Of a stretch of DNA of 64,000 nt, positions 1 through 64,000 are shown in pieces. The DNA lies in the NCBI GenBank assembly GCA_964610465.1, contig CAZSWA010000001.1, positions 15,023 through 79,022 on the forward strand, written 5' to 3'. The notes under the pieces are model-generated. The model saw only the letters and a program-made list of their open reading frames with translations. It did no database searches and was not told where the DNA came from. The position numbers and the translations under genes are program-made. Numbering within the stretch: position 1 is the stretch's first letter; each line of letters opens with the position of its first letter. The stretch is from an uncultured Gammaproteobacteria bacterium (GTDB lineage: Bacteria; Patescibacteriota; Microgenomatia; Levybacterales; UBA12049).

Positions 1-128
1 TGATGGGTATAGCAAAAGAATTCAGAGAGCCTACGATGAATTAGTCTGGATGGCACAAACTCTAAAATGGGGACGGAAACATGTTGCAAGTCTCTATCAT
101 ACACAAAGAAAAAGTATATAATTAGGAT

Positions 129-1658
129 ATGGTTCACTATACAACTAAAAATGTAGAAGGCAAACTTATTCTGTTTGCGACAATTTTGGCAAGCGGAATG
201 GCGTTTCTGGATGGGACAGTTGTGAATATCGCAATTCCTGCCATCCAAACGAAACTTAACGCTACAATTTCAGGAATTCAATGGGTAGTCAATGGATATT
301 TGCTTATGCTTTCAGCGCTTATCCTAATAAGTGGAGCACTCGGAGACAGGTTTGGGAGAAAACGTATTTTCCTTTTTGGCATAGGACTTTTTACTGTTTC
401 ATCATTTCTTTGCAGTATTTCTCATTCGATTGAACAATTGGCGTTATTTCGTGCAATACAAGGAATAGGCGGGGCAATGATGGTACCTGGAAGTTTAAGT
501 ATTATCAATTCTTCATTTGATGAAAAAGTTCGAGGACGGGTAATTGGCCTTTGGTCTGGACTTGCAGGAGGAGTTGCAGCACTTGGACCATTTGTGGGTG
601 GATGGCTCGTGCAATATTTTGGCTGGCCGGCAATTTTTTATATCAATATTCCAATTGGACTTCTTGCCTTATTTATTACCTTTCGTTTTGTGCCGGAAAC
701 CAAAAATAACGATGCAACAAGAGTAGATATTGTGGGTTCTGTACTTATTTTCTTATCTCTTCTAGGAATAGTCTATGCATTAATCTCAGGCACAGATATT
801 GGATGGACAAATCCACGTATACTTTTAAGTCTTATTGGTGGCATTGTGTTATTTGTAGTGTTTCTTATTGTACAAACCAAGATAAAAGAACCACTTGTTC
901 CACTTACGATTTTCAAATCTCCTTTGGTAACCGGTGCCAATATTGTCACACTCTTTTTGTACTTTGCGTTAAGTGGAGTTATATTTTTTCTTGTCTTAAA
1001 TCTTCAACAGGTACAGCATTATTCACCAATTATCTCAGGTCTTGGACTTTTACCTACCATTCTTCTTATTACTTTTCTTTCAGGACCTGCAGGAAGTTTA
1101 GCAGATAAAATTGGACCACGAATCCCAATGATCATTGGTCCGTTTATTGTTTCAATCGGGATGGCGCTTCTTGTACTTCCCGGAATCAATGCCAATTATT
1201 TTCTTGGCTTTCTGCCAGGACTTATTCTTTTTGGAATTGGAATGTCATTTGTAATAGCACCTCTTACCAAATCCGCTCTTTCAGTTGAGAATAAATATTC
1301 AGGTACTGCATCAGGAGTCAATAATGCTGTTGCCAGAATTGCAGGTCTTTTGGCTGTTGCCTTGCTTGGGGCAATAGTAGTATTTCTTTTTGGAATAAAA
1401 CTTAGAGAGCAGCTTTATGGGTCAAATATGAATAGTGCAGCCCAACAACAGATTCTTTCTCAAGAAAATAAACTAGGTGGGATAGAAATGCCGGCAAATT
1501 TTGATATACAAACCAAAGCACTTGGGCGTAGTGCCGTTGATGAATCATTTGTGTATGCGTTTCGGTGGGCGATGAGTATCAATGCAGTTCTTGCTTTCTT
1601 GAGTGCAGTGGTAGCATTTTTTACTATTCATCCAAATCGCGTAAAGCGTTCTTCTTGA
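129..1658 (+). CDS. MFS transporter, DHA2 (14-TMS drug:H+ antiporter, EmrB/QacA-like) family
   Basis: 509 aa, about 14 predicted TM helices. N-terminal MFS signature region (GMAFLDGTVVNIAIP...GALGDRFGRKR) and large loop between TMS 13-14 are typical of DHA2. Confidence 0.8.
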   Translation: MVHYTTKNVEGKLILFATILASGMAFLDGTVVNIAIPAIQTKLNATISGIQWVVNGYLLMLSALILISGALGDRFGRKRIFLFGIGLFTVSSFLCSISHSIEQLALFRAIQGIGGAMMVPGSLSIINSSFDEKVRGRVIGLWSGLAGGVAALGPFVGGWLVQYFGWPAIFYINIPIGLLALFITFRFVPETKNNDATRVDIVGSVLIFLSLLGIVYALISGTDIGWTNPRILLSLIGGIVLFVVFLIVQTKIKEPLVPLTIFKSPLVTGANIVTLFLYFALSGVIFFLVLNLQQVQHYSPIISGLGLLPTILLITFLSGPAGSLADKIGPRIPMIIGPFIVSIGMALLVLPGINANYFLGFLPGLILFGIGMSFVIAPLTKSALSVENKYSGTASGVNNAVARIAGLLAVALLGAIVVFLFGIKLREQLYGSNMNSAAQQQILSQENKLGGIEMPANFDIQTKALGRSAVDESFVYAFRWAMSINAVLAFLSAVVAFFTIHPNRVKRSS

Positions 1659-1689
1659 TAAATCGGAGGGAAAATAGCATAGTAAAAGT

Positions 1690-2049
1690 ATGAAAGAAGT
1701 CGTCAGACGCATTAATTATTTCTCAACTGCTTTTGTCAGTATTCTTGGCTTTTCTTTAACTTCTGAAATTTTTCAGGAAGATGATTTTGTGGATAAGATT
1801 GATGATATTCTCATGCTTCTTTTGAGCATTGGCGTGATTATCTGGTATAAGAAGAAAGGTTACAAAGCAGAAAAGACTGCTATGTCTTTACTTGCAGTAG
1901 GTATAGGATTAGTGATTAAAATTATAGCTATCGTCATTGAACACGCAGATAAAGAAGCAGTTGGAGATGATATCGGTATTATGGTTGGATTAGTCCTCGC
2001 ATTTGCCTTTGTCCTCTGGCACACTCTTGGTCTTCGAAAAACAAAATAA
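1690..2049 (+). CDS. small integral membrane protein, unknown function
   Basis: 119 aa ORF with 3-4 hydrophobic segments. No recognisable motif. Confidence 0.4.
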   Translation: MKEVVRRINYFSTAFVSILGFSLTSEIFQEDDFVDKIDDILMLLLSIGVIIWYKKKGYKAEKTAMSLLAVGIGLVIKIIAIVIEHADKEAVGDDIGIMVGLVLAFAFVLWHTLGLRKTK

Positions 2050-2077
2050 GATTCCTGAAAAAAAAGTGAGAGAAGAA

Positions 2078-2545
2078 TTATTGAACAATAAGAGTTCCCT
2101 TCATGCCCTTCTCAGCATGTGAATCAACGGTACACATATATTCAAATGTACCTACTTTATCAGCAGTAAACTCAATGCTATCTGTTTCTCCCGGTTGAAG
2201 AGTCTTAGTATGAAGATTTAAATCTGAAATGGTAAAGTTGTGAGGATATTTTCCTACATTCTTGAAAGTGATTTTTATTGTTTGACCTTTTTTAACCGTA
2301 ATACTTGACGGAGAAAATGAAAATTCGTTTCCTGCGACTGTAAGCTCTTGAGTCATCATGCTTGGAGATATACTGGAGGAAGAACTTGCTGATTCCTGCA
2401 TTGTAGTAGGCGATGCCGTCATTGCAGTTGGTGAAGGATTTGCAGCAACAGGTATCTGATGCATAATAGAGCTCCTTTGCATATAAAGCACAGCCACGCC
2501 ACCTAACAAAAGAAGAAGTACAATTACAATAATTACGTTCCTCAC
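2078..2545 (-). CDS. membrane-anchored cupredoxin (plastocyanin/azurin-like blue copper protein)
   Basis: N-terminal TM anchor, Ser/Thr/Pro-rich linker, C-terminal cupredoxin fold with type-1 Cu ligands (H..., C-T-V-D-S-H...M: YMCTVDSHAEKGMKG). Confidence 0.7.
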   Translation of the reverse strand: MRNVIIVIVLLLLLGGVAVLYMQRSSIMHQIPVAANPSPTAMTASPTTMQESASSSSSISPSMMTQELTVAGNEFSFSPSSITVKKGQTIKITFKNVGKYPHNFTISDLNLHTKTLQPGETDSIEFTADKVGTFEYMCTVDSHAEKGMKGTLIVQ

Positions 2546-2632
2546 ATTTTTACTATACAGTAATTATTATAAACATTGTGTAAGAAAAATAAAAGAGATT
2601 TATATATACTTTCAGCTGTTTTTCAGATTTGC

Positions 2633-2641
2633 TGGTATAAT
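2633..2641 (+). promoter_or_regulatory. extended -10 element (TGGTATAAT), 9 nt upstream of response-regulator start; near-leaderless
   Basis: Sequence tggtataat at 2633-2641; ATG at 2650. Confidence 0.3.
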
Positions 2642-2649
2642 CTGTAGTT

Positions 2650-3327
2650 ATGAGAATTTTAGTCATTGAAGATGAACATAAAATTGCCAATTCTATAAAA
2701 AAAGGTCTTGAGCATGAACGATATGCGGTAGATATAGTATATGAAGGTACAAGTGGATTTGACTATGCAAGAAGTGAGGAATATGATCTTATCATTCTTG
2801 ATAGATTGCTTCCTGGAATGGATGGGATAGACATCTGTAAAAATTTAAGAAGCCAAGGAATTCATACTCCTGTCTTAATGCTGACTGCCAAAGGACAAAT
2901 TGAAGATAAAGTAGAAGGGCTCAATAATGGAGCTGATGATTATATGGTGAAGCCGTTTGCATTTTCCGAATTATTTGCACGAGTACGCGCTTTAACCAGA
3001 AGACCAAAAGGAACTACAGACGCAGTTCTTACTATTGATAATTTATCCCTTAATACCATTACTTTTGAAGTAAAGCGGAATGGAAATTTAGTACAATTAT
3101 CCAGTAAAGAATTTTCACTGCTTGAGTATATGATGCGTCATCAAAATAGGATTCTTACTAAAGAACAAATTATGAATCATGTGTGGAGTTATGATGCTGA
3201 TGTATTACCAAATTCAGTTGAAGTCTATATTAAGCATCTTCGGGATAAAATAGATACTCCATTCTCATCGCCACATCTTATCCATACAATTCGCGGGTTT
3301 GGGTATAAAATAGGAATAGCTACCTAA
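2650..3327 (+). CDS. OmpR/PhoB-family two-component response regulator (receiver + winged-helix)
   Basis: 225 aa. Receiver motifs (D...DLIILD..LPGMDG...LMLTAKG), C-terminal winged-helix trans_reg_C. Confidence 0.85.
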   Translation: MRILVIEDEHKIANSIKKGLEHERYAVDIVYEGTSGFDYARSEEYDLIILDRLLPGMDGIDICKNLRSQGIHTPVLMLTAKGQIEDKVEGLNNGADDYMVKPFAFSELFARVRALTRRPKGTTDAVLTIDNLSLNTITFEVKRNGNLVQLSSKEFSLLEYMMRHQNRILTKEQIMNHVWSYDADVLPNSVEVYIKHLRDKIDTPFSSPHLIHTIRGFGYKIGIAT

Positions 3328-3328
3328 T

Positions 3329-4343
3329 ATGTTTGAATCAGCAAGACTTAAGCTTACTGCATGGTACCTCCTTATAATTATGTTTATCAGCATGTTGTTT
3401 AGTGTGGCATTCTATAATGCATCAACGCGTGAAATTCAAAGAGTTATTCGAAGATTACAATATATTCAGAATCAACTAAACACTGGTATTTTTTTTATCG
3501 CGCCACCTCTACCTAATGTCCCTACTGTTCAAGAATTACAAGAATCTGAATATCGGTTAATTCTTGTTCTTGTATTTATTAATACCGGTATTGTGCTTCT
3601 TGCTGGAGGAGCAGGATATTTTTTGGCTGGCAGAACTCTCAAGCCAATTAAGGAAATGGTTGATGAACAGAATAGATTTATTGCAGATGCATCTCATGAG
3701 TTAAGAACTCCGTTAACTGCACTTCGTTCTGAAATGGAAGCAAGTCTTTTTGAAAAACAAATGCGACCAAAAGATGTGAAAGCGCTTATCAAAAGTAATC
3801 TTGAGGAAGTGATGCATTTGCAGCTTTTATCAGATAATTTACTTCAACTTGCCCACTATCAAAATCAGAATACAAAATACACATTGAAAGATATTTCACT
3901 CCTTCAAGTAGTTGAGAATGCTTTAAAACGGATTACTCCAATAGCTAAAAGAAAACGTATCCTTATTAATAATGAAATAAATGATGTAACCTTAGTAGGA
4001 GATGCACATAGTCTCACTGAGCTTTTTGTAATTCTACTTGATAATGCAATAAAATATAGTGAACCAGAAAAACTAATTCTTCTTTCATCTAAAAAAAAAA
4101 GACAATTCGGTAGTTATTTCAGTTAGTGACAATGGAATAGGAATAGATAAAAAAGATATTTCTCATATCTTTGATAGGTTTTATAGAGTCAGTACATCAC
4201 GAACTAAAACAGATGCATCAGGATATGGTCTGGGATTATCAATTGCCAAAAAAATTGTTGATGAACATACAGGAATAATATCAGTACAAAGTGCATTAGG
4301 AAAAGGAACGACATTTACTATTAAGCTTCCTATAAAGCAATAA
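3329..4343 (+). pseudogene. sensor histidine kinase (HAMP-less, HisKA + HATPase_c) interrupted by a frameshift in an A10 homopolymer (3329-4126 and 4127-4343 frames)
   Basis: HisKA H-box (ASHELRTPLTALRSE) in first frame. G1/G2 ATPase boxes (VSDNGIGIDKKDISHIFDRFYRV...GYGLGLSIAKKIV...GKGTTFTIKLP) only readable after a -1 shift at aaaaaaaaaa (4089-4098). Confidence 0.7.
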
Positions 4344-4375
4344 TTCATACTTTTTATTCAGTTTAATTTCAGTTT

Positions 4376-4403
4376 TTGACAGTAGGATAAATTGATATAC
4401 AAT
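4376..4403 (+). promoter_or_regulatory. sigma70-like promoter (TTGACA-16-TACAAT) upstream of FMN-bind/apbE/oxidoreductase operon
   Basis: ttgaca 4376-4381, tacaat 4398-4403. Confidence 0.35.
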
Positions 4404-4423
4404 AGAAAATACATTATCCGTTT

Positions 4424-4891
4424 ATGAAAAAAATACTTGTTGGTGCTGCCATTTTTTTTGTCTTTATCGCATATGCGCTTTTTGAGAGACGAGGAAATAC
4501 ATTGTCATTATCAACCAATGTGAACAACAATACTGATACTACAAATACGAATATCAATAATCCTTCCGGTGCTCCTAGTCCTACAAGCAGTAATCAAAAA
4601 AAACAAGGGACATATAAAGATGGAACCTATACAGGAAATACAGAAGATGCTTTTTATGGAAATGTACAAATCCAAGTTACCATTAGCAATGGAAAAATAA
4701 CTGATGTTCAATTTCTACAATATCCAAATGATAGACGTGAATCAATGCAAATTAGTAATTATGCAATGCCTTCTCTTAAACAAGAAGCAATTCAAGCACA
4801 AATCGCGAATGTTGATATTGTAACAGGCGCAACTCAAACCAGTCAGGCGTTTATTGACTCACTCACTTCTGCACTCTCTCAAGCGCAATGA
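4424..4891 (+). CDS. extracytoplasmic FMN-binding domain protein (FMN_bind; substrate of ApbE flavinylation)
   Basis: 155 aa, N-terminal signal/anchor, low-complexity linker, FMN_bind domain with flavinylation motif D-I-V-T-G-A-T (DIVTGATQTS). Confidence 0.75.
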   Translation: MKKILVGAAIFFVFIAYALFERRGNTLSLSTNVNNNTDTTNTNINNPSGAPSPTSSNQKKQGTYKDGTYTGNTEDAFYGNVQIQVTISNGKITDVQFLQYPNDRRESMQISNYAMPSLKQEAIQAQIANVDIVTGATQTSQAFIDSLTSALSQAQ

Positions 4892-5628
4892 AACATACAC
4901 GTCTTCTCATGGGTATGCCCATAACAATCGAGATTGTTGATGAGACTGCAACAGTAAAAGATATCGAAGATATTTTCAGTTATTTTGTTTTAATTGATGA
5001 ACGTTTTAGCACATACAAACCAGAAAGTGAAATTTCTAAGATCAACAGAAGGGAAATTCAGGAAAAAGAGTATAGTCAAGATATGCGGGAAATCTTTTTA
5101 TTAAGTGAGCAAACCAAAAATGAAACAGATGGGTATTTTACTATTGTCCATAATGGACAAATTGACCCTTCAGGAATTGTCAAAGGCTGGTCAATTTTTA
5201 GAGCGTCTCAGATCTTACAACAGAAGGGATTTGCCAATTTTTATATCGATGCTGGTGGAGATGTGCAGGTATCTGGGAAAAATGCAAAAGGACAGATGTG
5301 GAAAGTTGGGATTAGAAATCCTTTTGATAGTACCACTATTGTCAAGACACTTAGACTTTCTGAGAAAGGAATAGCAACTTCAGGAACCTATGAGCGAGGA
5401 AAGCATATTTATAACCCACATCAAAAAGACGAAGTACAAAATATCGTAAGTATTACCGTAATTGGTCCTAATGTCTATGAAGCAGATAGATTTGCAACTG
5501 CTGCCTTTGCCATGGGAGACAAAGGGATTTATTTCATTGAAAAGCTTTCAGGCTTTGAAGGGTATATGATAGATAAAGATGGGAATGCAACAATGACAGG
5601 AGGTTTTAAACAGTATGTTTCAGAATAA
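4888..5628 (+). CDS. apbE: FAD:protein FMN transferase (ApbE family)
   Basis: 246 aa. ApbE family features (GIVKGWS, DAGGD, GIATSGTYERG). Start overlaps upstream stop (ATGA), indicating translational coupling. Confidence 0.8.
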   Translation: MKHTRLLMGMPITIEIVDETATVKDIEDIFSYFVLIDERFSTYKPESEISKINRREIQEKEYSQDMREIFLLSEQTKNETDGYFTIVHNGQIDPSGIVKGWSIFRASQILQQKGFANFYIDAGGDVQVSGKNAKGQMWKVGIRNPFDSTTIVKTLRLSEKGIATSGTYERGKHIYNPHQKDEVQNIVSITVIGPNVYEADRFATAAFAMGDKGIYFIEKLSGFEGYMIDKDGNATMTGGFKQYVSE

Positions 5629-7141
5629 AATTATAGAAAGTATTGATTATGTGCTTAACAGGGTTACCATGTATCGTTTGATACTCTACTATCTTATTGG
5701 TCTTCTGTGTGCAGCAATGGTTTTAAGCCTCATACATGCTCTTTCCTTTAGTCCATTTTCTCTGCTTGTTTCTGTAGTTTTTCTTCTGGTAATCTCATGG
5801 ATTGCCAACACCATTCTGGCAAAATTATTCAAAGCTCAAACCAATTTTGAATCAGTGTATATTTCCGCATTAATTCTCGCATTAATTGTAAGTCCAGCAA
5901 AAGTTTCTCATGATTTCGTTTTTTTGGGATGGGCTGCTGTCTGGACCATGGCATCAAAATATATTGTTACTCTTAATCGTAAGCATCTTTTTAATCCTGT
6001 TGCGTTTGGAGTGTGGTTTGCCGGGATAGGACTTCAGAATTCAGCCATCTGGTGGGTAGGAACTGGTGTCATGGTGCCATTTGTATTTCTCGGAGGGCTT
6101 TTAGTGGTAAGAAAAATTCAACGTGCAGATTTAGTAGCAAGTTTTTTACTTGTTGCACTTATCACCATGACTGGATTTAGTCTATTACATGGGAATAATC
6201 TTTTTACTTCTTTAACAAGAGAACTGTTGGAAACACCGCTTTTCTTTTTTGCATTTGTTATGCTTACTGAACCTCTGACAATTCCTCCAACCAATAAGTT
6301 GCAGCAGTATTATGGAGGAATAGTAGGATTTCTTTTTGCTCCTCAGGTTAATTTATTAGGATTTTTTACTACACCTGAACTTGCACTTCTTTTGGGTAAC
6401 CTTTTTGCCTATTATGTAAGCCCTAAAATAAAACTATTTTTGCATCTTAAAGAGAAAATACCGATTGGACCAAATATTTTTGATTATGTCTTTGTGCCCA
6501 ACAGGCAACCTTCATTTACTCCTGGACAGTATATGGAATGGACACTTGCACATCCTCATTCAGATGCAAGAGGTACGAGAAGATATTTTACGTTAGCATC
6601 ATCTCCTACTGAAGATACGGTACGAATAGGAGTACGATTTTACGATACAAAAAGCAGTTATAAAAAAAGGCTTCTTAGTCTTGACAGTAACAAGGAAATT
6701 ATTGCGTCGCAAATAAGCGGAGATTTTGTGTTACCTAAAGATGCATCTCAAAAATTGGTCCTTATTGCAGGAGGAATTGGCATAACTCCTTTTCGGAGCA
6801 TGATAAAGTATCTTTTGGATACCAATCAAAAGCGTACAATTACTTTATTCTATTCAGTGAAAAGTCCAGACGAGTTAGTGTATAAAGATATTTTTGATGA
6901 GGCAGCTGCCAAACTCGGAATAATTCCAATTTATACTGTTACAGATAAAAATGCGCAGTGGAATGGAAGAATGGGAAGAGTTACAAAAGAAATGATAGAA
7001 CAGGAAGTACCGGATTACAAAGAACGGATATTTTATCTTTCAGGACCGCAACAGATGGTTAAAGGATTTGAGCAGACTCTAAAGGATATGCATATCCCGG
7101 AGAAGTACATTAAAAAAGACTATTTCCCAGGTTTTGTATAA
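5615..7141 (+). CDS. membrane-anchored FNR-like NAD(P)H oxidoreductase (polytopic N-domain + FAD-binding FR-type + NAD-binding domain)
   Basis: 508 aa. About 8 TM helices, then ferredoxin-reductase-type motifs R-x-Y-T-L-A-S (RRYFTLASSP) and GGIGITPF. Overlaps apbE by 14 nt. Confidence 0.7.
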   Translation: MFQNKIIESIDYVLNRVTMYRLILYYLIGLLCAAMVLSLIHALSFSPFSLLVSVVFLLVISWIANTILAKLFKAQTNFESVYISALILALIVSPAKVSHDFVFLGWAAVWTMASKYIVTLNRKHLFNPVAFGVWFAGIGLQNSAIWWVGTGVMVPFVFLGGLLVVRKIQRADLVASFLLVALITMTGFSLLHGNNLFTSLTRELLETPLFFFAFVMLTEPLTIPPTNKLQQYYGGIVGFLFAPQVNLLGFFTTPELALLLGNLFAYYVSPKIKLFLHLKEKIPIGPNIFDYVFVPNRQPSFTPGQYMEWTLAHPHSDARGTRRYFTLASSPTEDTVRIGVRFYDTKSSYKKRLLSLDSNKEIIASQISGDFVLPKDASQKLVLIAGGIGITPFRSMIKYLLDTNQKRTITLFYSVKSPDELVYKDIFDEAAAKLGIIPIYTVTDKNAQWNGRMGRVTKEMIEQEVPDYKERIFYLSGPQQMVKGFEQTLKDMHIPEKYIKKDYFPGFV

Positions 7142-7485
7142 AGCATGTTTTTTAAGTTCATTTTCAGTTTATACTTCTACAATAGCATAACTATATGATT
7201 TAAAATAAATGTATGAAGACAATAGTACAAAAATTATCTTCTAGTTTGATTGCATGCTTCCTCTCGTATCCTGTGGTTTTAGTAAATTCATCAAGAATAA
7301 CTATTTTCTCTTTCTTTTTTGCATGATTTAAGGAGGCAACATACTCTTTATCTCCTTTCATCACCCCCTTCCTCTTTCGGTGTCAATTACTCGTGAGGCA
7401 ACAATGATACTACGGTGTCATTCTTAATGAGTCAAATCGCCTATCGTGAAACTGTTGTAGTATTTGGTATAATAGCGAAGTTGTA

Positions 7486-9555
7486 TTGAGAAGGTTATTT
7501 CAAATGAAAACAAAGCTCTCAGCTTCAAAAATACACAAGAGCGACAGTTCCACAAGTACTCATAAAGCACTGGATAGTAAAAAATATTTCCATGCACTTA
7601 TTGAGCATAGTTCTGATGCTATTGCTCTTATTAATCCTGTTGGAAAAGTACTCTATGCTTCAGCTTCTACAAAGCAAATTTTAGGATATACACAGAAAGA
7701 ATTTGTGGGAATGAATGGGTTTGCTTTGGTACATAAACAAGATCTTCCAAAGGTCATGAAGGAGTTATCAAAAATACTTCTTCATAAAGGGAGTACTGTA
7801 GTAGTTGAGGTAAGAGTAAAACATAAGAAAGGGTATTATATTTGGGTTGAAGCCAAGGGAACTAATCTGCTCTTTGATAAAAATGTTGGTGCTATTGTCG
7901 CTAATTTTAGAGATATTACTGAACGAAAAAATACAGAAGAAAAACTCAAAGCAAACGAAGAGCAGTTCCGTTTACTTTTGGAACATAGTGCAGATGCAAT
8001 AACACTTATCGATAAAACAGGAAAAAGAATCTATTCAACACCTTCCCGGAAAAATATTTTGGGATATGATACAAATGATGATATTGGAGAAAGCGTATTT
8101 ACCAATATTCATCCAGATGATGTAAATATAGTCAAAAAAAATTTTTCAGAGGTAGCAAAATATCCAAACAAAAGTCTTAGCCTTGCGTTTCGTATAAAAC
8201 ATAAAAAAGGTCACTGGGTTTGGATAGAAACAACAGGAACAAATCTTTTGCATGTTCCTCATATTGAAGCAATTGTTGTAAATTATCGTGATATTACGAA
8301 AAGGAAAGAAGATGAGGAACGCAATAAATTTCTCGAACAAGCAAGCAATATTCTTGGTACATCAATTGATTATGAAGTCACATTAAAAAATATTGCAGAA
8401 CTTATTGTTCCAAGACTCGCAGATTATTGCCGCATTGTTACTGTTGATGAAAATAAAATAATAAAAGAAATCGCAGTAAAACACGTCAATCCTAAAAAAC
8501 AGAAACTTGTCAGGGAACTTTATAAAAATTATAAAGATGGAGTAAAAACTACTCATGGAGTAGAAAAAATGCTTCAAACTGGAAAATCAGAACTTATGAA
8601 AGAAGTAAATGAAGAAATTTTAGAAGTTTTTAAAGATTCTCCTCAATTGATAAAAGTAATAAGACAATTAGGACTTATTTCTTATATGGGCGTCCCAATG
8701 AAAATTGGTGAAAAAATTGTAGGCACTATTGTTTTTTCGTCAGTACAAAAAGAAAGATTATATACGCAAGAAGATTTACGTCTTGCTGAGGAATTAGCAA
8801 GACGAGCTGCCTATGCAGTTGAAAATGCACGACTTTATACAAATGAACAAAAAGCAGTAAAACTTCGTGATGAATTCATTTCAATTGCCTCGCATGAGCT
8901 TAAAACTCCAATTACCAGTCTTAAACTCTATACAGAAATTTTACAAAGACAACTTGATAAGCAGAGTGAATTAAGTGGAGCGACCCAACCTTTAGAAAAA
9001 ATGCAAGATCAGATTAATAAGCTTACGGCACTTATCAATGATTTACTCAATGTGTCACGAATTGAGTCGGGGAAATTGATTTTCAATAACGAACGTTTTT
9101 CTCTTATGGAAGTAATCAAAGAAACAGTTGAGATAGTTCAATCCAATGCACTAAAACATAGAATTATAGTAAAGGGAACTATAGATAAGAAAGTATATGG
9201 AGATAGATATCGAATTTATCAGGTGTTGGCAAATCTTCTCTTAAATGCAATAAAATATTCTCCAAATGCTGATGAAGTTATTGTGCATGTAATGCCAGGT
9301 AAAAAAGAAGTAACTGTTGCAGTACAGGATTTTGGAATTGGGATTGATGAAAAACAACAACATAAAATATTTAATCGTTTTTATAGAGTAGATAATCCAC
9401 AAGAGAAAACTTTTCCAGGACTTGGACTCGGACTGTATATTTCCAATGAAATTATCAAGAGACATGGAAGTGTAATTCACGTAGTGAGCAACAGAGGAAG
9501 CGGTTCTGAGTTTAGTTTCACACTTCCATATGCAGAGAAAATGAAATTAAATTAA
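7486..9555 (+). CDS. soluble multi-sensor histidine kinase (2x PAS, GAF, HisKA, HATPase_c)
   Basis: 689 aa. Repeated PAS-like blocks (HSSDAIALINPVGK / HSADAITLIDKTGK), H-box SHELKTPITSL, G-boxes (DFGIGIDEK...GLGLGLYIS). Confidence 0.8.
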   Translation: MRRLFQMKTKLSASKIHKSDSSTSTHKALDSKKYFHALIEHSSDAIALINPVGKVLYASASTKQILGYTQKEFVGMNGFALVHKQDLPKVMKELSKILLHKGSTVVVEVRVKHKKGYYIWVEAKGTNLLFDKNVGAIVANFRDITERKNTEEKLKANEEQFRLLLEHSADAITLIDKTGKRIYSTPSRKNILGYDTNDDIGESVFTNIHPDDVNIVKKNFSEVAKYPNKSLSLAFRIKHKKGHWVWIETTGTNLLHVPHIEAIVVNYRDITKRKEDEERNKFLEQASNILGTSIDYEVTLKNIAELIVPRLADYCRIVTVDENKIIKEIAVKHVNPKKQKLVRELYKNYKDGVKTTHGVEKMLQTGKSELMKEVNEEILEVFKDSPQLIKVIRQLGLISYMGVPMKIGEKIVGTIVFSSVQKERLYTQEDLRLAEELARRAAYAVENARLYTNEQKAVKLRDEFISIASHELKTPITSLKLYTEILQRQLDKQSELSGATQPLEKMQDQINKLTALINDLLNVSRIESGKLIFNNERFSLMEVIKETVEIVQSNALKHRIIVKGTIDKKVYGDRYRIYQVLANLLLNAIKYSPNADEVIVHVMPGKKEVTVAVQDFGIGIDEKQQHKIFNRFYRVDNPQEKTFPGLGLGLYISNEIIKRHGSVIHVVSNRGSGSEFSFTLPYAEKMKLN

Positions 9556-9579
9556 AAACTTGACAAATAGGAAAGAGTA

Positions 9580-9939
9580 TTGCTTAATAAATATATGATT
9601 TCTCTCAAAGAGATAGTAAGAACAGGTATTCTTATTGTTTGTTTAGTAATTTTTTTATTTTTATCTCCATTTAGTTTCGCTGCAACACAAAAATTTGCCA
9701 AAGGAACTATAACATGGCAGAATGTACCAGGTGCTGTTTTTTATAATGTTTACTATAAAGAAACAAAAGAGAAGAACTTTACCAACGCAGTCCGTAAACT
9801 TCCTAATACTTCCAAGAGCTATACAATAACCTTCTTAAAAAAAGGTGTAAGTTATCAATATAAAGTTACAGCTCTAGATACATCTGGAAAAGAATTTTAC
9901 TTTTCTCCGATAAAGTGGGTAGTGCCTACCCGTTATTGA
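9580..9939 (+). CDS. small secreted/anchored protein with fibronectin type III-like fold (probable true start at 9595)
   Basis: N-terminal hydrophobic segment, then W...Y..Y pattern typical of FN3 (TWQNVPGAVFYNVYY...YQYKVTALD). Confidence 0.45.
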   Translation: MLNKYMISLKEIVRTGILIVCLVIFLFLSPFSFAATQKFAKGTITWQNVPGAVFYNVYYKETKEKNFTNAVRKLPNTSKSYTITFLKKGVSYQYKVTALDTSGKEFYFSPIKWVVPTRY

Positions 9940-9949
9940 TAATTAGCTA

Positions 9950-10228
9950 TTGACAAATTTCACTCTTTTAGAGAAACTAGACAAAATGAAAAAAATAGTA
10001 ACAATAGCTGCTGTTATACTGGGTATTATTTTTCTTATCGTTGCAGCAGTTTATTTCTTAGAGCCAGCAAAATCATTACCTACCTTTTTCCCGGGATACG
10101 ACACAACACTTAGTAAACATCATTATAAGCATGCTATTGGTGTATTGCTTTTGGGGTTTGCTCTTTTTGCTTATGCGTGGTTTCAAACTGGCAAAAAGTC
10201 AACGAAGGAAAAACAGAAGACTGAGTAA
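9950..10228 (+). CDS. small two-TM membrane protein, unknown
   Basis: 92 aa ORF. Two hydrophobic helices. Probable start at internal Met (MKKIVTIA). Confidence 0.35.
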   Translation: MTNFTLLEKLDKMKKIVTIAAVILGIIFLIVAAVYFLEPAKSLPTFFPGYDTTLSKHHYKHAIGVLLLGFALFAYAWFQTGKKSTKEKQKTE

Positions 10229-11059
10229 TAATCCAATTCCTACACAATAAACTGCAAATGGAGTTAATTTTTCTGTCTTAAAATAGCGAGTTAAAAAGCG
10301 AACAGAAAAATATGCACATATACCAGAAGAGACGGCGCCCACAAGAGTCGGTCCAAGCACTTTCATACCTGTTTGAGTTGTAAGTTCAGGTAGTTTAAGA
10401 ATTGATGCCGCAGCGATAATAGGAGTAGCCAACAAAAAAGAAAATCTTGCAGCATCTTCATGACTTAGTCCAACAAAAAGTCCTCCAGTAATTGTTGCAC
10501 CGGTTCTTGAAAAACCAGGAATAAGCGCAATGCACTGAAGAATGCCTACTTTTATTGCTTGTGTCCATGTAATGTGAGCTATGCGTTCATCACTGTGAGA
10601 TAAAGAAGCGTTTTCTTTCTTTTTCCGTCGTAGCATTTCAGCTCCATACAGCATAAATCCATTTACGATAACAACAAAAGCCACAAGTTGAGGAGAAGCA
10701 AAAAGACTTTTAAATGTATCCTCAAATAAAAGTCCTAAAATGCCTGCAGGAATTGTTGCAACAATGAGAAGCCAGGAAAGTTTGGCATACGAATTACTTT
10801 CTTTAATTTCGCGATCTCTTAAAGATTGTATAAAACCAATAAGTAATCGTTTCCAGTCTTTTAAGAAAAAAAGAAACAACACAAGTGCAGTTGCAGTATG
10901 GGTTGCAACAAGAAACGTGAGAAAGAACGGGTCATTTTGATTGATATGCCATCCAAGAAGTTTGGGTAATACGACACTATGTCCTAAACTCGAAATAGGG
11001 AAGAGTTCAGTTATCCCCTGCAATGCACCGAAAATAATTGCCTGAAAGTATGAAAGCAT
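10199..11059 (-). CDS. uppP: undecaprenyl-diphosphate phosphatase (BacA/UppP)
   Basis: 286 aa. UppP signature N-terminus (AIIFGALQGITELFPISSLGHS) and 8 TM helices. Confidence 0.85.
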   Translation of the reverse strand: MLSYFQAIIFGALQGITELFPISSLGHSVVLPKLLGWHINQNDPFFLTFLVATHTATALVLFLFFLKDWKRLLIGFIQSLRDREIKESNSYAKLSWLLIVATIPAGILGLLFEDTFKSLFASPQLVAFVVIVNGFMLYGAEMLRRKKKENASLSHSDERIAHITWTQAIKVGILQCIALIPGFSRTGATITGGLFVGLSHEDAARFSFLLATPIIAAASILKLPELTTQTGMKVLGPTLVGAVSSGICAYFSVRFLTRYFKTEKLTPFAVYCVGIGLLLSLLFFLR

Positions 11060-11364
11060 TATTTTTTCTTTCCTTTATTTTTTCTTTTGTTTGCTTCATA
11101 AAGTACCACTCCTGTTCCTATAGCACCAATTGCAAAAGCTGTTCCTACAATAATCTGTAACCCTCGATTTGAACGTATGCTGATTAGATTTTTCCCTTCT
11201 TCTTTAGCAGATTTAACAAGAGTTCTATGTTCTTTTAGATATTGCTTTCCTTTTTCTTCAGAATCTCCGCCTGGTACCTGATCAACTTCTATTTCTCCTG
11301 GTATATGTTCAATATTTGGTGGAATTTCTCCCCATGCTTCTTTCATATGCTTATTATATATCAT
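11059..11364 (-). CDS. hypothetical protein with C-terminal TM helix
   Basis: 101 aa ORF overlapping uppP start by 1 nt. No motif recognised. Confidence 0.35.
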   Translation of the reverse strand: MIYNKHMKEAWGEIPPNIEHIPGEIEVDQVPGGDSEEKGKQYLKEHRTLVKSAKEEGKNLISIRSNRGLQIIVGTAFAIGAIGTGVVLYEANKRKNKGKKK

Positions 11365-11374
11365 TTCTCATCTT

Positions 11375-12145
11375 TTAGACAAAAGATATAGCATCTTCAA
11401 GACTGAAATCTTTCACTTTTGTTCTTGTAATTTCAAGAGCTATTGCGTGAGTACGAAGATGTAATGCTAATTCATAGATAATTTGCCGGACATAGGTACC
11501 GCTTGAACAATGCAGAGAAAGCTGTGCAATTGGAAAGGAGTTGTTATTATTCTTTTCAAGAAATAAATCCCAGTCATTCAGAATTTCTTTTTGCCGAAAA
11601 TCACCTGACGCACTCACAATTGCTTTCTTGGCTTTTTCAACAAGTTGTGTACAGGTAATTTCTGATACCGACTCAAGTTTGAGTGAAAAAATTTCGACTT
11701 GCTTTTTAGGAATAACAATTTCCGTAAGTTTATTCTCTCTTGCCCAATAGTAAAGCGGTTTTCCTTGCACTGTACGGGAAGAGTAGGGAGGATACTCTTG
11801 CATATATATTCCAAAAAATGAAGGAAGAACTTCTTGTATTTTTTCTTTTACATTAATAGGAAGCGTTTGATTTGTGTGTATGATTCGTCCCATTACATCA
11901 TATGTGTCTGTTGCAATACCAAAAACTGCCCTAAAGGAATATTCTTTTGGTAAGTCTTCATAAATTTTTCTTTTTTTATTTTCATCACCAACAAGAACAA
12001 GAAGAATGCCTTTTGCCATTGGATCAAGTCTTCCTGCATATCCAAGTGGTACATTTCTATATTCAGGATTTTTTTGACGAAATGCATGTATAACTTGAAG
12101 CGGACTTGGACCAACCGGTTTATAAAGACAAAGTACTTTTTCCAT
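11375..12145 (-). CDS. truB: tRNA pseudouridine(55) synthase TruB-like
   Basis: Catalytic motif GYAGRLDPMAKGILLV (consensus GHxGTLDPxAxGxL). Start chosen at MEKVLCLYKP; ORF track extends to 12196. Confidence 0.7.
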   Translation of the reverse strand: MEKVLCLYKPVGPSPLQVIHAFRQKNPEYRNVPLGYAGRLDPMAKGILLVLVGDENKKRKIYEDLPKEYSFRAVFGIATDTYDVMGRIIHTNQTLPINVKEKIQEVLPSFFGIYMQEYPPYSSRTVQGKPLYYWARENKLTEIVIPKKQVEIFSLKLESVSEITCTQLVEKAKKAIVSASGDFRQKEILNDWDLFLEKNNNNSFPIAQLSLHCSSGTYVRQIIYELALHLRTHAIALEITRTKVKDFSLEDAISFV

Positions 12146-12201
12146 ACTGTGTATTATAACGCAAAAAATAACTTGTAGATGTTTGATATAATGCACTCAT
12201 A

Positions 12202-12696
12202 ATGGATAAAAACGAGAAGATACTTCGACAAACTCTTATCACATTTCTTAAAGGCGGCAATGCCTATATGCCTTTTTCAGAAGCAGTAGAAAATTTTCCA
12301 ATGAATGCAATAAATACTATTTTTCCAAATAGTACCTATACTCCTTGGCATCTTCTTGAACATTTGCGTTTTACCCAGCATGATATTTTTGATTTTATTG
12401 TCAATCCTGCATATAAGGAACCGGAATGGCCAAAAGATTACTGGCCAAAGAAAAATACGAAGGCGACTCCAAAAGATTGGCAGAAAACAATACAAGATTT
12501 TTTTAACGATTTGAAAAGACTTGAGGATTTAGTTCATTATGAAAAAACTGATTTGTACGCCAAAATTTCCTGGGGAACAGGACAGACAATACTTCGGGAA
12601 ATACTTCTTGTTTGCGATCATAGTGCCTACCACACAGGTGAATTTTCTATTATGCGGCAAGTAATGGGTACATGGCCAAAAAAAAGAAGTACATGA
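12202..12696 (+). CDS. DinB/YfiT-like (DinB_2) metal-dependent hydrolase-fold protein
   Basis: 164 aa. Conserved His spacing (HLLEHLRF...CDHSAYHTGE). Confidence 0.55.
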   Translation: MDKNEKILRQTLITFLKGGNAYMPFSEAVENFPMNAINTIFPNSTYTPWHLLEHLRFTQHDIFDFIVNPAYKEPEWPKDYWPKKNTKATPKDWQKTIQDFFNDLKRLEDLVHYEKTDLYAKISWGTGQTILREILLVCDHSAYHTGEFSIMRQVMGTWPKKRST

Positions 12697-13424
12697 ACAA
12701 ACTCTTCATTGGAACTTCAGGATATATCTATAAAGATTGGGTTGATAAATTTTATCCCAAAGACTTAACTCAAAAAGAATATTTATCTTTCTATGCCAAG
12801 TATTTTACTACAGTGGAAATTAATGCCACGTTTTACCGGAGTTTTCCAAAAACAGTTTTTGAGAAATGGCAAGAACAAACACCTGAAGATTTTTGTTTTA
12901 CAATCAAAGGTTCACGATTTATTACTCATGTCAAACGACTTAAAGATATTGATGATTCGATAGTGTTATTTTTTGAGAATGCGTCAGGATTATTACACAA
13001 ACTTGGAGTAGTGCTTTGGCAATTTCCAAAATCTTTTGTCTATACAAGCGAGACAAAAGAGAGATTTATCCATTTCCTTGCTCTTTTACCCACATCTTCA
13101 AGACAAGTGGTTGAACTTCGTCATGTCTCGTGGTTTACAGAAGAAGTGTATGGTATGCTTAGTCAACACAACATTGGATTTGTTATCAATGATACTTCAG
13201 CATTTCCTGCAAAGGATGTGATTACTTCAGATGTTGCCTATATCCGCTTTCATGGACCAACAAGATTGTATGCGTCTTCCTATAGTAGAGAACAACTGAA
13301 TGAATGGGCAAGTGCAATTAAAACATATCTTAAAAAATATGATGTGTACTGTTATTTTAATAATGATATATCAGGATATGCTATAGAGAATGCCCTTAGC
13401 CTTAAAAGATTAATTAATTATTAA
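12672..13424 (+). CDS. DUF72 (UPF0759) family protein
   Basis: 250 aa. N-terminal IGTSGY/GW motif and overall DUF72 pattern. Confidence 0.7.
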   Translation: MAKKKKYMNKLFIGTSGYIYKDWVDKFYPKDLTQKEYLSFYAKYFTTVEINATFYRSFPKTVFEKWQEQTPEDFCFTIKGSRFITHVKRLKDIDDSIVLFFENASGLLHKLGVVLWQFPKSFVYTSETKERFIHFLALLPTSSRQVVELRHVSWFTEEVYGMLSQHNIGFVINDTSAFPAKDVITSDVAYIRFHGPTRLYASSYSREQLNEWASAIKTYLKKYDVYCYFNNDISGYAIENALSLKRLINY

Positions 13425-13744
13425 AAATCGGCCTTCCTCTCATTCCTAAAAATTGTCTTGTAATAATATTGAATACACTTAGTATAGATTGATTCATTAA
13501 CAAAGCTTTAGTACTTTTTGTTTGCTAATACTAGTGGTATTTTTAAGGAATCTCTTGTAAAAGAAGCTAAAACGGCAGGTAGCGTTTATAAGAATAAATT
13601 TTTCTAAGAGTAGCAATGAGAATACTAATACATTTTTTACATTTTAGTTTACAGGTAAATTAGTTATATATAGTTGTTTGCTATAGAGGAATAAATTGGG
13701 CGGCAGTGCTAAAGATCCCTGAAAGGTGGTGATAACTGATATAA

Positions 13745-14236
13745 ATGATTAAACGATTATTGTTAAGTTTTCTATTAATGGCAGGCGTGACTGAAAGCAC
13801 TTTTCTAGGAACAAAAGCACTATTGTCAACTCAAGTAACTCTTGCAGAAGTACATTTAGTACGGGACAGTAGAGTTACAAATTTCAAAGAGTATATCCAG
13901 TAATCCTACTTCAAGTTCATTTACAGATACTTCGCTCGCTGGATTTACAGAAAAAATTCTTCCAGGGCAAACAGTTTCGCAAACTGTTTGGCTTAAAAAT
14001 ACTGGTTCTGATACTGATTTAGCAATTGCAGCGGATCAACAAATAATATAACTATCACGTGTCAAAATACTATTTACCAAAGTAACAATAATAGTTCTTC
14101 AATGATTGTTATGAATTCTTTGGATACAGGAAATAATACTGCAAATAACAACACAGATGTAACGAGTATTCATTCAGGTTCTGCAACATCAACAGTTGCT
14201 ATTACCCAAACAGCGAATACCAATACTATAAAGTAG
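13745..14236 (+). pseudogene. decayed TasA/camelysin-like (SipW-cognate signal peptide) secreted protein gene, at least two frameshifts
   Basis: Frame 1: MIKRLLLSFLLMAGVTESTFLGTKALL... stops at 13901. Frame +1 continues SFTDTSLAGFTEKILPGQTVSQTVWLKNTGSDTDLAIAAD (TasA/camelysin core-like). Third frame gives an N/T-rich tail to 14236. Confidence 0.4.
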
Positions 14237-14251
14237 AAAATTAGAAGAAGT

Positions 14252-14791
14252 TTATTCAGATTTAGTAATATCTCTATATTTTTCCAAAAGTTTTCTTATT
14301 TTTGGATCAATAACTACCTGGCAATAAGGGTAGGTGCGGTTGTTATCATAAAAATCCATATGATAGTCTTCAGCTTTATAGAAATTGGTAAATGGTACAA
14401 TTTGGGTAACAATCGGATCTTTATAGACTCCTTCTTTTTCAATTTTCTTTTTGGATTCTAAAGCTTCCTTTTTCTGTATTTCATCATGATAAAAAATGAC
14501 TGAACGGTATTGAGTCCCTACATCATTCCCTTGTCGGTTAAGAGTAGTCGGGTCATGTAAGTGCCAGAAAATTTCCAAAAGCTTGTCATATGAAATACTA
14601 TTTGGATCAAATTCAATTTGTATTGCCTCAGCATGACCTGTGGTGCCAGAAGATACTTCTTTATAGGTTGGATTCTCTTTGGTGCCACCTGCATAGCCAG
14701 AAGTTATAGATATAACTCCTTTTAGTCTTTTAAATATTGCTTCTGTACACCAGAAACATCCGCCTGCAAGTGTTGCTTTTTGTGTTTCCAT
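14252..14791 (-). CDS. msrA: peptide-methionine (S)-S-oxide reductase MsrA
   Basis: 179 aa. Active-site GCFWC motif (LAGGCFWCTEAIF), GYAGG. Confidence 0.85.
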   Translation of the reverse strand: METQKATLAGGCFWCTEAIFKRLKGVISITSGYAGGTKENPTYKEVSSGTTGHAEAIQIEFDPNSISYDKLLEIFWHLHDPTTLNRQGNDVGTQYRSVIFYHDEIQKKEALESKKKIEKEGVYKDPIVTQIVPFTNFYKAEDYHMDFYDNNRTYPYCQVVIDPKIRKLLEKYRDITKSE

Positions 14792-14792
14792 A

Positions 14793-15555
14793 TTACTTTC
14801 TTAACTCCATTTTGCATTTTGTACAAATTCCAAAACTGTGACTTACAAAATAATCTCCATAATCATGCAATTTAAAATCCTGAATTTGTGCAACTAAATC
14901 AAAAAGTGCTTGCTCCAACTCTGATGTATAGTCAATCGCAAATTCTTTTTGTGGATATTTCAGTATCCCGTATGTAGGGCGCATACCATAATTCTCCTCC
15001 ACTAAGTGACAATATGCAATAAGCTGCATTACATGATTTTTATAAGGAGTAAGAGGAGTTTTTCCTGTTTTTATTTCAATTGGGATTATACTTTTTTTCT
15101 TCTTGATAAGATAATCAGGTTTGCCAATAAGAGGCAAAAGAGAGGATTCAAGAATACTTCCTGGTATTTGTGTTGAATCCTGATAAATAAGTTTTCCTTG
15201 TAAACTTCCCATGCTTCGTCTTTTCAAAAAAAGCATTAAGTTTAGGAGCAGACAAACTAATAGGAGAAAAAACGATATGAGAAAAAGATAAAAAAGTATA
15301 GATTAAAATTTAAAAAATAATTGTAATAGAAACAGTATGGCAACAAAGAGTAATAAGCAAAAGGTAGATACAAAAAGAATTACTTTCAGTCGTGCAAATT
15401 TTATGAGTCTTATGGCGAGGGCATCATGGTAGAGAGTACCTTTGTACATCTCATCATTTACTTCACGCAGTGCATGGAGTCCTTTCCAGAAACACTGTCT
15501 ACAATAAATAAACTCATTAATCTTGCTGGCTTTTACAATAGTTTTGGCAGTCACA
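14793..15555 (-). pseudogene. Cas4-like (DUF83, RecB-family PD-(D/E)XK) nuclease, apparently split into N-terminal (15303-15555) and C-terminal (14793-15236) fragments
   Basis: N-fragment has the Cas4 N-terminal Cys motif (INEFIYCRQCFWKG). C-fragment has RecB nuclease motifs D (PDYLI), ExK (IEIKTGK), QxxxY (QLIAYCHL) and terminal C-x2-C. The two are separated by about 20 out-of-frame codons rich in A/T homopolymers. Confidence 0.5.
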
Positions 15556-16003
15556 AGTAGGCTCTATTCTAATACAAATTTTTGACACTGCAAATCGAAG
15601 AAAGTTATTTTTCTTCTCTCTTAATTTCTACTCCCCCTATATCATCTCCTGTAAGATTCTGTCCATGTAATTTCTCATCAGCAATACTACCGATTTGAGG
15701 CAGAGATACTCTCTTTTGTTGTTTTCCACCTTTTGTATTTTTCTTCTTTTTATATTTTTGCATATAAAAATTTTACAAAGAGCAGTTATGATTTTAAAAA
15801 ATGATTGGTAAGAATATCGCAAGAACTAAATTTGTATTTCTCAATATGGTATGTCACACTTTTTGTATGATTCGGAAAATAAAAGGATTGTATCAAGTAC
15901 TTTCTGAGAAAACGCATCGAAATATGGGAACGTATAGGAGTCTTAAGGCAGCAAAACATCGACTGCAACAAATAGAATTTTTCAAATACCTCAAGAAAAA
16001 AGC

Positions 16004-16573
16004 TTAACTTACTTTTTTAGGTTTTAGTAACATACAAAGTATTCCAATTACAAAAAGAGGACATATGCCAACAATCCCAGCAACAATAAAAAAAAGAAGA
16101 GGATTTGATTGAGAAGGAGGCGGAGTATGTTTTACTATGGTATTAAATTTGATGGGAATCAGCACTGATTCAAATAGTTGCGGTTCAGGTGTTTGCCCGT
16201 CATCTGCCATAATTTTTAAGATATAGTTACCAGGTTTTGCATAGGCATGAGTATTTTGTAAGCCAGATGCAATAGCTCCATCTCCGAAATCCCAGGAGAA
16301 TTTTGTTTCTTTTATCTGATCGGGTGTAGCTTGGGGGAAACGCGCAGTGTCAATTACCAATGAAAGTTCTTGATTGACTGTATACTCTTTAGGTGCAAGA
16401 TCTTGAGGAGGGTCGTTTGCATAAGGAGAATTTGAAGGAACGATGTAGGTATTACTATACTCATTATTTATCATAAAATACGGGGGTTGTCCTGGCATAT
16501 GGGCAAATATAGGATGTAAAGAAGAGAAAAAAAGAAGCGACAGAAGAATACAGGCGAATTTGAAGAATTTCAT
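16004..16573 (-). CDS. secreted, C-terminally anchored PKD-domain protein
   Basis: Signal peptide, PKD signature (FSWDFGDG...HAYAKPGNYILKI), C-terminal TM helix + basic tail. Confidence 0.6.
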   Translation of the reverse strand: MKFFKFACILLSLLFFSSLHPIFAHMPGQPPYFMINNEYSNTYIVPSNSPYANDPPQDLAPKEYTVNQELSLVIDTARFPQATPDQIKETKFSWDFGDGAIASGLQNTHAYAKPGNYILKIMADDGQTPEPQLFESVLIPIKFNTIVKHTPPPSQSNPLLFFIVAGIVGICPLFVIGILCMLLKPKKVS

Positions 16574-17631
16574 CCCTGTATTATATGCTTCTCATGTTTA
16601 TCTTTCAAATTCGTTTTTTGCAAATCAAACATTTTCTGTAAAAATTCATTAATAAATCCAAATGTAAAAGAGTACACAAGTCGTTTTGTAATTGTTTTAG
16701 AAATAGTATGTTTTTGGGTTTTATTGTATTTTTGATTAAGTATATATGCTTTTTCAGTAAGAACTGCATAATGGCTGGGACTAATTTTTTTTCCTGAATG
16801 CAAAAAAAATACTTTAGTAAACTCGGCACCAAAGAACACTATTTGAGTTGTATAGTATACCCATAAGAGAAGTACTATCACGCTTCCTGCTGCACCGTAG
16901 GTTGAAGTAACAGCACTTGTACCAATATACACTCCGATAATTGTTTTGCCTATGGTAAATAAAAATGAAGTAATAAATGCACTAATAAGTACATATTTCC
17001 AAGGTAACTTTACATCAGGAAGTACTTTAAAAAGAAATGCAAAAAGAAAAGTAATAATAAAAAGTGATATTAGAAAGGTAATCCATTGAAGAATAACTGC
17101 ATCAAAAGGAAGAATATGTTGGAAAAAAGTACCAAGCAAAGAAATAAGCGCACTTGCCACAAGCGAGACGAGTAATAAAAATATAACTACCGCAATCATA
17201 GAAAAATTAAGTAAACGGTTTATCAGAAGTTCTTTTATATGGAGTCCTGGTTTTTTGGTTACTCCCCAGATAAAATTGAGCATTTGTTCCAACTGTCCAA
17301 ATATTCCAACTGCTCCAAATACTAAAAGAATACCACCGATAATAGTTGCAAGCATACCTTTTCGTGGCTTATTAAGTGTTGAGATGAGTGTTTGTAAAAA
17401 ATTCGCCCCTTGTGCACCAATAAGACTTTGCATTTGCGTATAGATATTTTTTTCAATTTGAGAGTTACTTAAAAAAAGTCCTAAAATACTTATAATCACA
17501 AGAAGTAAGGGGCCAATAGAAAAAACAGTATAGTAGGCAAGTGCTGCAGACCATAAAGAAGCATTATCATTTTGCCACTCTGTCAATGTGTCTTTCAAAA
17601 CTGATACAAAAGAGGAGAAGTGTATCCGCAT
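16570..17631 (-). CDS. YihY/BrkB (virulence factor BrkB / ribonuclease BN-like) family membrane protein
   Basis: 353 aa, 6 TM. N-terminal WSAALAYYTVFSIGPLL signature. Confidence 0.75.
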   Translation of the reverse strand: MRIHFSSFVSVLKDTLTEWQNDNASLWSAALAYYTVFSIGPLLLVIISILGLFLSNSQIEKNIYTQMQSLIGAQGANFLQTLISTLNKPRKGMLATIIGGILLVFGAVGIFGQLEQMLNFIWGVTKKPGLHIKELLINRLLNFSMIAVVIFLLLVSLVASALISLLGTFFQHILPFDAVILQWITFLISLFIITFLFAFLFKVLPDVKLPWKYVLISAFITSFLFTIGKTIIGVYIGTSAVTSTYGAAGSVIVLLLWVYYTTQIVFFGAEFTKVFFLHSGKKISPSHYAVLTEKAYILNQKYNKTQKHTISKTITKRLVYSFTFGFINEFLQKMFDLQKTNLKDKHEKHIIQG

Positions 17632-17635
17632 AGTA

Positions 17636-17902
17636 CTATTTCCTTTTTGCTATTTTTTGCATTTGTTTGACTGCGGTATCTGCAAACGCGGCACCCATAG
17701 AAGCAGCTAAACTTTCACTTTGGTCGACAACTTTCTTTACAGAGTGTATTTTGTCTTCAATATTTCCATATACTTGGCTGATTTTATTTTTAATATAGAA
17801 AAGAAGTATCACCACTGCCAAAAGTAAAAGAGTATAAAGTATCATAAAGACTATACCAACCACATAAAAAATATTCTGCAATGTCATACATGTACTAAAC
17901 AT
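17636..17902 (-). CDS. small membrane protein, DUF948-like (N-terminal TM + coiled coil)
   Basis: 88 aa. One TM helix followed by charged helical region. Confidence 0.4.
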   Translation of the reverse strand: MFSTCMTLQNIFYVVGIVFMILYTLLLLAVVILLFYIKNKISQVYGNIEDKIHSVKKVVDQSESLAASMGAAFADTAVKQMQKIAKRK

Positions 17903-18006
17903 GAGAAAGGAATGTAATTATCTAAAATACGGTAAGCTTTGTGTAAGAAATGTCAATAAATTGACAAGAACGTACGAACTTTCTATGCTTATAAGAGAGG
18001 AGTATT

Positions 18007-19809
18007 GTGGAAAACTTACTTAATAGACTAGATGAGGTGCCAATGCTCAAAAGACATAGAAGAATTGCCTTTTGGGTTACATTGGCTATGATATTGAGTA
18101 CATTTGCTATATCGTATATGCAACTTCCAATTAGTGTAGATCATATCCATTTAAATGCGTTTCTCATTTTTTCAACTTTAGTAATGATATTTTTTCTCAA
18201 AATATTACCATTTGAAATGAAATCAGGGCCTCTACGTTGGACGTTTCGTGGACAGGAATTGCTCTTTGGACTTTCATTTGGAGTATTAACTTCTTTTACA
18301 GTGCTTTTTACAGGAGGAATACATTCTCCTTTCTGGTATATCTACATTATGGTACCTATTGGTACTGCAATAAATCTGCCTTCATGGGCTGTACTTATAG
18401 AAGTAATAGAAGCAATTGTCCTTTATCTTTTTACTGTTCTTGTTGGAGGTCCCTTTTTATATAACACACCAATTAGTAGTAATTCGTATAGTACAATTGC
18501 TATATCTTTATCAGGAATTATTTTTTCAAGTATTCTTGCATATCATTTAGCAGAAGATATTATGAAAGATAATAAACAGAAATATGAACTTGCTGTAACA
18601 TTGGATAAACGATCGAAAGAAATTAATGTAGAGAAAAATAAATTTTATACTATACTTTCATCAATTAATGATGGTGTTTTAGTTCTCAATACTTCTCATA
18701 TGATTTCCTTTGGCAACAAAGAGATGGAAAAAATATCTGATAGAAATGTACAGGAATTGATAGGCAAGGATATTACCAGTTTAGGAATACAAACAAGTGA
18801 TGGACAAGTTCTTACAAATTCGTTTATTTTCGATACAAAAAATCATACCAATAACTCTTTTTACTATATAGGAAATAAGTTACAAATTATAAAAAAAAAT
18901 GGAGAGAAAAATTACCTAAGTCTTACTGCATTAAAAGTTGATGAAGGAGAACTTTTAGACATAGATTGCATTTGTGTAGTACATGATATTACAACTGAGA
19001 TGCAAAAAGATGATACAAAACTTGATTTTGTCTCAATGGCTGCTCATGAGTTAAGAACTCCTTTAACTATTATAAGAGGTTATTCAGCACTTCTTATACA
19101 GAAAAGTAAAAATTTTGATTCAGAAACAATAGATTTTATTAATAGGTTGGAAGTAAGTAGCAGAAATCTTGCTGATCTTATCGATAATCTATTAAGTGTA
19201 TCCAGAATTGAACATAATACTTTTAAAATAGAGAAAATACCTGTTAATTTACGAAAGACCATTGTAGATATTGTTCGTGATCTTCAAGAACAGGCAAAAA
19301 TAAAAAACCAGAATCTGGAACTTTTTATACCAGACAGTTTACCTTTTGTAATTGCAGATGAGCTTCGTATTAGACAAGTGCTTGTCAATCTTATCGCAAA
19401 TTCAATAAATTACACCCAGGTAAATGGACATATTACGGTAACTGTAACCTTAAAAGATTCATATCTTTCAGTTTCAGTTACCGATACAGGCGTTGGTATT
19501 CCTCAAGAAGCATTGCCAAAATTATTTACCAAATTTTTTAGAGTATCAGGACAACTTGAGCAAGGCTCAAAAGGAAATGGACTTGGACTTTTCATATGTA
19601 AATCAATTATTGAAATGCATAATGGAAAAATTTCTGTAAACAGCGAATACGGCAAAGGCACAACTTTTATGTTTGAATTACCTGTTGCATCTATTGAAGA
19701 TATTGCCAAATTTAGAAATACAATATCCCAAAGTATGCTTACTGATGTAAGCAGAAAAGGTATCATTATTAACAAAGAGTTGGGTTCTCAATATACGCCT
19801 AGTGCATAA
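18007..19809 (+). CDS. membrane sensor histidine kinase (multi-TM N-domain, PAS, HisKA, HATPase_c) with about 40-aa C-terminal extension
   Basis: 600 aa. 5-6 TM helices, H-box AAHELRTPLTIIRGY, G-boxes (DTGVGIPQE...GNGLGLFICK). Confidence 0.8.
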   Translation: MENLLNRLDEVPMLKRHRRIAFWVTLAMILSTFAISYMQLPISVDHIHLNAFLIFSTLVMIFFLKILPFEMKSGPLRWTFRGQELLFGLSFGVLTSFTVLFTGGIHSPFWYIYIMVPIGTAINLPSWAVLIEVIEAIVLYLFTVLVGGPFLYNTPISSNSYSTIAISLSGIIFSSILAYHLAEDIMKDNKQKYELAVTLDKRSKEINVEKNKFYTILSSINDGVLVLNTSHMISFGNKEMEKISDRNVQELIGKDITSLGIQTSDGQVLTNSFIFDTKNHTNNSFYYIGNKLQIIKKNGEKNYLSLTALKVDEGELLDIDCICVVHDITTEMQKDDTKLDFVSMAAHELRTPLTIIRGYSALLIQKSKNFDSETIDFINRLEVSSRNLADLIDNLLSVSRIEHNTFKIEKIPVNLRKTIVDIVRDLQEQAKIKNQNLELFIPDSLPFVIADELRIRQVLVNLIANSINYTQVNGHITVTVTLKDSYLSVSVTDTGVGIPQEALPKLFTKFFRVSGQLEQGSKGNGLGLFICKSIIEMHNGKISVNSEYGKGTTFMFELPVASIEDIAKFRNTISQSMLTDVSRKGIIINKELGSQYTPSA

Positions 19810-19891
19810 GTCTTTGGAATGATTCTTGCTGTTCCTATTGCGGTGCTTACAAAAGTTATTTATAGAGGTATCAATTATTCCTAAAGTATTT

Positions 19892-20527
19892 CTAATAAGT
19901 AATTATATGAACTCTTGACTCTGAAAGTAATGCGGGATAAGGTAATTGAGTCTTCATCTGTACTTTATATAACTTATTGCCTATATCTAGAGTAATAGGC
20001 TGTGAAATTAAGAACTGAGAATCACTTCCTCCGCTATACAAAACTTCTGAAAACCAAACTGGATGATTGTCGGTTGCATTATAAAGTCTTATATTTACAG
20101 TTTCATTGCCAGTAGGGACATGTACTGAAGCTTCAAATACGACACTTTTTATCCTTTGATAATTATTGCTATCAATATATCCCTGTAGGCCTGTCACATC
20201 CTGCCAATCAAGTGAAGTAACAGAACCTCCTCCAAATGGCACATAAAATTCTTTTGCTGAATTGGTAACAAGATTATTATTGGTAGTTTTCACAAATGGC
20301 GATGAAGTCGCTTCTTTAATTTGAGATAAACAGCTGACTGGACAACTCATATCATTTACAACTGGACGTGTAAGCAAAATTGGACTAGGAGTTGGAATAT
20401 TCTCTTGAGCTTGTGTTTTTACGGAGATTTTTTGGAAATATACGATATCAAGCAGTAGTATATTCACAAAAAATAAAAGAAATAACAAAACAATTATAGT
20501 AATAGCAAAAGATTTTTTAATTGTCAT
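19892..20527 (-). CDS. N-terminally anchored extracytoplasmic protein, unknown function
   Basis: 211 aa. Single N-terminal TM; no recognisable domain. Confidence 0.4.
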   Translation of the reverse strand: MTIKKSFAITIIVLLFLLFFVNILLLDIVYFQKISVKTQAQENIPTPSPILLTRPVVNDMSCPVSCLSQIKEATSSPFVKTTNNNLVTNSAKEFYVPFGGGSVTSLDWQDVTGLQGYIDSNNYQRIKSVVFEASVHVPTGNETVNIRLYNATDNHPVWFSEVLYSGGSDSQFLISQPITLDIGNKLYKVQMKTQLPYPALLSESRVHIITY

Positions 20528-20596
20528 AAAGACAGGTCTTATTTAAGAGTACTGAAGTAGTAACTAAGTTGTCAATTCTAATTATAAACAATACGT

Positions 20597-21046
20597 CTAA
20601 TAGGAAAGTGCAGAAAAACCATGCATGGCTCGGTATACTATAAAGTATTGTTGAAAGGGAATGTTAAAAAGAGCCATATCAGTTAATAAATGGAGCAACA
20701 TTGCAAGCGCAAGTGTAAAAAAGATAAGTTTGGTTCTAGTGCTTTTTACCAAAAGGGCAATTATTGCTGAGATAATAACATACTCAAAGGCATGAAAAAA
20801 TACATATGTTTTCCCACTTATCTCAAATTGTAAACCTCTCATGAAGTAATCAAAATTAAAATAAGTTCCAAAAACAAAAAAATAGTCAATAAAATGGTCA
20901 ACATCTATAAGGAACCCGCCGATTAGTCCTACAATAAAAGCGAGTCGTAACATATCTTTTCTTTTTGCACCTAAAATACTCCACACGAAGTATCCTGCAA
21001 TACTGCTTGAAAGCAAATGAAGAGCTACATCAAGATTTGTTTCCAT
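20597..21046 (-). CDS. YdjM/DUF457-like membrane-bound metal-dependent hydrolase
   Basis: 149 aa. Conserved His/Asp pattern (ALHLLSS..., IDVDHF, LLHLLTD). Confidence 0.5.
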   Translation of the reverse strand: METNLDVALHLLSSSIAGYFVWSILGAKRKDMLRLAFIVGLIGGFLIDVDHFIDYFFVFGTYFNFDYFMRGLQFEISGKTYVFFHAFEYVIISAIIALLVKSTRTKLIFFTLALAMLLHLLTDMALFNIPFQQYFIVYRAMHGFSALSY

Positions 21047-21200
21047 ACATATTTCATTATACCTATTCTTTCTTACCTCTTACAAGTTTTTGTTTTACTC
21101 TTATTTTTTTCTTTGGATAATAAAAAGGCAAAGAAAAGAAGGTCTAGTTCTATTCTAGAATGAGTGTCTTCAGAAGGGAGGGTGATAGCAAACGGGATAT

Positions 21201-21395
21201 ATGAAGGGTTTTCAACAAAAAGTTAAAGGGAAATTAGAGCAAATGCAAGGAGAAGTAAATCAACATACCAATAAAGGTGGAAAAGGTGGTATGCAAAAAG
21301 TTAAAGGGAAAATAGATGAAATAGCAGGAGATGTAAAAATGAAAGTAAATGAGGAAAAACTAAAAAATGAAGAATATGATAAGAATGATTATTAA
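21201..21395 (+). CDS. CsbD-family general stress protein
   Basis: 64 aa, repeated KGKxxExxG pattern (KVKGKLEQMQGEV...KVKGKIDEIAGDV). Confidence 0.65.
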   Translation: MKGFQQKVKGKLEQMQGEVNQHTNKGGKGGMQKVKGKIDEIAGDVKMKVNEEKLKNEEYDKNDY

Positions 21396-21718
21396 AAAAT
21401 CTAATTTAGAAAGACATATTTCTGTTATAAACAGTCACTAAATAACAAGAGAGCGGATTCTGTCTCTCCTTCCCCTTATTACAAAACCCGCTCTCAAGTA
21501 AGACGTATATTGGTTATACTGGCAATCAGAACTACATGATAGTTTAACGAACTATCAAAAATATTGTAGTGTAAAAAACAATATCGTTCTTGACACTCGG
21601 GAGACTATTCTCTGACAAAAAGTAAACAAATAATTTTATTCTATCAGTTCTCTTAAAATTTACTCTCTTCTTTCGATACTTTCACCCCCTTTTTATATAA
21701 GGTTTTTATACTTTCATT

Positions 21719-21871
21719 ATGGGTATTCTTACATCAATTGCATTACTACTTTTGGTACTTTGGATTTTAGGAGTAAGTCTTCATATTGCAGGCGCATTTA
21801 TTCATATCATTTTAGTTATTGCAATAGCGCTTTTTATTGGGAAATTCCTGCAAACGAACTTTAGCAGATAG
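21719..21871 (+). CDS. Lmo0937-family small membrane protein (50 aa, not in the ORF track)
   Basis: MGILTSIALLLLVLWILGVSLHIAGAFIHIILVIAIALFIGKFLQTNFSR. Two TM helices with the family's WxLG...IAG...H pattern. Confidence 0.55.
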   Translation: MGILTSIALLLLVLWILGVSLHIAGAFIHIILVIAIALFIGKFLQTNFSR

Positions 21872-22519
21872 TTATCTTTGGAGATATGGTGCAATAAAGA
21901 TGACATCAGTTTTTTTTTCACGCTCCTCATGAAATTGTTCTATTGAGAAATATCTTTCAAATACACGTTCGCTAAGACCATTGGTATGCAATTGTACTCC
22001 AAGATGGAAAATATTTCTTTTAGTCATATGTTTGACAATTTCTCGAGCAAGAGGTCGTACCTGTAGGCTTTCTAGAAAATCTTTTCTTTTACTCCAGTGA
22101 GGATTTGCTACTTCAGAAATAGCAGTCGGGACAAATTGAGTAGTCATATCGCCATTATATATAATAAATTCCATAGAACCAGCATAGAGACGATCGCCTA
22201 CTCGAGACTGCAAATACATGCCTTTAAGATAGGGAGAAACTCTATAAAAATTATGGGCATGAGTTCGAATGCCTTCATCGTTTATTACCTCAGCCATTGC
22301 TCCAAGTAACGTGGTTTTTGTAGCTTCTCCAACCTTTGCTGTTTCAAGTGGAATAGAAATTTGCTGTTCATATCTTCCTGTAAGTGGTTTTTTCACTTTT
22401 TCCTCGACAACCAGAAGTTCATCCTTTAGATTCACAATGACTACACCTACTCCTTGAGTACCGGGTTGGGTCTCAGGTCCATCTAAATCTCTCTTATGAT
22501 AAGTTTCATGTGATTGCAT
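21872..22519 (-). CDS. hypothetical cytoplasmic protein
   Basis: 215 aa ORF, no motif recognised. Antisense ORFs in the track are nested within it. Confidence 0.4.
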   Translation of the reverse strand: MQSHETYHKRDLDGPETQPGTQGVGVVIVNLKDELLVVEEKVKKPLTGRYEQQISIPLETAKVGEATKTTLLGAMAEVINDEGIRTHAHNFYRVSPYLKGMYLQSRVGDRLYAGSMEFIIYNGDMTTQFVPTAISEVANPHWSKRKDFLESLQVRPLAREIVKHMTKRNIFHLGVQLHTNGLSERVFERYFSIEQFHEEREKKTDVIFIAPYLQR

Positions 22520-22566
22520 AAAAACTCTATTATTAGTCGTAAAATTGACTTAAATCATTCTTTTTC

Positions 22567-23115
22567 ATGTATAATACAGAAATGAACTCTCTTATTGATA
22601 AAATCCTCTTGGGGGATTCGCAAGGAGTAATTGAGTTTTATCGTGAGTATTCTCCACAAATACTCCGTTATCTGCGACACAAACTCTCAAGAGAAGAAGA
22701 TGTACAAGAGATATTAAATGATACTTTTTTAGAAGCAATTGACTCTCTTGCACTTTTGAAAAATAAGAATAGTATCTCATCCTGGCTTTATTCAATCGCT
22801 CATCATAAAATAGTAGATTTTTATAGAAAACGTAAAATCAAGTCAATACTTTTTTCTCAAGCTCCTTTTCTTGAAGTTCTTTCTGAAGAGATGCATCAGC
22901 CGGAATTTGTATATGAAAAAAACAAAATAAGAAACAAAATTGAAAAAGCCTACAAAAGCATTTCAAAACGATATCAGGAAATTTTAACACTTCATTATGA
23001 AGATAAAATATCAGTCAAAGAATTATCTTTTTTCTTTAATCTTTCTTTTAAAGCAACAGAGTCCTTACTTTTCAGGGCTCGACAACGTTTCAGGCAAGCC
23101 TATGAACGAACATGA
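22567..23115 (+). CDS. ECF-type RNA polymerase sigma factor (sigma-70 regions 2 and 4)
   Basis: 182 aa. Region 2 (QEILNDTFLEAIDS...WLYSIAHHKIVDFYRK) and region 4 HTH (ILTLHYEDKISVKELS...LFRARQRF). Confidence 0.8.
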   Translation: MYNTEMNSLIDKILLGDSQGVIEFYREYSPQILRYLRHKLSREEDVQEILNDTFLEAIDSLALLKNKNSISSWLYSIAHHKIVDFYRKRKIKSILFSQAPFLEVLSEEMHQPEFVYEKNKIRNKIEKAYKSISKRYQEILTLHYEDKISVKELSFFFNLSFKATESLLFRARQRFRQAYERT

Positions 23116-23329
23116 GTTTCTTTTACAGCTTCAACAACGAGCTCGCGAACAAGAAAAGCTTATGAATGACATGTTGTTCCCGAGAATATTTACTGCTGTA
23201 AGTATCTGGCTTGGTAATCATCCCTGGAGAATTCTTATCCCGCTTGCGTTTCTCGTTACGCTTTTATTGCATAGCATGTTAGGTAAGGCATATGATAATT
23301 TTATCTTGAGAATTTTTGGAGGAACATGA
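23102..23329 (+). CDS. putative single-pass anti-sigma factor (start overlaps sigma stop, ATGA)
   Basis: 76 aa from MNEHEF. Cytoplasmic N-part, one TM helix; translationally coupled to the sigma factor gene. Confidence 0.4.
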   Translation: MNEHEFLLQLQQRAREQEKLMNDMLFPRIFTAVSIWLGNHPWRILIPLAFLVTLLLHSMLGKAYDNFILRIFGGT

Positions 23330-23643
23330 AAAAAAGAACATTTCTCGTTTTTATTGCTTATATTTGGACTAAAACATTACTTGGGTTAACATTCCATCCG
23401 TTCAAGTCGATAAAAGGGCTCATAAGAAGACCAGTACTCTTTCCCGTAATTTTCTCACCACTTATTGGGCTTTGTATTCTCTTTATTGCAGGACGAATCG
23501 CTGCGACACTTCTCCATTTGCAAGGACTGAAACGAGAACTTATTGCACTTTTTTTAAGTACTACATTATTATCAATTCTTTTTTGGCAAGTGCTTTTGGT
23601 CTATTTGTTAGCAAGTTTTCTTTTAGTTTTTCGCAGGAGATAA
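23326..23643 (+). CDS. three-TM membrane protein, unknown; third gene of sigma/anti-sigma operon
   Basis: 105 aa. Start overlaps previous stop. Confidence 0.35.
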   Translation: MKKRTFLVFIAYIWTKTLLGLTFHPFKSIKGLIRRPVLFPVIFSPLIGLCILFIAGRIAATLLHLQGLKRELIALFLSTTLLSILFWQVLLVYLLASFLLVFRRR

Positions 23644-26151
23644 TTAGAGACTATATTTCTTCAAAAACACACTTTTCATTATTTCAACAAAACATAAGTA
23701 CGTTGCTACCAATACAATAAGAATCCCAAAATAGAGGGGGGGAGGAGCTATAAACCCAAGAGATAATGCAAGAGGAGTAAATGGTAGCAGTAGCCCAATA
23801 AGTACAATGCCAAGACAGGTAAGTAACAACCATTTGCTAGGGTTACTTAAGAAAAAAGGAGAACGTGCAGTACGAATTACAAAAACCACCAAAATTTCTG
23901 TTGCGATAGATTCAATAAACCATCCAGTTTGAAATAATGGTCCTTTGGCATGGAAAAGTACAATCATAATAAAAAATGTCAGATAATCATAAATTGAACT
24001 TAACGGACCAAAGAAAATCATATAGTTTTTGATAAAATCAACATTCCAATGCCGAGGTTTTATGAGCGATTCTGGGTCAACATTATCTGATGGAATAGTA
24101 AGCTGTGAGATATCGTAAAGTCCATTAGTCAAAAGTATCTGTACAGGAGTCATGGGAAGAAAAGATAAGAAGAATGACGCCCCTGCTGCAGAGAACATAT
24201 TACCAAAATTTGAACTTGTACTCATAAGAATATATTTAATAGTATTATTAAAGGTTTTTCGTCCTTCAATGATTCCATCTGCTAGCACGTGCAGGTTTTT
24301 TCTCAAAAGTACTATTGATGCTGCGTCTTTGGCAACATCAACTGCAGTATTGACCGAAATTCCAGCATCGGCAGTATGAAGTGCCGGGATATCATTTATC
24401 CCATCTCCCAGATACCCAACAGTATGTCCATTTTTCTGAAGAGCCTGGATTATTTGCAGTTTTTGTTCAGGAGTTACTCGTGCGAAAATATCATGAGTCT
24501 GGACTATGTCTTTTATCTCCTGTTCTGAGAGTTTGGCAAAATCAGGTCCTATGATTACTTTTTTTGCATCCATCCCAACTTCACTACAAATCTTAAGAGT
24601 AATAATTTCATTATCTCCTGTCACGATTTTGGTCTGAACATTTAGTGAATGTAATCTTTGTAGTGCTTCCTTAGCTGATTTTTTGGGAATATCAAGAAAG
24701 GTAATAAATCCTTGAAGAGTAAGATCTCTTACATCATCCCATTCATACTTTTGTTTTTTGACAATAGATTTTTGTGCAATTGCAATTACTCTATATCCTT
24801 GAAGACGCAAAGTTTTTAATTTCTCAAGTATTGCTTTTTTATTTTTCAAATTACTGCACACCTCAAGCACACTTTCCGGCGCGCCTTTTACAATAAGCTG
24901 GGTATGTGTATTGACAACTACGCTATACATAGCTTTCCTGTTATAGTCAAACGGTTCCTCATCTATTTTAGTAATTGATTTATCAATATCGATATTATTT
25001 TTATGCGCATATTCCCAAAGTGCTACATCAATTGCATTTCCCAATACTTTGTGATGCGTAATTGCGCTATTGCAAAGAAGCGCAAGTTTTAGGACACTCA
25101 AGTCTTTTTTCCCTGACGCATCAATATACTCAACTATATCAATTGTCCCTTCTGTCAATGTTCCTGTTTTATCAGTACACAAAATGTCCATATTGCCTAA
25201 ATTTTCAAGTGACAAAAGCCGTTTGGCAACGACATGTTTTTTGGAAAGTTTTCCTGCTCCATGTGCAAGACTTACTGTTACTATGATAGGAAGAAGTTCA
25301 GGGGTAAGTCCTACTGCAATAGCGAGTGCAAAAAGGGCTGATGAAATAAAGTCATGACCAAGCAGTGTGTTCACGAGAAAAATTACGATAGTAAGGAGTA
25401 TAATCACTTTTATGATAAGGTGGCCAAATGAAGCAAGACCTTTTTGGAACTCAGTCATTGGATGAAGATAGGTCGTGCTTTTGGCAATTTTGCCAAACTG
25501 CGTGTCTCTACCTATATTGATAACCACTCCTCTTCCCGATCCGCTTATGACACTTGTTCCCATAAAAGCAAGATTGCTGCTATCAGTTTGAGAAAGGTTT
25601 GTTTTATACACTGTTTTTGATTCACCAGTGAGTGCTGATTCGTTTACTTCTAAATCCTTACTTTCAATAAGCCGAAGGTCTGCTGGTACAATACTCCCTT
25701 GAGAGAGGAGTACCACATCGCCAATAGTTAAGTGACTCACAGGAATTTCCTGTTTTTCATCATTGCGCATGACAAGAGTAGTTGGTGAAATCTTTTTAAG
25801 AAGATTATCAATGGTTTTTCCAGCAGTATATTCATTCCAGAGTCCTAAGGCAATGCTAACCATAATCATGAGAAAAATGTAGTAAGAACTTACCTGTTGT
25901 CCAAGAAGATAGGAGATAAAAGTCGAAAAAGCCAAGATAAGGATAAGCGGATTGCCGGTAAACTGGCGAAGAAGAATTGTGAAAAAATTACTTTTACTTT
26001 TATTGATAGTGTTTAAACCATATTTTTTTTGTCGCTCGAGCACTTCTGCTTGGGTCAGTCCCGCATTTCTCGTCTGAAGTTCTGAAAGCAAATCAGGGTA
26101 GGGAAGAGCAGCATAATTTTTTGGCAAAGGCACTACTAATTCCTGGTGCAT
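23644..26151 (-). CDS. P-type cation-transporting ATPase, MgtA-like (type IIIB, probable Mg2+ importer)
   Basis: 835 aa. Phosphorylation site DKTGTLT, TGDN, hinge GDGINDIPALHTADAGISV, 10 TM; overall MgtA-like order. Substrate assignment is tentative. Confidence 0.75.
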   Translation of the reverse strand: MHQELVVPLPKNYAALPYPDLLSELQTRNAGLTQAEVLERQKKYGLNTINKSKSNFFTILLRQFTGNPLILILAFSTFISYLLGQQVSSYYIFLMIMVSIALGLWNEYTAGKTIDNLLKKISPTTLVMRNDEKQEIPVSHLTIGDVVLLSQGSIVPADLRLIESKDLEVNESALTGESKTVYKTNLSQTDSSNLAFMGTSVISGSGRGVVINIGRDTQFGKIAKSTTYLHPMTEFQKGLASFGHLIIKVIILLTIVIFLVNTLLGHDFISSALFALAIAVGLTPELLPIIVTVSLAHGAGKLSKKHVVAKRLLSLENLGNMDILCTDKTGTLTEGTIDIVEYIDASGKKDLSVLKLALLCNSAITHHKVLGNAIDVALWEYAHKNNIDIDKSITKIDEEPFDYNRKAMYSVVVNTHTQLIVKGAPESVLEVCSNLKNKKAILEKLKTLRLQGYRVIAIAQKSIVKKQKYEWDDVRDLTLQGFITFLDIPKKSAKEALQRLHSLNVQTKIVTGDNEIITLKICSEVGMDAKKVIIGPDFAKLSEQEIKDIVQTHDIFARVTPEQKLQIIQALQKNGHTVGYLGDGINDIPALHTADAGISVNTAVDVAKDAASIVLLRKNLHVLADGIIEGRKTFNNTIKYILMSTSSNFGNMFSAAGASFFLSFLPMTPVQILLTNGLYDISQLTIPSDNVDPESLIKPRHWNVDFIKNYMIFFGPLSSIYDYLTFFIMIVLFHAKGPLFQTGWFIESIATEILVVFVIRTARSPFFLSNPSKWLLLTCLGIVLIGLLLPFTPLALSLGFIAPPPLYFGILIVLVATYLCFVEIMKSVFLKKYSL

Positions 26152-26320
26152 ATATTAGTTATAGCACAGGAAGGAAGAATTAAGGACCATATTTTTTCAC
26201 AAAAGTTTCCTACTTTGCCATATCTAAATTTGGTAGGATTAAAGTGCAAACAAACTAAATGTACTAAACTGTAGACAAATGGCAAAAAGACTATCTTCTA
26301 AATAGCCTTAAAAAATGATT

Positions 26321-27094
26321 TTAACCAAAGGCCAATTTGTTTTTTTCAAATCCTTTTTTCACCAGATATCTGAATTTTCTGGCAACTTCCCATCTTAAAG
26401 AAGAGTGGGTGACAATGGTGGTTCGTATCATCATTGGGCCTGCTGGTTTGATGTCTTCAAGTCCATTGACTATTGAATCAGGAAATAGAGATGAAGAAAG
26501 ATCAGTGTCTTTTTCCAATGCACTCAAGCTCTCCTTTAGTACTTTTAACACTGCATCAACATTACTATCAGCTTTTACTGGAATATCAATAATGACGTTT
26601 GCTCTGTGTCGTGAGAAATTAATTACTTTTTTAATCTGCCCGTTCGGGATAATAGAAAGCGCTCCTTCATCTGTACGGATGGTTAATGTGCGAAATCCAA
26701 TTGATTCAATATATCCTTCGATATCATCAAGTTTTACATAATCACCAATAGCAATTGAAGCTTGGGACAGAAGAAAGATGCCAGCAATAAGGTCTTCAAT
26801 AAGAGGTCGGGCACCAAATCCAAGTGCAATACCAATAATTCCGGCAGATGCCAAAAGGGGAGTGATATTAATCCCAAAGATAATAAACACTACATGCAGC
26901 GCAACTGCGTAAACAAGAATAGTAATAATATTCCGAATGATAGATGCATAGGTTTGTGTTCGTCTATTGTCAAAGCCTTTTGGTACACGAACAAATGAGC
27001 GAAGTAATTGGTTTACAAGTATGGCAATAAGAAGAATAAGTGCGACATTAAAAATATTGCGAGCAAGAAGTGTCTGGTTGGCAATAGGAAACAT
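26321..27094 (-). CDS. small-conductance mechanosensitive channel (MscS family)
   Basis: 257 aa. 3 TM helices followed by the MscS beta-domain pattern (IGDYVKLDDIEGYIESIGFRTLTIRTDEG). Confidence 0.75.
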   Translation of the reverse strand: MFPIANQTLLARNIFNVALILLIAILVNQLLRSFVRVPKGFDNRRTQTYASIIRNIITILVYAVALHVVFIIFGINITPLLASAGIIGIALGFGARPLIEDLIAGIFLLSQASIAIGDYVKLDDIEGYIESIGFRTLTIRTDEGALSIIPNGQIKKVINFSRHRANVIIDIPVKADSNVDAVLKVLKESLSALEKDTDLSSSLFPDSIVNGLEDIKPAGPMMIRTTIVTHSSLRWEVARKFRYLVKKGFEKNKLAFG

Positions 27095-27257
27095 ACAACT
27101 TAGTTCAGCATATAATTCCAGGCATTGCTTGTCAAGGGAAAAGTAACTTTCTTAAGTATCTCTTACTGACTCTTTATTGATTTATCATGTGCTTTTACTA
27201 AATTTATCTCATCACTATAGTATTAGTTTGTAGATAGCGTAATTTTAAAAGGAAGGG

Positions 27258-27352
27258 CCTAGACTCCGCAGAGTCTAGGATCATTTCAAATCAAGAGATT
27301 TGAAATGAGGTCGAAGTTCTCCAAAGCCAAGTCCGACTTGGCAAAGGAGAAC
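27258..27352 (+). promoter_or_regulatory. cluster of three stable stem-loops (structured RNA candidate) in the divergent mscS / glsB-like intergenic region
   Basis: Hairpin 1: 27258-27266 / 27271-27279 (9 bp, GC-rich, loop cgca). Hairpin 2: 27283-27291 / 27298-27306 (9 bp, loop caagag). Hairpin 3: 27316-27322 / 27346-27352 plus inner helix 27326-27332 / 27336-27342. Confidence 0.3.
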
Positions 27353-27394
27353 GAAGATCCCTGACGAATGAAACAAGGAAGGGGGTGAAAAAGT

Positions 27395-27643
27395 ATGAAT
27401 CTATTGTTATGGATTATATTTGGTGCAGTTGCAGGTTGGATAGCATCAATTATTATGGGTACCAATGCAAGACAAGGTTGGTTTATGAATATAGTTCTTG
27501 GTATTATTGGAGCAATCGTAGGAGGACTTATTATGAATCTCTTAGGTGCTCCAGGTGTTACAGGATTTGATTTGTATAGTCTTGTTGTTGCAGTAGTGGG
27601 AGCAGTAATTCTTATCTGGCTTGGACGATTTATCTATCGATAA
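27395..27643 (+). CDS. GlsB/YeaQ/YmgE-family stress-response membrane protein (transglycosylase-associated protein)
   Basis: 82 aa. Characteristic G-rich TM helices (IIFGAVAGWIASIIMG...VLGIIGAIVGGLIMNLLG). Confidence 0.7.
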   Translation: MNLLLWIIFGAVAGWIASIIMGTNARQGWFMNIVLGIIGAIVGGLIMNLLGAPGVTGFDLYSLVVAVVGAVILIWLGRFIYR

Positions 27644-27727
27644 GTCAAATCAAAAAGAAAAACTTCATGCAGCAGTGTATTGCAATTACTGCTGCATGGT
27701 TTTGTGCATGATACAATAGTACTATAT

Positions 27728-28312
27728 ATGCATACACCTAATAAGGGAAATAAAAAACCTCAGTGGAAAACGTTACGTACAAAGATAGCCTATAAAAGCC
27801 TTTATGTTACCTTGCGTGAAGATGCAGTGATAAAACCAAACGGAGAACAAGGGAGTTACAATTATATTGATAATAAGCCTGTAGTATTTATTGTTCCTCT
27901 CAACGACAAGAATGAGACATTTTTAATCGGTCAAACAAGATACCCCACACAACAATTCTCCTGGGAATTTCCAGGTGGAGGAGCAGATGCGAGTGAAAAT
28001 TTACTTGTTGCAGCACAAAGAGAACTCAAAGAAGAAACAGGACTTCAAGCAACACAATGGAAAAAAATAGGTCAATTTAACAGTTTAAATGGTGTTACTA
28101 ACGAAGTAACTCACGTATTTATTGCACGTAACCTTATACAAACGACCGAAAATAAAAAGGCAGAAGAGGGGATAGTAGAAGTAAAAAAACTACCACTTAG
28201 AGAGGTCGCAGAACTTATCAAAAACGAAACGATAGCCGACAGTCAGACCATAGTGGCTTTTACCAAAGTACTTCTTTATTTAGGATATATTTTTTCAGAA
28301 AATTTACAGTAA
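27728..28312 (+). CDS. NUDIX hydrolase (ADP-ribose pyrophosphatase-like)
   Basis: Nudix box EFPGGGADASENLLVAAQRELKEETGL. Start chosen at MHTPNKG (ORF track starts at 27680). Confidence 0.75.
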   Translation: MHTPNKGNKKPQWKTLRTKIAYKSLYVTLREDAVIKPNGEQGSYNYIDNKPVVFIVPLNDKNETFLIGQTRYPTQQFSWEFPGGGADASENLLVAAQRELKEETGLQATQWKKIGQFNSLNGVTNEVTHVFIARNLIQTTENKKAEEGIVEVKKLPLREVAELIKNETIADSQTIVAFTKVLLYLGYIFSENLQ

Positions 28313-28548
28313 CACTACTTTTACCTATTCCTTACTATTTTTTGGTCTCTTTCTTAACAGTAAGTTCTAGTATACAGTTACCTTTAGAAATCTACAGAAA
28401 GGAGTTGTTTATAAAAGATGAAATATCTTTTAGAAAAAGTATACAACACGGTTTTTTTCATTTCCAGTTCATTTTTTAAAGTATTATCCGCGCCCATCCA
28501 ATAGAATAGGGAAGCTAAATGATATAGTTAGTACTAGTCCATTGGCAG

Positions 28549-30741
28549 TTGCTGCATGAGATTGCCAAACTAAATGGGGTAGTGTATAATATTTTTATGG
28601 ATGGTTCAATTCAGGACATTTTGCGTCCGGTTTCTCCTCAAGAGGCTCTAGAAAAATATACGATAAACCTTACCATAAATGCAAAAGCTGGTAAGATAGA
28701 CCCTGTTGTAGGACGTGAGGTAGAAATCAGACGTGTAATGGAAATCCTCTCACGAAGACTTAAGAATAACCCAATTCTCATTGGTGATCCAGGTGTTGGC
28801 AAAACTGCCATTGTTGAAGGACTTGCACAAAAAATTGTTGAAAAATCAGTACCCACTACTCTACGGGATAAACAAGTTATTGTGTTGGATTTTGCTCAAC
28901 TTCTGGCAGGAGCAAAATTTAGAGGAGAATTTGAAGAGCGTTTAAAAAGCGTTATCAAAGCAGTTGAAGAGTCAAACGGTAAATACGTGGTATTTATTGA
29001 TGAGTTACATACAGTGGTAGGCGGTGGTGCAGCTGAAGGATCAGTCGATGCTGCCAATATGTTAAAACCAGCACTCGCCCGCGGCACTCTTCGTATGATA
29101 GGTGCAACGACAGTCACAGAATACCGAAAGTATATAGAAAAAGATCCAGCACTCGCCCGCCGTTTTCAGCCGGTATTGGTTGAAGAGCCAACAGTTGAAG
29201 ATACTATTTCAATTCTACGTGGCATAAAACAAAAATATGAAGTACATCATGGCATTCGCATCACAGACAACGCCATAATTGCTGCTGCTAAACTTTCCGC
29301 TCAGTATATCCCCCATCGCTTTTTACCGGATAAAGCAATTGATCTTATTGATGAAGCAGCAGCTGCGATAAAGATAGAAACTGAAAGCAAACCTGCAGAG
29401 CTTGACGAATTACACAGACGAATTACACAAATTGAAATTGAACTGGCAGCACTTAAGAAAGAACGATCAGAAATTGCCAAAACAAGGAAGGATCAACAGC
29501 AAAAAGAACTTGAAAAACTTAAGAAACAGGCAGCATCGATTGAAGAACGATGGGCAAAACAGAAAGATATTATTCAACAGATTCAAGATATCCGTGCGAA
29601 AATTGATGCCTATAGGATAGAACTTGATAGAGCAGAGCGGGAGATTGATTTACAGAAAGCTGCGGAAATCAAATACGGCAAAATTCCAGAGCTTGAGAAG
29701 AAATTAAATACACTTATGGAAACTTGGAGCAAAATCCCCTATGAAGAAAAAATTCTACGGGAAGAAGTCGATGATAATGATATCGCCAAAGTTGTTGCAC
29801 GTTGGACTGGCATACCAGTAACAAGAATTTTATCAACAGAGGCTGAAAGACTGCTTCGATTGGAAGAAGAACTCAAAAAGCAAATTACAGGGCAGGATGA
29901 AGCAGTCGATGTAATAGCTCGTGCAATTAGACGCTCACGTTCTGGTCTTTCAGAAAAAAATCGGCCTATTGGCTCATTTTTGTTCTTAGGACCAACTGGC
30001 GTTGGTAAAACAGAAACAGCAAAAGCTCTAGCTCGTATCTTATTTACTGATGAACATGCAATGACTAGAATTGATATGAGTGAATATATGGAGCCACACT
30101 CTGTTGCCCGTCTTATTGGCGCTCCCCCAGGATATGTCGGGTTTGAAGAGGGTGGACAGTTGACAGAAGCAGTCAGACGAAAGCCTTATTCAGTAGTACT
30201 TTTTGATGAGATAGAAAAAGCCAATCCACAAGTATTTAATATATTTTTACAAATATTTGATGAAGGACGGCTTACTGATAGTAAAGGCACGATAGTCGAT
30301 TTTAAGAATACTATCATTATTATGACAAGCAATCTAGGAAGCGAAGTTATTCGAGATTCACAAGCGAAAAACAAAGAAGAACTGAATCGTATTATTTGGG
30401 AAATTCTTAACCGAAACTTCAAACCTGAATTTCTTAATCGTCTTGATGCAGTAGTTATCTATAATGCACTCTCCCCTAAAGATATTTTAAGAATTGCAGA
30501 ACAGCAACTGGAGAGGGTATCTGAGAAGATGAAAGAAACAGACATTGATTTGCATTTTGATGATGATATTGCACTCTACTTTGCTGAAGTAGGATATGAT
30601 CCAGTCTTTGGAGCACGACCTCTGCGTCGCGCAATTGAGGAGAAGTTGGTTGATGAGGTAGCAATGCGGATAATTGAAGGAAGTATCAAGCCTGGTGATA
30701 AAATTACTCCAAAAATTGAGAATGGGAGAATTATACTGTAA
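28549..30741 (+). CDS. clpB: ClpB-type AAA+ disaggregase lacking the N-terminal substrate-binding domain
   Basis: 730 aa. Two Walker A sites ([18 protein letters not shown]), long coiled-coil M-domain between NBD1 and NBD2, ClpB-type C-terminus. Sequence starts directly at NBD1 (alternative start 28597). Confidence 0.85.
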
Positions 30742-31374
30742 ATGATACAAGATAGTATTGCAAAAGATAAAGAGAGATGCCGGACATGTGGAGGGAATCT
30801 TCTACAAAGACAAACACAAAAAAAAGCAGCACAGCTTAAGAAGGCATATTACTATACTGCATACTACTATTGTCCTAGATGTAGAAAAATATTTCTTCAT
30901 GATAAGTTTAAAATAGAAAATAGTCATGATACTCCCCTTTTTTCCTTACACACTGCAATACATGAGAAATTTGATGTGGAAATTTGGACCGATGGTGCCT
31001 GTATCAACAATGGACGGGAGAATGCCAAAGCAGCATGGGCTTTTGTTTCAGGAGATATAGAAAAAGCAGGGCTTGTAATAGGTAAACAAACCAACAATAC
31101 AGCAGAAGCGTTAGCCTTTTACCATGCCCTTTTGTGGGCAGCGCAGAAAGGATACAAAAAGATAAAGATTTACTCTGATAGTCAAATAAGTATTCATAAT
31201 ATGAGAAAAAATGTGGAAGACATCAAACAAAATAGAGAGATATTTGAAAAAATATTTGAAGTGATTGTCAGACATAATCTACAGGTAGGGTTTGAAAAGG
31301 TTGCAGGTCATACAGGTGATGTGAATAATGAACGTGCAGATAAACTTGCCAATCAATTAGCTGGAATAAAATAG
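30742..31374 (+). CDS. rnhA: ribonuclease HI with N-terminal C4 zinc-ribbon extension
   Basis: 210 aa. CxxC...CxxC (CRTCGG...CPRCRK), then RNase H catalytic pattern (WTDGAC...TNNTAEALA...YSDSQ...GHTGDVNNERADKLA). Start abuts clpB stop. Confidence 0.75.
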   Translation: MIQDSIAKDKERCRTCGGNLLQRQTQKKAAQLKKAYYYTAYYYCPRCRKIFLHDKFKIENSHDTPLFSLHTAIHEKFDVEIWTDGACINNGRENAKAAWAFVSGDIEKAGLVIGKQTNNTAEALAFYHALLWAAQKGYKKIKIYSDSQISIHNMRKNVEDIKQNREIFEKIFEVIVRHNLQVGFEKVAGHTGDVNNERADKLANQLAGIK

Positions 31375-31860
31375 ATGTCCTTGACTATTTCTATTAAGAG
31401 ATTTAATATATTTTCTATGAAACAGAAATTCTATTCATTGTTCTTTTCTTTTCTTCCAATCCAAATAGCTTATGCCCATTGTGATGTGCCTTGCGGTATT
31501 TATGACCCAAAGCCCGCACAAATTGCCGCAGCAACAGTGCTTAAGATGGTGCAACTTATTGAAGCATTACCCAAAGAAAATCCGTCAGTCAATGATAGAA
31601 ATAAATTTGTCAGATGCGTATGGACTAAAGAAGAACATGCGAGAAAATGCAAAGAAGAACTTCTTATTCTCTGGACTGATTATTTCAAACCCGAACATCT
31701 TTCAAAATTTCCAAATCTGCATGATACCTTTTGGAAAGCAGCTAAACTTTGTTCAATCAACAAACAGGAAGTAAGTCTTGAACATGCACAAGAACTGGTC
31801 AAGGCAGTAGATGAAATAGCGCATATGTTTGAACAAGCAAAAGCTGCTACCAGTAAATAG
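31375..31860 (+). CDS. sodN: nickel-containing superoxide dismutase precursor (Ni-SOD)
   Basis: Propeptide followed by the Ni-hook HCDVPCGIYDP at the predicted mature N-terminus. Four-helix-bundle body (LWTDYFKPEH...). Confidence 0.85.
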   Translation: MSLTISIKRFNIFSMKQKFYSLFFSFLPIQIAYAHCDVPCGIYDPKPAQIAAATVLKMVQLIEALPKENPSVNDRNKFVRCVWTKEEHARKCKEELLILWTDYFKPEHLSKFPNLHDTFWKAAKLCSINKQEVSLEHAQELVKAVDEIAHMFEQAKAATSK

Positions 31861-32189
31861 TGCGAAAGAAATATTTTTCCTCAGTGTTTTTCCGATTATT
31901 TCCTTTTGTACTTTTTAAAGTGAGCGGTATGAGCATGTCCCCTACTCTTAAGGATGGTGATACTGTTCTTGTAAACAAAATAGTCTATCTATTTTCAAAA
32001 CCCAAAATAGGAGAGATAGTAATTGCAAAAAATTCAGCAACACACACCTATATCATTAAACGAATTGCAAAAAAAGAGAAAGGAAACTATTTTTTGCTGG
32101 GAGATAATAAAAAAGAAAGTACTGATAGCAGAAGCTATGGATGGTTTAGGTATCAAGATATTGTAGGGAAAGTGATATACTTAAGGTAA
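31860..32189 (+). CDS. sodX: Ni-SOD maturation peptidase SodX (S26 signal-peptidase-like)
   Basis: 109 aa. S26-type Ser box (GMSMSPTLKDGD) and Lys box (YIIKRI). Start overlaps sodN stop. Confidence 0.7.
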   Translation: MRKKYFSSVFFRLFPFVLFKVSGMSMSPTLKDGDTVLVNKIVYLFSKPKIGEIVIAKNSATHTYIIKRIAKKEKGNYFLLGDNKKESTDSRSYGWFRYQDIVGKVIYLR

Positions 32190-32195
32190 TAAATT

Positions 32196-32738
32196 ATGGA
32201 TATAGTTCTTTTAAATCTTAGCATTTTTCTTCTTCTGATATTACTTTTATTCCTTTACTCAATGGTATGGCCGCCTGACAGCCCTTGGTCTCCGTGGTGG
32301 AGAACATCAAAAAAAATTGCAGTAGTCATGTGTAAACTGGCAAAAATTAAAAAAAGCGATGTCATTTATGATTTAGGATGCGGTGATGGAGTGGCACTTG
32401 TGACTGCTGCCAAAGATTATGGTGCAAAAGGAGTGGGTGTAGAGATTGATGTATTTCGAGTACTTATTGCACGACTTCGGGTATTCTTAACTCATGTAAG
32501 TGGAAGTGTTACTATTGATCAAAAAAATTTTTTTGATGTCGATGTCTCGTCATCAACAGTCGTCTTTATGTATCTTATCCCAAAAACTCTAAAGAGATTA
32601 AAGCCGAAACTTTTGAACGAATTAAAACCTGGATCAAGAGTAGTAACTTTTGTCTACAGACTGGACTATCTTCCACTTATTGCCAGTGATCTCAAAAATG
32701 AAGTCTATGTCTATGAGATACCAAAGAAAAAGAAGTAA
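32196..32738 (+). CDS. class I SAM-dependent methyltransferase with N-terminal TM helix
   Basis: Motif I (IYDLGCGDGVALV) and post-I acidic residue (GVEID). Confidence 0.65.
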   Translation: MDIVLLNLSIFLLLILLLFLYSMVWPPDSPWSPWWRTSKKIAVVMCKLAKIKKSDVIYDLGCGDGVALVTAAKDYGAKGVGVEIDVFRVLIARLRVFLTHVSGSVTIDQKNFFDVDVSSSTVVFMYLIPKTLKRLKPKLLNELKPGSRVVTFVYRLDYLPLIASDLKNEVYVYEIPKKKK

Positions 32739-32755
32739 GATGCAATAGTGTTTAC

Positions 32756-33826
32756 CTACTTTTTCATTCGTAACATGAGCCATCGTAATTTGTCTACATA
32801 TTTATAGCCTTGATATAAAACTGGATTTATTACTAAATCATAACTTCCTACAAATTCAGTAAGGGTTGCTCCATATTTCTGTTTAAAGTTATGAAAACCA
32901 AACCATGGGTCATTGGTATCAGGGTTTGGCCCAAGTGCTCCCCACATATCAAACTTTTGTAAATTTAGTTTTTTGCCAAAACGTATCGCTTCCCACATAA
33001 TAAGGTTTGACGCCATTACTTCGCGGTGTTCATTACTCGACGCGCCATAAGGATAATACAATGTGTCTTTAAATACAAAAAGAATCCAGGCTGCAAGGAC
33101 TTTGTGTTGATATTTGGCAAGGAACAAATGAGAACTTAATTCATTTTTTTGAGGAGTATGAGAAAAGGTTTGCCACTGCAATTTGTGATAGTTCTTTGTG
33201 TGGGCATAAAAGTTTTGTCTTTGAGTTGTCTCTTGTGTAAGTTGCCAGTACTGTTCAAATGCTTCCAGTGAATTTTCTTCAACTATTTCCACTTCATGTT
33301 TTTTGGCAACTCTAATATTGTAACGGGCTTTTGGATGCATGTTTTTCAGTAGTTCTTCTTCAGATTTGGTCAGGTCAAGAATAAAAGTATATTTAGTAAA
33401 GAGAGGATGAGCTGCCGGAACTAAATCAAATTCCTTAATTCTTAATTCTTGACCAAAGGTCCCTCGCAGACCACGGGTCCCTGCGGGAGGCCTGTGGCCT
33501 GTGGGATTCTTGATTCTTATACTATTGGGTTCAAGTTGTACAAAAATACATTTTTCCTCTTTTCCAATTTTTTTAAGTTCATGTATGAGCATTTCATTTG
33601 GTAACTCCCCTTTTGGTAGATACCCAATCAAATATGGAGTATGAGGAACAGGATGAAGTGTTATCGTAAAACCCGAAATAAGTTTATCATTATCAAAAAT
33701 TCCTTTTCGTATTACTTTCACTCCTGTTCTTTCTCGAAACTCTCCCCATTCAAAACTTTGTAAAGGATGTGAGACCACATTATTGTAAGCCTTCCTTTCG
33801 TTATCTGTAATAGTTTGTAGTTTCAT
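32756..33826 (-). CDS. FemAB-family peptidoglycan interpeptide-bridge aminoacyltransferase-like protein
   Basis: 356 aa. FemX-like landmarks (QSFEWGEF, KARYNIRVAKKHEVEI, YYPYGASS). Contains an extra Gly/Arg-rich insertion. Confidence 0.6.
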   Translation of the reverse strand: MKLQTITDNERKAYNNVVSHPLQSFEWGEFRERTGVKVIRKGIFDNDKLISGFTITLHPVPHTPYLIGYLPKGELPNEMLIHELKKIGKEEKCIFVQLEPNSIRIKNPTGHRPPAGTRGLRGTFGQELRIKEFDLVPAAHPLFTKYTFILDLTKSEEELLKNMHPKARYNIRVAKKHEVEIVEENSLEAFEQYWQLTQETTQRQNFYAHTKNYHKLQWQTFSHTPQKNELSSHLFLAKYQHKVLAAWILFVFKDTLYYPYGASSNEHREVMASNLIMWEAIRFGKKLNLQKFDMWGALGPNPDTNDPWFGFHNFKQKYGATLTEFVGSYDLVINPVLYQGYKYVDKLRWLMLRMKK

Positions 33827-33830
33827 ATAC

Positions 33831-35649
33831 TTATTCTATTATAGAGAAATTTTTGGAGATTATGTGGTCTGGAAGTTCAAGGACAAAGCGAGAGATTGTG
33901 TTGGAAGTTCTTTGACCAAAAAATAATCTATGAATTGCATAGGTTAAAAAAAGTTTTTGTTTGGCACGTGTCATGCCAACATAACAGAGTCTTCTTTCTT
34001 CTTCCAGTTCATGTTTGTCCATAAGACTTCTGCTATGTGGGAATAGTCCTTCTTCCATGCCAATCATAAATACTATAGGGAATTCCAATCCTTTTGCAGC
34101 ATGAAGTGTCATAAGGGTTACTGCATTTTTCTCTGTCTTGTCTTCTGAAGTATTATATTCCTGCTCAACAAGTGCGATATTTTCCAAAAATTCTGTAAGG
34201 TTTGGAAAATTAATGGCGACTGAACGAAGTTCTTTAATATTCTCAAGTCTTGCTCTATCTCCTTCATCTTTCTCATCATAGAGACTTAGGTATCCAGTTG
34301 CTTTCAGGCATCCATCCAATAAGTTAATAGTAATTTCTTCTTTATCTTTGGGTAGAGTTTCTTTATAATTTAAAAATTGGGAGAGACGCGTTTTCCCAAT
34401 CTTTTCTATCCGTTTATAGGCAACCATGTCTTTCGGATTGGCAAGTACGCGAAGATAGGAAATAACATCTTTTATTTCTTTCCGTTCATAAAATCTTACT
34501 CCTCCAATAAGAATATAAGGGATGCTATGATGCAAAAATGCTTCTTCAATCACGCGGGATTGGGCATTGGTGCGGTACAAAACTGCGACATCTTTAAGGT
34601 TGGTAATATTCATACTGGCAAGTTTCATAATAATATAGTTTGCTTCGTCCTGTTCATTAACCGCTTCATATAGTTCAATTTTTTCACCTTGCGGATTTTG
34701 TGTCCATAAAGACAGCACAGGATGGGTAGTATTTTTGGAAATTACTGCATATGCTCCATCAAGAATCTTTTGCGTTGAGCGATAATTTTGTGAGAGAGAA
34801 AAGGTTTTGGTATTTGGAAAGTCATCCTTAAATCTCATAAGGTTTCGATAATCGGCACCCCGCCAGCTGTAAATACTTTGAGAGAAATCTCCAACCACAC
34901 ATACATTTTTCCATTTTTGTGAAAGAAGTTTGGTGAGTATATATTGAGCTCTATTAGTATCCTGATATTCATCAATTAAAGTGTATTGAAATTTATTTTG
35001 ATATTTTTCAAGAACGGTGGGGTTTTCCCTAAAAAGTTTGACTGTTTGGAGTATTAAATCATCAAAATCTACTGCATCGTTTTCCTTAAGAAGTGACTGA
35101 TAAATAGAAAAAATATGAGCTACAGTTTCCTGAAAATGACCTCGTGCATACATAGGATATTCTTTCTCATCAATTAATTCATTTTTGGCTTGAGAGATAG
35201 TGGCATGAACTGAGTGAGGTTTAAAGTCTTTACTTGAGATATTAAGTCTTCTCATTGCTTCTTTTATCATTTCAAGTTGATCTTCAGAATCAAAAATATG
35301 AAACTTTGGAGAAAGACCTACATCTTTCCCATCAAGGCGCAGTATTTTTGCACATAAAGAATGAAAGGTTGATATCCACGGTTTCCCTGGAACTGTCTGT
35401 TCAGGGTGGTTCTCTGGTATTGCTTTTTCAATTCGTTCTTTCATCTCCTGTGCTGCTTTATTGGTGAAAGTAACCATAAGAATATTTTGTGGTGTAATAT
35501 GCTTTTCAAGCATAAGATAAATTACTTTGTAAGTGAGTACACGTGTTTTTCCTGAGCCGGCACCTGCAAGTACAATAATTGGTCCATCAGTACAAAGTAC
35601 CGCTTGTTGCTGTTCAGGATTTAAATCCTTGAGTAAAAGGCTTTGCATA
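33831..35649 (-). CDS. pcrA: UvrD/PcrA-type ATP-dependent DNA helicase
   Basis: Walker A GAGSGKT, helicase motifs II (DEYQDT), III-VI. Start set at MQSLLLKDLNPEQQ; ORF track extends further upstream with no homology. Confidence 0.85.
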
Positions 35650-35729
35650 GAGTATAATGATAAGACTTGAACTATCGAGTCTTCGCAAAATACAAAGGAT
35701 AGTTCAAGGAATACTATCCATTGTATCAT

Positions 35730-36407
35730 ATGAAAAAGCTCTTGATAGTTGCGAACTGGAAATCGAATAAAAATATTGAAGAAGCAATGCAATGGATGTA
35801 TGAAATTCATCATGCGTCATTTGGACAATCAGAAATTGAAAATAAAGAAATAATTCTTTGTCCTCCTCTTCTCTTACTGCCAGGACTTAAGTCATTAGTT
35901 GATACCTATAAAGATTCTCCATTTACTATAAAACTTGGCAGCCAAGATATGTCTCCTTTTGATGCCGGCGCGTATACAGGTGAGGAACCGCCGCATCTGC
36001 TTAAAGAATTTGCAGAATACGCAATTATCGGTCATTCTGAACGAAGAACTCATTTCTTTGAGAACGATGATATGCTCACTCAAAAGGTGAATGAAGCGTT
36101 TCATTATTTTATAACTCCTCTCTTTTGTATTCAAAATGAAGATACATTCATTCCAAAAGGAGTTAAAATTTGCGCGTATGAACCACCATCTGCGATAGGA
36201 ACAGGCAGACCTGATACTCCGGAAAATGCCAATAATGTCGCAGATACAGTTAAAAAATCTCATCATGTAGAAGCAGTACTTTACGGGGGAAGCGTCAAAC
36301 CAGAAAATGTAAAGAATTTTACTCAAATGGAACATATCGATGGAGTGCTTATAGGTGGCGCAAGTCTTGATCCTTTCACATTCATACAAATTATTAAAAA
36401 CTCCTAG
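35730..36407 (+). CDS. tpiA: triosephosphate isomerase
   Basis: ANWKSN (NWKMN-like), catalytic AYEPPSAIGTG, GGSV, C-terminal GGASL. Start at MKKLLIV. Confidence 0.85.
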   Translation: MKKLLIVANWKSNKNIEEAMQWMYEIHHASFGQSEIENKEIILCPPLLLLPGLKSLVDTYKDSPFTIKLGSQDMSPFDAGAYTGEEPPHLLKEFAEYAIIGHSERRTHFFENDDMLTQKVNEAFHYFITPLFCIQNEDTFIPKGVKICAYEPPSAIGTGRPDTPENANNVADTVKKSHHVEAVLYGGSVKPENVKNFTQMEHIDGVLIGGASLDPFTFIQIIKNS

Positions 36408-36410
36408 TGT

Positions 36411-37562
36411 ATGCTAAATAAAAAAAAACAGGGCACTATACAAAGTAGGATTTTCTATGGCATTGTGATAGTGTTATTGGTTTTTGTTGGATTTGGAGTC
36501 TTTAAGACCTCAAAATATTTCCCATTCATCTATCAACTTTTTTTTAACAAAACGATTAATCTTAAAGTAACAAAAGATAAGACAGTGAATATTCTTCTTC
36601 TTGGAATTGGAGGAGGTACTCATGATGGGCCTGATTTAACAGATACTATTATTTTTGCCAGCCTTAATCCTGCCAATAATAAAGTTACTCTTGTTTCAAT
36701 TCCGCGAGACTTATGGTTTCCAAGTTTACAAGGGAAAATAAATACAGCCTATACTATGGGTGGATTGGCAAAAGCAAAGGATGCAGTAAGTAGCGTTATT
36801 GGGCAGCCAATTAACTATGGAGTACGTATTGATTTTGGAGGATTTGTTAAAGCAGTAGATCTGGTGAAGGGACTTGATATTATTGTTGATAGAGCCTTTG
36901 ATGATAATGCATATCCAATTGAGGGAAAAGAAGATGATACGTGTGGATATACGGACCAACAGATACAAGATCTTACCTCACAAATTGCAACAGGAAGCGC
37001 CTCAGAAACAGATGCGTTCCCTTGTCGTTATATGCAGTTACATTTTGATAAAGGATTACAGCATATGGATGGTCAGACAGCCTTAGAGTATGTTCGCTCC
37101 CGCCATGCATTGGGTATTGAGGGAACTGATTTTGCGCGGTCTGCAAGACAACAGAAAGTTATTGAAGCATTCAAACAAAAACTTTTTTCAGCAGGTACAA
37201 TTCTCAATCCGACAAAAATAATAGGACTTTATACTATTTTAAAAGATAGTATTGATACGGATATACAACCGAATGAGTATGACAGTTTCATTAAGCTTGC
37301 TCAAAAACTAAAAGGTGTTTCTATCAAATCAACGGTGTTAGATATTGGCGACCCTGATACCAATAGATTAGGTCTTCTGACGAATCCAACAGATACATCT
37401 TTATACGCAGGGGCATGGGTACTTATTCCACGTATAGGGAACGATAACTACTCAGAAATTCATTCATATGTTACCTGTGAAATAGTTCATGACAAGTGTA
37501 TTATAGGTGAACATGGTATTCTTACCCCTACTCCAATACAAACAATTATTAAGAAGAAGTAA
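36411..37562 (+). CDS. LytR-CpsA-Psr (LCP) family cell-wall glycopolymer ligase
   Basis: 383 aa. N-terminal TM, LCP core (NILLLGIGGG...DLTDTIIFASL...VSIPRDLW). Confidence 0.8.
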   Translation: MLNKKKQGTIQSRIFYGIVIVLLVFVGFGVFKTSKYFPFIYQLFFNKTINLKVTKDKTVNILLLGIGGGTHDGPDLTDTIIFASLNPANNKVTLVSIPRDLWFPSLQGKINTAYTMGGLAKAKDAVSSVIGQPINYGVRIDFGGFVKAVDLVKGLDIIVDRAFDDNAYPIEGKEDDTCGYTDQQIQDLTSQIATGSASETDAFPCRYMQLHFDKGLQHMDGQTALEYVRSRHALGIEGTDFARSARQQKVIEAFKQKLFSAGTILNPTKIIGLYTILKDSIDTDIQPNEYDSFIKLAQKLKGVSIKSTVLDIGDPDTNRLGLLTNPTDTSLYAGAWVLIPRIGNDNYSEIHSYVTCEIVHDKCIIGEHGILTPTPIQTIIKKK

Positions 37563-39860
37563 TTAAGGATTTAAAGTTTTATAAATTTTGGTTTGTCCAC
37601 TTTGAAAAACGACTTTTCCTAATTGTTTAAATTTATTCTCATTAAGTGTTGGATATTTCTGATATTCCAAATTCCCTATAAAAACATAGGAGATATGGTA
37701 TTTTTTAATAAGTCGTTTTGTTTCATTAATATCAGAAGAGGTATATAAACTTTCTACTTCTGCAATACGTGGCGCCGGATAATAATAGAGAAAGTTTTTA
37801 TCATTACGCCTTGTATCATTGGCAGGATAATCGTACTCTCCTCTCCATAACCATTCATGTACTGTCCAACCAAGAATCGTTGGAAGCCCGGTATTGGCTG
37901 AGACACGTGCATAATCAGTATATGAATCGCCCTGTGCTTCAAGAATTACAGGCTGACCCTTTATATATTTATTAAGCCAAAGGATTGCTTCATAATCGTT
38001 GGGATAAAGGTTTTTTAAATAATTTATTCCATTTAGTCCATAATAATTTTTTAGGTCTCCATAATAAGAATTTACTGCAAGGAAAGGATAAATAAATACG
38101 AGTAATAATAAAATAAGAGTAATAACAAGAAATATAAGATAGAAAAAGCTTCTCTTAAATGAAAGTAAAAAATTGATAAATTTTTCATGTGGTTCTCGTG
38201 AAAGGAGACGGACAATACTGTATCCACTGCTAATAGAAAGCATAATGAAAGATTGAAATACAAGCTTAAACATAGTATTGGCTCGGTAGTGAGCAGGATA
38301 AATATCTTTTGCATAAATAAACTCTGGAATAATAATAAGAAGTGTGGAAAGTGCAATAAGAATAATAACAAAAATATCAGTTAAGAGGAGCTTCTTGGTC
38401 TTTTTCAAAAAAATGAAGAAAGAAATTACGAAAAAATAAAAAAATCCATACAATATAAGAAGTTGCCACCAAGGAGATTTTTGGCAATGATTCGCTTCAA
38501 ATAAAAATGGTCCGATGTGTCCAATACGAGTTAAGAAGTCTGGTGCACATAATACTCCTATTCCTGATACGAAAGGATTAAAATGGAGTGAAAACGGAAA
38601 AGAAAAAATGATAAAGGCTGTTCCTAAAATAAAAATAGATGAGAGAGATTCAATAAATACAGTAGTACATCTTTGGAATATAGTAAGTTTACTATTTATA
38701 AAAAGCAGCCATTCAAGTACGAGAATAACCAGACTGCAAAGGAGAAAATAAATTATTCCATCCCAGGCATTGGTCATATACATAATGGAAAGAAGAAATG
38801 CAATAAAAAAGAAAAAGAAAGGATGCATAAGAAAACGAATAAAAGAAAGATTCAACAAAAAATTTGTTTTTGAATTACCTATTTTTTTCGACTCAGAAAC
38901 AGAGAAGTTGACAATAACTGAAAATAAGAGAGCAATTATAAGAATCACAAAAGGAATATCCAATACATGCCCATGTAAGTCAGCCACCACCCAAGAATAA
39001 ATAGGAAATTCATGGATTGTGTTATAAATGAATCGAGTTGCGTTTGGATACCAGTAAGAATTTGGGAAAGTAAACGGAGATAAAGTAAGTTTCCATAATG
39101 GAACAGGATTGTCCGTTTTGTAGGGAGTAAAAAATGCATAAAGAATATGAAGATTGCCTGCAAAAGTCACCAAACACGCAGTAAGTAGTCCTGGAACAAA
39201 TAATTTATACTTGGAAATACGTTCTCCCTGTAAGAAATAAAACATGTTTGCTCCAAGAGAAAATGTTTGTGACAGACAAAATGCAAAGATAGTTGCCATC
39301 ATAATATTGAATGAGATGTAGGAGGGGACATTTGAAAGTCGAGTAAGTAACGCAGTAATGAAATGGCCAAAATAGTAATAATTAATTGAATAGGGAGTTA
39401 GCCACATATCACGTGGTGGTAAAGAAGTTCCTCTTAACGCAGAGTTAATAAATCCAAAATCCATATACTTTTCTAACCCGTGAATATCTGCAGCAAACGA
39501 GTGGATATAAGACCAAAAGAGTAAAGCTGCGAAAAATAGCACTTCTTCAAATAGAAAAACTAACCAGTGTTGTTTCATGATGCTGAAATAGTTTTTTTTG
39601 TTAGGTGTGATGAGAAATACAATAACTACACTCGATAGTAGAATAAGAAAAGAAAAAAAAGTAGTAAAGGGAATGATATGGAAAACCCCTAACGCAAATA
39701 CAATATAGGAAAAAATACCAATTCCAACTATTTTTGAAAATGCATATCCTCTATCAAAAAAACGAGGGAACAAGAAAAAGGTAACAGGCAAAAAGCCAAT
39801 TCCTATAAAAAAAAGTAATATCCACCACTGTAGCACAAAGGTTATATCAGATAAAAACAT
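37563..39860 (-). CDS. large polytopic membrane protein with conserved YYY motif (chlor_Arch_YYY/DUF2298-like; GT-C-like glycosyltransferase candidate)
   Basis: 765 aa, at least 16 TM helices, C-terminal soluble region with invariant-looking YYY (NFLYYYPAP). Family assignment is from memory of the motif only. Confidence 0.45.
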   Translation of the reverse strand: MFLSDITFVLQWWILLFFIGIGFLPVTFFLFPRFFDRGYAFSKIVGIGIFSYIVFALGVFHIIPFTTFFSFLILLSSVVIVFLITPNKKNYFSIMKQHWLVFLFEEVLFFAALLFWSYIHSFAADIHGLEKYMDFGFINSALRGTSLPPRDMWLTPYSINYYYFGHFITALLTRLSNVPSYISFNIMMATIFAFCLSQTFSLGANMFYFLQGERISKYKLFVPGLLTACLVTFAGNLHILYAFFTPYKTDNPVPLWKLTLSPFTFPNSYWYPNATRFIYNTIHEFPIYSWVVADLHGHVLDIPFVILIIALLFSVIVNFSVSESKKIGNSKTNFLLNLSFIRFLMHPFFFFFIAFLLSIMYMTNAWDGIIYFLLCSLVILVLEWLLFINSKLTIFQRCTTVFIESLSSIFILGTAFIIFSFPFSLHFNPFVSGIGVLCAPDFLTRIGHIGPFLFEANHCQKSPWWQLLILYGFFYFFVISFFIFLKKTKKLLLTDIFVIILIALSTLLIIIPEFIYAKDIYPAHYRANTMFKLVFQSFIMLSISSGYSIVRLLSREPHEKFINFLLSFKRSFFYLIFLVITLILLLLVFIYPFLAVNSYYGDLKNYYGLNGINYLKNLYPNDYEAILWLNKYIKGQPVILEAQGDSYTDYARVSANTGLPTILGWTVHEWLWRGEYDYPANDTRRNDKNFLYYYPAPRIAEVESLYTSSDINETKRLIKKYHISYVFIGNLEYQKYPTLNENKFKQLGKVVFQSGQTKIYKTLNP

Positions 39861-39871
39861 TATAATAAGAA

Positions 39872-40411
39872 CTATTGTAATATATCAGATAATTGTGATA
39901 TAGGAAAAATATTTCTTGTTAAGTTTCCACCAGTCTGAGAGTCATTTAGCCAAAAGAATTTCGTTTTTTTATTCCTTTTTGCAACATATTTAAGAAGTGA
40001 AAGATCATCATCAATATACAAATCTAAATGTAAATTTTTGATAATAGTATCTTTAAAAATATGAGGTTGTTCATTTTGGAAATTAAAATACATTGCATCA
40101 AAAATTTTATCTAGGTTATATCTTTTTATCAATTTTTGGGTAATCCCTTCTAAAAACTTATATCTACTTGAAATAAGATAAAGTTTATTTCTATCTTTTG
40201 GGATACTATGGAGAAATGTTAAGTTTTCTTTAATTGCAGGTCTTAGTACTGGAAGATGAGTAAATCTACGGAAAACTTGTTCAGGGTAGGAAGGGATACG
40301 ATAAAGAAGAACACCATTGTCCTTTTTCTTGTAGAGTTTATCAACAACTTTTGGAGGGATAAATGGAGGATAGTCAATAAAAACCTTGTCCAGATCAAAA
40401 CCAATATTCAT
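39872..40411 (-). CDS. HAD-superfamily hydrolase-like protein
   Basis: 179 aa. Motif I-like FDLDKV near the N-terminus and DDD near the C-terminus. Confidence 0.4.
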   Translation of the reverse strand: MNIGFDLDKVFIDYPPFIPPKVVDKLYKKKDNGVLLYRIPSYPEQVFRRFTHLPVLRPAIKENLTFLHSIPKDRNKLYLISSRYKFLEGITQKLIKRYNLDKIFDAMYFNFQNEQPHIFKDTIIKNLHLDLYIDDDLSLLKYVAKRNKKTKFFWLNDSQTGGNLTRNIFPISQLSDILQ

Positions 40412-40421
40412 AGGTAAAAAA

Positions 40422-41459
40422 TTATATTTTTGAAACGAGGTTTAAAATCTTAAAATCCCAACCAACTCGATGCGTCTTTCCTATTTTATGTAAAACTTTG
40501 CTTCTATTCATTTTATACCATATATAACTTTCTAAAAAAAGCTCTTGATTTGATTTTTTAGGATGCCATTTAAGAAGCTTTTCTGCTTTTTCTATAGATA
40601 CATACGAATCAACAGGCATTGTTTTATAATGCCATGCTGCAAGAGGAGAAAGATGGAGAAGTTCAAGTATCTGAAGGATAATCTGAGATGGTTTCACAGG
40701 AAGAGAAGTTATTTTAGATTTTGATTTTTGATACTTTATGACATACCCTAAATCTTTTCTCCATGTCTGGAATTCTTTAGCTCCTATATTAAAAATTTCG
40801 CCGCTTACATTTGATTCAACTGCCTTCTCTATTGCATCTGCTAAATCAGTAACAGATAATAATTGGTATTTATTTTTCCCGTTTCCTAACAAGAAAACTC
40901 TTTTATTACTATAAATAGCTTCAAACCACAGCTCAAAAACCCCAAGTCTTTCAGGTCCTAAGAATGTTTTTGGCCTTATGATAATAACAGGAAGACCTTT
41001 CGCTTGATATTCTTGGCATAGTTCTTCTCCTTTTACTTTAGATACGCCATAATATCCAATTGGATCAATTGGAGCTTCTTCTGTTTCAGGTAAATGTTTT
41101 GGTACTCCATATACTGCAGTTGAAGAAATAAAAATGATTTTTTTGATTTTGTGTTTTAGTGCTGCAGCCAATACATTTTTTGTACCATCAATATTGACAC
41201 TAAAGATTGCTTTTTTTGAGAGTTGGATTGGAAGTGCAGCTGCTGCATGTATTACATAATCTTGTCCTTTTATTGCCTCATCGATGACTTTTTTGTTTCT
41301 AATGTCTCCTTTTATCAGTTGAGCTTTTCCAATTAAATCTTTCGCGTCAAGATCGGCGATATCAAAAAGTGTAACTGAGTATCCATCATAGAGAAATTTT
41401 CTTGCTAAATGACATCCTAAGAATCCGCTTCCTCCGGTTATTAAAACTTTTTTTGCCAT
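40422..41459 (-). CDS. NAD-dependent nucleotide-sugar epimerase/dehydratase (extended SDR)
   Basis: 345 aa. Rossmann GGSGFLG, catalytic YxxxK (YGVSKVKGE). Confidence 0.8.
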   Translation of the reverse strand: MAKKVLITGGSGFLGCHLARKFLYDGYSVTLFDIADLDAKDLIGKAQLIKGDIRNKKVIDEAIKGQDYVIHAAAALPIQLSKKAIFSVNIDGTKNVLAAALKHKIKKIIFISSTAVYGVPKHLPETEEAPIDPIGYYGVSKVKGEELCQEYQAKGLPVIIIRPKTFLGPERLGVFELWFEAIYSNKRVFLLGNGKNKYQLLSVTDLADAIEKAVESNVSGEIFNIGAKEFQTWRKDLGYVIKYQKSKSKITSLPVKPSQIILQILELLHLSPLAAWHYKTMPVDSYVSIEKAEKLLKWHPKKSNQELFLESYIWYKMNRSKVLHKIGKTHRVGWDFKILNLVSKI

Positions 41460-41869
41460 AGGTCATATTGTACTACCTTCCCTGTTTGAAAGGCAATAGA
41501 TTGTTTTGAGAAGAAGGATTCTCTCTGTGAATACAGCGAGAAAGAATGAGCATCACCTATTTAATAATAGGTGATGATATGGAAGAATAGACCATTCGTA
41601 GTTGGTAATAGGACGTTGTTGGTTCCCAATTCGGTTGATTTCATACTTTTGCCACATTGGAAACTCCTTATATCCAATTGAAAAACCAAACAGATTCACA
41701 TGTTTCCCATAGAGAACACTATATATCTCATTTCAATTAATGTTTTCATCACCTGTAATATTAAGCGGTATTTGACCAATCCATATGATTCGAAAAACAA
41801 AAGAGATTATTGTAATTATTAAAATGAAAGTTGTATCTAACTAAGAGAGGTAAAAACGTTCATTATCAT

Positions 41870-43588
41870 TTATAGAGAATTTTTTTGGAATATTATTACT
41901 TTTGGATGATCATAGACCGTAAAGGATTCATCTGCTCCCTGGTCGTTTATCGGGATATTAAAAAAAGGAATTATCGGGTAATCAGTAAATTCTGCAATTT
42001 TTTTAAATCCTAACTGTCCAGAAAATAGTTTTTTATAATACTCAGCAGTTTGTGAATAGCAGCGTCCAGAAGGTAAGATAGCACAGTGTGTTAATTTCTG
42101 AAGAGGTACATACAGACGATTGGATGCAATTATTATATAATCAGTTTGTTGTAGTATAGTATTTATTTGATTCCATTTCTCAGGTGTGTCAGGATCATAG
42201 AGAGTTAAAGTAAACGTCGTATATTGCTGTTGTCCAAACATCGGTAATGCATCATCCCAATGTTCAATTGCCAACTTTTTTCCTGGAGGTATTGTATTTA
42301 CAATCCATTGAGATGCAGAAAAACGGGTATTTGGATGATTATAAATACTTAAAAAACTTAATGGCCAAATTAAAAATATAAGAAGTACATATATTCCTAT
42401 TATAACGTTTAACCATAGTGTTCTATTCTGTTTAAGATACAAAATAAGACGGTAACAGAGAAGTCCTGCAAATAAAGAGAAAAGTGGATAAAGTGGAAGC
42501 ATATATCTCATAAATCCTATTGCAAATTTCCCAACGACCGCGAAATAAATTAAGAAAAACACAAAAAGAGTTAATTCTTTTGAAACCAGTTCTTTTTTAT
42601 GAGAGCGTATTAGCAAAAGGAAAAAATAAATAATTCCCAAAAAAGAAAATAATGAAATAAAAGGTCCTTCTCCAAATAAGAAAATATTTTTTAACTCATA
42701 AAAATAGGATATTTTATTGACATATTGGAGGGTATAAGGAAAGATAAATGCGTTATGTGTCATTTGCGATTGTTCAACTGTCTGATTCCAAAAATTACTA
42801 AAATCAATTAAGGCATAGGGTTCAAGTATAAGAAAAGTTAATAGAGTTGAAATAGCGATAAGCAAACCATAGCCTAAAAGATGTCGTAAAAATTTTGGGA
42901 CATGAGGAAACCATACATGAGGACGATGTGGCTCTTTAAAAAACAGCAAAATAAAATCTACAACTAATGTAATTCCGATAGAGCTTACTAATAAAACTGC
43001 ACTTATTTTTGTAGCCAATGCAAAACCGAATGCAAGACCAATAAAAAGAGATTTGATAACTGTTGGTTTTTCATAGAATCGAATAAGAAGATAAAGCGCT
43101 AATACTATAAAACAGGTAAGTAGTGTGTCAACTGCATAAAAATGTGACAACTGAATAGGTAACACACTTATGCTATAGAAGAAAGACGATAACAGTCCAA
43201 CAAATGTAGTAAATATTTTTTTTCCAAGAAGAAAAAGTAAAACGATAGTTACCAAATCACTTATTGCTGAAATAACTCTCCCGACAAGATTAATTCCATC
43301 ATATTGTCCAAACTGTGGATTTATTATACTCGTAATATCTCCTGCAATTTTCAACAAATAGAATGGAAAACTGCCATATGCAAAAAAATGCGGATTCCAA
43401 GGACTACTGGGAGATAAAAACTCAGACATATTATGAGGAAATTGAAGTTTAATAACTGATAACACGATTGCCCTTTCATCAGGATGTAAGTGATACCCGT
43501 TATCCCAATTAATATTATAAAGTCTTACAACTGCTGCCAGAATAAGTATGATAAACAAAAGTGCTTTAATTTTTATCTCGAGCTTCAT
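41870..43588 (-). CDS. GT-C fold membrane glycosyltransferase (PMT/ArnT, GT39-like)
   Basis: 572 aa. About 13 TM, first extracytoplasmic loop with acidic motif (HPDERAI). Paralogous to 43585-45231. Confidence 0.6.
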   Translation of the reverse strand: MKLEIKIKALLFIILILAAVVRLYNINWDNGYHLHPDERAIVLSVIKLQFPHNMSEFLSPSSPWNPHFFAYGSFPFYLLKIAGDITSIINPQFGQYDGINLVGRVISAISDLVTIVLLFLLGKKIFTTFVGLLSSFFYSISVLPIQLSHFYAVDTLLTCFIVLALYLLIRFYEKPTVIKSLFIGLAFGFALATKISAVLLVSSIGITLVVDFILLFFKEPHRPHVWFPHVPKFLRHLLGYGLLIAISTLLTFLILEPYALIDFSNFWNQTVEQSQMTHNAFIFPYTLQYVNKISYFYELKNIFLFGEGPFISLFSFLGIIYFFLLLIRSHKKELVSKELTLFVFFLIYFAVVGKFAIGFMRYMLPLYPLFSLFAGLLCYRLILYLKQNRTLWLNVIIGIYVLLIFLIWPLSFLSIYNHPNTRFSASQWIVNTIPPGKKLAIEHWDDALPMFGQQQYTTFTLTLYDPDTPEKWNQINTILQQTDYIIIASNRLYVPLQKLTHCAILPSGRCYSQTAEYYKKLFSGQLGFKKIAEFTDYPIIPFFNIPINDQGADESFTVYDHPKVIIFQKNSL

Positions 43589-45231
43589 TTTGCAAATATA
43601 TATACTGTAGGCCTATCAAATACATTCGCCGTCTCTTCAAAGGAATATACAGGATTAGTAAGATAAATAATTTTACACCAAATGCTGCAAGGTGTCTCAT
43701 ATATTTTTTTGTACTTTTCTTTTCCATTGAGTAATGCAGTGTAGAACGCATTCCCATTGGGAAATTCAGACGGATCTAAAATTCTTGTTTTCAGTATTCT
43801 TTGACTTGGCAAAATAATATAATTATTTCCTGCTAGTGTTTCACGAAGAGTAATATTGTTATAATCTAAGGAATTATTATCTAGCTCATAGAAATTAAAT
43901 AATGTAATATTAGGAAAATTTGCATTGAATGCAGTAATACCTAAGTCATAGACTTCACTAAGAATTGGTGCGTCTGAGGGAATAAATTTCTTTGCCCATA
44001 TACTCGCCTGTATTCGTGTATCTTTTTCAACAAATGCAGTAATAAAATAAGCAATTGCAAATAATCCGCATACATAACTTAAAATAAGAGCACCAATTGG
44101 AAAGTAATTTATATAATGTTTCAATTGCTTTCTCCCATACTGCAAACTATGTTCTGCTCCAAGCGCAATAATAAGATACATAAACGGAAGTGTCGGAACC
44201 ATGTAGCGTACCCATTTTACAAATAAGAAAGCTTGTGGGAGAAATACTACTAAATAGAATAAATAGACAAAAAGATAAGGTATATTTTTCGATTTAAAAA
44301 GACTGGGAATTAAAACAAGAAAAGATAAGAAAAACAGAACAACTATCACAGGATTCATCAAAAAAGGATATACTCTTGTAAATTGAAAAATAATAGGTAG
44401 GGTATTATAAAATTCACCGGTATAAAATACTTTCATAGTTCCAAGAGCAACTGATGATTCATACTTCATACTATTGAGAAACGATGCATGATCAAGTATT
44501 GTAAAAGGATTGGTGATAAAAAAAACAAAGGTTGATGTTATTGTAAAGAGAAATATTCCTCGGCTTGTCTGAAATAAGCTTGTAAGCAGTTTTTTCTTAT
44601 GCAATTTGTGATAAAGGAAAAATGCTAAAAATATTGCTAAAACTAAAATAGGAAAAAATACAAAACTGGTAACCTTCGTTGCTATCAAGATACCAAAGGT
44701 GATTGAAAGGAGGAAAAGAGAAACACTGTCAGAATTTTGTAAAAACTGGAGAGAGAAATAGAACAATAAAACAGAGAAAAAGGTAAGCCACATTTCAAAA
44801 GTCCCAAAATGGGCAAATTGAATAAATCCAACACTTGTTGCACTCAAAAATGCAGTTATGAGTCCAATCCGTTTGTTTTCTATTTTCTTTCCAATTAAGT
44901 AAAGAAGCGGAATGAGAAGAATTGAGAGAACAGCTGAGAAAATTCTACTGGCGAGGATTGCATTTGCAAAAGAAACTGTTGGAGAAGAAAAAAGCTGCAA
45001 AATTTGACCTAATACAAAAATGCAATAAATTGGGAATGAACCATAGGCAAAAAAATGAGGATTCAGTTGTCTTGGGAATACTATTTCCGTAACTGATGAA
45101 GCGATATTGCGTTCATCAGGATTAAAATAAAAAGGCGCTCCCCAATTAAGGTTATAGATTCTCAAAATTGCTGCACAACTGAAAAGAAATAAAATAAAGA
45201 GTTTTACCTGTATTTTTTTCTCAAAGCGCAT
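43585..45231 (-). CDS. GT-C fold membrane glycosyltransferase (PMT/ArnT, GT39-like), paralogue
   Basis: 548 aa. N-terminal LRIYNLNWGAPFYFNPDERNI...HFFAYGSFP, closely parallel to the downstream paralogue. Stop overlaps next start. Confidence 0.6.
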   Translation of the reverse strand: MRFEKKIQVKLFILFLFSCAAILRIYNLNWGAPFYFNPDERNIASSVTEIVFPRQLNPHFFAYGSFPIYCIFVLGQILQLFSSPTVSFANAILASRIFSAVLSILLIPLLYLIGKKIENKRIGLITAFLSATSVGFIQFAHFGTFEMWLTFFSVLLFYFSLQFLQNSDSVSLFLLSITFGILIATKVTSFVFFPILVLAIFLAFFLYHKLHKKKLLTSLFQTSRGIFLFTITSTFVFFITNPFTILDHASFLNSMKYESSVALGTMKVFYTGEFYNTLPIIFQFTRVYPFLMNPVIVVLFFLSFLVLIPSLFKSKNIPYLFVYLFYLVVFLPQAFLFVKWVRYMVPTLPFMYLIIALGAEHSLQYGRKQLKHYINYFPIGALILSYVCGLFAIAYFITAFVEKDTRIQASIWAKKFIPSDAPILSEVYDLGITAFNANFPNITLFNFYELDNNSLDYNNITLRETLAGNNYIILPSQRILKTRILDPSEFPNGNAFYTALLNGKEKYKKIYETPCSIWCKIIYLTNPVYSFEETANVFDRPTVYIFAK

Positions 45232-45263
45232 GAGTTTAGTTTAGAATGTTTCTTAGGTGTTAA

Positions 45264-46550
45264 TCAATGGGTTTTGTTGATGATTGTTACAATCTTTTCA
45301 CCTAATTCTACTGCGTAATTAGTTCCTCTATCCCAAGGATAGACCTGTTCAATATTTGCTAAATATACATTGGGTAGTGGTGTTGCCATAGGTGGAATCA
45401 TTTTTGAATAGTTTGTAGGGATAATAGGTTGGGCAAAAGGAGCTTTAAAAAGCTCATATCCAATAAGGTATTTTTGGTAATCAGGATTAATTTTTTTAAG
45501 GAATGGGTCAAAAAATCTGAGCTTTTCTTCTTTATTCATGAGAAAACGGGGATTATCAATGGCAAGATAATTTCCAAGGTACACTAAATGTTCATTATTA
45601 TAATGTTTTTTATCCATAAAATTCGTATGCTCAACAATTGCCATCACAGGAGAAGTCGTATCACATACACTGAGCCAATATGTGTTATCAGGAAGAAATG
45701 GTTTTTTAAGCCTCAACACAAGATTTGTTGCTCCAAGACCTTTGAGTTTTGCAAATTTTTGCGTATACGACTGTTGTAATTGCGGAAGTAATTTCATGAA
45801 GAGAAAAGAAGGAAGTGTAAAAATGACTTTATCAAATGTCTCACTCTTCAATTTTCCGTCATTAGTTTTCCATTTAATTGAAACTTTACCATCATCAGTA
45901 ACCTCAAGAATTTCTGTATTAAAATGTATTTTTCCTTCTTGTGTTTCAATAACTGACGAAAGTTTTTGTGCAAATTGTAAAAATCCGCCTGTAGGATACG
46001 CAAGAGAGGACGTGCGTTTCGTAAGTCTTGCCCAAAACCAAGCAAGAGAAATATCATGAGCATATGTTCCAAATTTATTCACAAATTGGGGTTCCCAAAT
46101 CATTTTGTATGTTTTTTCTCCCATTGCTTTGGGTAAAAGCGTACTGGCATTTACCTTTTCAAGAGGTTTCCAAAATGGATTGTATCGTATTGCACCAACC
46201 ACAGCTGCCATACGCAGTCTCTCACCAAGTGATAATTTGGGAAAAAGAAGAACTTCTTTAGGTGAATCAAATTGGTAGATATGTCCTTGAACATATACTG
46301 AAGTTTTAGGATGCCTGATAACTACTGGATATCCTATTTCTTGAGCTAGCTTTAACACATACACATCATTCGTAAACCAATGATGATAATGTTTTTCCAA
46401 ACTCCACTCCCATTCTTTTTCTTTATATCCAATTGCCAATCCTCCAGGCTGAGAGTCTTTTTCAAAAATAGTAACCGTATGTTTTTGTTTTGTGAGTCGA
46501 TATGCTGCTGAAAGACCGGTAAAGCCTGCCCCAATAATTCCTATTTTCAT
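45264..46550 (-). CDS. FAD-dependent oxidoreductase (amine-oxidase / phytoene-desaturase-like Rossmann flavoprotein)
   Basis: 428 aa. N-terminal dinucleotide fold KIGIIGAGFTGLSAAYRL...EKDSQPGGLA. Confidence 0.6.
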   Translation of the reverse strand: MKIGIIGAGFTGLSAAYRLTKQKHTVTIFEKDSQPGGLAIGYKEKEWEWSLEKHYHHWFTNDVYVLKLAQEIGYPVVIRHPKTSVYVQGHIYQFDSPKEVLLFPKLSLGERLRMAAVVGAIRYNPFWKPLEKVNASTLLPKAMGEKTYKMIWEPQFVNKFGTYAHDISLAWFWARLTKRTSSLAYPTGGFLQFAQKLSSVIETQEGKIHFNTEILEVTDDGKVSIKWKTNDGKLKSETFDKVIFTLPSFLFMKLLPQLQQSYTQKFAKLKGLGATNLVLRLKKPFLPDNTYWLSVCDTTSPVMAIVEHTNFMDKKHYNNEHLVYLGNYLAIDNPRFLMNKEEKLRFFDPFLKKINPDYQKYLIGYELFKAPFAQPIIPTNYSKMIPPMATPLPNVYLANIEQVYPWDRGTNYAVELGEKIVTIINKTH

Positions 46551-48025
46551 AATGTAGTTTTCCCTTGTGTTAGGAAGAATAGCATAAGTCCTGTTCCTAT
46601 GGAAAGACCAGTGAAGACAAGTCCTATCACTATAGATGAACTACCGGGGTTTGGTAATGGAGCTTGGGTAATAGTTGGTGAAACGCTTACCGCAAGAAGG
46701 ATGGGAGTCGGAGTTGGTGCAACTGTTGATGTAGGGGTAGGAATTGCTGTCACTGAAATGGTAGGGTTCATGCTAAGTGTTGGGCTTATAGAAGCAACGG
46801 GAGTAGGCGTAGTATTTATAGGTTGGGTTCGAGTTGGGGTTGGAGTAAGAGTTGCGGTAGGCAGTGGTGTTGTGGTTGGAGCAACAGGAGAAACAGAAGG
46901 TTGAGTGAACTGGCTTCCTTGTGCATATACAGTAAAGTTCTGACTTATTGTTTTTAATGCTCCTAATGCATCACGAGTAATTATAGTAATAATATGATTT
47001 CCTGGACTTAAGGGGGTGGTCGGTCGAAATGTCCAATTTCCATTTTTATCAGCAGTGACAGTGGTGCTGATTGGATCTGTCGAATGAATAACAATTTGTA
47101 CGGTTGCATTAGGTATTGCAGTACCTTGAAACATTGGTTGTTGATCTTTAAATTGTTGCTCAGCCTTCGGAGTGATTATCTGAGGGGTTGATGAAGTTTT
47201 CTCATAAGTTGCAGGAAATGCTGAAAAAATAGGACTAATCTCTGCAGATTGAGAAGGAACCACCAATGCTTCTGTACTTATCGAAAAATCATAGTCATTT
47301 GATAAAGTTATTGGAGGAATAGGATTTGCTCCTCCTGAAAGTACTTTTACATTAGAGGTATTGATACCATTGGTAATGGTAAAATTTACTATTGTTTTAG
47401 GAGTAAGCTTGACATAGGAAGATAAATCATTTGTTCGAAGGAGATTTAACGGCAGAATAAAACTTCCATCCTGCCGTAATATGAGAGAAAGTATTTGAGA
47501 GGCGCTCGTTGAGGCATAAACTATCCCTTCACTTGGGATATCTCCGCCAGGTAAAAGTACTTTTCCTACAATTGAAGGGGAATTTGGCGAAGCAACTGTA
47601 AGAGTTTTGCCTGTAGTCATTTCATAAGGTCCAGTTGTATTTGTAAAAGTGGTGCCGTCTGAGATAATTGCAAAATAGTATTTAGTTTGTGGTTTCAGTT
47701 TGGTAAGAGTTATTGAGTGCACATGATGAGAGAGTGGAGTCCCAATTGTCTTATCGTTATCGTCTATCATTACATTTCCATAGGATGAAGTTTCTCCATA
47801 TGCAATTGAAGCAATAGATCTTTCAGGTGTAGTAAAAGATACAGTAAATGCAGTATCAGTACTATTAGTTATTTCTACATTTTTCGGAATATTTCCCCCA
47901 GCTGCTTTGCCTCCAAAAAGTATTTTATTTTCACCTAGCCAGGATATTGTTACTACAGATAGTGATAATACTACTAAACCTAAAACTGTCGGGATGCGTT
48001 TATTCCATATAGAATCTCTCATCAT
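46547..48025 (-). CDS. cell-surface protein: signal anchor, FN3-like and Ig-like domains, long Pro/Thr-rich linker, C-terminal TM anchor
   Basis: 492 aa. FN3-like block (TDTAFTVSFTT...TKYYFAI), Ig-like block (TADKNGNWTFRPT...GNHIITI), about 90-aa PT-rich tract, hydrophobic C-terminus. Stop overlaps downstream oxidoreductase start by 4 nt. Confidence 0.55.
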   Translation of the reverse strand: MMRDSIWNKRIPTVLGLVVLSLSVVTISWLGENKILFGGKAAGGNIPKNVEITNSTDTAFTVSFTTPERSIASIAYGETSSYGNVMIDDNDKTIGTPLSHHVHSITLTKLKPQTKYYFAIISDGTTFTNTTGPYEMTTGKTLTVASPNSPSIVGKVLLPGGDIPSEGIVYASTSASQILSLILRQDGSFILPLNLLRTNDLSSYVKLTPKTIVNFTITNGINTSNVKVLSGGANPIPPITLSNDYDFSISTEALVVPSQSAEISPIFSAFPATYEKTSSTPQIITPKAEQQFKDQQPMFQGTAIPNATVQIVIHSTDPISTTVTADKNGNWTFRPTTPLSPGNHIITIITRDALGALKTISQNFTVYAQGSQFTQPSVSPVAPTTTPLPTATLTPTPTRTQPINTTPTPVASISPTLSMNPTISVTAIPTPTSTVAPTPTPILLAVSVSPTITQAPLPNPGSSSIVIGLVFTGLSIGTGLMLFFLTQGKTTL

Positions 48026-48027
48026 AG

Positions 48028-48327
48028 TTACTGTGTTGGTATATTCGTGGCATCTTCAGCTGGTTGAGATTGTGAACTATCAGATGCTACCAGTGATTGA
48101 GACTGAGAAAGAGGAGTTTGCAAATTATAATCAGGAGTAATGATTTCTCTCTGTTGTAATTTTTGTAGGGTACTCATATCAAAAGTACCATCAATAGGGC
48201 TTATTTGAAAGCTTAAATCATGACTTATGGTTGAAGTCTCAAGCGTGTGGTAAATATTAGACGCTATCCAAAAAGTAACTACTACAAAAGAAAGTATCGA
48301 GATAAAAAGTATATTTTGCTGTTTCAT
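48028..48327 (-). CDS. small N-terminally anchored protein, pilus-operon member (PilP-like position)
   Basis: 99 aa, one TM, Ser/Gln-rich tail. Position between pilO and the surface protein. Confidence 0.35.
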   Translation of the reverse strand: MKQQNILFISILSFVVVTFWIASNIYHTLETSTISHDLSFQISPIDGTFDMSTLQKLQQREIITPDYNLQTPLSQSQSLVASDSSQSQPAEDATNIPTQ

Positions 48328-48334
48328 ACTAGAA

Positions 48335-48952
48335 TTAGTAATAGTATACTCTTCCTGTTACATCCAGAACTAAGTTAGAAGATTTTACATCTTTATTAAA
48401 GCCAATAATTTCAAGTGTCACAAGTCTGTCAAAATTGACTAAGGATGTAGAGAAATTATAAAGGTCATTATAATTTCCACTTGCTTCAACAGTGAATTCG
48501 AAAGAGGAAACATTGTCCAATTTTATCTGAGACTTTGATAAAGGTACTCCTGAAATTTTAATTGATGAAATAGTTACATTTGTATTTTTTGCTATTGCTC
48601 GTATTTCTCCCATTAGTTTTGTTGTCGAAGGGGTATCAGGTAAGGCATTTTGTACTGTTGTTAATTGAGAGCCCAGGACATTATATTGTTCTGACAGTTT
48701 GCCTAAGTTTAAAATTTTATCCCGCAGTTGTTTGTCTACAAGTTTACTATCTGCCAGCTGTCTTTTTAGCTCTACAATAGTAGAAAGAGTTGGATTAATA
48801 GCGAAAATACCAAAAAACGATAATGCTGCAAATGTAAAAATTAACGCAGTATATTTATTAACCTGTTCTCTTTTTACATCAGGTAAGAGTTTCAGATATT
48901 CACGATAATGCTGGGCATTTAGACTTTCAAAATAATTTCTAGGAATTTTCAT
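48335..48952 (-). CDS. pilO: type IV pilus assembly protein PilO-like
   Basis: 205 aa. Cytoplasmic N-terminus, one TM, coiled-coil then periplasmic alpha/beta region. Overlaps pilN. Confidence 0.5.
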   Translation of the reverse strand: MKIPRNYFESLNAQHYREYLKLLPDVKREQVNKYTALIFTFAALSFFGIFAINPTLSTIVELKRQLADSKLVDKQLRDKILNLGKLSEQYNVLGSQLTTVQNALPDTPSTTKLMGEIRAIAKNTNVTISSIKISGVPLSKSQIKLDNVSSFEFTVEASGNYNDLYNFSTSLVNFDRLVTLEIIGFNKDVKSSNLVLDVTGRVYYY

Positions 48953-49568
48953 ATATATGAATAGTACGATAACTGTTTATGTATGCTGGCGGAGTAATCG
49001 AAGGATTCTGTGGAATTGACGGAAGTATTTTATCCAGCTTTAATGAACCTGTAATGCTTACGGAGATAATAGCAAGAGACGTATTATTTTTAATACTATT
49101 TATACTTACATGTGAAACATAAGGATAAGATTTTAAAGAATTAACGAAATTCTTAAGAGAACTTATTGATACTACTTGTGCTTCTATTTGTATCCCGTCA
49201 TTTGCAACAACGAGTTTTTTAAAAGTAATATTGCCACGCCCCATGTCAATTACATCTTTCGCAATCATTGGTAATACATTACTACTCTTATCTATCAGCT
49301 TTATAAATGACAGTTTTTTTTGCAAATTTTTATACGCATCTTCATTGGTTCCTAAATATTTTACAATTACACTGCTTTTATTAATCTTGTCGTGCAAATC
49401 GCTTATTTGCCAGTCAAAACTAAAACGGTAAATAAATGTCCCTAGTGCTACAAACTCCGTAATGATAATAAGCAATCTACCAACTGAGAGGAGCCAATCT
49501 AAAAAGTCATTTATGAGAGAATCGTTTTTTTTGTGAATGAGATTTATGTGATAAGAATCTTTTAACAT
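48939..49568 (-). CDS. pilN: type IV pilus assembly protein PilN-like
   Basis: 209 aa. Conserved N-terminal INLLP-like segment (HINLIHKK), single TM, periplasmic domain. Confidence 0.55.
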   Translation of the reverse strand: MLKDSYHINLIHKKNDSLINDFLDWLLSVGRLLIIITEFVALGTFIYRFSFDWQISDLHDKINKSSVIVKYLGTNEDAYKNLQKKLSFIKLIDKSSNVLPMIAKDVIDMGRGNITFKKLVVANDGIQIEAQVVSISSLKNFVNSLKSYPYVSHVSINSIKNNTSLAIISVSITGSLKLDKILPSIPQNPSITPPAYINSYRTIHIYENS

Positions 49569-49764
49569 ACAAAATAATCCAAATTAAAAAATAAGACTAA
49601 TTTTAGTCTAGGAGGTTTTATATAAAATGTCAAAAATTTTGTACTATATTACTCCATTTTTCAGATAGGTATAGAATTGAACTTGTGAATATGCTATACT
49701 TATTTAAAGTCCCAAAGGTTTTCTTAATGTAAGAAAATTGAAGGGATGATTTTTTTGAAAAACT

Positions 49765-51873
49765 ATGGCACAAGATTCACGTATATATCCACTCGATAAA
49801 ATCCGCAATATTGGAATTATTGCGCATATTGACGCGGGGAAAACGACAACGACTGAGCGTATTCTTTTCTATACCGGAAAAACTTACAAAATAGGAGATA
49901 TTGATGAAGGAAATACGCAAATGGACTGGATGGCGCAGGAAAGAGAGCGAGGTATTACTATTGTATCCGCTGCGACTACAACTTTCTGGAAAGATCATCG
50001 CATTAACATTATTGATACTCCAGGTCACGTTGACTTCACTGCTGAGGTAGAACGTTCTCTTAGGGTACTTGATGGTGGAATTACGGTACTTGATGCCGAA
50101 GAAGGAGTTCAATCACAGTCTGAAACTGTCTGGAGACAAGCTGATAAATATAAGGTTCCTCGCATTTGTTTTGTAAATAAAATGGATAAGCTTGGTGCTG
50201 ATTTCCTGCGAACTGTCAAAACAATTGAAGATAGACTTGGCGCAAATCCTGCAATTATGGTGCTTCCAATTGGGTCTGAACAAACGTATAAAGGAAACGT
50301 TGATTTACTTACTAGAAAAGCATATATTTGGGGGTCTGATGAACTCGGTGCCAAGTTTGAACTATCGGATGAAGTACCTGAAGAAATAAAGGAACAGGTT
50401 GACGAATACAGAAACAAGCTGATTGAAAAAATCTCAGAAACTGACGATACCCTGTTGGAGAAATACTTAGGCGGTGAGGAACCAACAGTTGAAGAATTAA
50501 AAAAAGCACTTCGTGCAGCAGTCATTGCCTACAAGCTTGTCCCAATTTATGCAGGTACATCGCTTCGTAATAAAGGAGTACAGCCACTTTTAGATGCAGT
50601 AATTGACTATCTTCCCTCCCCCCTTGATTTACAGGAGGTAAAAGGAATAAACCCAGTATCCAAAGAAGAGGAAGTACGTAAACTTACTCCTGAAGAAACC
50701 TTCTCAGGACTTGCATTTAAGATTCAAAATGACCCGCATGTAGGCAAACTTACCTACTTTCGCGTATATTCTGGCAAAATGAGCGCAGGTTCATATATCT
50801 ATAATAGTACAAAAGATACCAAAGAACGTATCGGGCGACTTTTACTCATGCATGCAAATAATAGAGAAGAAATTAAAGAAGCCTATGCTGGAGAGATTGT
50901 CGCAATTGTAGGCCTTAAAGATACTACTACAGGAGACACTCTTTGTGATGAAGTCAAACCAATTATTCTGGAACAAATTACCTTTCCTGAACCTGTTATT
51001 TCTCTTGCAATTGAACCTAAAACGAAATCAGATCAAGAAAGATTAGGCTATTCACTTAAAAGACTGATGGAAGAAGACCCAACTTTTACTGTAAAAGTAA
51101 ATCATGAGACAGGACAAACTATTATTTCAGGTGTTGGAGAATTACAGCTTGAAATTATGGTTGATAGAATGAAAAGAGAATTTAACGTTGAAGCAAATGT
51201 TGGCGCTCCTCAAGTTGCCTACAGAGAAACTATTGAAGGAATTGCAGAAGCAGAGGGTAAATATATTCGCCAATCAGGAGGACGGGGACAATATGGACAT
51301 TGTTTCTTACGTGTTGAACCACTGCCGCGAGGAGAAGGATATAAATTTGTCAATGCTATTAAAGGAGGAGCTATCCCTGCTGAATTTATTACATCAATAC
51401 AAAAAGGAGTGGTAGAAACTATGGAAAATGGCGTTCTTTTAGGCTATCCAGTAGTTGATATGCAAGTAACCTGTTATGATGGATCATACCACGATGTTGA
51501 CTCGAGTGATATCGCCTTTAAGATTGCTGCGAGCCAGGCATTACAAAGCGCTACCAAAAAAGCAGGTCTAACTCTTCTTGAACCCATTATGAAGGTTGAA
51601 GTAACTACTCCATCTGAATTTATGGGAGAAGTTATTGGTGATTTATCGTCAAAGCGCGCCCAGATTCTTGGAACAGAAGAGAGAGGGAATGCAACTATTA
51701 TTTTGGCACTCGTTCCTTTAGCTGAGCTTTCAGGGTATGCAACGCAACTTCGCAGTATTACCCAAGGACGTGCAAATCCTTATGTGGAACCATCTCATTA
51801 TGAATTAGTTCCCAGAAACATTATTGACCAAATGCTTGCGAAATCTACCTTCACAGGAAGAGTCGAAAAATAA
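49765..51873 (+). CDS. fusA: translation elongation factor G
   Basis: 702 aa. G1 [10 protein letters not shown]3 DTPGH, G4 NKMD, domains II-V. Confidence 0.95.
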
Positions 51874-51936
51874 ATTCTTCTTCATCTATTTTCTATCGAA
51901 TGTTTTTTGATTCCTTTACGACTAATAAGATTAGAT

Positions 51937-52467
51937 ATGAAAGCATACTTAAAGGAATTGCAATTTCCATCAACCAACCATACCTATATTCAAAATATTA
52001 CTTCAATTGTGAATGAGGCAATTAAAAAATCCAAAGTCACCAATGGGTTTGTCTTTATCAATACTCTTCATACGACATTGGGTATTTTGGTAAATGAAAT
52101 TTCAGAACCAAATCTTCTTGAGGATATGTTATACCATAGCTTAAAAAGTGTACCTGAAGATAAACGTTCAACCAAAGTTACCAAAGAATATATGCATCCA
52201 ACTACTGATTACCTTCATCGTTGTCAAGATAATCCATTTTGTAATGAAATTGATGAGGATTATAATGCAGCAGCCCACATACGTGCACTCACCTATTCTC
52301 ATCCAAGTGTAGTATTGCCAATCATGGATGGAAAACTAAGACTTGGAAAATATCAGGAAATTGCGGCATTTGAATTTGATGGGAGAGATGGAAAAGGCAA
52401 AAACCCAATTAGACAACGCAGTATTCAAATATGGATTTCCCCTATAGATAAAATAGAAAAGTTATAA
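51937..52467 (+). CDS. YjbQ/UPF0047-family protein (secondary thiamine-phosphate synthase-like)
   Basis: HTT..L..NE and AH...L...S...PI.DG.L.LG.YQ pattern. Start at MKAYLK. Confidence 0.65.
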   Translation: MKAYLKELQFPSTNHTYIQNITSIVNEAIKKSKVTNGFVFINTLHTTLGILVNEISEPNLLEDMLYHSLKSVPEDKRSTKVTKEYMHPTTDYLHRCQDNPFCNEIDEDYNAAAHIRALTYSHPSVVLPIMDGKLRLGKYQEIAAFEFDGRDGKGKNPIRQRSIQIWISPIDKIEKL

Positions 52468-52508
52468 ATAACTATCTTACTTTTGCTTTTTTCTACTATA
52501 ATACGTAT

Positions 52509-53174
52509 ATGGAACCGCTTGTTGGAATTTTTGCGCATCCGGATGATGAAGCATTTGGACCAGGAGGAACACTGGCACTTGAGGCAAAAAAGCGTGATGT
52601 GTATCTTATTTGTGTTACTAATGGTGAAGCAGGTAAGAGTAGTCTTGATGAAGTTCGGGAATTAGGTGAGGTCAGGCGTGAAGAACTTTTGGAGTCTGCA
52701 AAAATATTGGGCATAAAAAAAGTTTTTTTCCTCGGGTATCATGATGGTACATTATCGAATACTCTATATCATGAAATCGCAGAAAAGATTATACGCATCC
52801 TAAATGATATAAAACCTAATACTCTTCTTACCTTTGAACCTCGTGGTGTATCTGGACATATTGACCATATCGCAGTTTCTATGATTACCTCATTTGTATT
52901 TTACAAAGTCTCCTATGTTAAACATCTATGGCAATACTGTTTAACTGAAAAAGCACGAAATGTGGAAGAGTATGACTATTTTATTTATTTCCCTCCAGGA
53001 TATAAAAAATCAGAGATAGTTAAAATCAGAGATGTCTCGCCTATTTGGAAACAAAAAGTAAAAGCTATACATGCTCATAAATCCCAACTGCATGATATAG
53101 AACAAATTCTCAAAAGACATGCAAAGTTGCCAAAAGAAGAATGTTTCTTAGAGATTAATAAAAGTAAGGAATAA
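52509..53174 (+). CDS. PIG-L/LmbE-family N-acetylglucosaminyl deacetylase
   Basis: N-terminal FAHPDDE...GG motif, HxxH (HIDHIAV). Confidence 0.75.
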   Translation: MEPLVGIFAHPDDEAFGPGGTLALEAKKRDVYLICVTNGEAGKSSLDEVRELGEVRREELLESAKILGIKKVFFLGYHDGTLSNTLYHEIAEKIIRILNDIKPNTLLTFEPRGVSGHIDHIAVSMITSFVFYKVSYVKHLWQYCLTEKARNVEEYDYFIYFPPGYKKSEIVKIRDVSPIWKQKVKAIHAHKSQLHDIEQILKRHAKLPKEECFLEINKSKE

Positions 53175-53616
53175 GCCGTTTGGTTTTCTTCATATAATGA
53201 CTATAGTCTTTAAAATGTCTCTCAAGATGATATTCTTCATAATAGATTTTAAATAGAATATCCGCTATAAAAATAAGTGCAGCAATAAAACGCAAAAGGC
53301 TTGGATAATCAGTAACCAGTGCAAAAATGATAAGGAGAAGTCCTGCATACATAGGATGTCTGATTACTTCATATGGCCCGGTCGTAATAAGTTTGGCTTT
53401 ATGGTGGACATGCGGAGTTACTTTAAAAACACTTTGTTTTACCATTATCCATACCGCCCAACATCCAATGAAGAGCCCTAAACATTCTGTAAAAATAGAC
53501 GTAAATTCGCGGGCAAAAACAGGTGCACTGACAAGAAGATAGGCAAGGGTTATCACTTGTACGATAAGAAGCAGATATTCACGGTTATTCATGTATTTCA
53601 TACATATAGTATACAA
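53155..53616 (-). CDS. isoprenylcysteine carboxyl methyltransferase (ICMT/PEMT)-family membrane methyltransferase
   Basis: 153 aa, 4 TM. C-terminal VIRHPMYAGLLLI signature. Confidence 0.6.
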   Translation of the reverse strand: MYTICMKYMNNREYLLLIVQVITLAYLLVSAPVFAREFTSIFTECLGLFIGCWAVWIMVKQSVFKVTPHVHHKAKLITTGPYEVIRHPMYAGLLLIIFALVTDYPSLLRFIAALIFIADILFKIYYEEYHLERHFKDYSHYMKKTKRLIPYFY

Positions 53617-53669
53617 TAACTATCTTACTTCTTCAAAGGTAAGTCTGCAAGTGCACTTATAATTTATCC

Positions 53670-54767
53670 ATGCGTTATAATAAGGCAATGAGAAAAATAA
53701 TTGTCCTATTTTTCGTAGTTGTATTAGGTGGTATTCTTTTGACCGCTGCTCTCAAAAAAAAATTGTATTCAGACCTAGACGCTCCAGTTATAGTGCCAAC
53801 TGTTACATCTACTGTACCGATACGAAACCAAAAAGAAACAATCTCACTTTTTGTTCCCTATTGGTCATTGGGAAGGACAACTATAGAGACTACTTCGTAC
53901 GATGATATTATTTATTTTGGTGTTATCCCAACTCTTACTGGTTTAGATACCAGAGAAACCGGTTATAAAAGTATTGATGCCTTTATCTCATCAACAAAGG
54001 ACAGTAAGAAACGATATCTGGCGCTTCGCATGATAGGAAATGATACAAATTTTGCCATACTCAAAGACACCAAAGCACAAATAAGGATTATTACAGAAAC
54101 TCTTGCCCTTACAAAAACAAAAGGATTTGACGGAGTAGTACTTGACTTAGAAGTTGGAGGATTCCCTTTTGATTCATTAATTCAGCAGATTAATGCCTAT
54201 GTAAAAAACTTTTATGAAGCAGCAAAACAAAATAATACTGAGCTTAGAGTTGCAGTATATGGTGATACTTTTTATCGTATAAGGCCATATGAGATAAAAA
54301 CAATTGGGCAATATGCTGACAAAATACTTCTTATGGCATATGATTTTCACAAAGCTTCAGGTTCCCCGGGGCCAAATTTTCCTCTTTCTGGGAAAGAGAC
54401 CTATGGATATGATTTGCAGGAAATGGCAGATGACTTCAGACAAGTGGTAGATAACTCAAAAATTATCGTAATTTTTGGTATGTTTGGATATGATTGGAAG
54501 GTAGATAGTAGTGGTAATAGTATGAAATCAGCACAAGCATTAAGTCTGCGGGATATTGAAACAAAATTTGTACATAGCTGTTCTTTTGCTGATTGTAAAA
54601 TTGTTCGAGATAGCGCTTCAAGCGAGACAGAAGTGCGTTATAAAGATAGTAATAATCAGGATCATATTGTATGGTATGAAGATATGCAGTCAGTAAAAAA
54701 TAAAGAGCAGTATCTTGAACAAAAAGGGATTTCCTCATTCAGCTTCTGGGCATACTCGTATTTTTAA
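53670..54767 (+). CDS. membrane-anchored glycoside hydrolase family 18-like protein
   Basis: N-terminal TM. GH18 catalytic-type motif DGVVLDLE (DxxDxDxE). Confidence 0.5.
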   Translation: MRYNKAMRKIIVLFFVVVLGGILLTAALKKKLYSDLDAPVIVPTVTSTVPIRNQKETISLFVPYWSLGRTTIETTSYDDIIYFGVIPTLTGLDTRETGYKSIDAFISSTKDSKKRYLALRMIGNDTNFAILKDTKAQIRIITETLALTKTKGFDGVVLDLEVGGFPFDSLIQQINAYVKNFYEAAKQNNTELRVAVYGDTFYRIRPYEIKTIGQYADKILLMAYDFHKASGSPGPNFPLSGKETYGYDLQEMADDFRQVVDNSKIIVIFGMFGYDWKVDSSGNSMKSAQALSLRDIETKFVHSCSFADCKIVRDSASSETEVRYKDSNNQDHIVWYEDMQSVKNKEQYLEQKGISSFSFWAYSYF

Positions 54768-54865
54768 TAAGAGCATTTTATCTAGGAAATTATATTCAGA
54801 ATAATGAGAAGAATAATATTGATGAGTTAAATCTATTAGCCTCGAATTACGCATAAATTAGGGTA

Positions 54866-54894
54866 TTGACGAGACTTAGGAAATAGTGTATCAT
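54866..54894 (+). promoter_or_regulatory. sigma70-like promoter for tuf-S10 operon (TTGACG-17-TATCAT)
   Basis: ttgacg 54866-54871, tatcat 54889-54894, about 40 nt upstream of tuf ATG. Confidence 0.4.
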
Positions 54895-54933
54895 ATGCGT
54901 AATCTCATTGAAAAATGAGTTTTATTTTTGCTT

Positions 54934-56118
54934 ATGGCAGATTCTAAATTTCAAAGAACAAAACCACATGTCAATATTGGAACTATTGGTCATGTAGATC
55001 ATGGGAAGACTACTCTTTCTGCTGCAATCTCAACCGTTCTTTCCAAAAAAGGAATGGCACAAGCCAAGAAATACGAAGATATCGATAACGCTCCAGAAGA
55101 AAGAGCCCGTGGCGTCACCATTAATATTACCCACATTGAATATGAAACAGAAAAAAGACATTATGCTCATATTGATGCTCCAGGTCATGCAGATTACATT
55201 AAGAACATGATCACAGGCGCAGCCCAAATGGATGGCGCAATTCTCGTAGTTTCCGCTCCCGACGGCCCAATGCCACAAACACGAGAGCATATTTTATTAG
55301 CACGCCAAGTAGGAGTTCCTGCAATTGTCGTATTCCTCAACAAGACTGATATGGTACAAGATGCAGAACTTTTGGATTTGGTTGAGATGGAAGTTCGTGA
55401 ACTCTTAACTAAATATGGCTTCCCAGGAGATGAAATACCAATTATTCGCGGTTCAGCTTTGAAAGCACTTGAAGGCGATGCAACAGAAGAACAACACATA
55501 ATGGATCTTATGAAGACAGTTGATGAATATATACCAACTCCAACCCGTGCAACTGACAAGCCATTCTTAATGCCAATCGAAGATGTATTCTCAATTAAAG
55601 GTCGAGGAACAGTAGTTACAGGAAGAATCGAAAGAGGAATTGTCAAAGTGAATGAAACTGTTGAAATAGTTGGAATTAAAGACACTAAATCAACCGTAGT
55701 TACTGGAGTTGAAATGTTTAAAAAACAACTTGACGAAGGACAAGCAGGAGACAATGTAGGACTTTTGCTTCGCGGTCTTGAAAAAACGGATGTAGAAAGA
55801 GGACAAGTCATTGCTAAACCAGGAAGTATTACTCCTCATACAGAATTTGAAGGAGAAGCATACATCCTTACCAAAGAAGAAGGCGGAAGACACACACCAT
55901 TCTTTACTGGATATAGGCCACAATTCTATATCAGAACCACTGATGTAACAGGAAATGTCGCATTACCACAAGGTGTAGAAATGGTAATGCCTGGAGATAA
56001 CAGTAAAATGACAGTCAAACTTATCGTCCCAGTCGCTCTTGAAGAAGGGCAAAGATTTGCTATTCGTGAAGGTGGAAGAACAGTAGGAGCTGGTGTAATA
56101 ACAAAGATACTTAAATAA
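54934..56118 (+). CDS. tuf: translation elongation factor Tu
   Basis: [36 protein letters not shown], full three-domain EF-Tu. ATG at 54934 preferred over the upstream TTG. Confidence 0.95.
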
Positions 56119-56159
56119 TTTTATTAAGTTATTTATGAGTTCTTTAACAGTCTGTCGGT

Positions 56160-56468
56160 ATGCCAAAAGGAAGAATTAGAGTTCGATTAAAAAGTTACGA
56201 TGCGAGAGTCCTTGACTCTTGTTGTCAACAAATTTTAGATACGGCTATAAGAACCGGAGCTAAGGTAGTTGGACCAGTACCTCTTCCTACAGATAGAAGC
56301 GTATATGCAGTCAATAAGTCACCATTTATAGATAAAGACGCAAGAGATCATTTTGAGATTTGTATTCACAAAAGACTTATAGATATTTTATCTCCTACCG
56401 ATAAGACAATGGATAGTTTGATGCATTTGGAATTACCAGCAGGAGTTGATGTAGAGATTAAAATGTAA
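56160..56468 (+). CDS. rpsJ: 30S ribosomal protein S10
   Basis: 102 aa, [10 protein letters not shown]...LPT signature. Confidence 0.95.
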
Positions 56469-56575
56469 TCTTTACATTGTTAGGATTTCATAGATGCCCA
56501 AACAAATTAAACAAAATACAACATGATATAAAAAAGCCTAGTGCGGGCTCACAGTAGATACTTGTGATACATTGA

Positions 56576-56601
56576 GGTAGCCGATAGGCTATCTTTTTTT
56601 T
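56576..56601 (+). terminator. weak hairpin + T8 tract in 140-nt rpsJ-rplC spacer (attenuator/terminator-like)
   Basis: tagcc(56578-82)-gata-ggcta(56587-91) followed by tttttttt 56594-56601. Stem is only 5 bp. Confidence 0.2.
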
Positions 56602-56607
56602 GAGATT

Positions 56608-57345
56608 ATGATACAAGCATTAATTGGTAAAAAAATTGGACAAACACAAAAATTTTTGCAAAATGGAACACGCATTCCTGTTACTCAGGTTGCAGTTCCT
56701 AATAATTCTGTGATGCAAATAAAAAACATGGAAAAAGACGGATACATTGCAGTCCAATTAGGTTTTGGACAAAGAAAACATTCAACAAAATCACTTACAG
56801 GGCATGTTAAAAAAGCAGGGAAAGACAAGACCCCTGTTTTTTTTAAGGAAGTAAAAATGGATGGAAAAAATGAATTGCCAACTATTGGAGAAGAGATAAG
56901 TCTTGAAAGTGTATTTGAGTCAGGGGATGTCGTAAACGTAAGTGGTACATCCAAAGGAAAAGGATTTGCAGGCGGAGTCAAACGCTATCATTTTAGAGGC
57001 GGACCTCGAACCCATGGACAATCAGATAGAGAGAGAGCTCCAGGTTCAGTCGGTCAGACAACTACTCCAGGAAGAGTATATAGAGGTAAAAGAATGGCTG
57101 GAAGAATGGGGCATGAAATCGTTACATTGCAGAATCTTGAAATAGTTGCAGTTGATGTAGAGAACAAACGTCTTTCTATCAAAGGATTGGTGCCTGGAGT
57201 AAAAGATAGTATTGTATTTATTGAAAAAGTTGGTAAAAACAAGAAAGCTCTTCCCTTGTATGTAAAAGAAGAAGTAAAACCTGAGATAAAAGAGCCAGCA
57301 ATACAAGAAGTAAATGAAGGAAAGGAGGAAGCACAAAATGCCTAA
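56608..57345 (+). CDS. rplC: 50S ribosomal protein L3 (with acidic C-terminal extension)
   Basis: Conserved L3 core (GTSKGKGFAGGVKRYHFRGGP). Confidence 0.9.
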   Translation: MIQALIGKKIGQTQKFLQNGTRIPVTQVAVPNNSVMQIKNMEKDGYIAVQLGFGQRKHSTKSLTGHVKKAGKDKTPVFFKEVKMDGKNELPTIGEEISLESVFESGDVVNVSGTSKGKGFAGGVKRYHFRGGPRTHGQSDRERAPGSVGQTTTPGRVYRGKRMAGRMGHEIVTLQNLEIVAVDVENKRLSIKGLVPGVKDSIVFIEKVGKNKKALPLYVKEEVKPEIKEPAIQEVNEGKEEAQNA

Positions 57346-58105
57346 GGCAAGCAGTAAGCAAACAGCAAAAAGCAAAAAAGAAGAAGGAGAGAAAACAGAA
57401 AAACAAATGATAAAAAAAGCGGCTGTCAAAAAAGTTGCAGAGCCTAAAAAAGACGGGAAATTAACTCTTGATGTGTATGGCCTTGATGGAAAAGTTACTG
57501 GTAGTATTGTTCTTCCTCATGAAATTTTTGGTGCGGATGTCAATCAAAAGCTTATGGCTCAGGCAGTACGCGTGCACCTTACTAACCTTCGTTTTGGAAC
57601 AGTTTCTACAAAGTCACGCGGTGAAGTTACAGGAAGTACGAGAAAAATATATCGACAAAAAGGGACAGGTCGTGCCCGTCATGGAGGAATACGCGCTCCT
57701 ATTTTTGTTCATGGAGGAGTTGCTCATGGACCAAAACCAAGAGAATTTAATCTAAGTTTATCTAAGAAAATGAAAAAAACTGCGCTTATCTCTGCGCTTT
57801 CTGCGAAATTGCATGATAATGAAGTAAGAATTCTTTCTGGTCTTGAAGCGATTGAACCAAAAACCCAGCATTTCGCAGCAGCTCTTAAAAAACTTGGTCT
57901 TATGACCAAAAATAAGAAGATACTTCTCGTTACACCTAAAGATACGGAGCATATCACTCGTGCAGTACGTAATGTGGAGGGAGTACAGTTTACCGCCGCG
58001 CAGAGATTGAATATCTATGATGTACTCAATAGTAAAGTGCTTCTTTTCATGAAAGATTCAATTGATGAGATACAAAAACAATTTCAAGGAGGAGCAAATA
58101 AATGA
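57338..58105 (+). CDS. rplD: 50S ribosomal protein L4
   Basis: L4 core ([20 protein letters not shown]). Start at MPKASS, 8 nt after an AGGAGG; ORF track start 57314 is less likely. Confidence 0.9.
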
Positions 58106-58395
58106 ACATACAAAGTGTGATTATACGACCGATTATCTCTGAAAAATCAATGGGAAATGCCGGAAAAGGTGAATATACCTTTGCTGTAAAACAATATGCG
58201 AATAAAAAAAATATTAAAAAAGCAATTGAGGATGCGTTTCACGTCCATGTAACCCAAGTAGCCACCAGTAATGTAAAAGGCAAGAAAAAAAGAGTAGGTA
58301 TGAGAAGGAATGAAGTAGCACAACAAGAATGGAAAAGAGCAATTATAACTTTAGAGAAAGGACAAAAGATTGACATTTTTGAAGCTGGAAGCTAA
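58102..58395 (+). CDS. rplW: 50S ribosomal protein L23
   Basis: 97 aa, IRPIISEKS...FAV motif. Overlaps rplD stop. Confidence 0.9.
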   Translation: MNIQSVIIRPIISEKSMGNAGKGEYTFAVKQYANKKNIKKAIEDAFHVHVTQVATSNVKGKKKRVGMRRNEVAQQEWKRAIITLEKGQKIDIFEAGS

Positions 58396-58422
58396 GATCA
58401 AAGCTTCAGAGGTAAAAAGCGT

Positions 58423-59181
58423 ATGAAAGCATTAAAAACTATTAAGAAAAAACAATCAGGGAGAGACTCGCAAGGTCATGTAGCAGTTCGTCATCAAGGC
58501 GGACAGCACAAGCGATATTTGCGCACCATTGACTTTAAGCGGGATAAATTTAATGTGGTTGGAAGAGTAGTTGCAATAGAATATGACCCAAATAGAACTT
58601 GTGATATTGCACTTGTTCAATATGGAGATGGTGAAAAACGCTATATTTTAACTCCTGAGGGACTTAAAACAGGAGATACAGTGATTGCAGGAGTACATGT
58701 AGAAATAAAAACAGGGAATGCATTGCCGCTTTCTGAAATTCCTGTTGGAACAGTCGTACATAATGTTGAGCTTACTCCAGGAAGAGGCGGACAATTAGCC
58801 AGAGGTGCCGGTGCATCAGTTATTGTATCTGCGAAAGAAGAGGGATACGTCCATGTCAAACTTCCTTCAGGCGAACTTCGCAAAATCAAGGCTGAAGGTC
58901 TGGCAACTATTGGTCAGGTTGGCAATATTGAATGGGAAAATGAAGTTATTGGCAAGGCAGGACGAGCACGACATATGGGAATCCGGCCAACTGTAAGAGG
59001 AGTAGCCCAAAATCCTCGTTCCCATCCTCATGGTGGAGGAGAAGGACGTTCAGGTATAGGTATGCCTTCCCCTAAAACATTTGCAGGACGAAAAGCGGTT
59101 GGAAAAACAAGAAAAAAGAATAAATATTCAAATCAATATATTTTACAAAGGAGAAAGACAGCTAGTACAGCTAGCAAGTAA
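58423..59181 (+). CDS. rplB: 50S ribosomal protein L2
   Basis: 252 aa, GRNxxGxITxRHxGGGHK-like N-part and [10 protein letters not shown]. Confidence 0.95.
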
Positions 59182-59186
59182 ACTAT

Positions 59187-59471
59187 ATGGGAAGATCAAG
59201 TAAAAAAGGACCATACATAGATAGTAATTTACTCAAAAAAGTACTAAAACAAAAAGAAACAGGTGATAAGGCTGCTATTAAAACTTGGGCACGAGCATCA
59301 CAAATTCCGCCAGAGTTTGTGGGTCATTCATTGTCTATTCATAACGGAAAAAATTTTATTACCATATTTATTATGGAAACAATGGTAGGTCATAGACTTG
59401 GTGAATTTGCGCCAACGCGTACCTTTAGAGGCCATGGAAGAGTGGTTGCAAGAGAGATTTCAAAGACATAA
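59187..59471 (+). CDS. rpsS: 30S ribosomal protein S19
   Basis: 94 aa, HNGKNF...[18 protein letters not shown]. Confidence 0.95.
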
Positions 59472-59480
59472 GGAGCAATT

Positions 59481-59945
59481 ATGGAAGTACAAGCAGTAGC
59501 AAAATCAGTACGAATTAGTCCAAGAAAAGTAAGATTTGTTGCAGATGCAATACGAAGTCAATCAGTTGAAAGAGCGTTAGTATCGTTGCATATGACTCAT
59601 AAAAGAGCAGCAGGCGCAATTGAAAAGACATTGAGAAGTGCTATGGCCAATGCAACCAATAATGCCAAGCTTGATAGAGCTACGCTGGTAATTTCAAAAA
59701 TAGAAGTTACAGAAGGACCGGCATTTAAGAGATACCATCCTTCAACCAGAGGAAGAATTCATCCTTATAAAAGGAGAAGCAGTCATATTCGTATTATTGT
59801 GTCAGGCTCAGAATATGTTGCTGCAACAAAAGCACCTGTCAAAAAAGCAGATGCAGAAGTAAAACCAGAAAAGAAAGAAGTAAGTAAAAAGGCAGAAAAG
59901 CCTTCAATTGCCAAAAAAACAGAAGGAAAAGGAGGTAAAAAATAA
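59481..59945 (+). CDS. rplV: 50S ribosomal protein L22 with Lys-rich C-terminal tail
   Basis: 154 aa, L22 core (RISPRKVR...GPAFKRYHPSTRGR). Confidence 0.9.
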   Translation: MEVQAVAKSVRISPRKVRFVADAIRSQSVERALVSLHMTHKRAAGAIEKTLRSAMANATNNAKLDRATLVISKIEVTEGPAFKRYHPSTRGRIHPYKRRSSHIRIIVSGSEYVAATKAPVKKADAEVKPEKKEVSKKAEKPSIAKKTEGKGGKK

Positions 59946-60607
59946 TGGGTCAGAAGGTAAATCCACATGTAATAAGACTTAAAAATGTATTTAACTGGAA
60001 CAGCCGTTGGTTTGATGAGAGAAATTATAAACAAGTTGTTCTTGAAGATTATCTTTTGCGTAAAAAACTTATGGAGAGATTAAAGCTTGCAGGAGTTGCT
60101 CAAATTGATATTGAACGATCAATAAACAGTCTTAAAGTAATTGCCTATGTTTCCCGGCCTGGTATTGTAATTGGGCGAGGTGGTACAGGACTTGAAGACT
60201 TGAAGAAGTTTATTAACAAGTTTTTTGCAGAAAGAAAAAATGGAAAACCGATGCCAAAACTGGATATTAAAGTTGAACCTATTAAAGAACCAAATCTTGA
60301 TGCCTATCTTGTCGCGACCAATGTTGCTGATCAGTTAGTAAAGCGTCTGCCTTTTAAGAGAGTACTTACTTCAACTGTTGAAAGAGTTATGGGAGCAGGA
60401 GCACTTGGAGTAAAGATTGGATTATCAGGAAGAGTTGCAGGTTCTGAAATTGGAAGACGGGAAAAAATGCAGGCTGGTACTGTCCCCCTTTCAACAATTA
60501 GAGAGAATATAAGCTATGCACATGTGCCAGCACTTACCAAAAAAGGGTATATTGGTGTGAAGGTGTGGATAAATAGACCTGAAGAAAAAGCCGAAAGGAA
60601 TAAATAA
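59945..60607 (+). CDS. rpsC: 30S ribosomal protein S3
   Basis: 220 aa, [14 protein letters not shown] domain. Confidence 0.95.
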
Positions 60608-60608
60608 T

Positions 60609-61022
60609 ATGTTACAGCCAAGAAAACTAAAATATAGAAAACAAATGCGGGACAAAATGAAAGGCAATGACACTAGAGGAATTGCTATTGCCTTTGGAGA
60701 ATATGGACTCAGTACTGAAGAAATGGGTTGGATAACAAGCAGACAGATTGAAGCTGCAAGACGCACCATTACCCATTATACCCAAAGAGGCGGAAGAGTA
60801 TGGATTCGTATTTTCCCTCATAAACCAATCACAAAAAAACCACCAGAGGTAAGAATGGGCGGAGGAAAAGGAGATACATTTGAATATGTAGCAGTTGTCA
60901 AGCCTGGAAGAATATTGTTTGAAATGGGTGGAGTATCAAAAGATGTAGCTCATGAAGCATTACGTCTTGCTGCCTACAAATTGCCTGTCAAAACAAGAAT
61001 AATTTCAAAATCGGAGGTATAA
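60609..61022 (+). CDS. rplP: 50S ribosomal protein L16
   Basis: 137 aa, [12 protein letters not shown]...RMGGGKG. Confidence 0.95.
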
Positions 61023-61035
61023 TAAGAGGATTAAA

Positions 61036-61245
61036 ATGAAGCTGAAAGATAAAAAAGAATTACATACAAAAGAGATTTCAGAATTAGAAAAGTTTATAAG
61101 AGAAGGACAAAGTTTATTATTTTCTTTACGACTTGATCAAAAGCAAAATAAGCTTAAGGATACAAGGTCTTTGTATAATATAAGGAAAAGACTTGCCACT
61201 ATTAAGACAATTCTGAGAGAGAAGGAGGCTTTGAAAAATGGCTAA
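61036..61245 (+). CDS. rpmC: 50S ribosomal protein L29
   Basis: 69 aa helical, position between rplP and rpsQ. Confidence 0.85.
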   Translation: MKLKDKKELHTKEISELEKFIREGQSLLFSLRLDQKQNKLKDTRSLYNIRKRLATIKTILREKEALKNG

Positions 61246-61483
61246 AATATTTGTAGGAACAGTTATATCAGCAAAAATGAAAGATACGGCAGTGGTTGAA
61301 GTATCACGACATATTCCTCATCCATTGTACAAAAAACTTTTAAAAAGAAGTAAAAAATATAAGGTAGATACTAAAGGACAACAAGTAGCAGAAGGAGATA
61401 CAGTAAGGATAATAGAAACCTTACCAATATCAAAAGACAAACATTTTAAAATAGCAAAAGTAGAAAAGGAAGGTAAGAAATGA
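61238..61483 (+). CDS. rpsQ: 30S ribosomal protein S17
   Basis: 81 aa, G.V.S.KM.KT..V.V...HP.Y.K pattern. Confidence 0.9.
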
Positions 61484-61854
61484 TACAGTTAAGAACAATT
61501 TTAACAGCAGCTGATAATTCAGGCGCAAAACTTTTATCTGTTATACAGGTTTTTGGTGGCTCCAAAAGAAAATTTGGATATGTTGGTGATGTAGTAAATG
61601 CAGTCGTCAAAGAAGCCGATCCAAACGGACAGGTAAAAGACAGTGAAGTAGTCAAAGCAGTTATTGTAAGGACCAGGAAGGAATTTAGGAGAAGTGATGG
61701 TTCCTACATCAGATTTTCAGATAACGCAGCAGTTGTTATAGATAATGCCAAAGATAAAAATCCAAGAGCTACTCGTATTTTTGGACCTATTGCGCGAGAA
61801 GTAAGAGATAGAGGCTTTGCCAAGATTGCCAGTATGGCAACAGAAGTCGTATAG
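61480..61854 (+). CDS. rplN: 50S ribosomal protein L14
   Basis: 124 aa, [16 protein letters not shown]. Confidence 0.95.
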
Positions 61855-61866
61855 ACAGGAGAAAAT

Positions 61867-62175
61867 ATGAAATATAGAAAAGGAGATACAGTCAAAATTA
61901 TTGCAGGAAAAGATGCAGGGAAAAGTGGAAAAATCGAAAAGGTTATGCCACGTATACAAAAAGTATTGGTAGAAGGAGTAAATCAATACAAGAGACACAA
62001 AAAATCCCGCATGCCTGGACAAAAATCTGAAATTATTACCATGATTAAACCTTTGTCAGTTGCTAATGTAGCATTTGTCTGTCCGCATTGCAAAAAACTT
62101 ACAAGAATTGGCTATAACATAGTAGGCAAAGACAAAGTAAGAATATGCAGAAAATGCGAGGCAGTAATTAAATAA
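61867..62175 (+). CDS. rplX: 50S ribosomal protein L24
   Basis: 102 aa, KxGDxVxxIxGKDxGKxGK KOW motif. Confidence 0.9.
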   Translation: MKYRKGDTVKIIAGKDAGKSGKIEKVMPRIQKVLVEGVNQYKRHKKSRMPGQKSEIITMIKPLSVANVAFVCPHCKKLTRIGYNIVGKDKVRICRKCEAVIK

Positions 62176-62177
62176 GT

Positions 62178-62729
62178 ATGGACCAGATATCATTACAAAC
62201 ACAATTTAACAAAGAACTTGGCAGAAATTTACAGGAAAAGCTAGATATAAAAAATTCTATGGCAGTCCCCCATTTGCAAAAAATAGTTGTCAATATGGGC
62301 GTAAAAGATGCAGTTGTTGATAAAAAGAATATTGAGCGAATGATGACTGTAATGGGGCAAATTACCGGGCAAAAACCAAAAGTTGCCAAAGCCAAGAAAG
62401 ATATTGCAAGTTTTAAACTCCGCCAGGGAGATGCCATTGGACTTATTGTCACCTTACGAGGTAAGAGAATGTATGCATTTTTCGAGAGATTAGTAAAAAT
62501 TGTTTTTCCTCGTATTAAAGATTTTCATGGAGTACCAAGAAAAAGTTTTGATGGACATGGAAATTATACTTTAGGACTTCCTGAATACTCAGTATTTCCA
62601 GAAATTGATATCGCAACCGTTGAGAGATTACAAGGACTTGAAATAGTGTTTGTAACTTCGGCACAGAATGATCAAGAAGGACTAGCACTTCTTGAAACAT
62701 TAGGAATGCCGTTTGTAAGAGAAAAATAA
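62178..62729 (+). CDS. rplE: 50S ribosomal protein L5
   Basis: 183 aa, L5 core (NYTLGLPEYSVFPEID). Confidence 0.95.
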   Translation: MDQISLQTQFNKELGRNLQEKLDIKNSMAVPHLQKIVVNMGVKDAVVDKKNIERMMTVMGQITGQKPKVAKAKKDIASFKLRQGDAIGLIVTLRGKRMYAFFERLVKIVFPRIKDFHGVPRKSFDGHGNYTLGLPEYSVFPEIDIATVERLQGLEIVFVTSAQNDQEGLALLETLGMPFVREK

Positions 62730-62768
62730 GGCTAAATATGCTATAATTCGTGCGTAAAGGAAAAAAAT

Positions 62769-62954
62769 ATGGCTAAAACATCAGATATAGTAAAATTTCA
62801 AAAAAAGCAGAAGTTTAAGGTCCGGGCAGTAAACCGTTGTGGTATTTGTGGAAGAAAACGTGCATATATGCGCAGATTTGGTTTATGCAGAATTTGTTTT
62901 AGAGAACGGGCAATGAAAGGAGAACTACCAGGAGTTCTAAAAGCAACCTGGTAA
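62769..62954 (+). CDS. rpsZ: 30S ribosomal protein S14, zinc-binding type Z
   Basis: 61 aa with CGICGRK...CRICFRE zinc ribbon. Confidence 0.9.
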
Positions 62955-62960
62955 CACTAT

Positions 62961-63350
62961 ATGAATTATCAAATAGGCGATTTTATTATACGACTTAAAA
63001 ATGCAGCAAAGGCGCATAAAAAAGGAGTAGTAGCCGATTATTCCAATATTAACAAAGCAATTGGCAAGGTACTTATAAAAGAAGGCTTCCTTCATGACAT
63101 TAAAGAAGAAACAGTAGAAGGAAAGAAAGTATTACTCGCAACACTTCGATATCAAAAAAGAAAGCCTGTTATTACAGATGTTCGTGTGGTATCAAAACCT
63201 TCTCTCCGCGTATATGAAGGGTCCAAAAACATTTTTAAATATCAAGGACGAGAAACAACGGTAATACTTTCAACCAACAGTGGAATTTTAACTGGAAAAG
63301 AAGCAATAAAGAAAGGGGTCGGCGGAGAGCTTCTTTTTAAGATTTGGTAA
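62961..63350 (+). CDS. rpsH: 30S ribosomal protein S8
   Basis: 129 aa, DxIxRxxNA N-terminus (IGDFIIRLKNA). Confidence 0.9.
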   Translation: MNYQIGDFIIRLKNAAKAHKKGVVADYSNINKAIGKVLIKEGFLHDIKEETVEGKKVLLATLRYQKRKPVITDVRVVSKPSLRVYEGSKNIFKYQGRETTVILSTNSGILTGKEAIKKGVGGELLFKIW

Positions 63351-63373
63351 TTCAGAAAACGAGGAGATATACT

Positions 63374-63928
63374 ATGTCAAAAATCGGAAAAACACCAATT
63401 GAAATAACACAAGGAACAACGGTTGCCATACAAGACAAAACAGTAAAAATAGCAGGTCCTAAGGGAGAGTTTACCTATGGAGTACCAAGTGGTATCGAGG
63501 TAAGATCACAGGACGGAAAACTTATTGTTGAACAAAAAAGTAAAGATGATGAAACAATGAAAGCAATATATGGATTAGTACGGGCTACTCTTGCCAATAT
63601 GGTACACGGGGTAAATAATGGATTTGAAAAAAAACTTGAATTATCAGGAGTTGGATATAGAGCACAAATGCAAGGGAATGATTTAGTCTTATCTCTTGGT
63701 TTCTCTCATCCAGTCAAAATTTCACCAAAAGCAGGTATCAAAATAAATGTTGCAGAAAATGTAATTAACATAACAGGTATTGATAAAGCATTAGTTGGCG
63801 AGACAGCAGCTACTATACGGGCAATCAAACCGCCAGAACCATATAAAGGCAAAGGAATTAAATATGCTGGAGAAAGAATTCGACGCAAAGCTGGGAAAGC
63901 AGCCAAAGCAGTAGGAGGAGCAAAATAA
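63374..63928 (+). CDS. rplF: 50S ribosomal protein L6
   Basis: MSKIGKTPIEI... two-domain L6. Start 8 nt after GAGGAG; ORF-track start 63344 overlaps rpsH. Confidence 0.9.
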   Translation: MSKIGKTPIEITQGTTVAIQDKTVKIAGPKGEFTYGVPSGIEVRSQDGKLIVEQKSKDDETMKAIYGLVRATLANMVHGVNNGFEKKLELSGVGYRAQMQGNDLVLSLGFSHPVKISPKAGIKINVAENVINITGIDKALVGETAATIRAIKPPEPYKGKGIKYAGERIRRKAGKAAKAVGGAK

Positions 63929-64000
63929 TGAACAATCAAAGATTGCAAAGACAATTGAGAACAAGAAGAAAATTACAAAAAGGATCTGATAAAATAAGAT
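63928..64000 (+). CDS. rplR: 50S ribosomal protein L18 (5' partial, runs off window)
   Basis: MNNQRLQRQLRTRRKLQKGSDK... matches L18 N-terminus; ATG overlaps rplF stop. Confidence 0.7.
   Translation, partial: MNNQRLQRQLRTRRKLQKGSDKIR

What the first reader, a model, noticed from the sequence alone, without database searches (positions are those of the whole stretch)
2078..7141. Extracytosolic flavin-based electron-transfer module (FMN_bind + ApbE + membrane FNR-like reductase) next to a two-component system and a cupredoxin
Seen in sequence: three translationally coupled genes (4424-4891, 4888-5628, 5615-7141; overlaps of 4 and 14 nt) with their own TTGACA/TACAAT promoter. The first is a secreted/anchored FMN_bind protein carrying the flavinylation motif DIVTGAT. 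The second is the ApbE flavin transferase that installs FMN on that Thr. The third fuses an 8-TM domain of unrecognised type to a ferredoxin-NADP reductase-like FAD/NAD(P) module (RRYFTLASSP, GGIGITPF). Immediately upstream are an OmpR-type response regulator and a histidine kinase, and, divergently, a membrane-anchored type-1 copper cupredoxin. Established knowledge: ApbE/FMN_bind pairs mark extracytosolic redox systems (NQR, RNF, and flavin-based extracellular electron transfer in Firmicutes). Inference: in a genome whose other genes look like a reduced, CPR-like organism (normally without respiratory chains), this is a candidate route for moving NAD(P)H electrons to an external flavoprotein and possibly on to the cupredoxin or oxygen. 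The adjacent Ni-SOD elsewhere in the window supports oxygen exposure. The TM domain of the reductase lacks obvious bis-haem His pairs, so it is not a canonical ferric-reductase domain and may be a new architecture.
Basis: partly seen in the sequence, partly recalled or inferred. Interest (0 to 1): 0.72.

Follow-up and report, generated by a model that had tools for sequence, protein, structure and literature searches.

The report
Known NQR/RNF-like flavin electron-export operon
The three genes are a real member of the published but untested "NQR/RNF-like" system, a two-protein flavin wire thought to carry electrons from NAD(P)H across the membrane, so the architecture is not new, though its flavin-attaching enzyme seems to sit on the wrong side of the membrane.

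Summary
All genes, the 4- and 14-nt overlaps, the DIVTGAT motif and the TTGACA-16-TACAAT promoter are where stated.

The three-gene operon recurs in about 70 of 80 related loci from Chloroflexota and Patescibacteria. The cupredoxin recurs in none, so its adjacency looks incidental.

Two points go beyond the two papers I read:
- **Regulation:** an operator-like direct repeat (TTTCAG-N5-TYTCAG) sits before both the operon and the response-regulator gene, here and in related Patescibacteria loci. This links the two-component system to the operon.
- **ApbE location:** the ApbE of this family has no signal peptide in any of 74 loci, yet its substrate is predicted to lie outside the cell. This is unexplained.

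The electron acceptor is unknown. Verdict: new member of a known, experimentally untested kind; moderate-to-low interest.

The parts
4376..4403 (+). Sigma-70-type promoter-like site TTGACA-16-TACAAT for the three-gene operon
   Evidence: Matches 11 of 12 positions and is the best site in 2000-7600. It is a consensus match only; the transcription start has not been shown.
4358..4372 (+). Operator-like direct repeat TCAGTTTAATTTCAG (ATTCAG-N5-TTTCAG, 11-bp period), 3 nt upstream of the -35 hexamer; predicted binding site of the adjacent OmpR-family response regulator
   Evidence: The pattern TCAGNTNNNTYTCAG occurs only twice in the 64-kb window. Expectation is 0.07, and 0 of 100 shuffles reach 2. 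The same box lies 19-50 nt upstream of the first operon gene in 12 related Patescibacteria-type loci.
4424..4891 (+). NqrC/RnfG-like FMN_bind protein: N-terminal membrane helix, about 45-residue N/T/S/P-rich linker, then the FMN_bind domain. The flavinylation motif D131-I-V-T-G-A-T137 is at nt 4814-4834; T137 is the predicted FMN acceptor.
   Evidence: PF04205, E 6e-11. NCBIfam PplA E 4e-8 and rnfG E 5e-5. PDB 8p2a_A matches at E 8e-14, with DIVTGAT aligned to DAVSGAT. The motif and the MKK-helix-linker layout are conserved in homologues. The N flank has net charge +1.5 and the C flank +0.2, which fits N-in/C-out.
4888..5628 (+). Short (246 aa) ApbE flavin transferase without a signal peptide or membrane anchor; its start overlaps the FMN_bind stop by 4 nt
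   Evidence: PF02424, E 6e-43. It aligns to E. coli ApbE 4xgw residues 45-105 and 162-320. An in-frame stop lies 10 codons upstream of the ATG. The ApbE genes recovered from 74 loci (73 related plus the window's own copy) share the start MKQTRLLMGMP, with no hydrophobic leader.
5615..6430 (+). NqrB/RnfD-like membrane domain of the fusion protein (about residues 1-272, roughly ten helices), lacking the flavinylated Thr motif of NqrB/RnfD
6431..7141 (+). Cytoplasmic ferredoxin-NADP-reductase-type FAD/NAD(P)H domain of the fusion protein (RRYFTLASSP, GGIGITPF)
2650..3327 (+). OmpR-family response regulator of the CopR/CusR/RppA-like subfamily; probable regulator of the operon
   Evidence: Response_reg plus Trans_reg_C. 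NCBIfam RppA 239.7 bits (cut-off 250) and heavy-metal regulator TIGR01387 231.8 bits (cut-off 279). Orthologues at 44-69% identity lie next to the operon in 10 of 34 non-Chloroflexota loci.
3329..4343 (+). Cognate histidine kinase, interrupted by a +1 frameshift in an A10 run at 4091-4100
   Evidence: The ORF stops at 4126. Removing one A gives a 337-aa kinase that aligns end to end with intact orthologues in L065, L030, L056, L002 and L050 at 47-52% identity. The split gene also appears in a Logan assembly of the same organism.
2612..2626 (+). Second copy of the operator-like direct repeat (TCAGCTGTTTTTCAG), 24 nt upstream of the response-regulator start, in the intergenic region shared with the divergent cupredoxin gene
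   Evidence: The same box lies upstream of the regulator gene in L030 and L065.
2078..2545 (-). Membrane-anchored type-1 copper cupredoxin; a neighbour that is probably not part of the system
   Evidence: Cupredoxin_1, E 2e-18. It has a single Cys with C-x4-H-x4-M spacing (read from the sequence). It is absent from all 80 related loci.

Best explanation
The operon at 4424-7141 is a member of the NQR/RNF-like flavinylation system. It is a minimal two-subunit transmembrane electron conduit plus its maturation enzyme.

**Shown here**
- The large subunit fuses an NqrB/RnfD-fold membrane domain to a C-terminal FNR-type FAD/NAD(P)H domain.
- The small subunit is an NqrC/RnfG-like FMN_bind protein. 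It has an N-terminal membrane helix and the ApbE target motif DIVTGAT.
- The middle gene is an ApbE flavin transferase.
- The three genes are translationally coupled, and they are conserved as a unit across Chloroflexota and Patescibacteria.

**Inferred mechanism**
1. NAD(P)H reduces FAD in the cytoplasmic domain.
2. Electrons cross the membrane through flavin site(s) held non-covalently in the NqrB/RnfD-like domain.
3. They reach the FMN that ApbE has esterified to Thr137 of the small subunit. That FMN docks at the outward-facing pocket that holds the covalent FMN in true NqrB/RnfD.
4. From there they pass to an unidentified extracytosolic acceptor.

Electron flow is one-way, unlike the semicircular path of NQR and RNF.

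**Regulation in this lineage (inferred)**
The adjacent CopR/RppA-like two-component system probably controls expression. Its predicted operator, a direct repeat TTTCAG-N5-TYTCAG, precedes both the operon and the regulator gene.

**Cupredoxin**
The cupredoxin next door is most likely an unrelated neighbour.
For: **Domain and fold assignments.**
- The AF2 model has pLDDT 84.4.
- A profile of the membrane domain hits RnfD at E 0.002.

**Published definition.** It is matched point by point (PMC8238504, sections 13 and 23; PMC11334425, section 9).

**Conservation.**
- FMN_bind, ApbE and the fusion gene occur in the same order in about 70 of 80 loci.
- In the flank clustering the fusion, ApbE and FMN_bind families were each found in 67-80 of 80 loci. 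The next most frequent families reached only 17 loci.
- The D-x-x-[ST]-G-A-T motif is conserved.
- No [ST]GA[ST] motif occurs in the membrane domain of any of 80 homologues, as Huang et al. reported.

**Topology.**
- The lysine/arginine-rich loops (NRKH 121-124, RKIQR 166-170, KIKLFLHLKEK 271-281) fall on the same side as the FNR domain.
- This puts loop 141-150, which corresponds to the FMN loop of NqrB, on the outside (plus the sequence).
- The flanks of the FMN_bind helix obey the positive-inside rule for an N-in/C-out orientation.

**Regulation.**
- The operator pattern occurs exactly twice in the window, against an expectation of 0.07.
- It recurs upstream of the operon, of the regulator gene and of a MacAB-like efflux operon in related Patescibacteria-type loci.
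- Orthologues of the two-component system are adjacent in 10 of 34 such loci.
Against: - Nothing about function has been tested experimentally, here or in the two papers.
- The acceptor is unknown, and no conserved acceptor gene is present.
- The ApbE has no signal peptide in any of 74 loci. In other bacteria a signal-less ApbE marks cytoplasmic flavinylation (review PMC12052999). That conflicts with a substrate domain located outside the cell.
- The PF03116 match is only just above the cut-off, so the assignment rests mainly on the fold.
- The operator is a sequence inference. The position weight matrix used to extend it was trained on the strict hits.
- The histidine kinase is frameshifted in this assembly, so the regulatory circuit may be broken here.
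Confidence: 0.75

Rival explanations
1. Cytoplasmic-flavoprotein variant. The signal-less ApbE flavinylates the FMN_bind domain in the cytoplasm and the domain stays there, tethered by its helix. It acts as an internal carrier between the FNR domain and the NqrB/RnfD-like domain. That membrane domain alone would then carry electrons to a membrane or external acceptor.
For: - The ApbE lacks any signal peptide or anchor in 74 of 74 loci, and an in-frame stop leaves no room for one here.
- Signal-less ApbEs are known to serve cytoplasmic targets (PMC12052999, section 6).
- The FAD substrate of ApbE is cytoplasmic.
Against: - The charge distribution around the FMN_bind helix (N flank +1.5, C flank +0.2) and the Ser/Thr/Pro/Asn-rich linker fit an N-in/C-out exported domain.
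- By homology the flavin pocket of NqrB/RnfD faces outward.
- The published AlphaFold-multimer model docks the small subunit's flavin site at that pocket (PMC11334425, section 9).
Confidence: 0.15
2. This is a new membrane architecture that passes NAD(P)H electrons through the external flavoprotein to the neighbouring cupredoxin, and possibly on to oxygen.
For: - The cupredoxin is membrane-anchored, has type-1 copper ligands, and is divergently adjacent.
- Electron transfer from FMN to blue copper is thermodynamically downhill (established knowledge).
- Ni-SOD and MsrA in the window point to oxygen exposure.
- One operator box lies in the intergenic region shared by the cupredoxin and the regulator gene.
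Against: - The architecture is already described (PMC8238504, PMC11334425).
- No cupredoxin is present in any of 80 related loci.
- The two cupredoxin relatives found lack the operon.
- No oxidase or other partner that could reoxidise the cupredoxin is in the window.
Confidence: 0.07
3. The system is a metal-responsive extracellular reductase, acting on Fe(III), Cu(II) or another metal or toxic oxidant. It would be switched on by a heavy-metal-type two-component system. This refines the best explanation by naming the acceptor class.
For: - The best family matches of the regulator are RppA and the heavy-metal regulator family cztR_silR_copR, both just below their cut-offs. The kinase's best match is RppB, far below its cut-off.
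- The same operator precedes a MacAB/CusB-like efflux operon in L056 and L065.
- The cupredoxin's best NCBIfam match is the copper-resistance protein CopI, though far below its cut-off.
- Méheust et al. found VIT1 iron transporters in six such clusters (PMC8238504, section 13).
Against: - All family matches for the two-component system are below their curated cut-offs.
- The kinase has only about a 45-residue external loop, with no recognisable metal-sensing domain.
- No metal transporter is conserved beside the operon.
Confidence: 0.25
4. The genes are a remnant or a subcomplex of a canonical NQR or RNF complex whose other subunits are encoded elsewhere in the genome.
For: [quoted passage not shown]
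- NCBI names some homologues 'RnfABCDGE type electron transport complex subunit D'.
Against: - No other NQR/RNF subunit is in the 64-kb window.
- The covalent-FMN threonine of NqrB/RnfD is missing in 80 of 80 homologues.
- The direct fusion to an FNR module replaces NqrF/RnfC.
- The three-gene unit is conserved on its own in about 70 genomes.
Confidence: 0.03

Closest known systems
NQR/RNF-like flavinylation-associated system (Méheust et al. 2021, eLife, PMC8238504; Huang et al. 2024, mSystems, PMC11334425; modelled from Ktedonobacter racemifer)
   Same: - The two subunits are the same: an NqrB/RnfD-like membrane domain fused to PF00175, and an NqrC/RnfG-like FMN_bind protein.
- An ApbE gene sits in the same cluster.
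- The membrane domain lacks the flavinylated Thr.
- The system occurs in the candidate phyla radiation.
- The window protein is 51-61% identical over its full length to homologues, including those of the Ktedonobacteria genera Dictyobacter and Ktedonospora.
   Different: - There is no difference in architecture.
- Local features are not mentioned in those papers. These are the linked CopR/RppA-like two-component system with its operator, the neighbouring cupredoxin, and the frameshifted kinase.
- My term searches of the two texts found no discussion of the family-wide lack of an ApbE signal peptide.
Na+-translocating NADH:quinone oxidoreductase (NqrA-F) and the RNF complex (RnfA-E, G)
   Same: - The small subunit is NqrC/RnfG-like, and its FMN is installed by ApbE.
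   Different: - There are two subunits instead of six.
- There are no NqrD/E or RnfA/E iron-sulphur subunits and no NqrA or RnfB/C.
- The NqrB/RnfD-like domain carries no covalent FMN.
- The FNR module is fused directly to the membrane domain.
- The proposed electron flow is one-way and outward. It does not follow a loop back to quinone, ferredoxin or NAD+.
- Ion pumping has not been shown.
Flavin-based extracellular electron transfer of Listeria and other Firmicutes (Ndh2, EetA/B, DmkA/B, FmnB, PplA)
   Same: - An ApbE-type enzyme flavinylates an extracytosolic FMN_bind protein that receives electrons from NADH.
- PplA is the best NCBIfam match of the small subunit (E 4e-8, far below its cut-off).
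   Different: - Listeria uses Ndh2 and a dedicated quinone pool to cross the membrane, and FmnB is secreted.
- Here a flavin-only NqrB/RnfD-like conduit is fused to the dehydrogenase, no quinone genes are evident, and the ApbE has no export signal.
MsrQ-like / ferric-reductase-domain flavinylation systems and NOX-type reductases
   Different: The membrane domain here has no bis-haem histidine pairs and a different fold (NqrB/RnfD rather than the six-helix ferric-reductase domain).

Membership tests
NQR/RNF-like flavinylation system (Méheust 2021 definition) | [quoted passage not shown] | tested here: met
   [not shown]
NQR/RNF-like flavinylation system (Méheust 2021 definition) | C-terminal cytosolic NAD-binding domain PF00175 on the same polypeptide | tested here: met
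   [not shown]
NQR/RNF-like flavinylation system (Méheust 2021 definition) | [quoted passage not shown] | tested here: met
   FMN_bind and ApbE lie immediately upstream and overlap the next gene. The FMN_bind protein has an N-terminal MKK-plus-hydrophobic-helix leader. SignalP itself was not run.
NQR/RNF-like flavinylation system (Huang 2024 description) | The flavinylated Thr motif of NqrB/RnfD is absent from the membrane domain | tested here: met
   None of 80 homologues, including the window protein, has [ST]GA[ST] in the first 300 residues. The corresponding loop reads QNSAIWW.
NQR/RNF-like flavinylation system (Huang 2024 description) | A small NqrC/RnfG-like subunit carries the ApbE target motif, and its flavin docks on the membrane subunit | tested here: inconclusive
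   The motif DIVTGAT is present and conserved. Docking was not tested, because the tools offer no multimer prediction or access to coordinates.
NQR/RNF-like flavinylation system | NAD(P)H-driven electron transfer to an extracytosolic acceptor | not testable with these tools
   This needs biochemistry. It is also untested in the literature I could search.
Canonical Na+-NQR / RNF complexes | Six-subunit complex with NqrD/E or RnfA/E, and a covalent FMN on the NqrB/RnfD threonine | tested here: not met
   No other subunits are in the window or in the related loci. The Thr motif is absent. The rest of this genome could not be examined.
ApbE flavin transferase (PF02424) | ApbE catalytic domain | tested here: met
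   PF02424, E 6e-43. PDB ApbE structures match at E 1e-18 to 1e-12.
ApbE flavin transferase (extracytosolic type) | N-terminal signal peptide or lipobox that places the enzyme outside the cytoplasm | tested here: not met
   The protein starts MKHTRLLMGMPITIE, at the beginning of the mature-domain alignment. An in-frame stop lies 10 codons upstream. The same holds in 74 of 74 loci.
Type-1 (blue) copper cupredoxin | Cupredoxin fold with His, Cys, His and Met copper ligands | tested here: met
   Cupredoxin_1, E 2e-18, and Copper-bind, E 1e-12. The sequence shows H in PHNF and C-x4-H-x4-M in YMCTVDSHAEKGM. Copper binding was not tested.

The most novel reading that the evidence does not exclude
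The family-wide lack of an export signal on ApbE is real. It would mean that these monoderm lineages (Patescibacteria, Chloroflexota) attach FMN covalently to the small subunit in the cytoplasm and then export or insert the already flavinylated protein. That would be a maturation route for extracytosolic flavoproteins that needs no FAD export. In Patescibacteria, which usually lack respiratory chains, this flavin-only two-subunit wire would then be a main route for disposing of NAD(P)H electrons. It would be switched by a metal- or redox-sensing two-component system through the TTTCAG-N5-TYTCAG operator.
Probability: 0.25. Interest if true: 0.6.

Novelty: new member of a known kind. Interest (0 to 1): 0.3.

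Why it matters
**As it stands, this is routine.** The finding adds one more Patescibacteria example of a system that was defined bioinformatically in 2021 and modelled in 2024. The claim of a new architecture should be dropped.

**The system itself is still worth attention.** No member has been studied experimentally. It may be one of the few membrane redox devices available to CPR bacteria, which generally lack respiratory chains.

**Two results here could guide experiments.**
- **A regulatory handle:** a conserved operator links the operon to a CopR/RppA-like two-component system in Patescibacteria. Finding the inducing signal could point to the acceptor.
- **A maturation puzzle:** the ApbE of this family never carries an export signal, although its substrate is predicted to lie outside the cell. 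Either the accepted topology is wrong, or flavinylation precedes export.

Tried and rejected
- **Cupredoxin as partner.**
  - tblastn of the cupredoxin against 80 related loci found nothing.
  - A metagenome scan found only two relatives.
    - L082 has no part of the operon.
    - L083 looks archaeal. It has a soluble FNR-like gene after the cupredoxin, but no NqrB/RnfD-like domain, FMN_bind or ApbE.
  - I rejected the cupredoxin as a conserved component.
- **A conserved terminal acceptor gene.** Clustering all flank ORFs from the 80 loci found only the three operon genes in most loci. Next came the two-component system (17 loci under a loose criterion), generic ABC transporters, an SDR and MacAB-like efflux genes. 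No acceptor emerged.
- **Other NQR/RNF subunits or a second, secreted ApbE in the window.** None was found.
- **A hidden N-terminal extension of ApbE.** This is excluded by the in-frame stop 10 codons upstream. In other loci the apparent 'longer ORFs' merely run back into the FMN_bind gene in another frame and are not hydrophobic.
- **Source record.** An exact-sequence lookup gave no names or accessions. Phylum assignment therefore rests on the S3 and operon homologues.
- **Supplementary table of Méheust et al.** The NQR/RNF-like sheet is cut off in the stored copy, so their signal-peptide calls for these ApbEs could not be read.
- **AlphaFold database fold search.** The library was unavailable.
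- **Shared long words between the two intergenic regions.** None of 8 nt or more was found. The operator was seen only after comparing upstream regions across loci.

Full report
**1. The observation**

They are the cupredoxin 2078-2545 (-), the response regulator 2650-3327, a histidine kinase starting at 3329, FMN_bind 4424-4891, ApbE 4888-5628 and the reductase 5615-7141. The overlaps are 4 and 14 nt.

Pfam confirms every domain call:
- Cupredoxin_1, E 2e-18
- Response_reg plus Trans_reg_C
- HisKA
- FMN_bind PF04205, E 6e-11
- ApbE PF02424, E 6e-43
- NAD_binding_1 PF00175, E 1e-19

DIVTGAT is residues 131-137 of the FMN_bind protein. In a PDB search it aligns with DAVSGAT of a solved FMN-binding domain (8p2a_A, E 8e-14). 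The promoter-like site TTGACA-16-TACAAT at 4376-4403 matches 11 of 12 positions and is the best such site in 2000-7600.

The context claims also hold. Ni-SOD with its S26 maturation peptidase lies at 31375-32189 and MsrA at 14252-14791. The closest named relatives of ribosomal protein S3 are 'Patescibacteria group bacterium' at 75-78% identity.

One correction is needed. The histidine kinase ORF ends early at 4126 because of a +1 frameshift in an A10 run at 4091-4100. Removing one A restores a 337-aa kinase (3329-4343). It aligns end to end with intact orthologues.

**2. What the third gene is**

It is not.
- Pfam reports PF03116 NQR2_RnfD_RnfE just above its cut-off (28.2 against 27.7 bits).
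- A profile built from 17 membrane domains of the family hits RnfD of Azotobacter (8ahx_D, E 0.002) and, weakly, NqrB.

The protein is therefore an NqrB/RnfD-like membrane domain fused to an NqrF-like dehydrogenase module.

**3. This architecture is published**

Méheust et al. (eLife 2021, PMC8238504, sections 13 and 23) define the 'NQR/RNF-like system' as a flavinylation-associated gene cluster that encodes a PF03116-PF00175 fusion. [quoted passage not shown] Huang et al. (mSystems 2024, PMC11334425, section 9) modelled the Ktedonobacter racemifer complex. They noted that the membrane subunit lacks the flavinylated Thr of NqrB/RnfD. They also found that the flavin site of the NqrC/RnfG-like subunit docks at that pocket.

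The window operon meets each sequence-level criterion (see the membership table). That includes the absence of any [ST]GA[ST] motif from the membrane domain in all 80 homologues examined. Full-text searches found no experimental study of the system, and no paper that combines Patescibacteria with ApbE.

**4. Comparative genomics**

- A homologue search returned thousands of hits. The best 120 are full-length, 54-63% identical, and carry source names such as 'RnfABCDGE type electron transport complex subunit D' or 'ferredoxin-NADP reductase/RnfD subunit'.
- The membrane domain alone finds 1302 representatives of 50%-identity clusters (349 at E no higher than 1e-30). Most are 490-515 aa long, which is the same fusion.
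- In one genome per species (GTDB), 80 loci were retrieved. About 46 are Chloroflexota. The rest are Patescibacteria: Levyibacteriota, Microgenomates, Daviesbacteria, Amesbacteria, Azambacteria, Saccharibacteria, Gracilibacteria and Wirthbacteria. That group also includes low-GC MAGs carrying automatic 'Gammaproteobacteria' labels.
- FMN_bind, ApbE and the fusion gene occur together, usually in that order, in about 70 of 80 loci. In the flank clustering, no other gene family is found in more than 17 of the 80 loci.
- No locus has a cupredoxin.
- The cupredoxin's own relatives were found in only two metagenome contigs, neither with the operon.

The cupredoxin adjacency is therefore best read as incidental.

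**5. Regulation**

Orthologues of the response regulator (44-69% identity) and of the kinase lie beside the operon in 10 of 34 non-Chloroflexota loci. The regulator scores highest against RppA (239.7 bits, cut-off 250) and the heavy-metal regulator family cztR_silR_copR (231.8 bits, cut-off 279). The kinase scores highest against RppB, far below its cut-off. The pair therefore resembles the CopR/CusR/RppA group but is not a certified member.

Comparing upstream regions across loci revealed a direct repeat, TTTCAG-N5-TYTCAG, with an 11-bp period. That period is typical of binding sites for OmpR/PhoB-type regulators.

In the window:
- The pattern TCAGNTNNNTYTCAG occurs exactly twice in 64 kb. 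Expectation is 0.07, and 0 of 100 shuffles reach 2.
- One copy is at 4358-4372, 3 nt upstream of the -35 hexamer of the operon promoter.
- The other is at 2612-2626, 24 nt upstream of the regulator's start codon.

In related loci:
- The strict pattern lies 19-50 nt upstream of the first operon gene in L004, L010, L011, L013, L050, L056, L060 and L065.
- Weaker versions, above the 99% level of a null distribution, occur in L021, L045, L007 and L016.
- The box also precedes the regulator gene in L030 and L065.
- It precedes a MacAB-like efflux operon after the kinase in L056 and L065.
- It is absent upstream of the operon in all 46 Chloroflexota loci. The only strict-pattern hit in a Chloroflexota locus is in L036, about 7 kb from the operon.

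I infer that the two-component system autoregulates and controls the operon in this lineage. The signal is unknown. This is sequence inference only, and the matrix used for the weaker hits was trained on the strict hits.

**6. Topology and the ApbE puzzle**

Several lines place the flavin hand-off outside the cell.
- The FMN_bind proteins begin with MKK or RK, then a hydrophobic helix, then a Ser/Thr/Pro/Asn-rich linker. The mean net charge is +1.5 before the helix and +0.2 after it, which fits N-in/C-out.
- In the fusion protein, the positively charged loops (NRKH 121-124, RKIQR 166-170, KIKLFLHLKEK 271-281) fall on the side of the cytoplasmic FNR domain.
- That puts loop 141-150, which corresponds to the FMN loop of NqrB, on the outside.

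Yet the ApbE has no signal peptide.
- It starts MKHTRLLMGMPITIE, at the beginning of the mature-domain alignment to solved ApbEs.
- An in-frame stop lies 10 codons upstream of its start.
- ApbE genes were recovered from 74 loci: 73 related loci plus the window's own copy, L001. All share this start.

In other bacteria a signal-less ApbE is taken to mean cytoplasmic flavinylation (review PMC12052999, section 6). Three readings remain:
- FMN is attached in the cytoplasm and the modified protein is then exported.
- The FMN_bind domain is cytoplasmic after all.
- ApbE reaches the outside by an unknown route.

My term searches of the two papers found no discussion of this point. Their supplementary sheet for this system is truncated in the stored copy.

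**7. Mechanism**

*Shown:* the domain composition, the fold, the conserved motifs, the operon conservation and the predicted sidedness.

*Inferred, following the published proposal:*
1. NAD(P)H reduces FAD in the cytoplasmic domain.
2. Electrons pass through non-covalent flavin site(s) in the NqrB/RnfD-like domain.
3. They reach FMN on Thr137 of the small subunit, at the outward-facing pocket.
4. They pass to an external acceptor.

*Unknown:* the acceptor, NADH versus NADPH preference, the number and kind of flavins in the membrane domain, and whether any ion movement is coupled.

Conserved acidic residues such as E219 in LTEPLT align with the ATDP motif of NqrB/RnfD. This leaves ion coupling open but is not evidence for it. 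A metal-reductase role is suggested only weakly. The hints are the type of regulator, the co-regulated efflux pump, and the VIT1 association reported by Méheust et al.

**8. Verdict**

It is wrong about the novelty of the architecture and unsupported on the cupredoxin.

Novelty: a new member of a known, bioinformatically defined but experimentally untested kind. Interest: 0.3. The operator link and the signal-less ApbE are the two leads worth following.

Noticed in passing
window 3329-4343, A10 run at 4091-4100: The histidine kinase next to the operon is split by a +1 frameshift in a run of ten A. Removing one A restores a full-length 337-aa kinase that is collinear with orthologues. The split is also present in a Logan assembly of the same organism. 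It could be a homopolymer sequencing error, a pseudogene or a phase-variable switch.
   Followed up: partly
window 4888-5628, and the ApbE genes of 73 related loci (L002-L081): Every ApbE of this operon family lacks a signal peptide or membrane anchor (consensus start MKQTRLLMGMP). Its FMN_bind substrate is nevertheless predicted to be outside the cell. This is unexplained.
   Followed up: partly
window 2612-2626 and 4358-4372; L004, L010, L011, L013, L030, L050, L056, L060, L065: An operator-like direct repeat TTTCAG-N5-TYTCAG lies upstream of the operon, of the response-regulator gene, and (in L056 and L065) of a MacAB-like efflux operon. It occurs only in Patescibacteria-type loci.
   Followed up: yes
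Chloroflexota loci L009, L012, L015, L079, L053, L061, L069, L046, L023; about 83-103 nt upstream of the FMN_bind gene: A different 11-bp-period direct repeat (TTTCATCT-N3/4-TTCATCT or TGTCATCT, reminiscent of Pho-box-type sites) recurs upstream of the same operon in Chloroflexota. This hints at control by another OmpR/PhoB-family regulator.
   Followed up: no
L083 3400-4773: The closest-but-one relative of the cupredoxin sits on a contig that looks archaeal (FEN-1-like nuclease, family-B DNA polymerase, type-2 methionine aminopeptidase by eye). It is followed directly by a soluble 234-aa FNR-like gene, 31% identical to the FNR part of the window's fusion protein.
   Followed up: no
window 31375-32189 and 14252-14791: Ni-containing superoxide dismutase with its S26-type maturation peptidase, plus MsrA. 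These oxidative-stress genes are consistent with oxygen exposure of this Patescibacteria organism.
   Followed up: partly
window 129-1658; L004 1316-2842: The MFS transporter upstream of the region has a 61%-identical homologue next to the operon in L004, the second-closest related locus. This looks like local synteny rather than a functional link.
   Followed up: no
L003, L007, L008, L042, L075: Some related loci carry two FMN_bind genes beside the fusion gene. L075 and L076 have FMN_bind genes but no ApbE hit within the stretch held.
   Followed up: no
window 14793-15236: A small ORF with a Cas4/PD-(D/E)XK nuclease domain (E 6e-9) lies next to MsrA. No CRISPR context was examined.
   Followed up: no
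loci L002, L004, L016, L024, L028, L056, L065, L071: MAGs titled 'uncultured Gammaproteobacteria bacterium' carry the closest homologues of this Patescibacteria operon and of its two-component system. Their loci are low in GC (mean 0.38). The taxon labels are probably automatic misassignments.
   Followed up: no

What the first reader, a model, noticed from the sequence alone, without database searches (positions are those of the whole stretch)
14793..15555. Solo Cas4-like (DUF83, RecB-family) nuclease, apparently disrupted, with no CRISPR array or other cas genes
Seen in sequence: the N-fragment carries the Cas4-type N-terminal cysteine motif (EFIYCRQCFW). The C-fragment carries the PD-(D/E)XK triad arrangement D/ExK/QxxxY (PDYLI, IEIKTGK, QLIAYCHL) and a terminal CxxC. 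Together they make about 196 aa, the size of a Cas4. They are separated by about 20 codons of out-of-frame, homopolymer-rich sequence. Established knowledge: Cas4 proteins carry an Fe-S cluster ligated by one N-terminal and three C-terminal cysteines, and solo Cas4-like genes occur in phages and outside CRISPR loci. Inference: a remnant of a defence locus or of a prophage, or an active split nuclease. Its placement directly adjoining msrA is unexplained.
Basis: partly seen in the sequence, partly recalled or inferred. Interest (0 to 1): 0.55.

Follow-up and report, generated by a model that had tools for sequence, protein, structure and literature searches.

The report
Naturally split, membrane-anchored Cas4-like nuclease
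What looked like a broken Cas4 gene is a conserved pair of small genes, each with its own membrane anchor, that together appear to rebuild one Cas4-type DNA nuclease unconnected to CRISPR, an arrangement I could not find described anywhere.

Summary
The gene is not disrupted by out-of-frame sequence. The two parts are in the same frame, separated by one TAA, and the T-rich sequence between them encodes transmembrane helices.

ORF1 (15303-15554, 83 aa) is the Cas4 N-terminal Cys/His motif plus a C-terminal TM helix. ORF2 (14793-15299, 168 aa) is an N-terminal TM helix, then KRR, then the Cas4 catalytic core.

The same two-gene layout occurs in 139 of 145 evaluable homologous loci, mostly Chloroflexota/Anaerolineae, and is never fused there. 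Single-chain versions with the TM hairpin in the same place do exist; the two that carry an organism name are archaeal.

ORF1 and ORF2 match complementary, colinear parts of Cas4. A fused-chain AlphaFold model (pLDDT 91, pTM 0.86) superposes on full-length Cas4. The metal-ligand sets co-vary between the halves.

I found no cas genes, CRISPR arrays or phage relatives. The genomic context is housekeeping.

One oddity is specific to this window. ORF2 lacks a canonical start codon and has ATA at the homologous position, alone among 161 relatives.

Verdict: a new architectural variant of solo-Cas4. Its biological role is unknown.

The parts
15303..15554 (-). ORF1: an 83-aa small subunit with a GTG start and a TAA stop at 15303-15305. 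It combines the Cas4 N-terminal motif with a C-terminal TM helix.
   Evidence: Searches give the ORF. TIGR00372 positions 3-43 match at E 0.047. The ORF1 family profile's best PDB hit is Cas4 4r5q residues 56-107. The family has 4,734 clusters, and the best 120 are all 78-85 aa.
15414..15533 (-). Soluble N-terminal Cas4 motif of ORF1 (residues 8-47). It includes C18 (15501-15503), the extra C21 (15492-15494), G39 (15438-15440) and H43 (15426-15428).
   Evidence: C18, G39 and H43 are invariant in the ORF1 alignment A4. They align with the YCPR...G..LH motif of Cas4 4r5q and 8d3l.
15315..15389 (-). TM helix 1, the C-terminal tail anchor of ORF1 (residues 56-80).
   Evidence: The maximum Kyte-Doolittle 19-residue hydropathy is 3.07. 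All 129 ORF1 homologues have such a segment. K+R averages 3.3 before the helix and 0.4 after it.
15297..15305 (-). Junction: the ORF1 stop TAA (15303-15305), TCT, then ATA (15297-15299) at the position of the ORF2 initiator Met in homologues.
   Evidence: Searches show the junction. Of 161 evaluable ORF2s, 160 have ATG/GTG/TTG here and the window does not. The sequence is identical in an independent Logan assembly.
14793..15299 (-). ORF2: the large subunit, 168 aa if started at ATA 15299. It consists of an N-terminal TM helix, KRR, the Cas4/PD-(D/E)XK core and a C-terminal CxxC. Canonical ATGs lie only at 15236 and 15212, after the TM helix.
   Evidence: PF01930 and TIGR00372 hits. Homologues of 154-207 aa start at the TM helix. 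The profile matches PDB Cas4 entries 4r5q, 8d3l, 4ic1 and 7mi4.
15225..15299 (-). TM helix 2, the N-terminal signal anchor of ORF2 (residues 1-25), followed by KRR.
   Evidence: Kyte-Doolittle 19-residue hydropathy is 2.97. In the family, K+R averages 0 before the helix and 3.5 after it. The segment aligns with the TM helix of all homologues.
15012..15116 (-). Catalytic motifs of ORF2: D of GKPDY (15114-15116), E-x-K of IEIK (15075-15077 and 15069-15071), and Q...Y of QLIAY (15024-15026 and 15012-15014).
   Evidence: These columns are invariant in the 36-sequence alignment A1.
14814..14825 (-). C-terminal CxxC of ORF2 (C159, C162).
   Evidence: The motif co-varies with the CxxC of ORF1.
14252..14791 (-). 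msrA (PMSR), starting 1 nt after the ORF2 stop. It is probably co-transcribed and is not part of the nuclease.
   Evidence: No terminator-like site was found between the genes. msrA also lies downstream of the pair in L087.

Best explanation
**What it is.** The locus encodes a native two-subunit, membrane-tethered Cas4-family (RecB-like PD-(D/E)XK) nuclease that has no connection to CRISPR.

**The two subunits**
- ORF1 is a tail-anchored 83-aa protein. Its cytoplasmic N-terminal part supplies the first Cas4 helix, with the cluster-ligating Cys and the conserved G..H motif.
- ORF2 is a signal-anchored 168-aa protein. Its cytoplasmic domain supplies the D/ExK/QxxxY catalytic core and the C-terminal metal ligands.

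**How it probably assembles (inferred)**
- The two TM helices pair as a hairpin in the membrane.
- The two soluble parts then reassemble into one Cas4 fold at the inner face of the membrane.
- The metal-cluster site, and probably the active site, are shared between the subunits, so neither half should be active alone.

**What is shown and what is inferred**
- Shown: the split, the TM segments, the complementarity to Cas4, the co-occurrence, the existence of single-chain relatives, and the absence of cas, CRISPR or phage context.
- Inferred: heterodimer formation, the shared Fe-S or metal site, cytoplasmic topology, and nuclease activity.

**Biological role (speculative, about 0.3).** Housekeeping processing or degradation of DNA ends at the membrane, either in repair or acting on DNA that enters through the membrane.

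**This window's copy.** ORF2 has ATA where every relative has a canonical start. It is either initiated non-canonically or by re-initiation after the ORF1 stop, or it has recently lost its membrane anchor.
For: **Conserved split**
- The two parts are in frame, separated by a single TAA, and both flanking segments encode TM helices.
- ORF1 lies upstream of ORF2 on the same strand in 139 of 145 evaluable loci. In 84 the genes are adjacent, often with ATGA overlaps; in 53 one gene lies between them.
- No fused form occurs in these loci.

**Complementarity to Cas4**
- The ORF1 profile matches Cas4 4r5q residues 56-107, and the ORF2 profile matches residues 79-214.
- A profile of concatenated pairs gives two colinear domains on 4r5q: profile 5-53 to residues 56-108, and profile 135-248 to residues 120-214.

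**Single-chain relatives**
- Relatives with the TM hairpin at the same position align colinearly across the junction (query 6-224 to protein 5-236).
- The two that carry a source name are archaeal.

**Structure prediction**
- The AlphaFold2 model of the concatenated window proteins has mean pLDDT 91.2 and pTM 0.86.
- The best PDB match is Cas4 8d3l, over 247 alignment columns, with a TM-score of 0.56 by target length.

**Ligand co-variation**
- 125 pairs have 1 Cys in ORF1 and CxxCx5C in ORF2.
- 6 pairs have 1 Cys and CxHxxH.
- The window and L002 have CxxC and CxxC.
- The total is always four ligands.

**State of the window copy**
- All family-invariant residues are intact.

**Context**
- No relatives were found in IMG/VR or INPHARED.
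- The window is a housekeeping chromosomal region without cas genes or CRISPR arrays.
Against: - No experiment supports assembly or activity.
- The AlphaFold model is of an artificial fusion. Its inter-half signal comes from only 11 single-chain sequences, and the TM segment of the ORF1 rows was misaligned.
- The ORF1-to-Cas4 sequence matches are individually weak (E 0.047 to 0.08).
- Merged, the window protein scores 62.4 bits, below the TIGR00372 equivalog cut-off of 65.
- Window ORF2 is the only one of 161 without a canonical start before its TM helix, so this particular copy may be impaired.
- The 2+2 Cys co-variation rests on two related loci, which is one evolutionary event.
- The proposed role rests only on synteny (nadK-recN in 116 of 163 loci), which may be lineage history.
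Confidence: 0.75

Rival explanations
1. The family is a genuine split nuclease, but this window's copy is decaying. ORF2 has lost its start codon (ATG to ATA), so it is either not made or made only as an anchor-less fragment from ATG 15236 or 15212.
For: - The window is the only one of 161 evaluable ORF2s without ATG/GTG/TTG before the TM helix.
- The first ATG lies after the helix, and that product has no TM segment (19-residue hydropathy 0.73).
- The database gene call starts at 15212 (139 aa, P0001).
Against: - All invariant catalytic and ligand residues of both ORFs are intact.
- The 22 codons before ATG 15236 stay open and strongly TM-like (hydropathy 2.97). An open stretch this short is expected about 16% of the time by chance (my own estimate).
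- ATA is an accepted rare initiator in genetic code table 11, and it sits 3 nt after the ORF1 stop, where re-initiation is plausible.
- An anchor-less ORF2 could still be tethered to the membrane through ORF1.
Confidence: 0.2
2. One reading: a single Cas4 gene broken by a mutation or by junk sequence. On this view it is a remnant of a defence locus or of a prophage.
For: There is an in-frame stop between two Cas4-like parts. Solo Cas4 genes do occur in mobile elements (PMC5704561).
Against: - The stop is the native ORF1 stop in 139 of 145 loci, across Chloroflexota MAGs and low-GC relatives.
- The intervening sequence is in frame and encodes conserved TM helices.
- No relatives were found in 2.9 million IMG/VR contigs or 50,697 phage records.
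- The neighbours are housekeeping genes.
Confidence: 0.02
3. The pair is an anti-phage or anti-plasmid defence effector. On this view it is a membrane-positioned nuclease that cuts DNA as it is injected into the cell.
For: - Placement at the inner membrane face suits interception of entering DNA.
- Cas4-family proteins occur in defence systems, for example the Argonaute-associated ACE1, which is among the structural matches.
Against: - Synteny is stable and housekeeping: nadK lies downstream in 116 of 163 loci, with recN nearby.
- The family is not found on phages and is only distantly matched on three plasmids.
- No defence-island neighbours were seen in the loci inspected.
Confidence: 0.12
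4. The in-frame TAA and the ATA are sequencing or assembly errors in a single-chain gene.
For: The region is AT-rich with T runs.
Against: - An independent Logan assembly of run SRR12266072 is identical over 411 nt, although it may derive from the same reads.
- Every bacterial homologue inspected is split at the same place.
Confidence: 0.02

Closest known systems
Canonical Cas4 (PF01930 / TIGR00372 / COG1468; for example SSO0001 4IC1, Pcal_0546 4R5Q, type I-C Cas4 8D3L)
   Same: - The same RecB-like D/ExK/QxxxY motifs.
- The same N-terminal YC..W...G..H motif.
- The same four-ligand metal-cluster pattern.
- The same predicted fold, with Foldseek top hits to Cas4 and a TM-score of 0.56 by target length.
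   Different: - It is encoded as two polypeptides.
- About 80 residues, forming two TM helices and a linker, are inserted between the N-terminal motif and the core.
- No cas1, cas2 or CRISPR array lies nearby.
- The window copy has a 2+2 Cys arrangement instead of 1+3.
- It scores below the TIGR00372 equivalog cut-off (62.4 against 65 bits).
Solo-Cas4 of Chloroflexi and CPR bacteria (Hudaiberdiev et al. 2017, PMC5704561) and the biochemically studied Solo-Cas4 of Methanosarcina mazei (PMC12501428)
   Same: It is encoded outside CRISPR-cas loci. The 2017 survey noted a monophyletic solo-Cas4 in 'many Chloroflexi' and solo-Cas4 in CPR genomes, which is probably this clade.
   Different: That paper contains neither 'split' nor 'transmembrane' and states that short or disrupted sequences were discarded. 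The M. mazei enzyme is described as purified from heterologous expression and forming a ~318 kDa oligomer (abstract). I did not test whether the 2017 clade and this family are the same.
Single-chain membrane-embedded Cas4 homologues (for example MBI4344301.1 from a Euryarchaeota archaeon and UCH89508.1 from a Thermoplasmata archaeon)
   Same: The order of parts is the same: Cas4 N-terminal motif, TM hairpin, basic stretch, Cas4 core, C-terminal Cys motif. They align colinearly with ORF1+ORF2 across the junction.
   Different: They are one polypeptide. Some have 4 or about 8-10 TM helices. They are annotated only as 'Cas4' or 'Dna2/Cas4 domain-containing protein'.
Fe-S RecB-family nuclease domains of AddB, AdnA, Dna2, MGME1 and Exo5
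   Same: They share the PD-(D/E)XK core. In several of them (from my own knowledge) a Cys cluster staples the N- and C-terminal parts of the domain together. They appear among the structural matches.
   Different: They are soluble, often fused to helicases, and not split or membrane-anchored.

Membership tests
Cas4 family (PF01930 / TIGR00372 / COG1468) | RecB-type PD-(D/E)XK motifs: D, E-x-K and Q-x3-Y | tested here: met
   ORF2 has GKPDY, IEIK and QLIAY. These columns are invariant in A1. PF01930 scores 36.7 bits against a cut-off of 22.7.
Cas4 family (PF01930 / TIGR00372 / COG1468) | N-terminal helix with a conserved Cys and a G..H motif | tested here: met
   The feature is present, but on the separate polypeptide ORF1. 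C18, G39 and H43 are invariant in A4 and align with Cas4 4r5q and 8d3l. These sequence matches are weak (E 0.047 to 0.08).
Cas4 family (PF01930 / TIGR00372 / COG1468) | Four ligands for an Fe-S cluster (1 N-terminal and 3 C-terminal Cys) | tested here: inconclusive
   Four candidate ligands are always present but are distributed over two chains: 1+3 Cys in 125 pairs, 2+2 Cys in the window and L002, and Cys plus CxHxxH in 6 pairs. Actual cluster binding cannot be tested here.
Cas4 family (PF01930 / TIGR00372 / COG1468) | Score above the curated equivalog cut-off of TIGR00372 (65 bits) | tested here: not met
   The concatenated window protein scores 62.4 bits and ORF2 alone 53.1 bits. Some relatives pass, for example P0017 at 66.3 and P0220 at 84.9.
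Cas4 family (PF01930 / TIGR00372 / COG1468) | Single soluble polypeptide of about 170-220 aa | tested here: not met
   There are two ORFs, each with a TM helix.
Cas4 family (PF01930 / TIGR00372 / COG1468) | Cas4 three-dimensional fold | tested here: met
   The AlphaFold2 model has pLDDT 91.2 and pTM 0.86. The Foldseek top hits are Cas4 8d3l_J and 8d3l_I, E 4e-6, 247 columns, TM-score 0.56 by target length. This is a prediction made on an artificial fusion of the two proteins.
CRISPR-associated Cas4 (adaptation module) | Encoded next to cas1/cas2 or a CRISPR array | tested here: not met
   No cas domains were found in the 39 window ORFs of at least 200 aa, plus the 189-aa and 52-aa neighbours. 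No CRISPR-like repeats were found in the window. In about 1 Mb of 166 related loci there was only one 54-nt-period repeat, in L078. The rest of the genome was not available.
Pseudogene (disrupted Cas4) | Stop codon or frameshift that is absent from orthologues | tested here: not met
   The stop is the native ORF1 terminator in 139 of 145 loci.
Pseudogene (disrupted Cas4) | Loss of a start codon that is present in orthologues | tested here: met
   ORF2 has ATA where 160 of 161 relatives have a canonical start. The functional consequence is unknown.
Phage- or MGE-borne Cas4-like nuclease | Relatives on viral or plasmid sequences, or a mobile-element context | tested here: not met
   No relatives were found in IMG/VR or in INPHARED. 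Only three distant plasmid matches at 29.5% identity were found. The window carries EF-G, EF-Tu, ribosomal-protein genes, ClpB and UvrD.

The most novel reading that the evidence does not exclude
The TM hairpins are not a passive tether. Like soluble Cas4 (SSO0001 decameric toroid, from my own knowledge; M. mazei Solo-Cas4 ~318 kDa oligomer, abstract), the pair may oligomerise. The result would be a membrane-embedded ring nuclease that acts on DNA as it crosses the cytoplasmic membrane, during uptake for recombination or nucleotide salvage, or during phage injection. Splitting at the outer loop would make nuclease assembly depend on membrane insertion. The tandem multiplication of the hairpin in archaeal relatives suggests that the membrane part has a function of its own.
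Probability: 0.12. Interest if true: 0.85.

Novelty: new variant of a known kind. Interest (0 to 1): 0.6.

Why it matters
**A possible lead on an open question.** What solo-Cas4 proteins do outside CRISPR is not well understood (PMC13621843). This clade is very large: 4,734 ORF1 clusters at 90% identity, mostly in Anaerolineae. It is conserved in a fixed housekeeping position and has an unreported architecture:
- A nuclease whose fold, metal cluster and probably active site are divided between two membrane-anchored polypeptides.
- Single-chain relatives (archaeal where named) that show which parts belong together.

This gives a testable natural example of a split, assembly-dependent nuclease placed at the membrane.

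**A practical annotation problem.**
- ORF1 is often not called by gene finders.
- ORF2 is called 'Cas4', which can falsely suggest CRISPR adaptation capacity.
- The pair is easily mistaken for a pseudogene.

Tried and rejected
- **ORF1 homologue search.** Searching the window's ORF1 alone found nothing. A profile of ORF1s recovered from the loci was needed.
- **First locus scan.** It failed on the 36-sequence alignment because no conserved stretch was available. A narrower alignment worked.
- **First permitted model.** The unpaired alignment gave a weaker model (pLDDT 82, with residues 32-43 below 50), because MAFFT placed the ORF1 TM helices on TM2. Adding the single-chain homologues improved it.
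- **Taxon of the window.** It could not be established.
- **Promoter scan.** It gave no more sites than shuffled sequence, so the TTTGCA-17-TAGAAT site upstream of ORF1 carries no weight.
- **Rfam and tRNA scans.** Nothing was found.
- **Literature.** Four full-text searches (a fifth was rejected for syntax) found no description of a split or transmembrane Cas4. The library is incomplete, so prior description cannot be excluded.
- **Recoding of TAA.** I considered and rejected an alternative genetic code. Long ORFs across the window read normally under genetic code table 11.
Full report
**1. The observation**

On the minus strand there are two ORFs. One is 83 aa (15303..15554, GTG start) and contains EFIYCRQCFW. 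The other is an ATG-started 147-aa ORF (14793..15236) containing GKPDYLI, IEIKTGK, QLIAYCHL and a terminal CTKC.

- The C-part matches Pfam Cas_Cas4 (PF01930, 5.9e-9, above the cut-off) and TIGR00372 cas4 (3.3e-14, profile positions 60-172).
- The N-part matches TIGR00372 positions 3-43 only weakly (E 0.047).
A single-frame translation of 14790-15557 reads straight through both parts, with one stop.
- That stop is TAA at 15303-15305. It is followed by 22 sense codons that spell SILFYLFLISFFLLLVCLLLNL, a transmembrane-type segment, before the first ATG.
- The last 25 or so residues of the upstream ORF are equally hydrophobic.

**2. Homologues start where the stop lies**

A search with the concatenated sequence returned 74 proteins of 139-207 aa. 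Of the 16 retrieved and the 36 aligned, all except the window's own 139-aa gene call (P0001) consist of a TM helix, a basic stretch and then the Cas4 core. They therefore begin at the position of the window's TAA.

Two of their contigs showed a small ORF immediately upstream. In L002 it overlaps by ATGA. In L003 it is an 83-aa ORF ending 2 nt before the start. Both carry the same N-terminal motif plus a C-terminal TM helix.

**3. The split is conserved**

Scans of one-genome-per-species contigs and of JGI metagenomes gave 160 further loci. Nearly all the named ones are Chloroflexota/Anaerolineae MAGs, and a few have low GC.

I built HMMs for both ORFs and searched six-frame translations. ORF1 lies upstream of ORF2 on the same strand in 139 of 145 evaluable loci:

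| Arrangement | Loci |
|---|---|
| Adjacent (overlaps or gaps of a few nt) | 84 |
| One ~210-aa HEAT/ARM-like gene in between | 53 |
| Farther apart | 2 |
| No ORF1 found | 6 |
| Not evaluable (too little upstream sequence) | 18 |

No locus has the two parts in one ORF. The frame relation between the ORFs varies, as expected for separate genes.

A profile search for ORF1 found 4,734 clusters (90% identity) at E <= 0.01. The best 120 are all 78-85 aa, have no Pfam domain, and are named 'Cas4 (RecB family)' by IMG when they are named at all.

**4. The two ORFs are complementary parts of one Cas4**

- Against PDB sequences, the ORF1 profile's best hit is Cas4 Pcal_0546 (4r5q) residues 56-107. The invariant Cys and G..H align with YCPR...G..LH.
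- The ORF2 profile hits 4r5q residues 79-214, and also 8d3l, 4ic1 and 7mi4.
- A profile of concatenated pairs gives two colinear domains on 4r5q: profile 5-53 to residues 56-108, and profile 135-248 to residues 120-214. The roughly 80 positions in between are the two TM helices and a linker, with no counterpart in Cas4.
- According to PMC13621843 (summarising Lemak et al. 2013), His62 of SSO0001 ligates the catalytic metal together with D99, D113 and K115.
- If ORF1 H43 is the equivalent of that His, the active site is composite. This is an inference: I aligned H43 to 4r5q and 8d3l, not to 4ic1.

**5. Single-chain relatives exist**

An exhaustive phmmer search with the concatenated window sequence found 910 representatives at E <= 1e-3.

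- Most of the top 150 are ORF2-like, with the profile match starting within a few residues of the protein's N-terminus.
- Eleven proteins of 243-398 aa align in one stretch across the junction, for example query 6-224 to protein 5-236.
- Their sequences show the Cas4 N-terminal motif, two TM helices, a basic stretch, the core and CxxCx5C.
- About 30 longer proteins (228-635 aa) match only from about query residue 36-92 onward; of the six whose sequences I read, three (P0218, P0224, P0238) have 4 to about 10 TM helices after a Cas4 N-motif.
- Those with source names are archaeal: MBI4344301.1 (Euryarchaeota) and UCH89508.1 (Thermoplasmata), labelled only as Cas4 or Dna2/Cas4.

So a membrane-embedded Cas4 clade exists. 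The bacterial branch sampled here is split at the outer loop of the hairpin.

**6. Predicted structure**

- The first AlphaFold2 run, with unpaired ORF1 and ORF2 homologues, gave pLDDT 82 and an uncertain G..H region.
- Adding the single-chain homologues gave pLDDT 91.2 and pTM 0.86, with no segment below 50. It shows two long antiparallel helices (residues 34-80 and 84-113).
- Foldseek against the PDB ranks type I-C Cas4 (8d3l) first. The alignment spans 247 columns with a TM-score of 0.56 normalised to the target.
- The next matches are MGME1, Cas4-Cas1 (7mi4), Dna2, ACE1 and AdnA.
- This supports reconstitution of a complete Cas4 fold with a protruding TM hairpin. It remains a prediction on an artificial fusion, and I could not access the coordinates to measure distances.

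**7. Ligand co-variation**

| ORF1 motif | ORF2 C-terminus | Pairs |
|---|---|---|
| single Cys | CxxCx5C | 125 |
| single Cys | CxHxxH | 6 (L003, L085, L087, L164-L166; low GC where measured) |
| CxxC | CxxC | 2 (window and L002) |

The total is always four ligands. ORF1 has a second Cys exactly where ORF2 has one fewer. That is what a metal site shared between the subunits would predict. It rests on one lineage, so it counts as one evolutionary event.

**8. Topology**

- All 129 pairs have a 19-residue Kyte-Doolittle window above 1.6 at the ORF1 C-terminus and at the ORF2 N-terminus.
- K+R averages 3.3 in the 15 residues before the ORF1 helix and 0.4 after it; the tail is about 4 aa.
- K+R averages 0 before the ORF2 helix and 3.5 after it.
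- By the positive-inside rule, both soluble parts face the cytoplasm. ORF1 would be tail-anchored and ORF2 signal-anchored. This is an inference.

**9. Context**

- The window is a housekeeping chromosomal region at about 33-37% GC. It carries EF-G, EF-Tu, ribosomal proteins L3/L4/L2/S3, ClpB, UvrD, TIM, TruB, BacA, PilO and two-component systems.
- It has no cas domains and no CRISPR-like repeats.
- About 1 Mb of flanks from 166 related loci contains no CRISPR-like array apart from one 54-nt-period repeat in L078.
- No relatives were found in IMG/VR or INPHARED. Only three distant Bacillus plasmid matches were found.
- In Anaerolineae the pair sits in a fixed position. NAD kinase follows ORF2 in 116 of 163 loci, followed by a B-box membrane protein and recN. 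recQ lies upstream in L020.
- In low-GC relatives the neighbours differ. msrA recurs in L087, and a PIF1-family helicase follows ORF2 in L165.
- msrA in the window starts 1 nt after the ORF2 stop, with no terminator-like site in between. It is probably co-transcribed, but nothing suggests a functional link.

**10. The window-specific anomaly**

- Of 161 evaluable ORF2s, 160 have ATG/GTG/TTG at the start of the TM helix. The window alone has none.
- The codon aligned with the initiator Met is ATA (15297-15299), 3 nt after the TAA.
- An independent Logan assembly is identical.
- Starting at ATG 15236 would remove the TM helix (hydropathy 0.73).
- All invariant residues of both ORFs are intact.
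- Three possibilities cannot be separated from sequence alone: ATA initiation, termination-reinitiation, and a recent loss of the anchor or of the gene. I put about 0.2 on impairment of this copy.

**11. Mechanism and rivals**

The best-supported reading (0.75) is a two-subunit, membrane-tethered Cas4-family nuclease. It would assemble at the cytoplasmic face of the membrane, with the metal site and probably the active site shared between the subunits.

Its role is not established. Stable vertical-looking synteny next to nadK-recN, and its absence from mobile elements, favour housekeeping DNA processing over defence. This is weak, association-level evidence.

| Rival | Confidence |
|---|---|
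| This copy is decaying | 0.2 (compatible with the family-level conclusion) |
| Defence effector | 0.12 |
| Broken single gene or prophage remnant | 0.02 |
| Sequencing or assembly error | 0.02 |

**12. Novelty**

- Hudaiberdiev et al. 2017 reported a monophyletic solo-Cas4 in many Chloroflexi and solo-Cas4 in CPR genomes. Their text contains neither 'split' nor 'transmembrane', and they discarded short or disrupted sequences.
- Further full-text searches found no description of a split or membrane-embedded Cas4.
- Databases label both halves 'Cas4' automatically.
- I therefore rate this a new architectural variant of a known family. The paper library is incomplete, so prior description cannot be excluded.

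Noticed in passing
L020 3334-3966 (and about 50 other Anaerolineae loci): A ~210-aa HEAT/ARM-like repeat gene sits exactly between ORF1 and ORF2 in 53 loci. It matches Adaptin_N only weakly, below the cut-off. It is never present in a locus where the halves are adjacent, so it could be an optional third component.
   Followed up: partly
L020 4534-7659 and L012 4458-7576: There is conserved synteny downstream of ORF2: NAD kinase (116 of 163 loci), a B-box zinc-finger membrane protein (101 loci) and recN (90 loci). recQ lies upstream on the other strand in L020.
   Followed up: partly
proteins P0224, P0218, P0238 (not in the window): Single-chain relatives have 4 to about 10 TM helices between the Cas4 N-terminal motif and the core, apparently through tandem duplication of the TM hairpin. 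The only one of these three with a source organism name, P0218 (UCH89508.1), is from a Thermoplasmata archaeon.
   Followed up: partly
L165 1913-3229: A PIF1-family helicase gene lies 40 nt downstream of ORF2 on the same strand in one low-GC metagenomic contig. This nuclease-helicase pairing was seen only once.
   Followed up: no
window 15297-15305: ORF2 has ATA where 160 of 161 relatives have a canonical start codon. It lies 3 nt after the ORF1 TAA. This could be non-canonical initiation or re-initiation.
   Followed up: partly
L001, L002, L164, L166 (gene calls supplied with the contigs): ORF1 is not called in L001, L164 and L166 and is truncated in L002. ORF2 in the window is called from an internal ATG as 139 aa. 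This looks like a systematic annotation gap for the family.
   Followed up: partly
window 15605-15763 (-), with a tandem repeat at 15713-15759: A 52-aa, very basic ORF (rich in K, Q and G) lies just upstream of ORF1 and contains a 17-bp tandem repeat of 2.8 copies. It is called as a gene in the Logan contig and has no Pfam match.
   Followed up: no
window 30742-31374 and 28549-30741: An RNase H gene with an N-terminal extension of about 75 aa starts immediately after the ClpB stop codon.
   Followed up: no
L078 1412-1535: This is the only spaced direct repeat found in about 1 Mb of related loci: a 16-mer at 54-nt intervals, three copies. It is probably a coding tandem repeat rather than a CRISPR array.
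   Followed up: no

What the first reader, a model, noticed from the sequence alone, without database searches (positions are those of the whole stretch)
36411..49568. Pilus-linked envelope glycosylation locus: pilN/pilO, a Pro/Thr-rich surface protein, FAD oxidoreductase, three GT-C glycosyltransferase-like proteins, an epimerase, HAD and LCP
Seen in sequence: a continuous minus-strand string with overlapping or near-abutting genes runs from pilN (49568) through pilO, a 99-aa anchor protein and a 492-aa surface protein. The surface protein has FN3-like and Ig-like domains followed by an about 90-aa Pro/Thr-rich tract and a C-terminal TM anchor. Then come a Rossmann FAD oxidoreductase (start overlaps the surface-protein stop by 4 nt) and two paralogous 550-570-aa GT-C (PMT/ArnT-like) membrane glycosyltransferases with acidic first-loop motifs (NPDERNI / HPDERAI). 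The 410-nt spacer at 41460-41869 is likely an operon break. Further downstream on the same strand are an SDR nucleotide-sugar epimerase/dehydratase, a HAD-like hydrolase, a 765-aa polytopic protein with an invariant-looking YYY motif, and (convergent) an LCP ligase. Established knowledge: GT39/PMT enzymes O-mannosylate Ser/Thr/Pro-rich linkers using polyprenyl-phosphate sugars. In mycobacteria an FAD oxidase plus SDR reductase (DprE1/DprE2) remodel the polyprenyl-P-sugar donor for GT-C enzymes. Inference: this locus may O-glycosylate the PT-rich pilus-associated surface protein, and possibly the ST-rich linker of the cupredoxin at 2078-2545, with the oxidoreductase/epimerase pair tailoring the lipid-linked sugar donor. 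Coupling of a type IV pilus operon to GT-C O-glycosylation would be a new arrangement for episymbiotic CPR bacteria, whose pili mediate host attachment.
Basis: partly seen in the sequence, partly recalled or inferred. Interest (0 to 1): 0.78.

Follow-up and report, generated by a model that had tools for sequence, protein, structure and literature searches.

The report
Conserved Levybacterial surface-protein and glycosylation operon
A gene string conserved in about 40 Levybacteria (CPR) genomes joins two pilus-platform-like proteins, a Pro/Thr-rich cell-surface protein, a very highly conserved flavoenzyme of unknown function and a variable set of membrane glycosyltransferases, so it probably decorates the cell envelope with sugars, but it is not a pilus operon and the sugar's target is unproven.

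Summary
GT-C1 and GT-C2 are PMT_2 proteins with an invariant loop-1 P-D-E motif. The 765-aa protein is DUF2298/Chlor_Arch_YYY and its model has a GT-C fold. PilO, LCP, the SDR epimerase and the amine-oxidase-type flavoprotein are all supported.

Corrections:
- The 410-nt "spacer" is the wreck of a third GT-C gene.
- The surface protein ends in an LPXTG-like sorting signal, not a plain anchor.
- No pilin, PilM/B/C/T or sortase gene lies in the 64-kb window, and none was found in the ±10 kb held for about 40 relatives.
- The flavoprotein has a phytoene-desaturase/PPO/UGM-type fold, not DprE1's.
- The SDR accompanies the flavoprotein in only 14 of 31 loci.

The order PilN-PilO-p99-surface protein-flavoprotein is kept, mostly with 4-nt overlaps, across Levybacteria despite at least three different left flanks. 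The cassette between the flavoprotein and YYY varies. Outside Levybacteria the flavoprotein keeps company with GT-C, GT2 or flippase-like genes, not with PilN/O.

Best reading: an envelope glycosylation system that uses lipid-linked donors, with the Pro/Thr-rich stalk as the leading but unproven acceptor. TfpW in P. aeruginosa already shows pilus-linked GT-C glycosylation, so this is a new variant of a known kind.

The parts
48939..49568 (-). PilN-like bitopic membrane protein (209 aa), first gene of the string
   Evidence: 25 of 30 orthologs hit Pfam PilN, best E 1e-9; the window copy scores 13.5 bits, below the cutoff. N-terminal I8-N9-L10 motif nearly invariant. One TM segment.
48335..48952 (-). 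PilO family protein (205 aa)
   Evidence: PF04350 at 46 bits, cutoff 22. One TM segment. Overlaps or abuts PilN in most relatives.
48028..48327 (-). p99: small bitopic protein with a conserved juxtamembrane motif (W..YH..TST..PI.P.FD..R) and a P/T/S-rich tail; no known family
   Evidence: Alignment of 28 orthologs. No Pfam or NCBIfam hit. Overlaps the Surf start by 4 nt in 25 of 33 relatives.
46547..48025 (-). Surf492: Sec-type leader, FN3-like domain, Ig-like Big_13 domain, 92-aa Pro/Thr-rich stalk, LPXTG-like signal (LPNPG), hydrophobic helix, basic tail
   Evidence: Pfam. Tract composition, N-termini and motif census. Ortholog C-termini LPPTG/LPKTG/LPVTG/xPxxG followed by TM and K/R tail.
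45264..46550 (-). FADox: cytoplasmic flavoprotein of the amine-oxidase/phytoene-desaturase/PPO/UGM superfamily (NCBIfam PRK07233, function unknown)
43585..45231 (-). GT-C1: PMT_2-type polytopic glycosyltransferase-like protein (548 aa), loop-1 NPDER
   Evidence: PF13231 at 38 bits, cutoff 26. Paralog of GT-C2. Invariant P-D-E. About 10 TM segments.
41870..43588 (-). GT-C2: PMT_2/PMT-type polytopic glycosyltransferase-like protein (572 aa), loop-1 HPDER
   Evidence: PF13231 at 54 bits and PF02366 at 35 bits. The family profile hits yeast Pmt2 (6p25_B) at E 3.5e-7. About 11 TM segments.
41592..41837 (-). Pseudogene remnant of a third GT-C paralog: N-terminal about 50 codons joined in frame to C-terminal about 30 codons, with stop codons
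   Evidence: blastx to the 463-aa GT-C of L002: residues 11-60 at E 5e-8 and residues 418-447 at E 3e-5. Intact third GT-C genes lie after GT-C2 in L002, L004, L007, L025, L029 and L035.
41551..41576 (-). Terminator-like hairpin (11-bp stem, T-rich tail) just after the remnant; a promoter-like site lies at 41467-41496 before the SDR gene
   Evidence: The counts of such sites in the region do not exceed shuffled controls, so this is weak evidence.
40422..41459 (-). Extended-SDR nucleotide-sugar epimerase/dehydratase family protein (345 aa); accessory member of the cassette
   Evidence: PF01370 at 160 bits. Best NCBIfam matches are HpnA-like, LegB-like and GalE-like, all below their cutoffs. Present near FADox in 14 of 31 Levy-type loci.
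39872..40411 (-). HAD-like small protein (179 aa), probable phosphatase, assigned by motifs only
   Evidence: Invariant D6-x-D8, K120, D134-D135 and near-invariant S81 in 20 orthologs. No HMM or PDB sequence hit.
37563..39860 (-). YYY: DUF2298/Chlor_Arch_YYY polytopic protein (765 aa) with a predicted GT-C fold
36411..37562 (+). LCP (LytR-CpsA-Psr) family protein, convergent with and abutting YYY; belongs to the conserved LCP-TPI-UvrD-FemAB backbone block
   Evidence: PF03816 at 115 bits. The block persists in L012, which lacks YYY and GT-C genes.
49605..49633 (-). Promoter-like site (TTGACA-17-TAGACT) in the 196-nt gap between pilN and the divergent EF-G gene
   Evidence: A consensus match only.

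Best explanation
This is a Levybacteria-wide envelope operon with two conserved anchors and a variable middle. Shown: PilN-like, PilO, p99, an exported Pro/Thr-rich LPXTG-like surface protein and a soluble flavoprotein are co-oriented and mostly translationally coupled. Downstream lie 0-4 PMT_2-type GT-C genes (two plus one wreck here), optional SDR, HAD-like and GT4 genes, and a DUF2298 protein with a predicted GT-C fold. Inferred mechanism: a polyprenyl-phosphate sugar is made by a GT2 encoded elsewhere. It is tailored on the cytoplasmic face by the flavoprotein, and by the SDR and HAD-like enzymes where they are present. It is then flipped and used outside the membrane by the PMT-like GT-Cs and the DUF2298 GT-C. 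The most likely acceptors are Ser/Thr residues in the PT-rich stalk of the co-translated surface protein, together with similar tracts such as the p99 tail and the cupredoxin linker. The surface protein is then held at the wall or membrane by its LPXTG-like signal. PilN, PilO and p99 are taken to be a membrane platform that works with a PilM and pilus motor encoded elsewhere; their co-expression with the surface protein suggests that protein is pilus-associated. The variable cassette and the decayed paralog point to diversification of the surface glycan.
For: - Family and fold calls for all parts.
- Topology fits the model: GT-C1/2 have about 10-11 TM segments with P-D-E in the first loop, while FADox, SDR and HAD-like have none.
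- Operon structure: junctions PilN>PilO>p99>Surf>FADox are mostly -4 to +9 nt in about 35-40 genomes.
- Linkage survives context change: the block stays intact with at least three different left flanks, namely EF-G, MurJ/S20 and others.
- A GT-C gene lies within 6 kb of FADox in 29 of 31 Levy-type loci. L027 lacks downstream GT-Cs but has a DUF2079 membrane protein directly upstream of PilN.
- FADox sits next to GT-C arrays, GT2 and GT4 in other Patescibacteria (GT-C 6 of 8, GT2 6 of 8) and next to an LPG_synthase_TM flippase-like gene in Chloroflexota (7 of 9).
- Only Surf492 and the cupredoxin have strong P/T/S tracts among 69 window proteins.
- Sortase is near-ubiquitous in Microgenomates (PMC6744442).
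- Precedents: TfpW pilin glycosylation; from established knowledge, actinobacterial Pmt O-mannosylates Pro/Thr-rich exported proteins.
Against: - No donor synthase (GT2 or UbiA-type), flippase or sortase is in the 64-kb window, so the pathway is incomplete here.
- PMT_2 proteins also include lipid- and glycan-directed enzymes such as ArnT, so a protein acceptor is not implied by the family.
- PT-rich stalks are retained in L012 and L027, which lack the GT-C1/2-type genes nearby.
- The PilN/O link to FADox is confined to one order-level clade and close relatives. General gene order is also conserved there, since LCP-TPI-UvrD-FemAB is equally syntenic.
- The FADox chemistry cannot be read from homology: PDS, PPO, an archaeal unknown and UGM are near-equal structural neighbours, and sequence-profile matches are mostly the Rossmann region.
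- The window's sorting motif LPNPG is non-canonical.
- The YYY loops are modelled with low confidence.
Confidence: 0.5

Rival explanations
1. This is a type IV pilus operon coupled to dedicated O-glycosylation of the pilus-associated PT-rich protein, and the FAD oxidoreductase and the SDR act as a DprE1/DprE2-like two-step epimerase on the polyprenyl-phosphate sugar.
Against: FADox is not DprE1-like in family or fold. The SDR is absent near FADox in 17 of 31 Levy-type loci and in most other lineages, so FADox cannot depend on it in general. No UbiA-type ribosyl-phosphate synthase was found. No pilin, PilM/B/C/T or PilD gene is in the window, and none was detected near the relatives' loci.
Confidence: 0.15
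2. The GT-C enzymes build or decorate a non-protein envelope glycopolymer (a wall-linked polysaccharide, a lipoglycan or a lipid head group). The neighbouring LCP enzyme or others attach it. The PT tract of Surf492 is just an unglycosylated wall-spanning spacer upstream of a sorting signal.
For: The neighbourhood is rich in wall genes: MurJ upstream in 21 relatives, and LCP and FemAB downstream. PMT_2 includes ArnT-type lipid glycosyltransferases, and YYY matches AftA, ArnT and ALG enzymes as well as it matches PMTs. Variable GT-C arrays of up to six genes in other Microgenomates look like polysaccharide loci. PT-rich wall-spanning segments before LPXTG are common in Gram-positive surface proteins (established knowledge).
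Against: The only PDB sequence hit of the GT-C1/2 profile is a protein O-mannosyltransferase, Pmt2. LCP stays with the TPI-UvrD block when the glycosylation genes are missing in L012, so its adjacency may be backbone synteny. The tight translational coupling of Surf492 to FADox is unexplained by this model.
Confidence: 0.3
3. The adjacency of PilN/PilO to the glycosylation genes is historical and has no functional link. PilN/O serve a pilus machine encoded elsewhere. Surf492 and FADox merely share a transcript in one clade.
For: Outside Levybacteria and close relatives, FADox loci lack PilN/O. Type IV pilus components usually co-localise in CPR genomes (PMC6744442), so this pair looks displaced. 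Long-range gene order is conserved in the clade generally.
Against: The five-gene block stays intact with 4-nt overlaps while both flanks change: EF-G, MurJ/S20 or others on the left, and five cassette types on the right. It persists in L052, where FADox is only 47% identical. PilO, p99 and a Surf-like protein lie about 8 kb from FADox in L038.
Confidence: 0.35
4. The flavoprotein does not oxidise a lipid-linked sugar. Either it acts on the isoprenoid carrier itself (saturating or desaturating polyprenyl phosphate, as CrtI/PDS/RetSat-type enzymes act on isoprenoids), or it is a UGM-like pyranose-furanose mutase for a nucleotide sugar.
Against: No GLF (UGM) or carotenoid-enzyme HMM reaches its cutoff. 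No literature was found for a PDS-type polyprenol reductase. The fold ranking spans only about 3 Z units across unrelated chemistries.
Confidence: 0.3

Closest known systems
P. aeruginosa Pa5196/PA7 pilin arabinosylation (TfpW GT-C with PsPA7_6245-6249: phosphatase, DPPR synthase, GtrA-like protein, DprE1, DprE2)
   Same: A GT-C enzyme is genetically linked to a type IV pilus gene and O-glycosylates an exported protein. The donor pathway contains a phosphatase, an FAD enzyme and an SDR working in the cytoplasm (bioRxiv 10.1101/2020.04.19.049825).
   Different: Here the linked pilus genes are PilN/PilO, not a pilin. The candidate acceptor is an LPXTG-like FN3/Ig surface protein. The flavoprotein belongs to a different superfamily (PDS/PPO/UGM-type rather than VAO-type). 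The putative phosphatase is HAD-like. No UbiA-type synthase or GtrA was found. There are three GT-Cs from two families plus a pseudogene.
Actinobacterial and fungal protein O-mannosylation (Ppm1/Dpm1 GT2 with Pmt GT39)
   Same: GT-C1/2 pass Pfam PMT_2, and GT-C2 also passes PMT. The family profile hits yeast Pmt2. There is an acidic D-E pair in loop 1. A Pro/Thr-rich exported protein is encoded alongside.
   Different: No PMT_4TMC or MIR domain hit. The Pmt2 match covers only about 145 of 551 profile positions. No Ppm1-like GT2 is in the window. A conserved flavoprotein partner has no counterpart in PMT pathways.
Mycobacterial DPA pathway and arabinofuranosyltransferases (DprE1/DprE2, AftA-D, Emb)
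   Different: FADox is not homologous to DprE1. The SDR is an extended epimerase-type SDR and is dispensable in many relatives. Nothing points to an arabinan or galactan acceptor.
Haloarchaeal Agl22/Agl23 system and Thr-rich O-glycosylated S-layer glycoprotein stalks
   Same: GT-C2 has a weak match to TIGR03663 (Agl23, a putative hexose-P-dolichol flippase; PMC11182771). By its NCBIfam name and my recollection of the family description, TIGR03662 (YYY) is a Chloroflexi/Archaea family. The surface protein has a Thr-rich stalk before a C-terminal anchor, as the Haloferax S-layer glycoprotein does (recalled, not tested).
   Different: The Agl23 match is 22 bits against a cutoff of 126, so GT-C2 is not a member. 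The organism is bacterial, with peptidoglycan genes (MurJ, FemAB, LCP) nearby.
Type IV pilus PilM-PilN-PilO alignment/platform subcomplex
   Same: PilO passes Pfam. The PilN family passes in most orthologs and keeps an N-terminal INL motif like the PilM-binding peptide.
   Different: No PilM, pilus ATPases, PilC or pilins were found nearby in any of about 40 genomes. The pair is instead operonic with a small TM protein, an LPXTG-like surface protein and a flavoprotein.
Arn pathway (Ugd, ArnA, ArnC, ArnE/F, ArnT)
   Same: A PMT_2-type GT-C uses an undecaprenyl-phosphate sugar made with a UDP-glucose dehydrogenase and an SDR-type enzyme. The SDR here has weak ArnA and UDP-xylose-synthase matches. 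UDP-glucose dehydrogenase flanks FADox in Chloroflexota.
   Different: No ArnB, ArnC or ArnD equivalents are here. Lipid A, the Arn acceptor, is not expected in a cell without an outer membrane; the CPR survey found no PilQ secretin (PMC6744442). The Arn pathway has no flavoprotein.

Membership tests
GT-C superfamily, PMT_2 (PF13231) - GT-C1 and GT-C2 | HMM score above Pfam's gathering cutoff | tested here: met
   GT-C2 54.3 bits and GT-C1 38.4 bits against a cutoff of 26.1.
GT-C superfamily, PMT_2 (PF13231) - GT-C1 and GT-C2 | Conserved acidic residues in the first extracytoplasmic loop of a polytopic N-terminal module | tested here: met
   P36-D37-E38 invariant in 33 sequences. The motif lies between TM1 and TM2. 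About 10-11 hydrophobic segments.
GT-C superfamily, PMT_2 (PF13231) - GT-C1 and GT-C2 | Uses a polyprenyl-phosphate-linked sugar donor outside the membrane | not testable with these tools
   Biochemical property. No donor synthase is encoded in the window.
GT39 protein O-mannosyltransferase (PMT proper) | PMT (PF02366) N-terminal module | tested here: inconclusive
   GT-C2 scores 34.8 bits against a cutoff of 22.7. GT-C1 has no PF02366 hit. The family profile hits Pmt2 at E 3.5e-7 over about 145 positions only.
GT39 protein O-mannosyltransferase (PMT proper) | C-terminal PMT_4TMC module (and a MIR domain in eukaryotic members) | tested here: not met
   No such Pfam hits at E 0.01.
DUF2298 / TIGR03662 Chlor_Arch_YYY - 765-aa protein | HMM above cutoff and the YYYxG motif | tested here: met
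   TIGR03662 472 bits against a cutoff of 300; PF10060 292 bits. N160-Y161-Y162-Y163-x-G165-H166 invariant in 28 sequences.
GT-C fold - 765-aa YYY protein | Structural similarity of the membrane module to solved GT-C enzymes | tested here: met
DprE1 (decaprenylphosphoryl-ribose oxidase) - FADox | VAO-type FAD_binding_4 domain and fold | tested here: not met
   FADox hits Amino_oxidase, NAD_binding_8 and DAO only. Fold neighbours are PDS, PPO, UGM and amine oxidases.
DprE1/DprE2-type pair | Flavoenzyme and SDR reductase occur together as an obligate pair | tested here: not met
   The SDR lies within 6 kb of FADox in 14 of 31 Levy-type, 3 of 8 other Patescibacteria and 1 of 9 Chloroflexota loci.
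NCBIfam PRK07233 (NF005560) flavoprotein family - FADox | HMM above cutoff | tested here: met
   390.8 bits against a cutoff of 252. The family is named only 'hypothetical protein'.
UDP-galactopyranose mutase - FADox | GLF domain HMM or close sequence similarity beyond the Rossmann region | tested here: not met
Type IV pilus machinery | PilN and PilO family membership | tested here: met
   PilO PF04350 at 46 bits. PilN: 25 of 30 orthologs hit PF05137, best E 1e-9, while the window copy is sub-threshold at 13.5 bits.
Type IV pilus machinery | Co-located PilM, PilB/PilT ATPases, PilC, prepilin peptidase and pilins | tested here: not met
   None in the 64-kb window. In the +-10 kb held for the related loci, motif scans found no T2SSE ATPase, and Pfam scans of recurrent neighbours found housekeeping genes only. 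Whole genomes could not be searched.
Sortase substrate (LPXTG cell-wall sorting signal) - Surf492 | LPXTG, hydrophobic helix and basic tail at the C-terminus | tested here: inconclusive
   The window has LPNPG, then a TM helix, then QGK. About 23 of 40 orthologs match a loose [LIV..]Px[TSAP]G pattern and about a quarter are canonical LPxTG. No sortase gene was found nearby.
LCP (LytR-CpsA-Psr) | HMM above cutoff | tested here: met
   PF03816 at 114.7 bits and TIGR00350 at 96 bits.
HAD superfamily - 179-aa protein | HAD HMM match and motifs I-IV | tested here: inconclusive
   No Pfam, NCBIfam or PDB-profile hit. Invariant D6-x-D8, K120 and D134-D135, with near-invariant S81, fit motifs I-IV.

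The most novel reading that the evidence does not exclude
The PRK07233-type flavoprotein is a previously unrecognised core enzyme of lipid-linked glycosylation in Patescibacteria and Chloroflexota. It would modify either the polyprenyl-phosphate sugar or the carrier lipid for PMT_2 and DUF2298 GT-C enzymes, a job done in mycobacteria by the unrelated DprE1. In Levybacteria it would be translationally coupled to its glycoprotein client, an LPXTG-like stalked surface protein that works with PilN/PilO/p99 as a wall-spanning, glycosylated accessory of the type IV pilus in cells that have no secretin.
Probability: 0.22. Interest if true: 0.75.

Novelty: new variant of a known kind. Interest (0 to 1): 0.52.

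Why it matters
CPR bacteria live attached to other cells, yet little is known about their surface chemistry. This locus gives three testable handles:
- **A candidate glycoprotein.** It comes with its probable glycosyltransferases, in an operon conserved across an order-level clade.
- **A structural assignment for DUF2298/Chlor_Arch_YYY.** The library held no functional literature for it. It is placed here in the GT-C superfamily by predicted fold and by a bridging family.
- **An uncharacterised flavoprotein family.** It has more than 6,500 homologs and is 67-78% identical among its closest 120. Its gene neighbours in three lineage groups are lipid-linked-sugar genes.

If the flavoprotein tailors donors or carriers, it would be a non-homologous counterpart of DprE1. 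The variable cassette and the decayed paralog suggest ongoing diversification of the surface glycan, as seen where pilus glycosylation blocks phages (bioRxiv 10.1101/150227, abstract seen).

Tried and rejected
- Single-sequence PDB search with GT-C2 found nothing. A family profile was needed.
- Direct profile comparison of YYY with GT-C1/2 was negative, probability 0.4%. Homology is supported only by fold and by the bridging family c22.
- PDB profile searches for the HAD-like protein and for c22 gave nothing useful.
- The AFDB fold library was unavailable, so no annotated AlphaFold neighbours of FADox could be consulted.
- Literature searches for DUF2298 function, for a PDS-type polyprenol reductase, for CPR with PMT/GT-C, and for Levybacteria glycosylation found nothing relevant.
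- Rfam found no RNA element in the locus at E 0.1. The window has no tRNA genes.
- Promoter and terminator scans are no richer than shuffled controls.
- ORFs directly upstream of PilN in L009, L027 and L002 are not recognisable as PilM: no Pfam family, DUF2079 and IS21 IstB respectively.
- Their outputs list only the closest relatives, which would again be Levybacteria, and would not locate PilM or the donor synthase.
- Taxon labels on several loci ('Gammaproteobacteria', 'Limnocylindrales', 'Saccharimonadales') conflict with their Levybacteria-type content (EF-G about 82-84% identical). I treated them as unreliable.

Full report
**1.
The minus-strand string is exactly as described, and independent gene calls on the source contig give the same genes. 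It runs: PilN-like (48939-49568), PilO (48335-48952), a 99-aa protein (48028-48327), a 492-aa surface protein (46547-48025), a flavoprotein (45264-46550), two 548/572-aa membrane proteins (43585-45231 and 41870-43588), an SDR (40422-41459), a 179-aa protein (39872-40411) and a 765-aa membrane protein (37563-39860). An LCP gene (36411-37562) converges on the last of these. Junctions are tight: 14-nt and 4-nt overlaps and gaps of 2-32 nt, apart from the 410-nt stretch at 41460-41869.

**2. Family assignments.**
- **GT-C1 and GT-C2.** Both pass PMT_2, and GT-C2 also passes PMT. They are full-length paralogs (27% identity, E 2e-50). The NPDER/HPDER motifs contain a P-D-E triplet that is invariant in 33 family members. 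It lies in the first loop after TM1 of a protein with about 10-11 TM segments. A family profile hits one solved protein, yeast Pmt2 (E 3.5e-7).
- **The 765-aa protein.** It is DUF2298/TIGR03662, with the YYY motif invariant. The literature library holds nothing on its function.
- **The flavoprotein.** It passes Amino_oxidase and the NCBIfam model PRK07233, which is named only 'hypothetical protein'.
- **PilO and PilN.** PilO passes Pfam. The window's PilN is sub-threshold, but 25 of 30 orthologs hit Pfam PilN (best E 1e-9). The family keeps a nearly invariant N-terminal I-N-L motif. This resembles the PilM-binding INLLP peptide of PilN, which I recall from the literature and did not test.
- **The 179-aa protein.** It has no HMM or PDB sequence match. 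Its orthologs keep D-x-D, K and D-D invariant and S81 nearly so, at HAD motif positions.

**3. YYY is a GT-C by predicted fold.**

**4. Corrections to the anatomy.**
(a) The 410-nt 'spacer' is a deletion remnant of a third GT-C. blastx matches residues 11-60 (E 5e-8) and 418-447 (E 3e-5) of the 463-aa GT-C found at this position in L002, in one frame with stop codons. Six relatives have an intact third GT-C after GT-C2. A terminator-like hairpin (41551-41576) and a promoter-like site follow it, but such matches are no more frequent than in shuffled sequence.
(b) Surf492 has a Sec-type leader, not a prepilin leader. Its C-terminus is a sortase-style signal. Orthologs show LPPTG, LPKTG, LPVTG or a degenerate P-x-x-G, then a hydrophobic helix and a basic tail; the window copy has LPNPG. 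Sortase is reported as near-ubiquitous in Microgenomates (PMC6744442), but none is encoded nearby.
(c) p99 is a bitopic protein with a conserved juxtamembrane motif and its own P/T/S-rich tail.

**5. It is not a pilus operon.**
The 64-kb window contains no PilM, PilB/T, PilC, PilD, pilin or sortase gene. It also lacks a GT2 or UbiA-type donor synthase and a flippase-like gene. In the ±10 kb held for the syntenic relatives, motif scans found no T2SSE ATPase, and the two weak pilin-motif and two sortase-motif ORF matches include no convincing gene (one lies inside a GT-C2 ortholog). Pfam scans of the recurrent neighbours returned EF-G, MurJ, S20, GroEL and purine-synthesis genes. ORFs directly upstream of PilN in three loci are not recognisable as PilM. 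A published survey says pilus components usually co-localise in CPR genomes, so this PilN/O pair is displaced from the rest of the machinery.

**6. Synteny.**
A genome scan with the flavoprotein found 591 relatives, and the best 80 loci were analysed.
- In about 40 Levybacteria-type loci the order PilN-PilO-p99-Surf-FADox is intact. Junctions are mostly -4 to +9 nt; for example, 16 of 40 Surf/FADox junctions are 4-nt overlaps.
- The block survives changes on both sides. The left flank is EF-G, MurJ/S20 or something else.
- The segment between FADox and YYY comes in at least five forms: GT-C1-GT-C2-(GT-C3)-SDR-HAD; GT-C x3-GT4-HAD; (methyltransferase)-c22; a single GT-C; or nothing.
- A GT-C gene lies within 6 kb of FADox in 29 of 31 adequately flanked Levy-type loci, and the SDR in only 14.
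- L027 lacks downstream GT-Cs but has a DUF2079 membrane protein directly upstream of PilN. From memory, DUF2079 belongs to the GT-C clan.
- The linkage persists in L052, where FADox is only 47% identical, and loosely in a Blackburnbacteria locus (L038).
- It is absent from other Microgenomates and from Chloroflexota.

**7. The flavoprotein.**
Context is more informative. In other Patescibacteria it sits among PMT_2/PTPS_related GT-C arrays (up to six genes), Dpm1-like GT2s and GT4s. In Chloroflexota it sits between an LPG_synthase_TM 'flippase-like' gene and, often, UDP-glucose 6-dehydrogenase. All of these point to lipid-linked sugar metabolism.

**8. Mechanism, with shown and inferred steps.**
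Shown: the families, folds, topology, operon structure and comparative linkage described above.
Inferred: a polyprenyl-phosphate sugar made elsewhere is tailored by FADox, and by the SDR and HAD-like enzymes where present. It is flipped and then used by the PMT-like GT-Cs and YYY outside the membrane.
The leading acceptor is the 92-aa stalk of Surf492 (T 25%, P 23%, S 12%). Surf492 is one of only two window proteins with such a tract, and it is translationally coupled to FADox.
The rival I rank closest is a non-protein glycopolymer acceptor, because PMT_2 and the YYY fold matches include lipid- and glycan-directed enzymes and the neighbourhood is rich in wall genes. A purely historical linkage of PilN/O also remains plausible, since the linkage is clade-restricted.

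**9. Comparison and novelty.**
The closest functional precedent is P. aeruginosa Pa5196. There the GT-C TfpW, encoded next to pilA, O-arabinosylates pilin with a donor made by a phosphatase, a DPPR synthase, DprE1 and DprE2. Pilus-linked GT-C glycosylation is therefore known. What is new here:
- the partners: PilN/PilO/p99 and an LPXTG-like surface protein rather than a pilin;
- a non-homologous, very highly conserved flavoprotein;
- a DUF2298 GT-C;
- the lineage: no paper in the library links CPR to PMT/GT-C enzymes.

I rate it a new variant of a known kind, of moderate interest. The function remains untested.

Noticed in passing
window 4424-7141 (+), with 2078-2545 (-): An FMN_bind-domain secreted protein (4424-4891), an ApbE flavin transferase (4888-5628) and a 508-aa membrane protein with RnfD/NQR2-like and FNR-type NAD-binding domains (5615-7141) form a possible flavinylated membrane redox module. 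It lies near a cupredoxin with an S/T-rich linker. This is unusual equipment for a CPR genome.
   Followed up: no
window 41592-41837 (-): Deletion remnant of a third GT-C paralog inside the '410-nt spacer', followed by a terminator-like hairpin at 41551-41576.
   Followed up: yes
L010, L014, L016, L018, L028, L036, L038, L045 (e.g. L028:11947-13581): A 545-aa polytopic family with no Pfam hit (c22) replaces GT-C1/2 between FADox and YYY. By profile comparison it bridges the PMT_2-type GT-Cs (95%) and DUF2298 (93%).
   Followed up: yes
L038:2248-9972 (Blackburnbacteria): Between the Surf-like gene and FADox lie a 1099-aa subtilase with FG-GAP repeats, a protein with a weak sub-threshold dockerin match, and two cohesin-domain proteins. 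This hints at a cohesin-dockerin-type surface assembly in a CPR genome.
   Followed up: partly
L027:5047-6651: A DUF2079 membrane protein lies directly upstream of PilN, on the same strand, in a genome whose FADox lacks downstream GT-C genes. From memory, DUF2079 belongs to the GT-C clan.
   Followed up: partly
L055-L080 (Chloroflexota loci), e.g. L079:8925-9950 and L055:11406-12710: A recurrent gene order in Chloroflexota: LPG_synthase_TM (UPF0104 flippase-like) - FADox - UDP-glucose 6-dehydrogenase. The flippase-like gene is next to FADox in about 13 loci.
   Followed up: partly
window 51907-54767: Downstream of EF-G lie UPF0047, a PIG-L-family deacetylase (52509-53174), a PEMT/ICMT-like methyltransferase (53155-53616, minus strand) and a GH18 glycoside hydrolase (53670-54767). 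GH18, ICMT-like and PIG-L genes also lie beside EF-G in several relatives (L004, L025 and L035; PIG-L also in L008 and L063).
   Followed up: no
window 33831-35813 (-) and 35721-36407 (+): The longest-ORF start of the UvrD/PcrA helicase overlaps the triose-phosphate isomerase start. Independent gene calls give shorter products, 632 aa and 225 aa, so the true starts are probably internal.
   Followed up: partly
window 14793-15236 (-), 31375-31860 (+), 10199-11059 (-): An orphan Cas4/PD-(D/E)XK nuclease-like gene, a nickel superoxide dismutase and UppP/BacA undecaprenyl-diphosphatase. UppP is relevant to lipid-carrier recycling.
   Followed up: no
L002:310-1020: An IS21-type IstB ATPase gene lies just upstream of PilN in one relative, showing local rearrangement at the left edge of the conserved block.
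   Followed up: no
L002, L005, L009, L015, L027, L029, L035, L036, L063 and others (record titles): Several loci with Levybacteria-type gene content carry titles such as 'uncultured Gammaproteobacteria', 'Limnocylindrales' or 'Saccharimonadales'. Where the EF-G gene is present it is 82-84% identical to the window's (for example L005, L035, L063). These labels look unreliable.
   Followed up: partly
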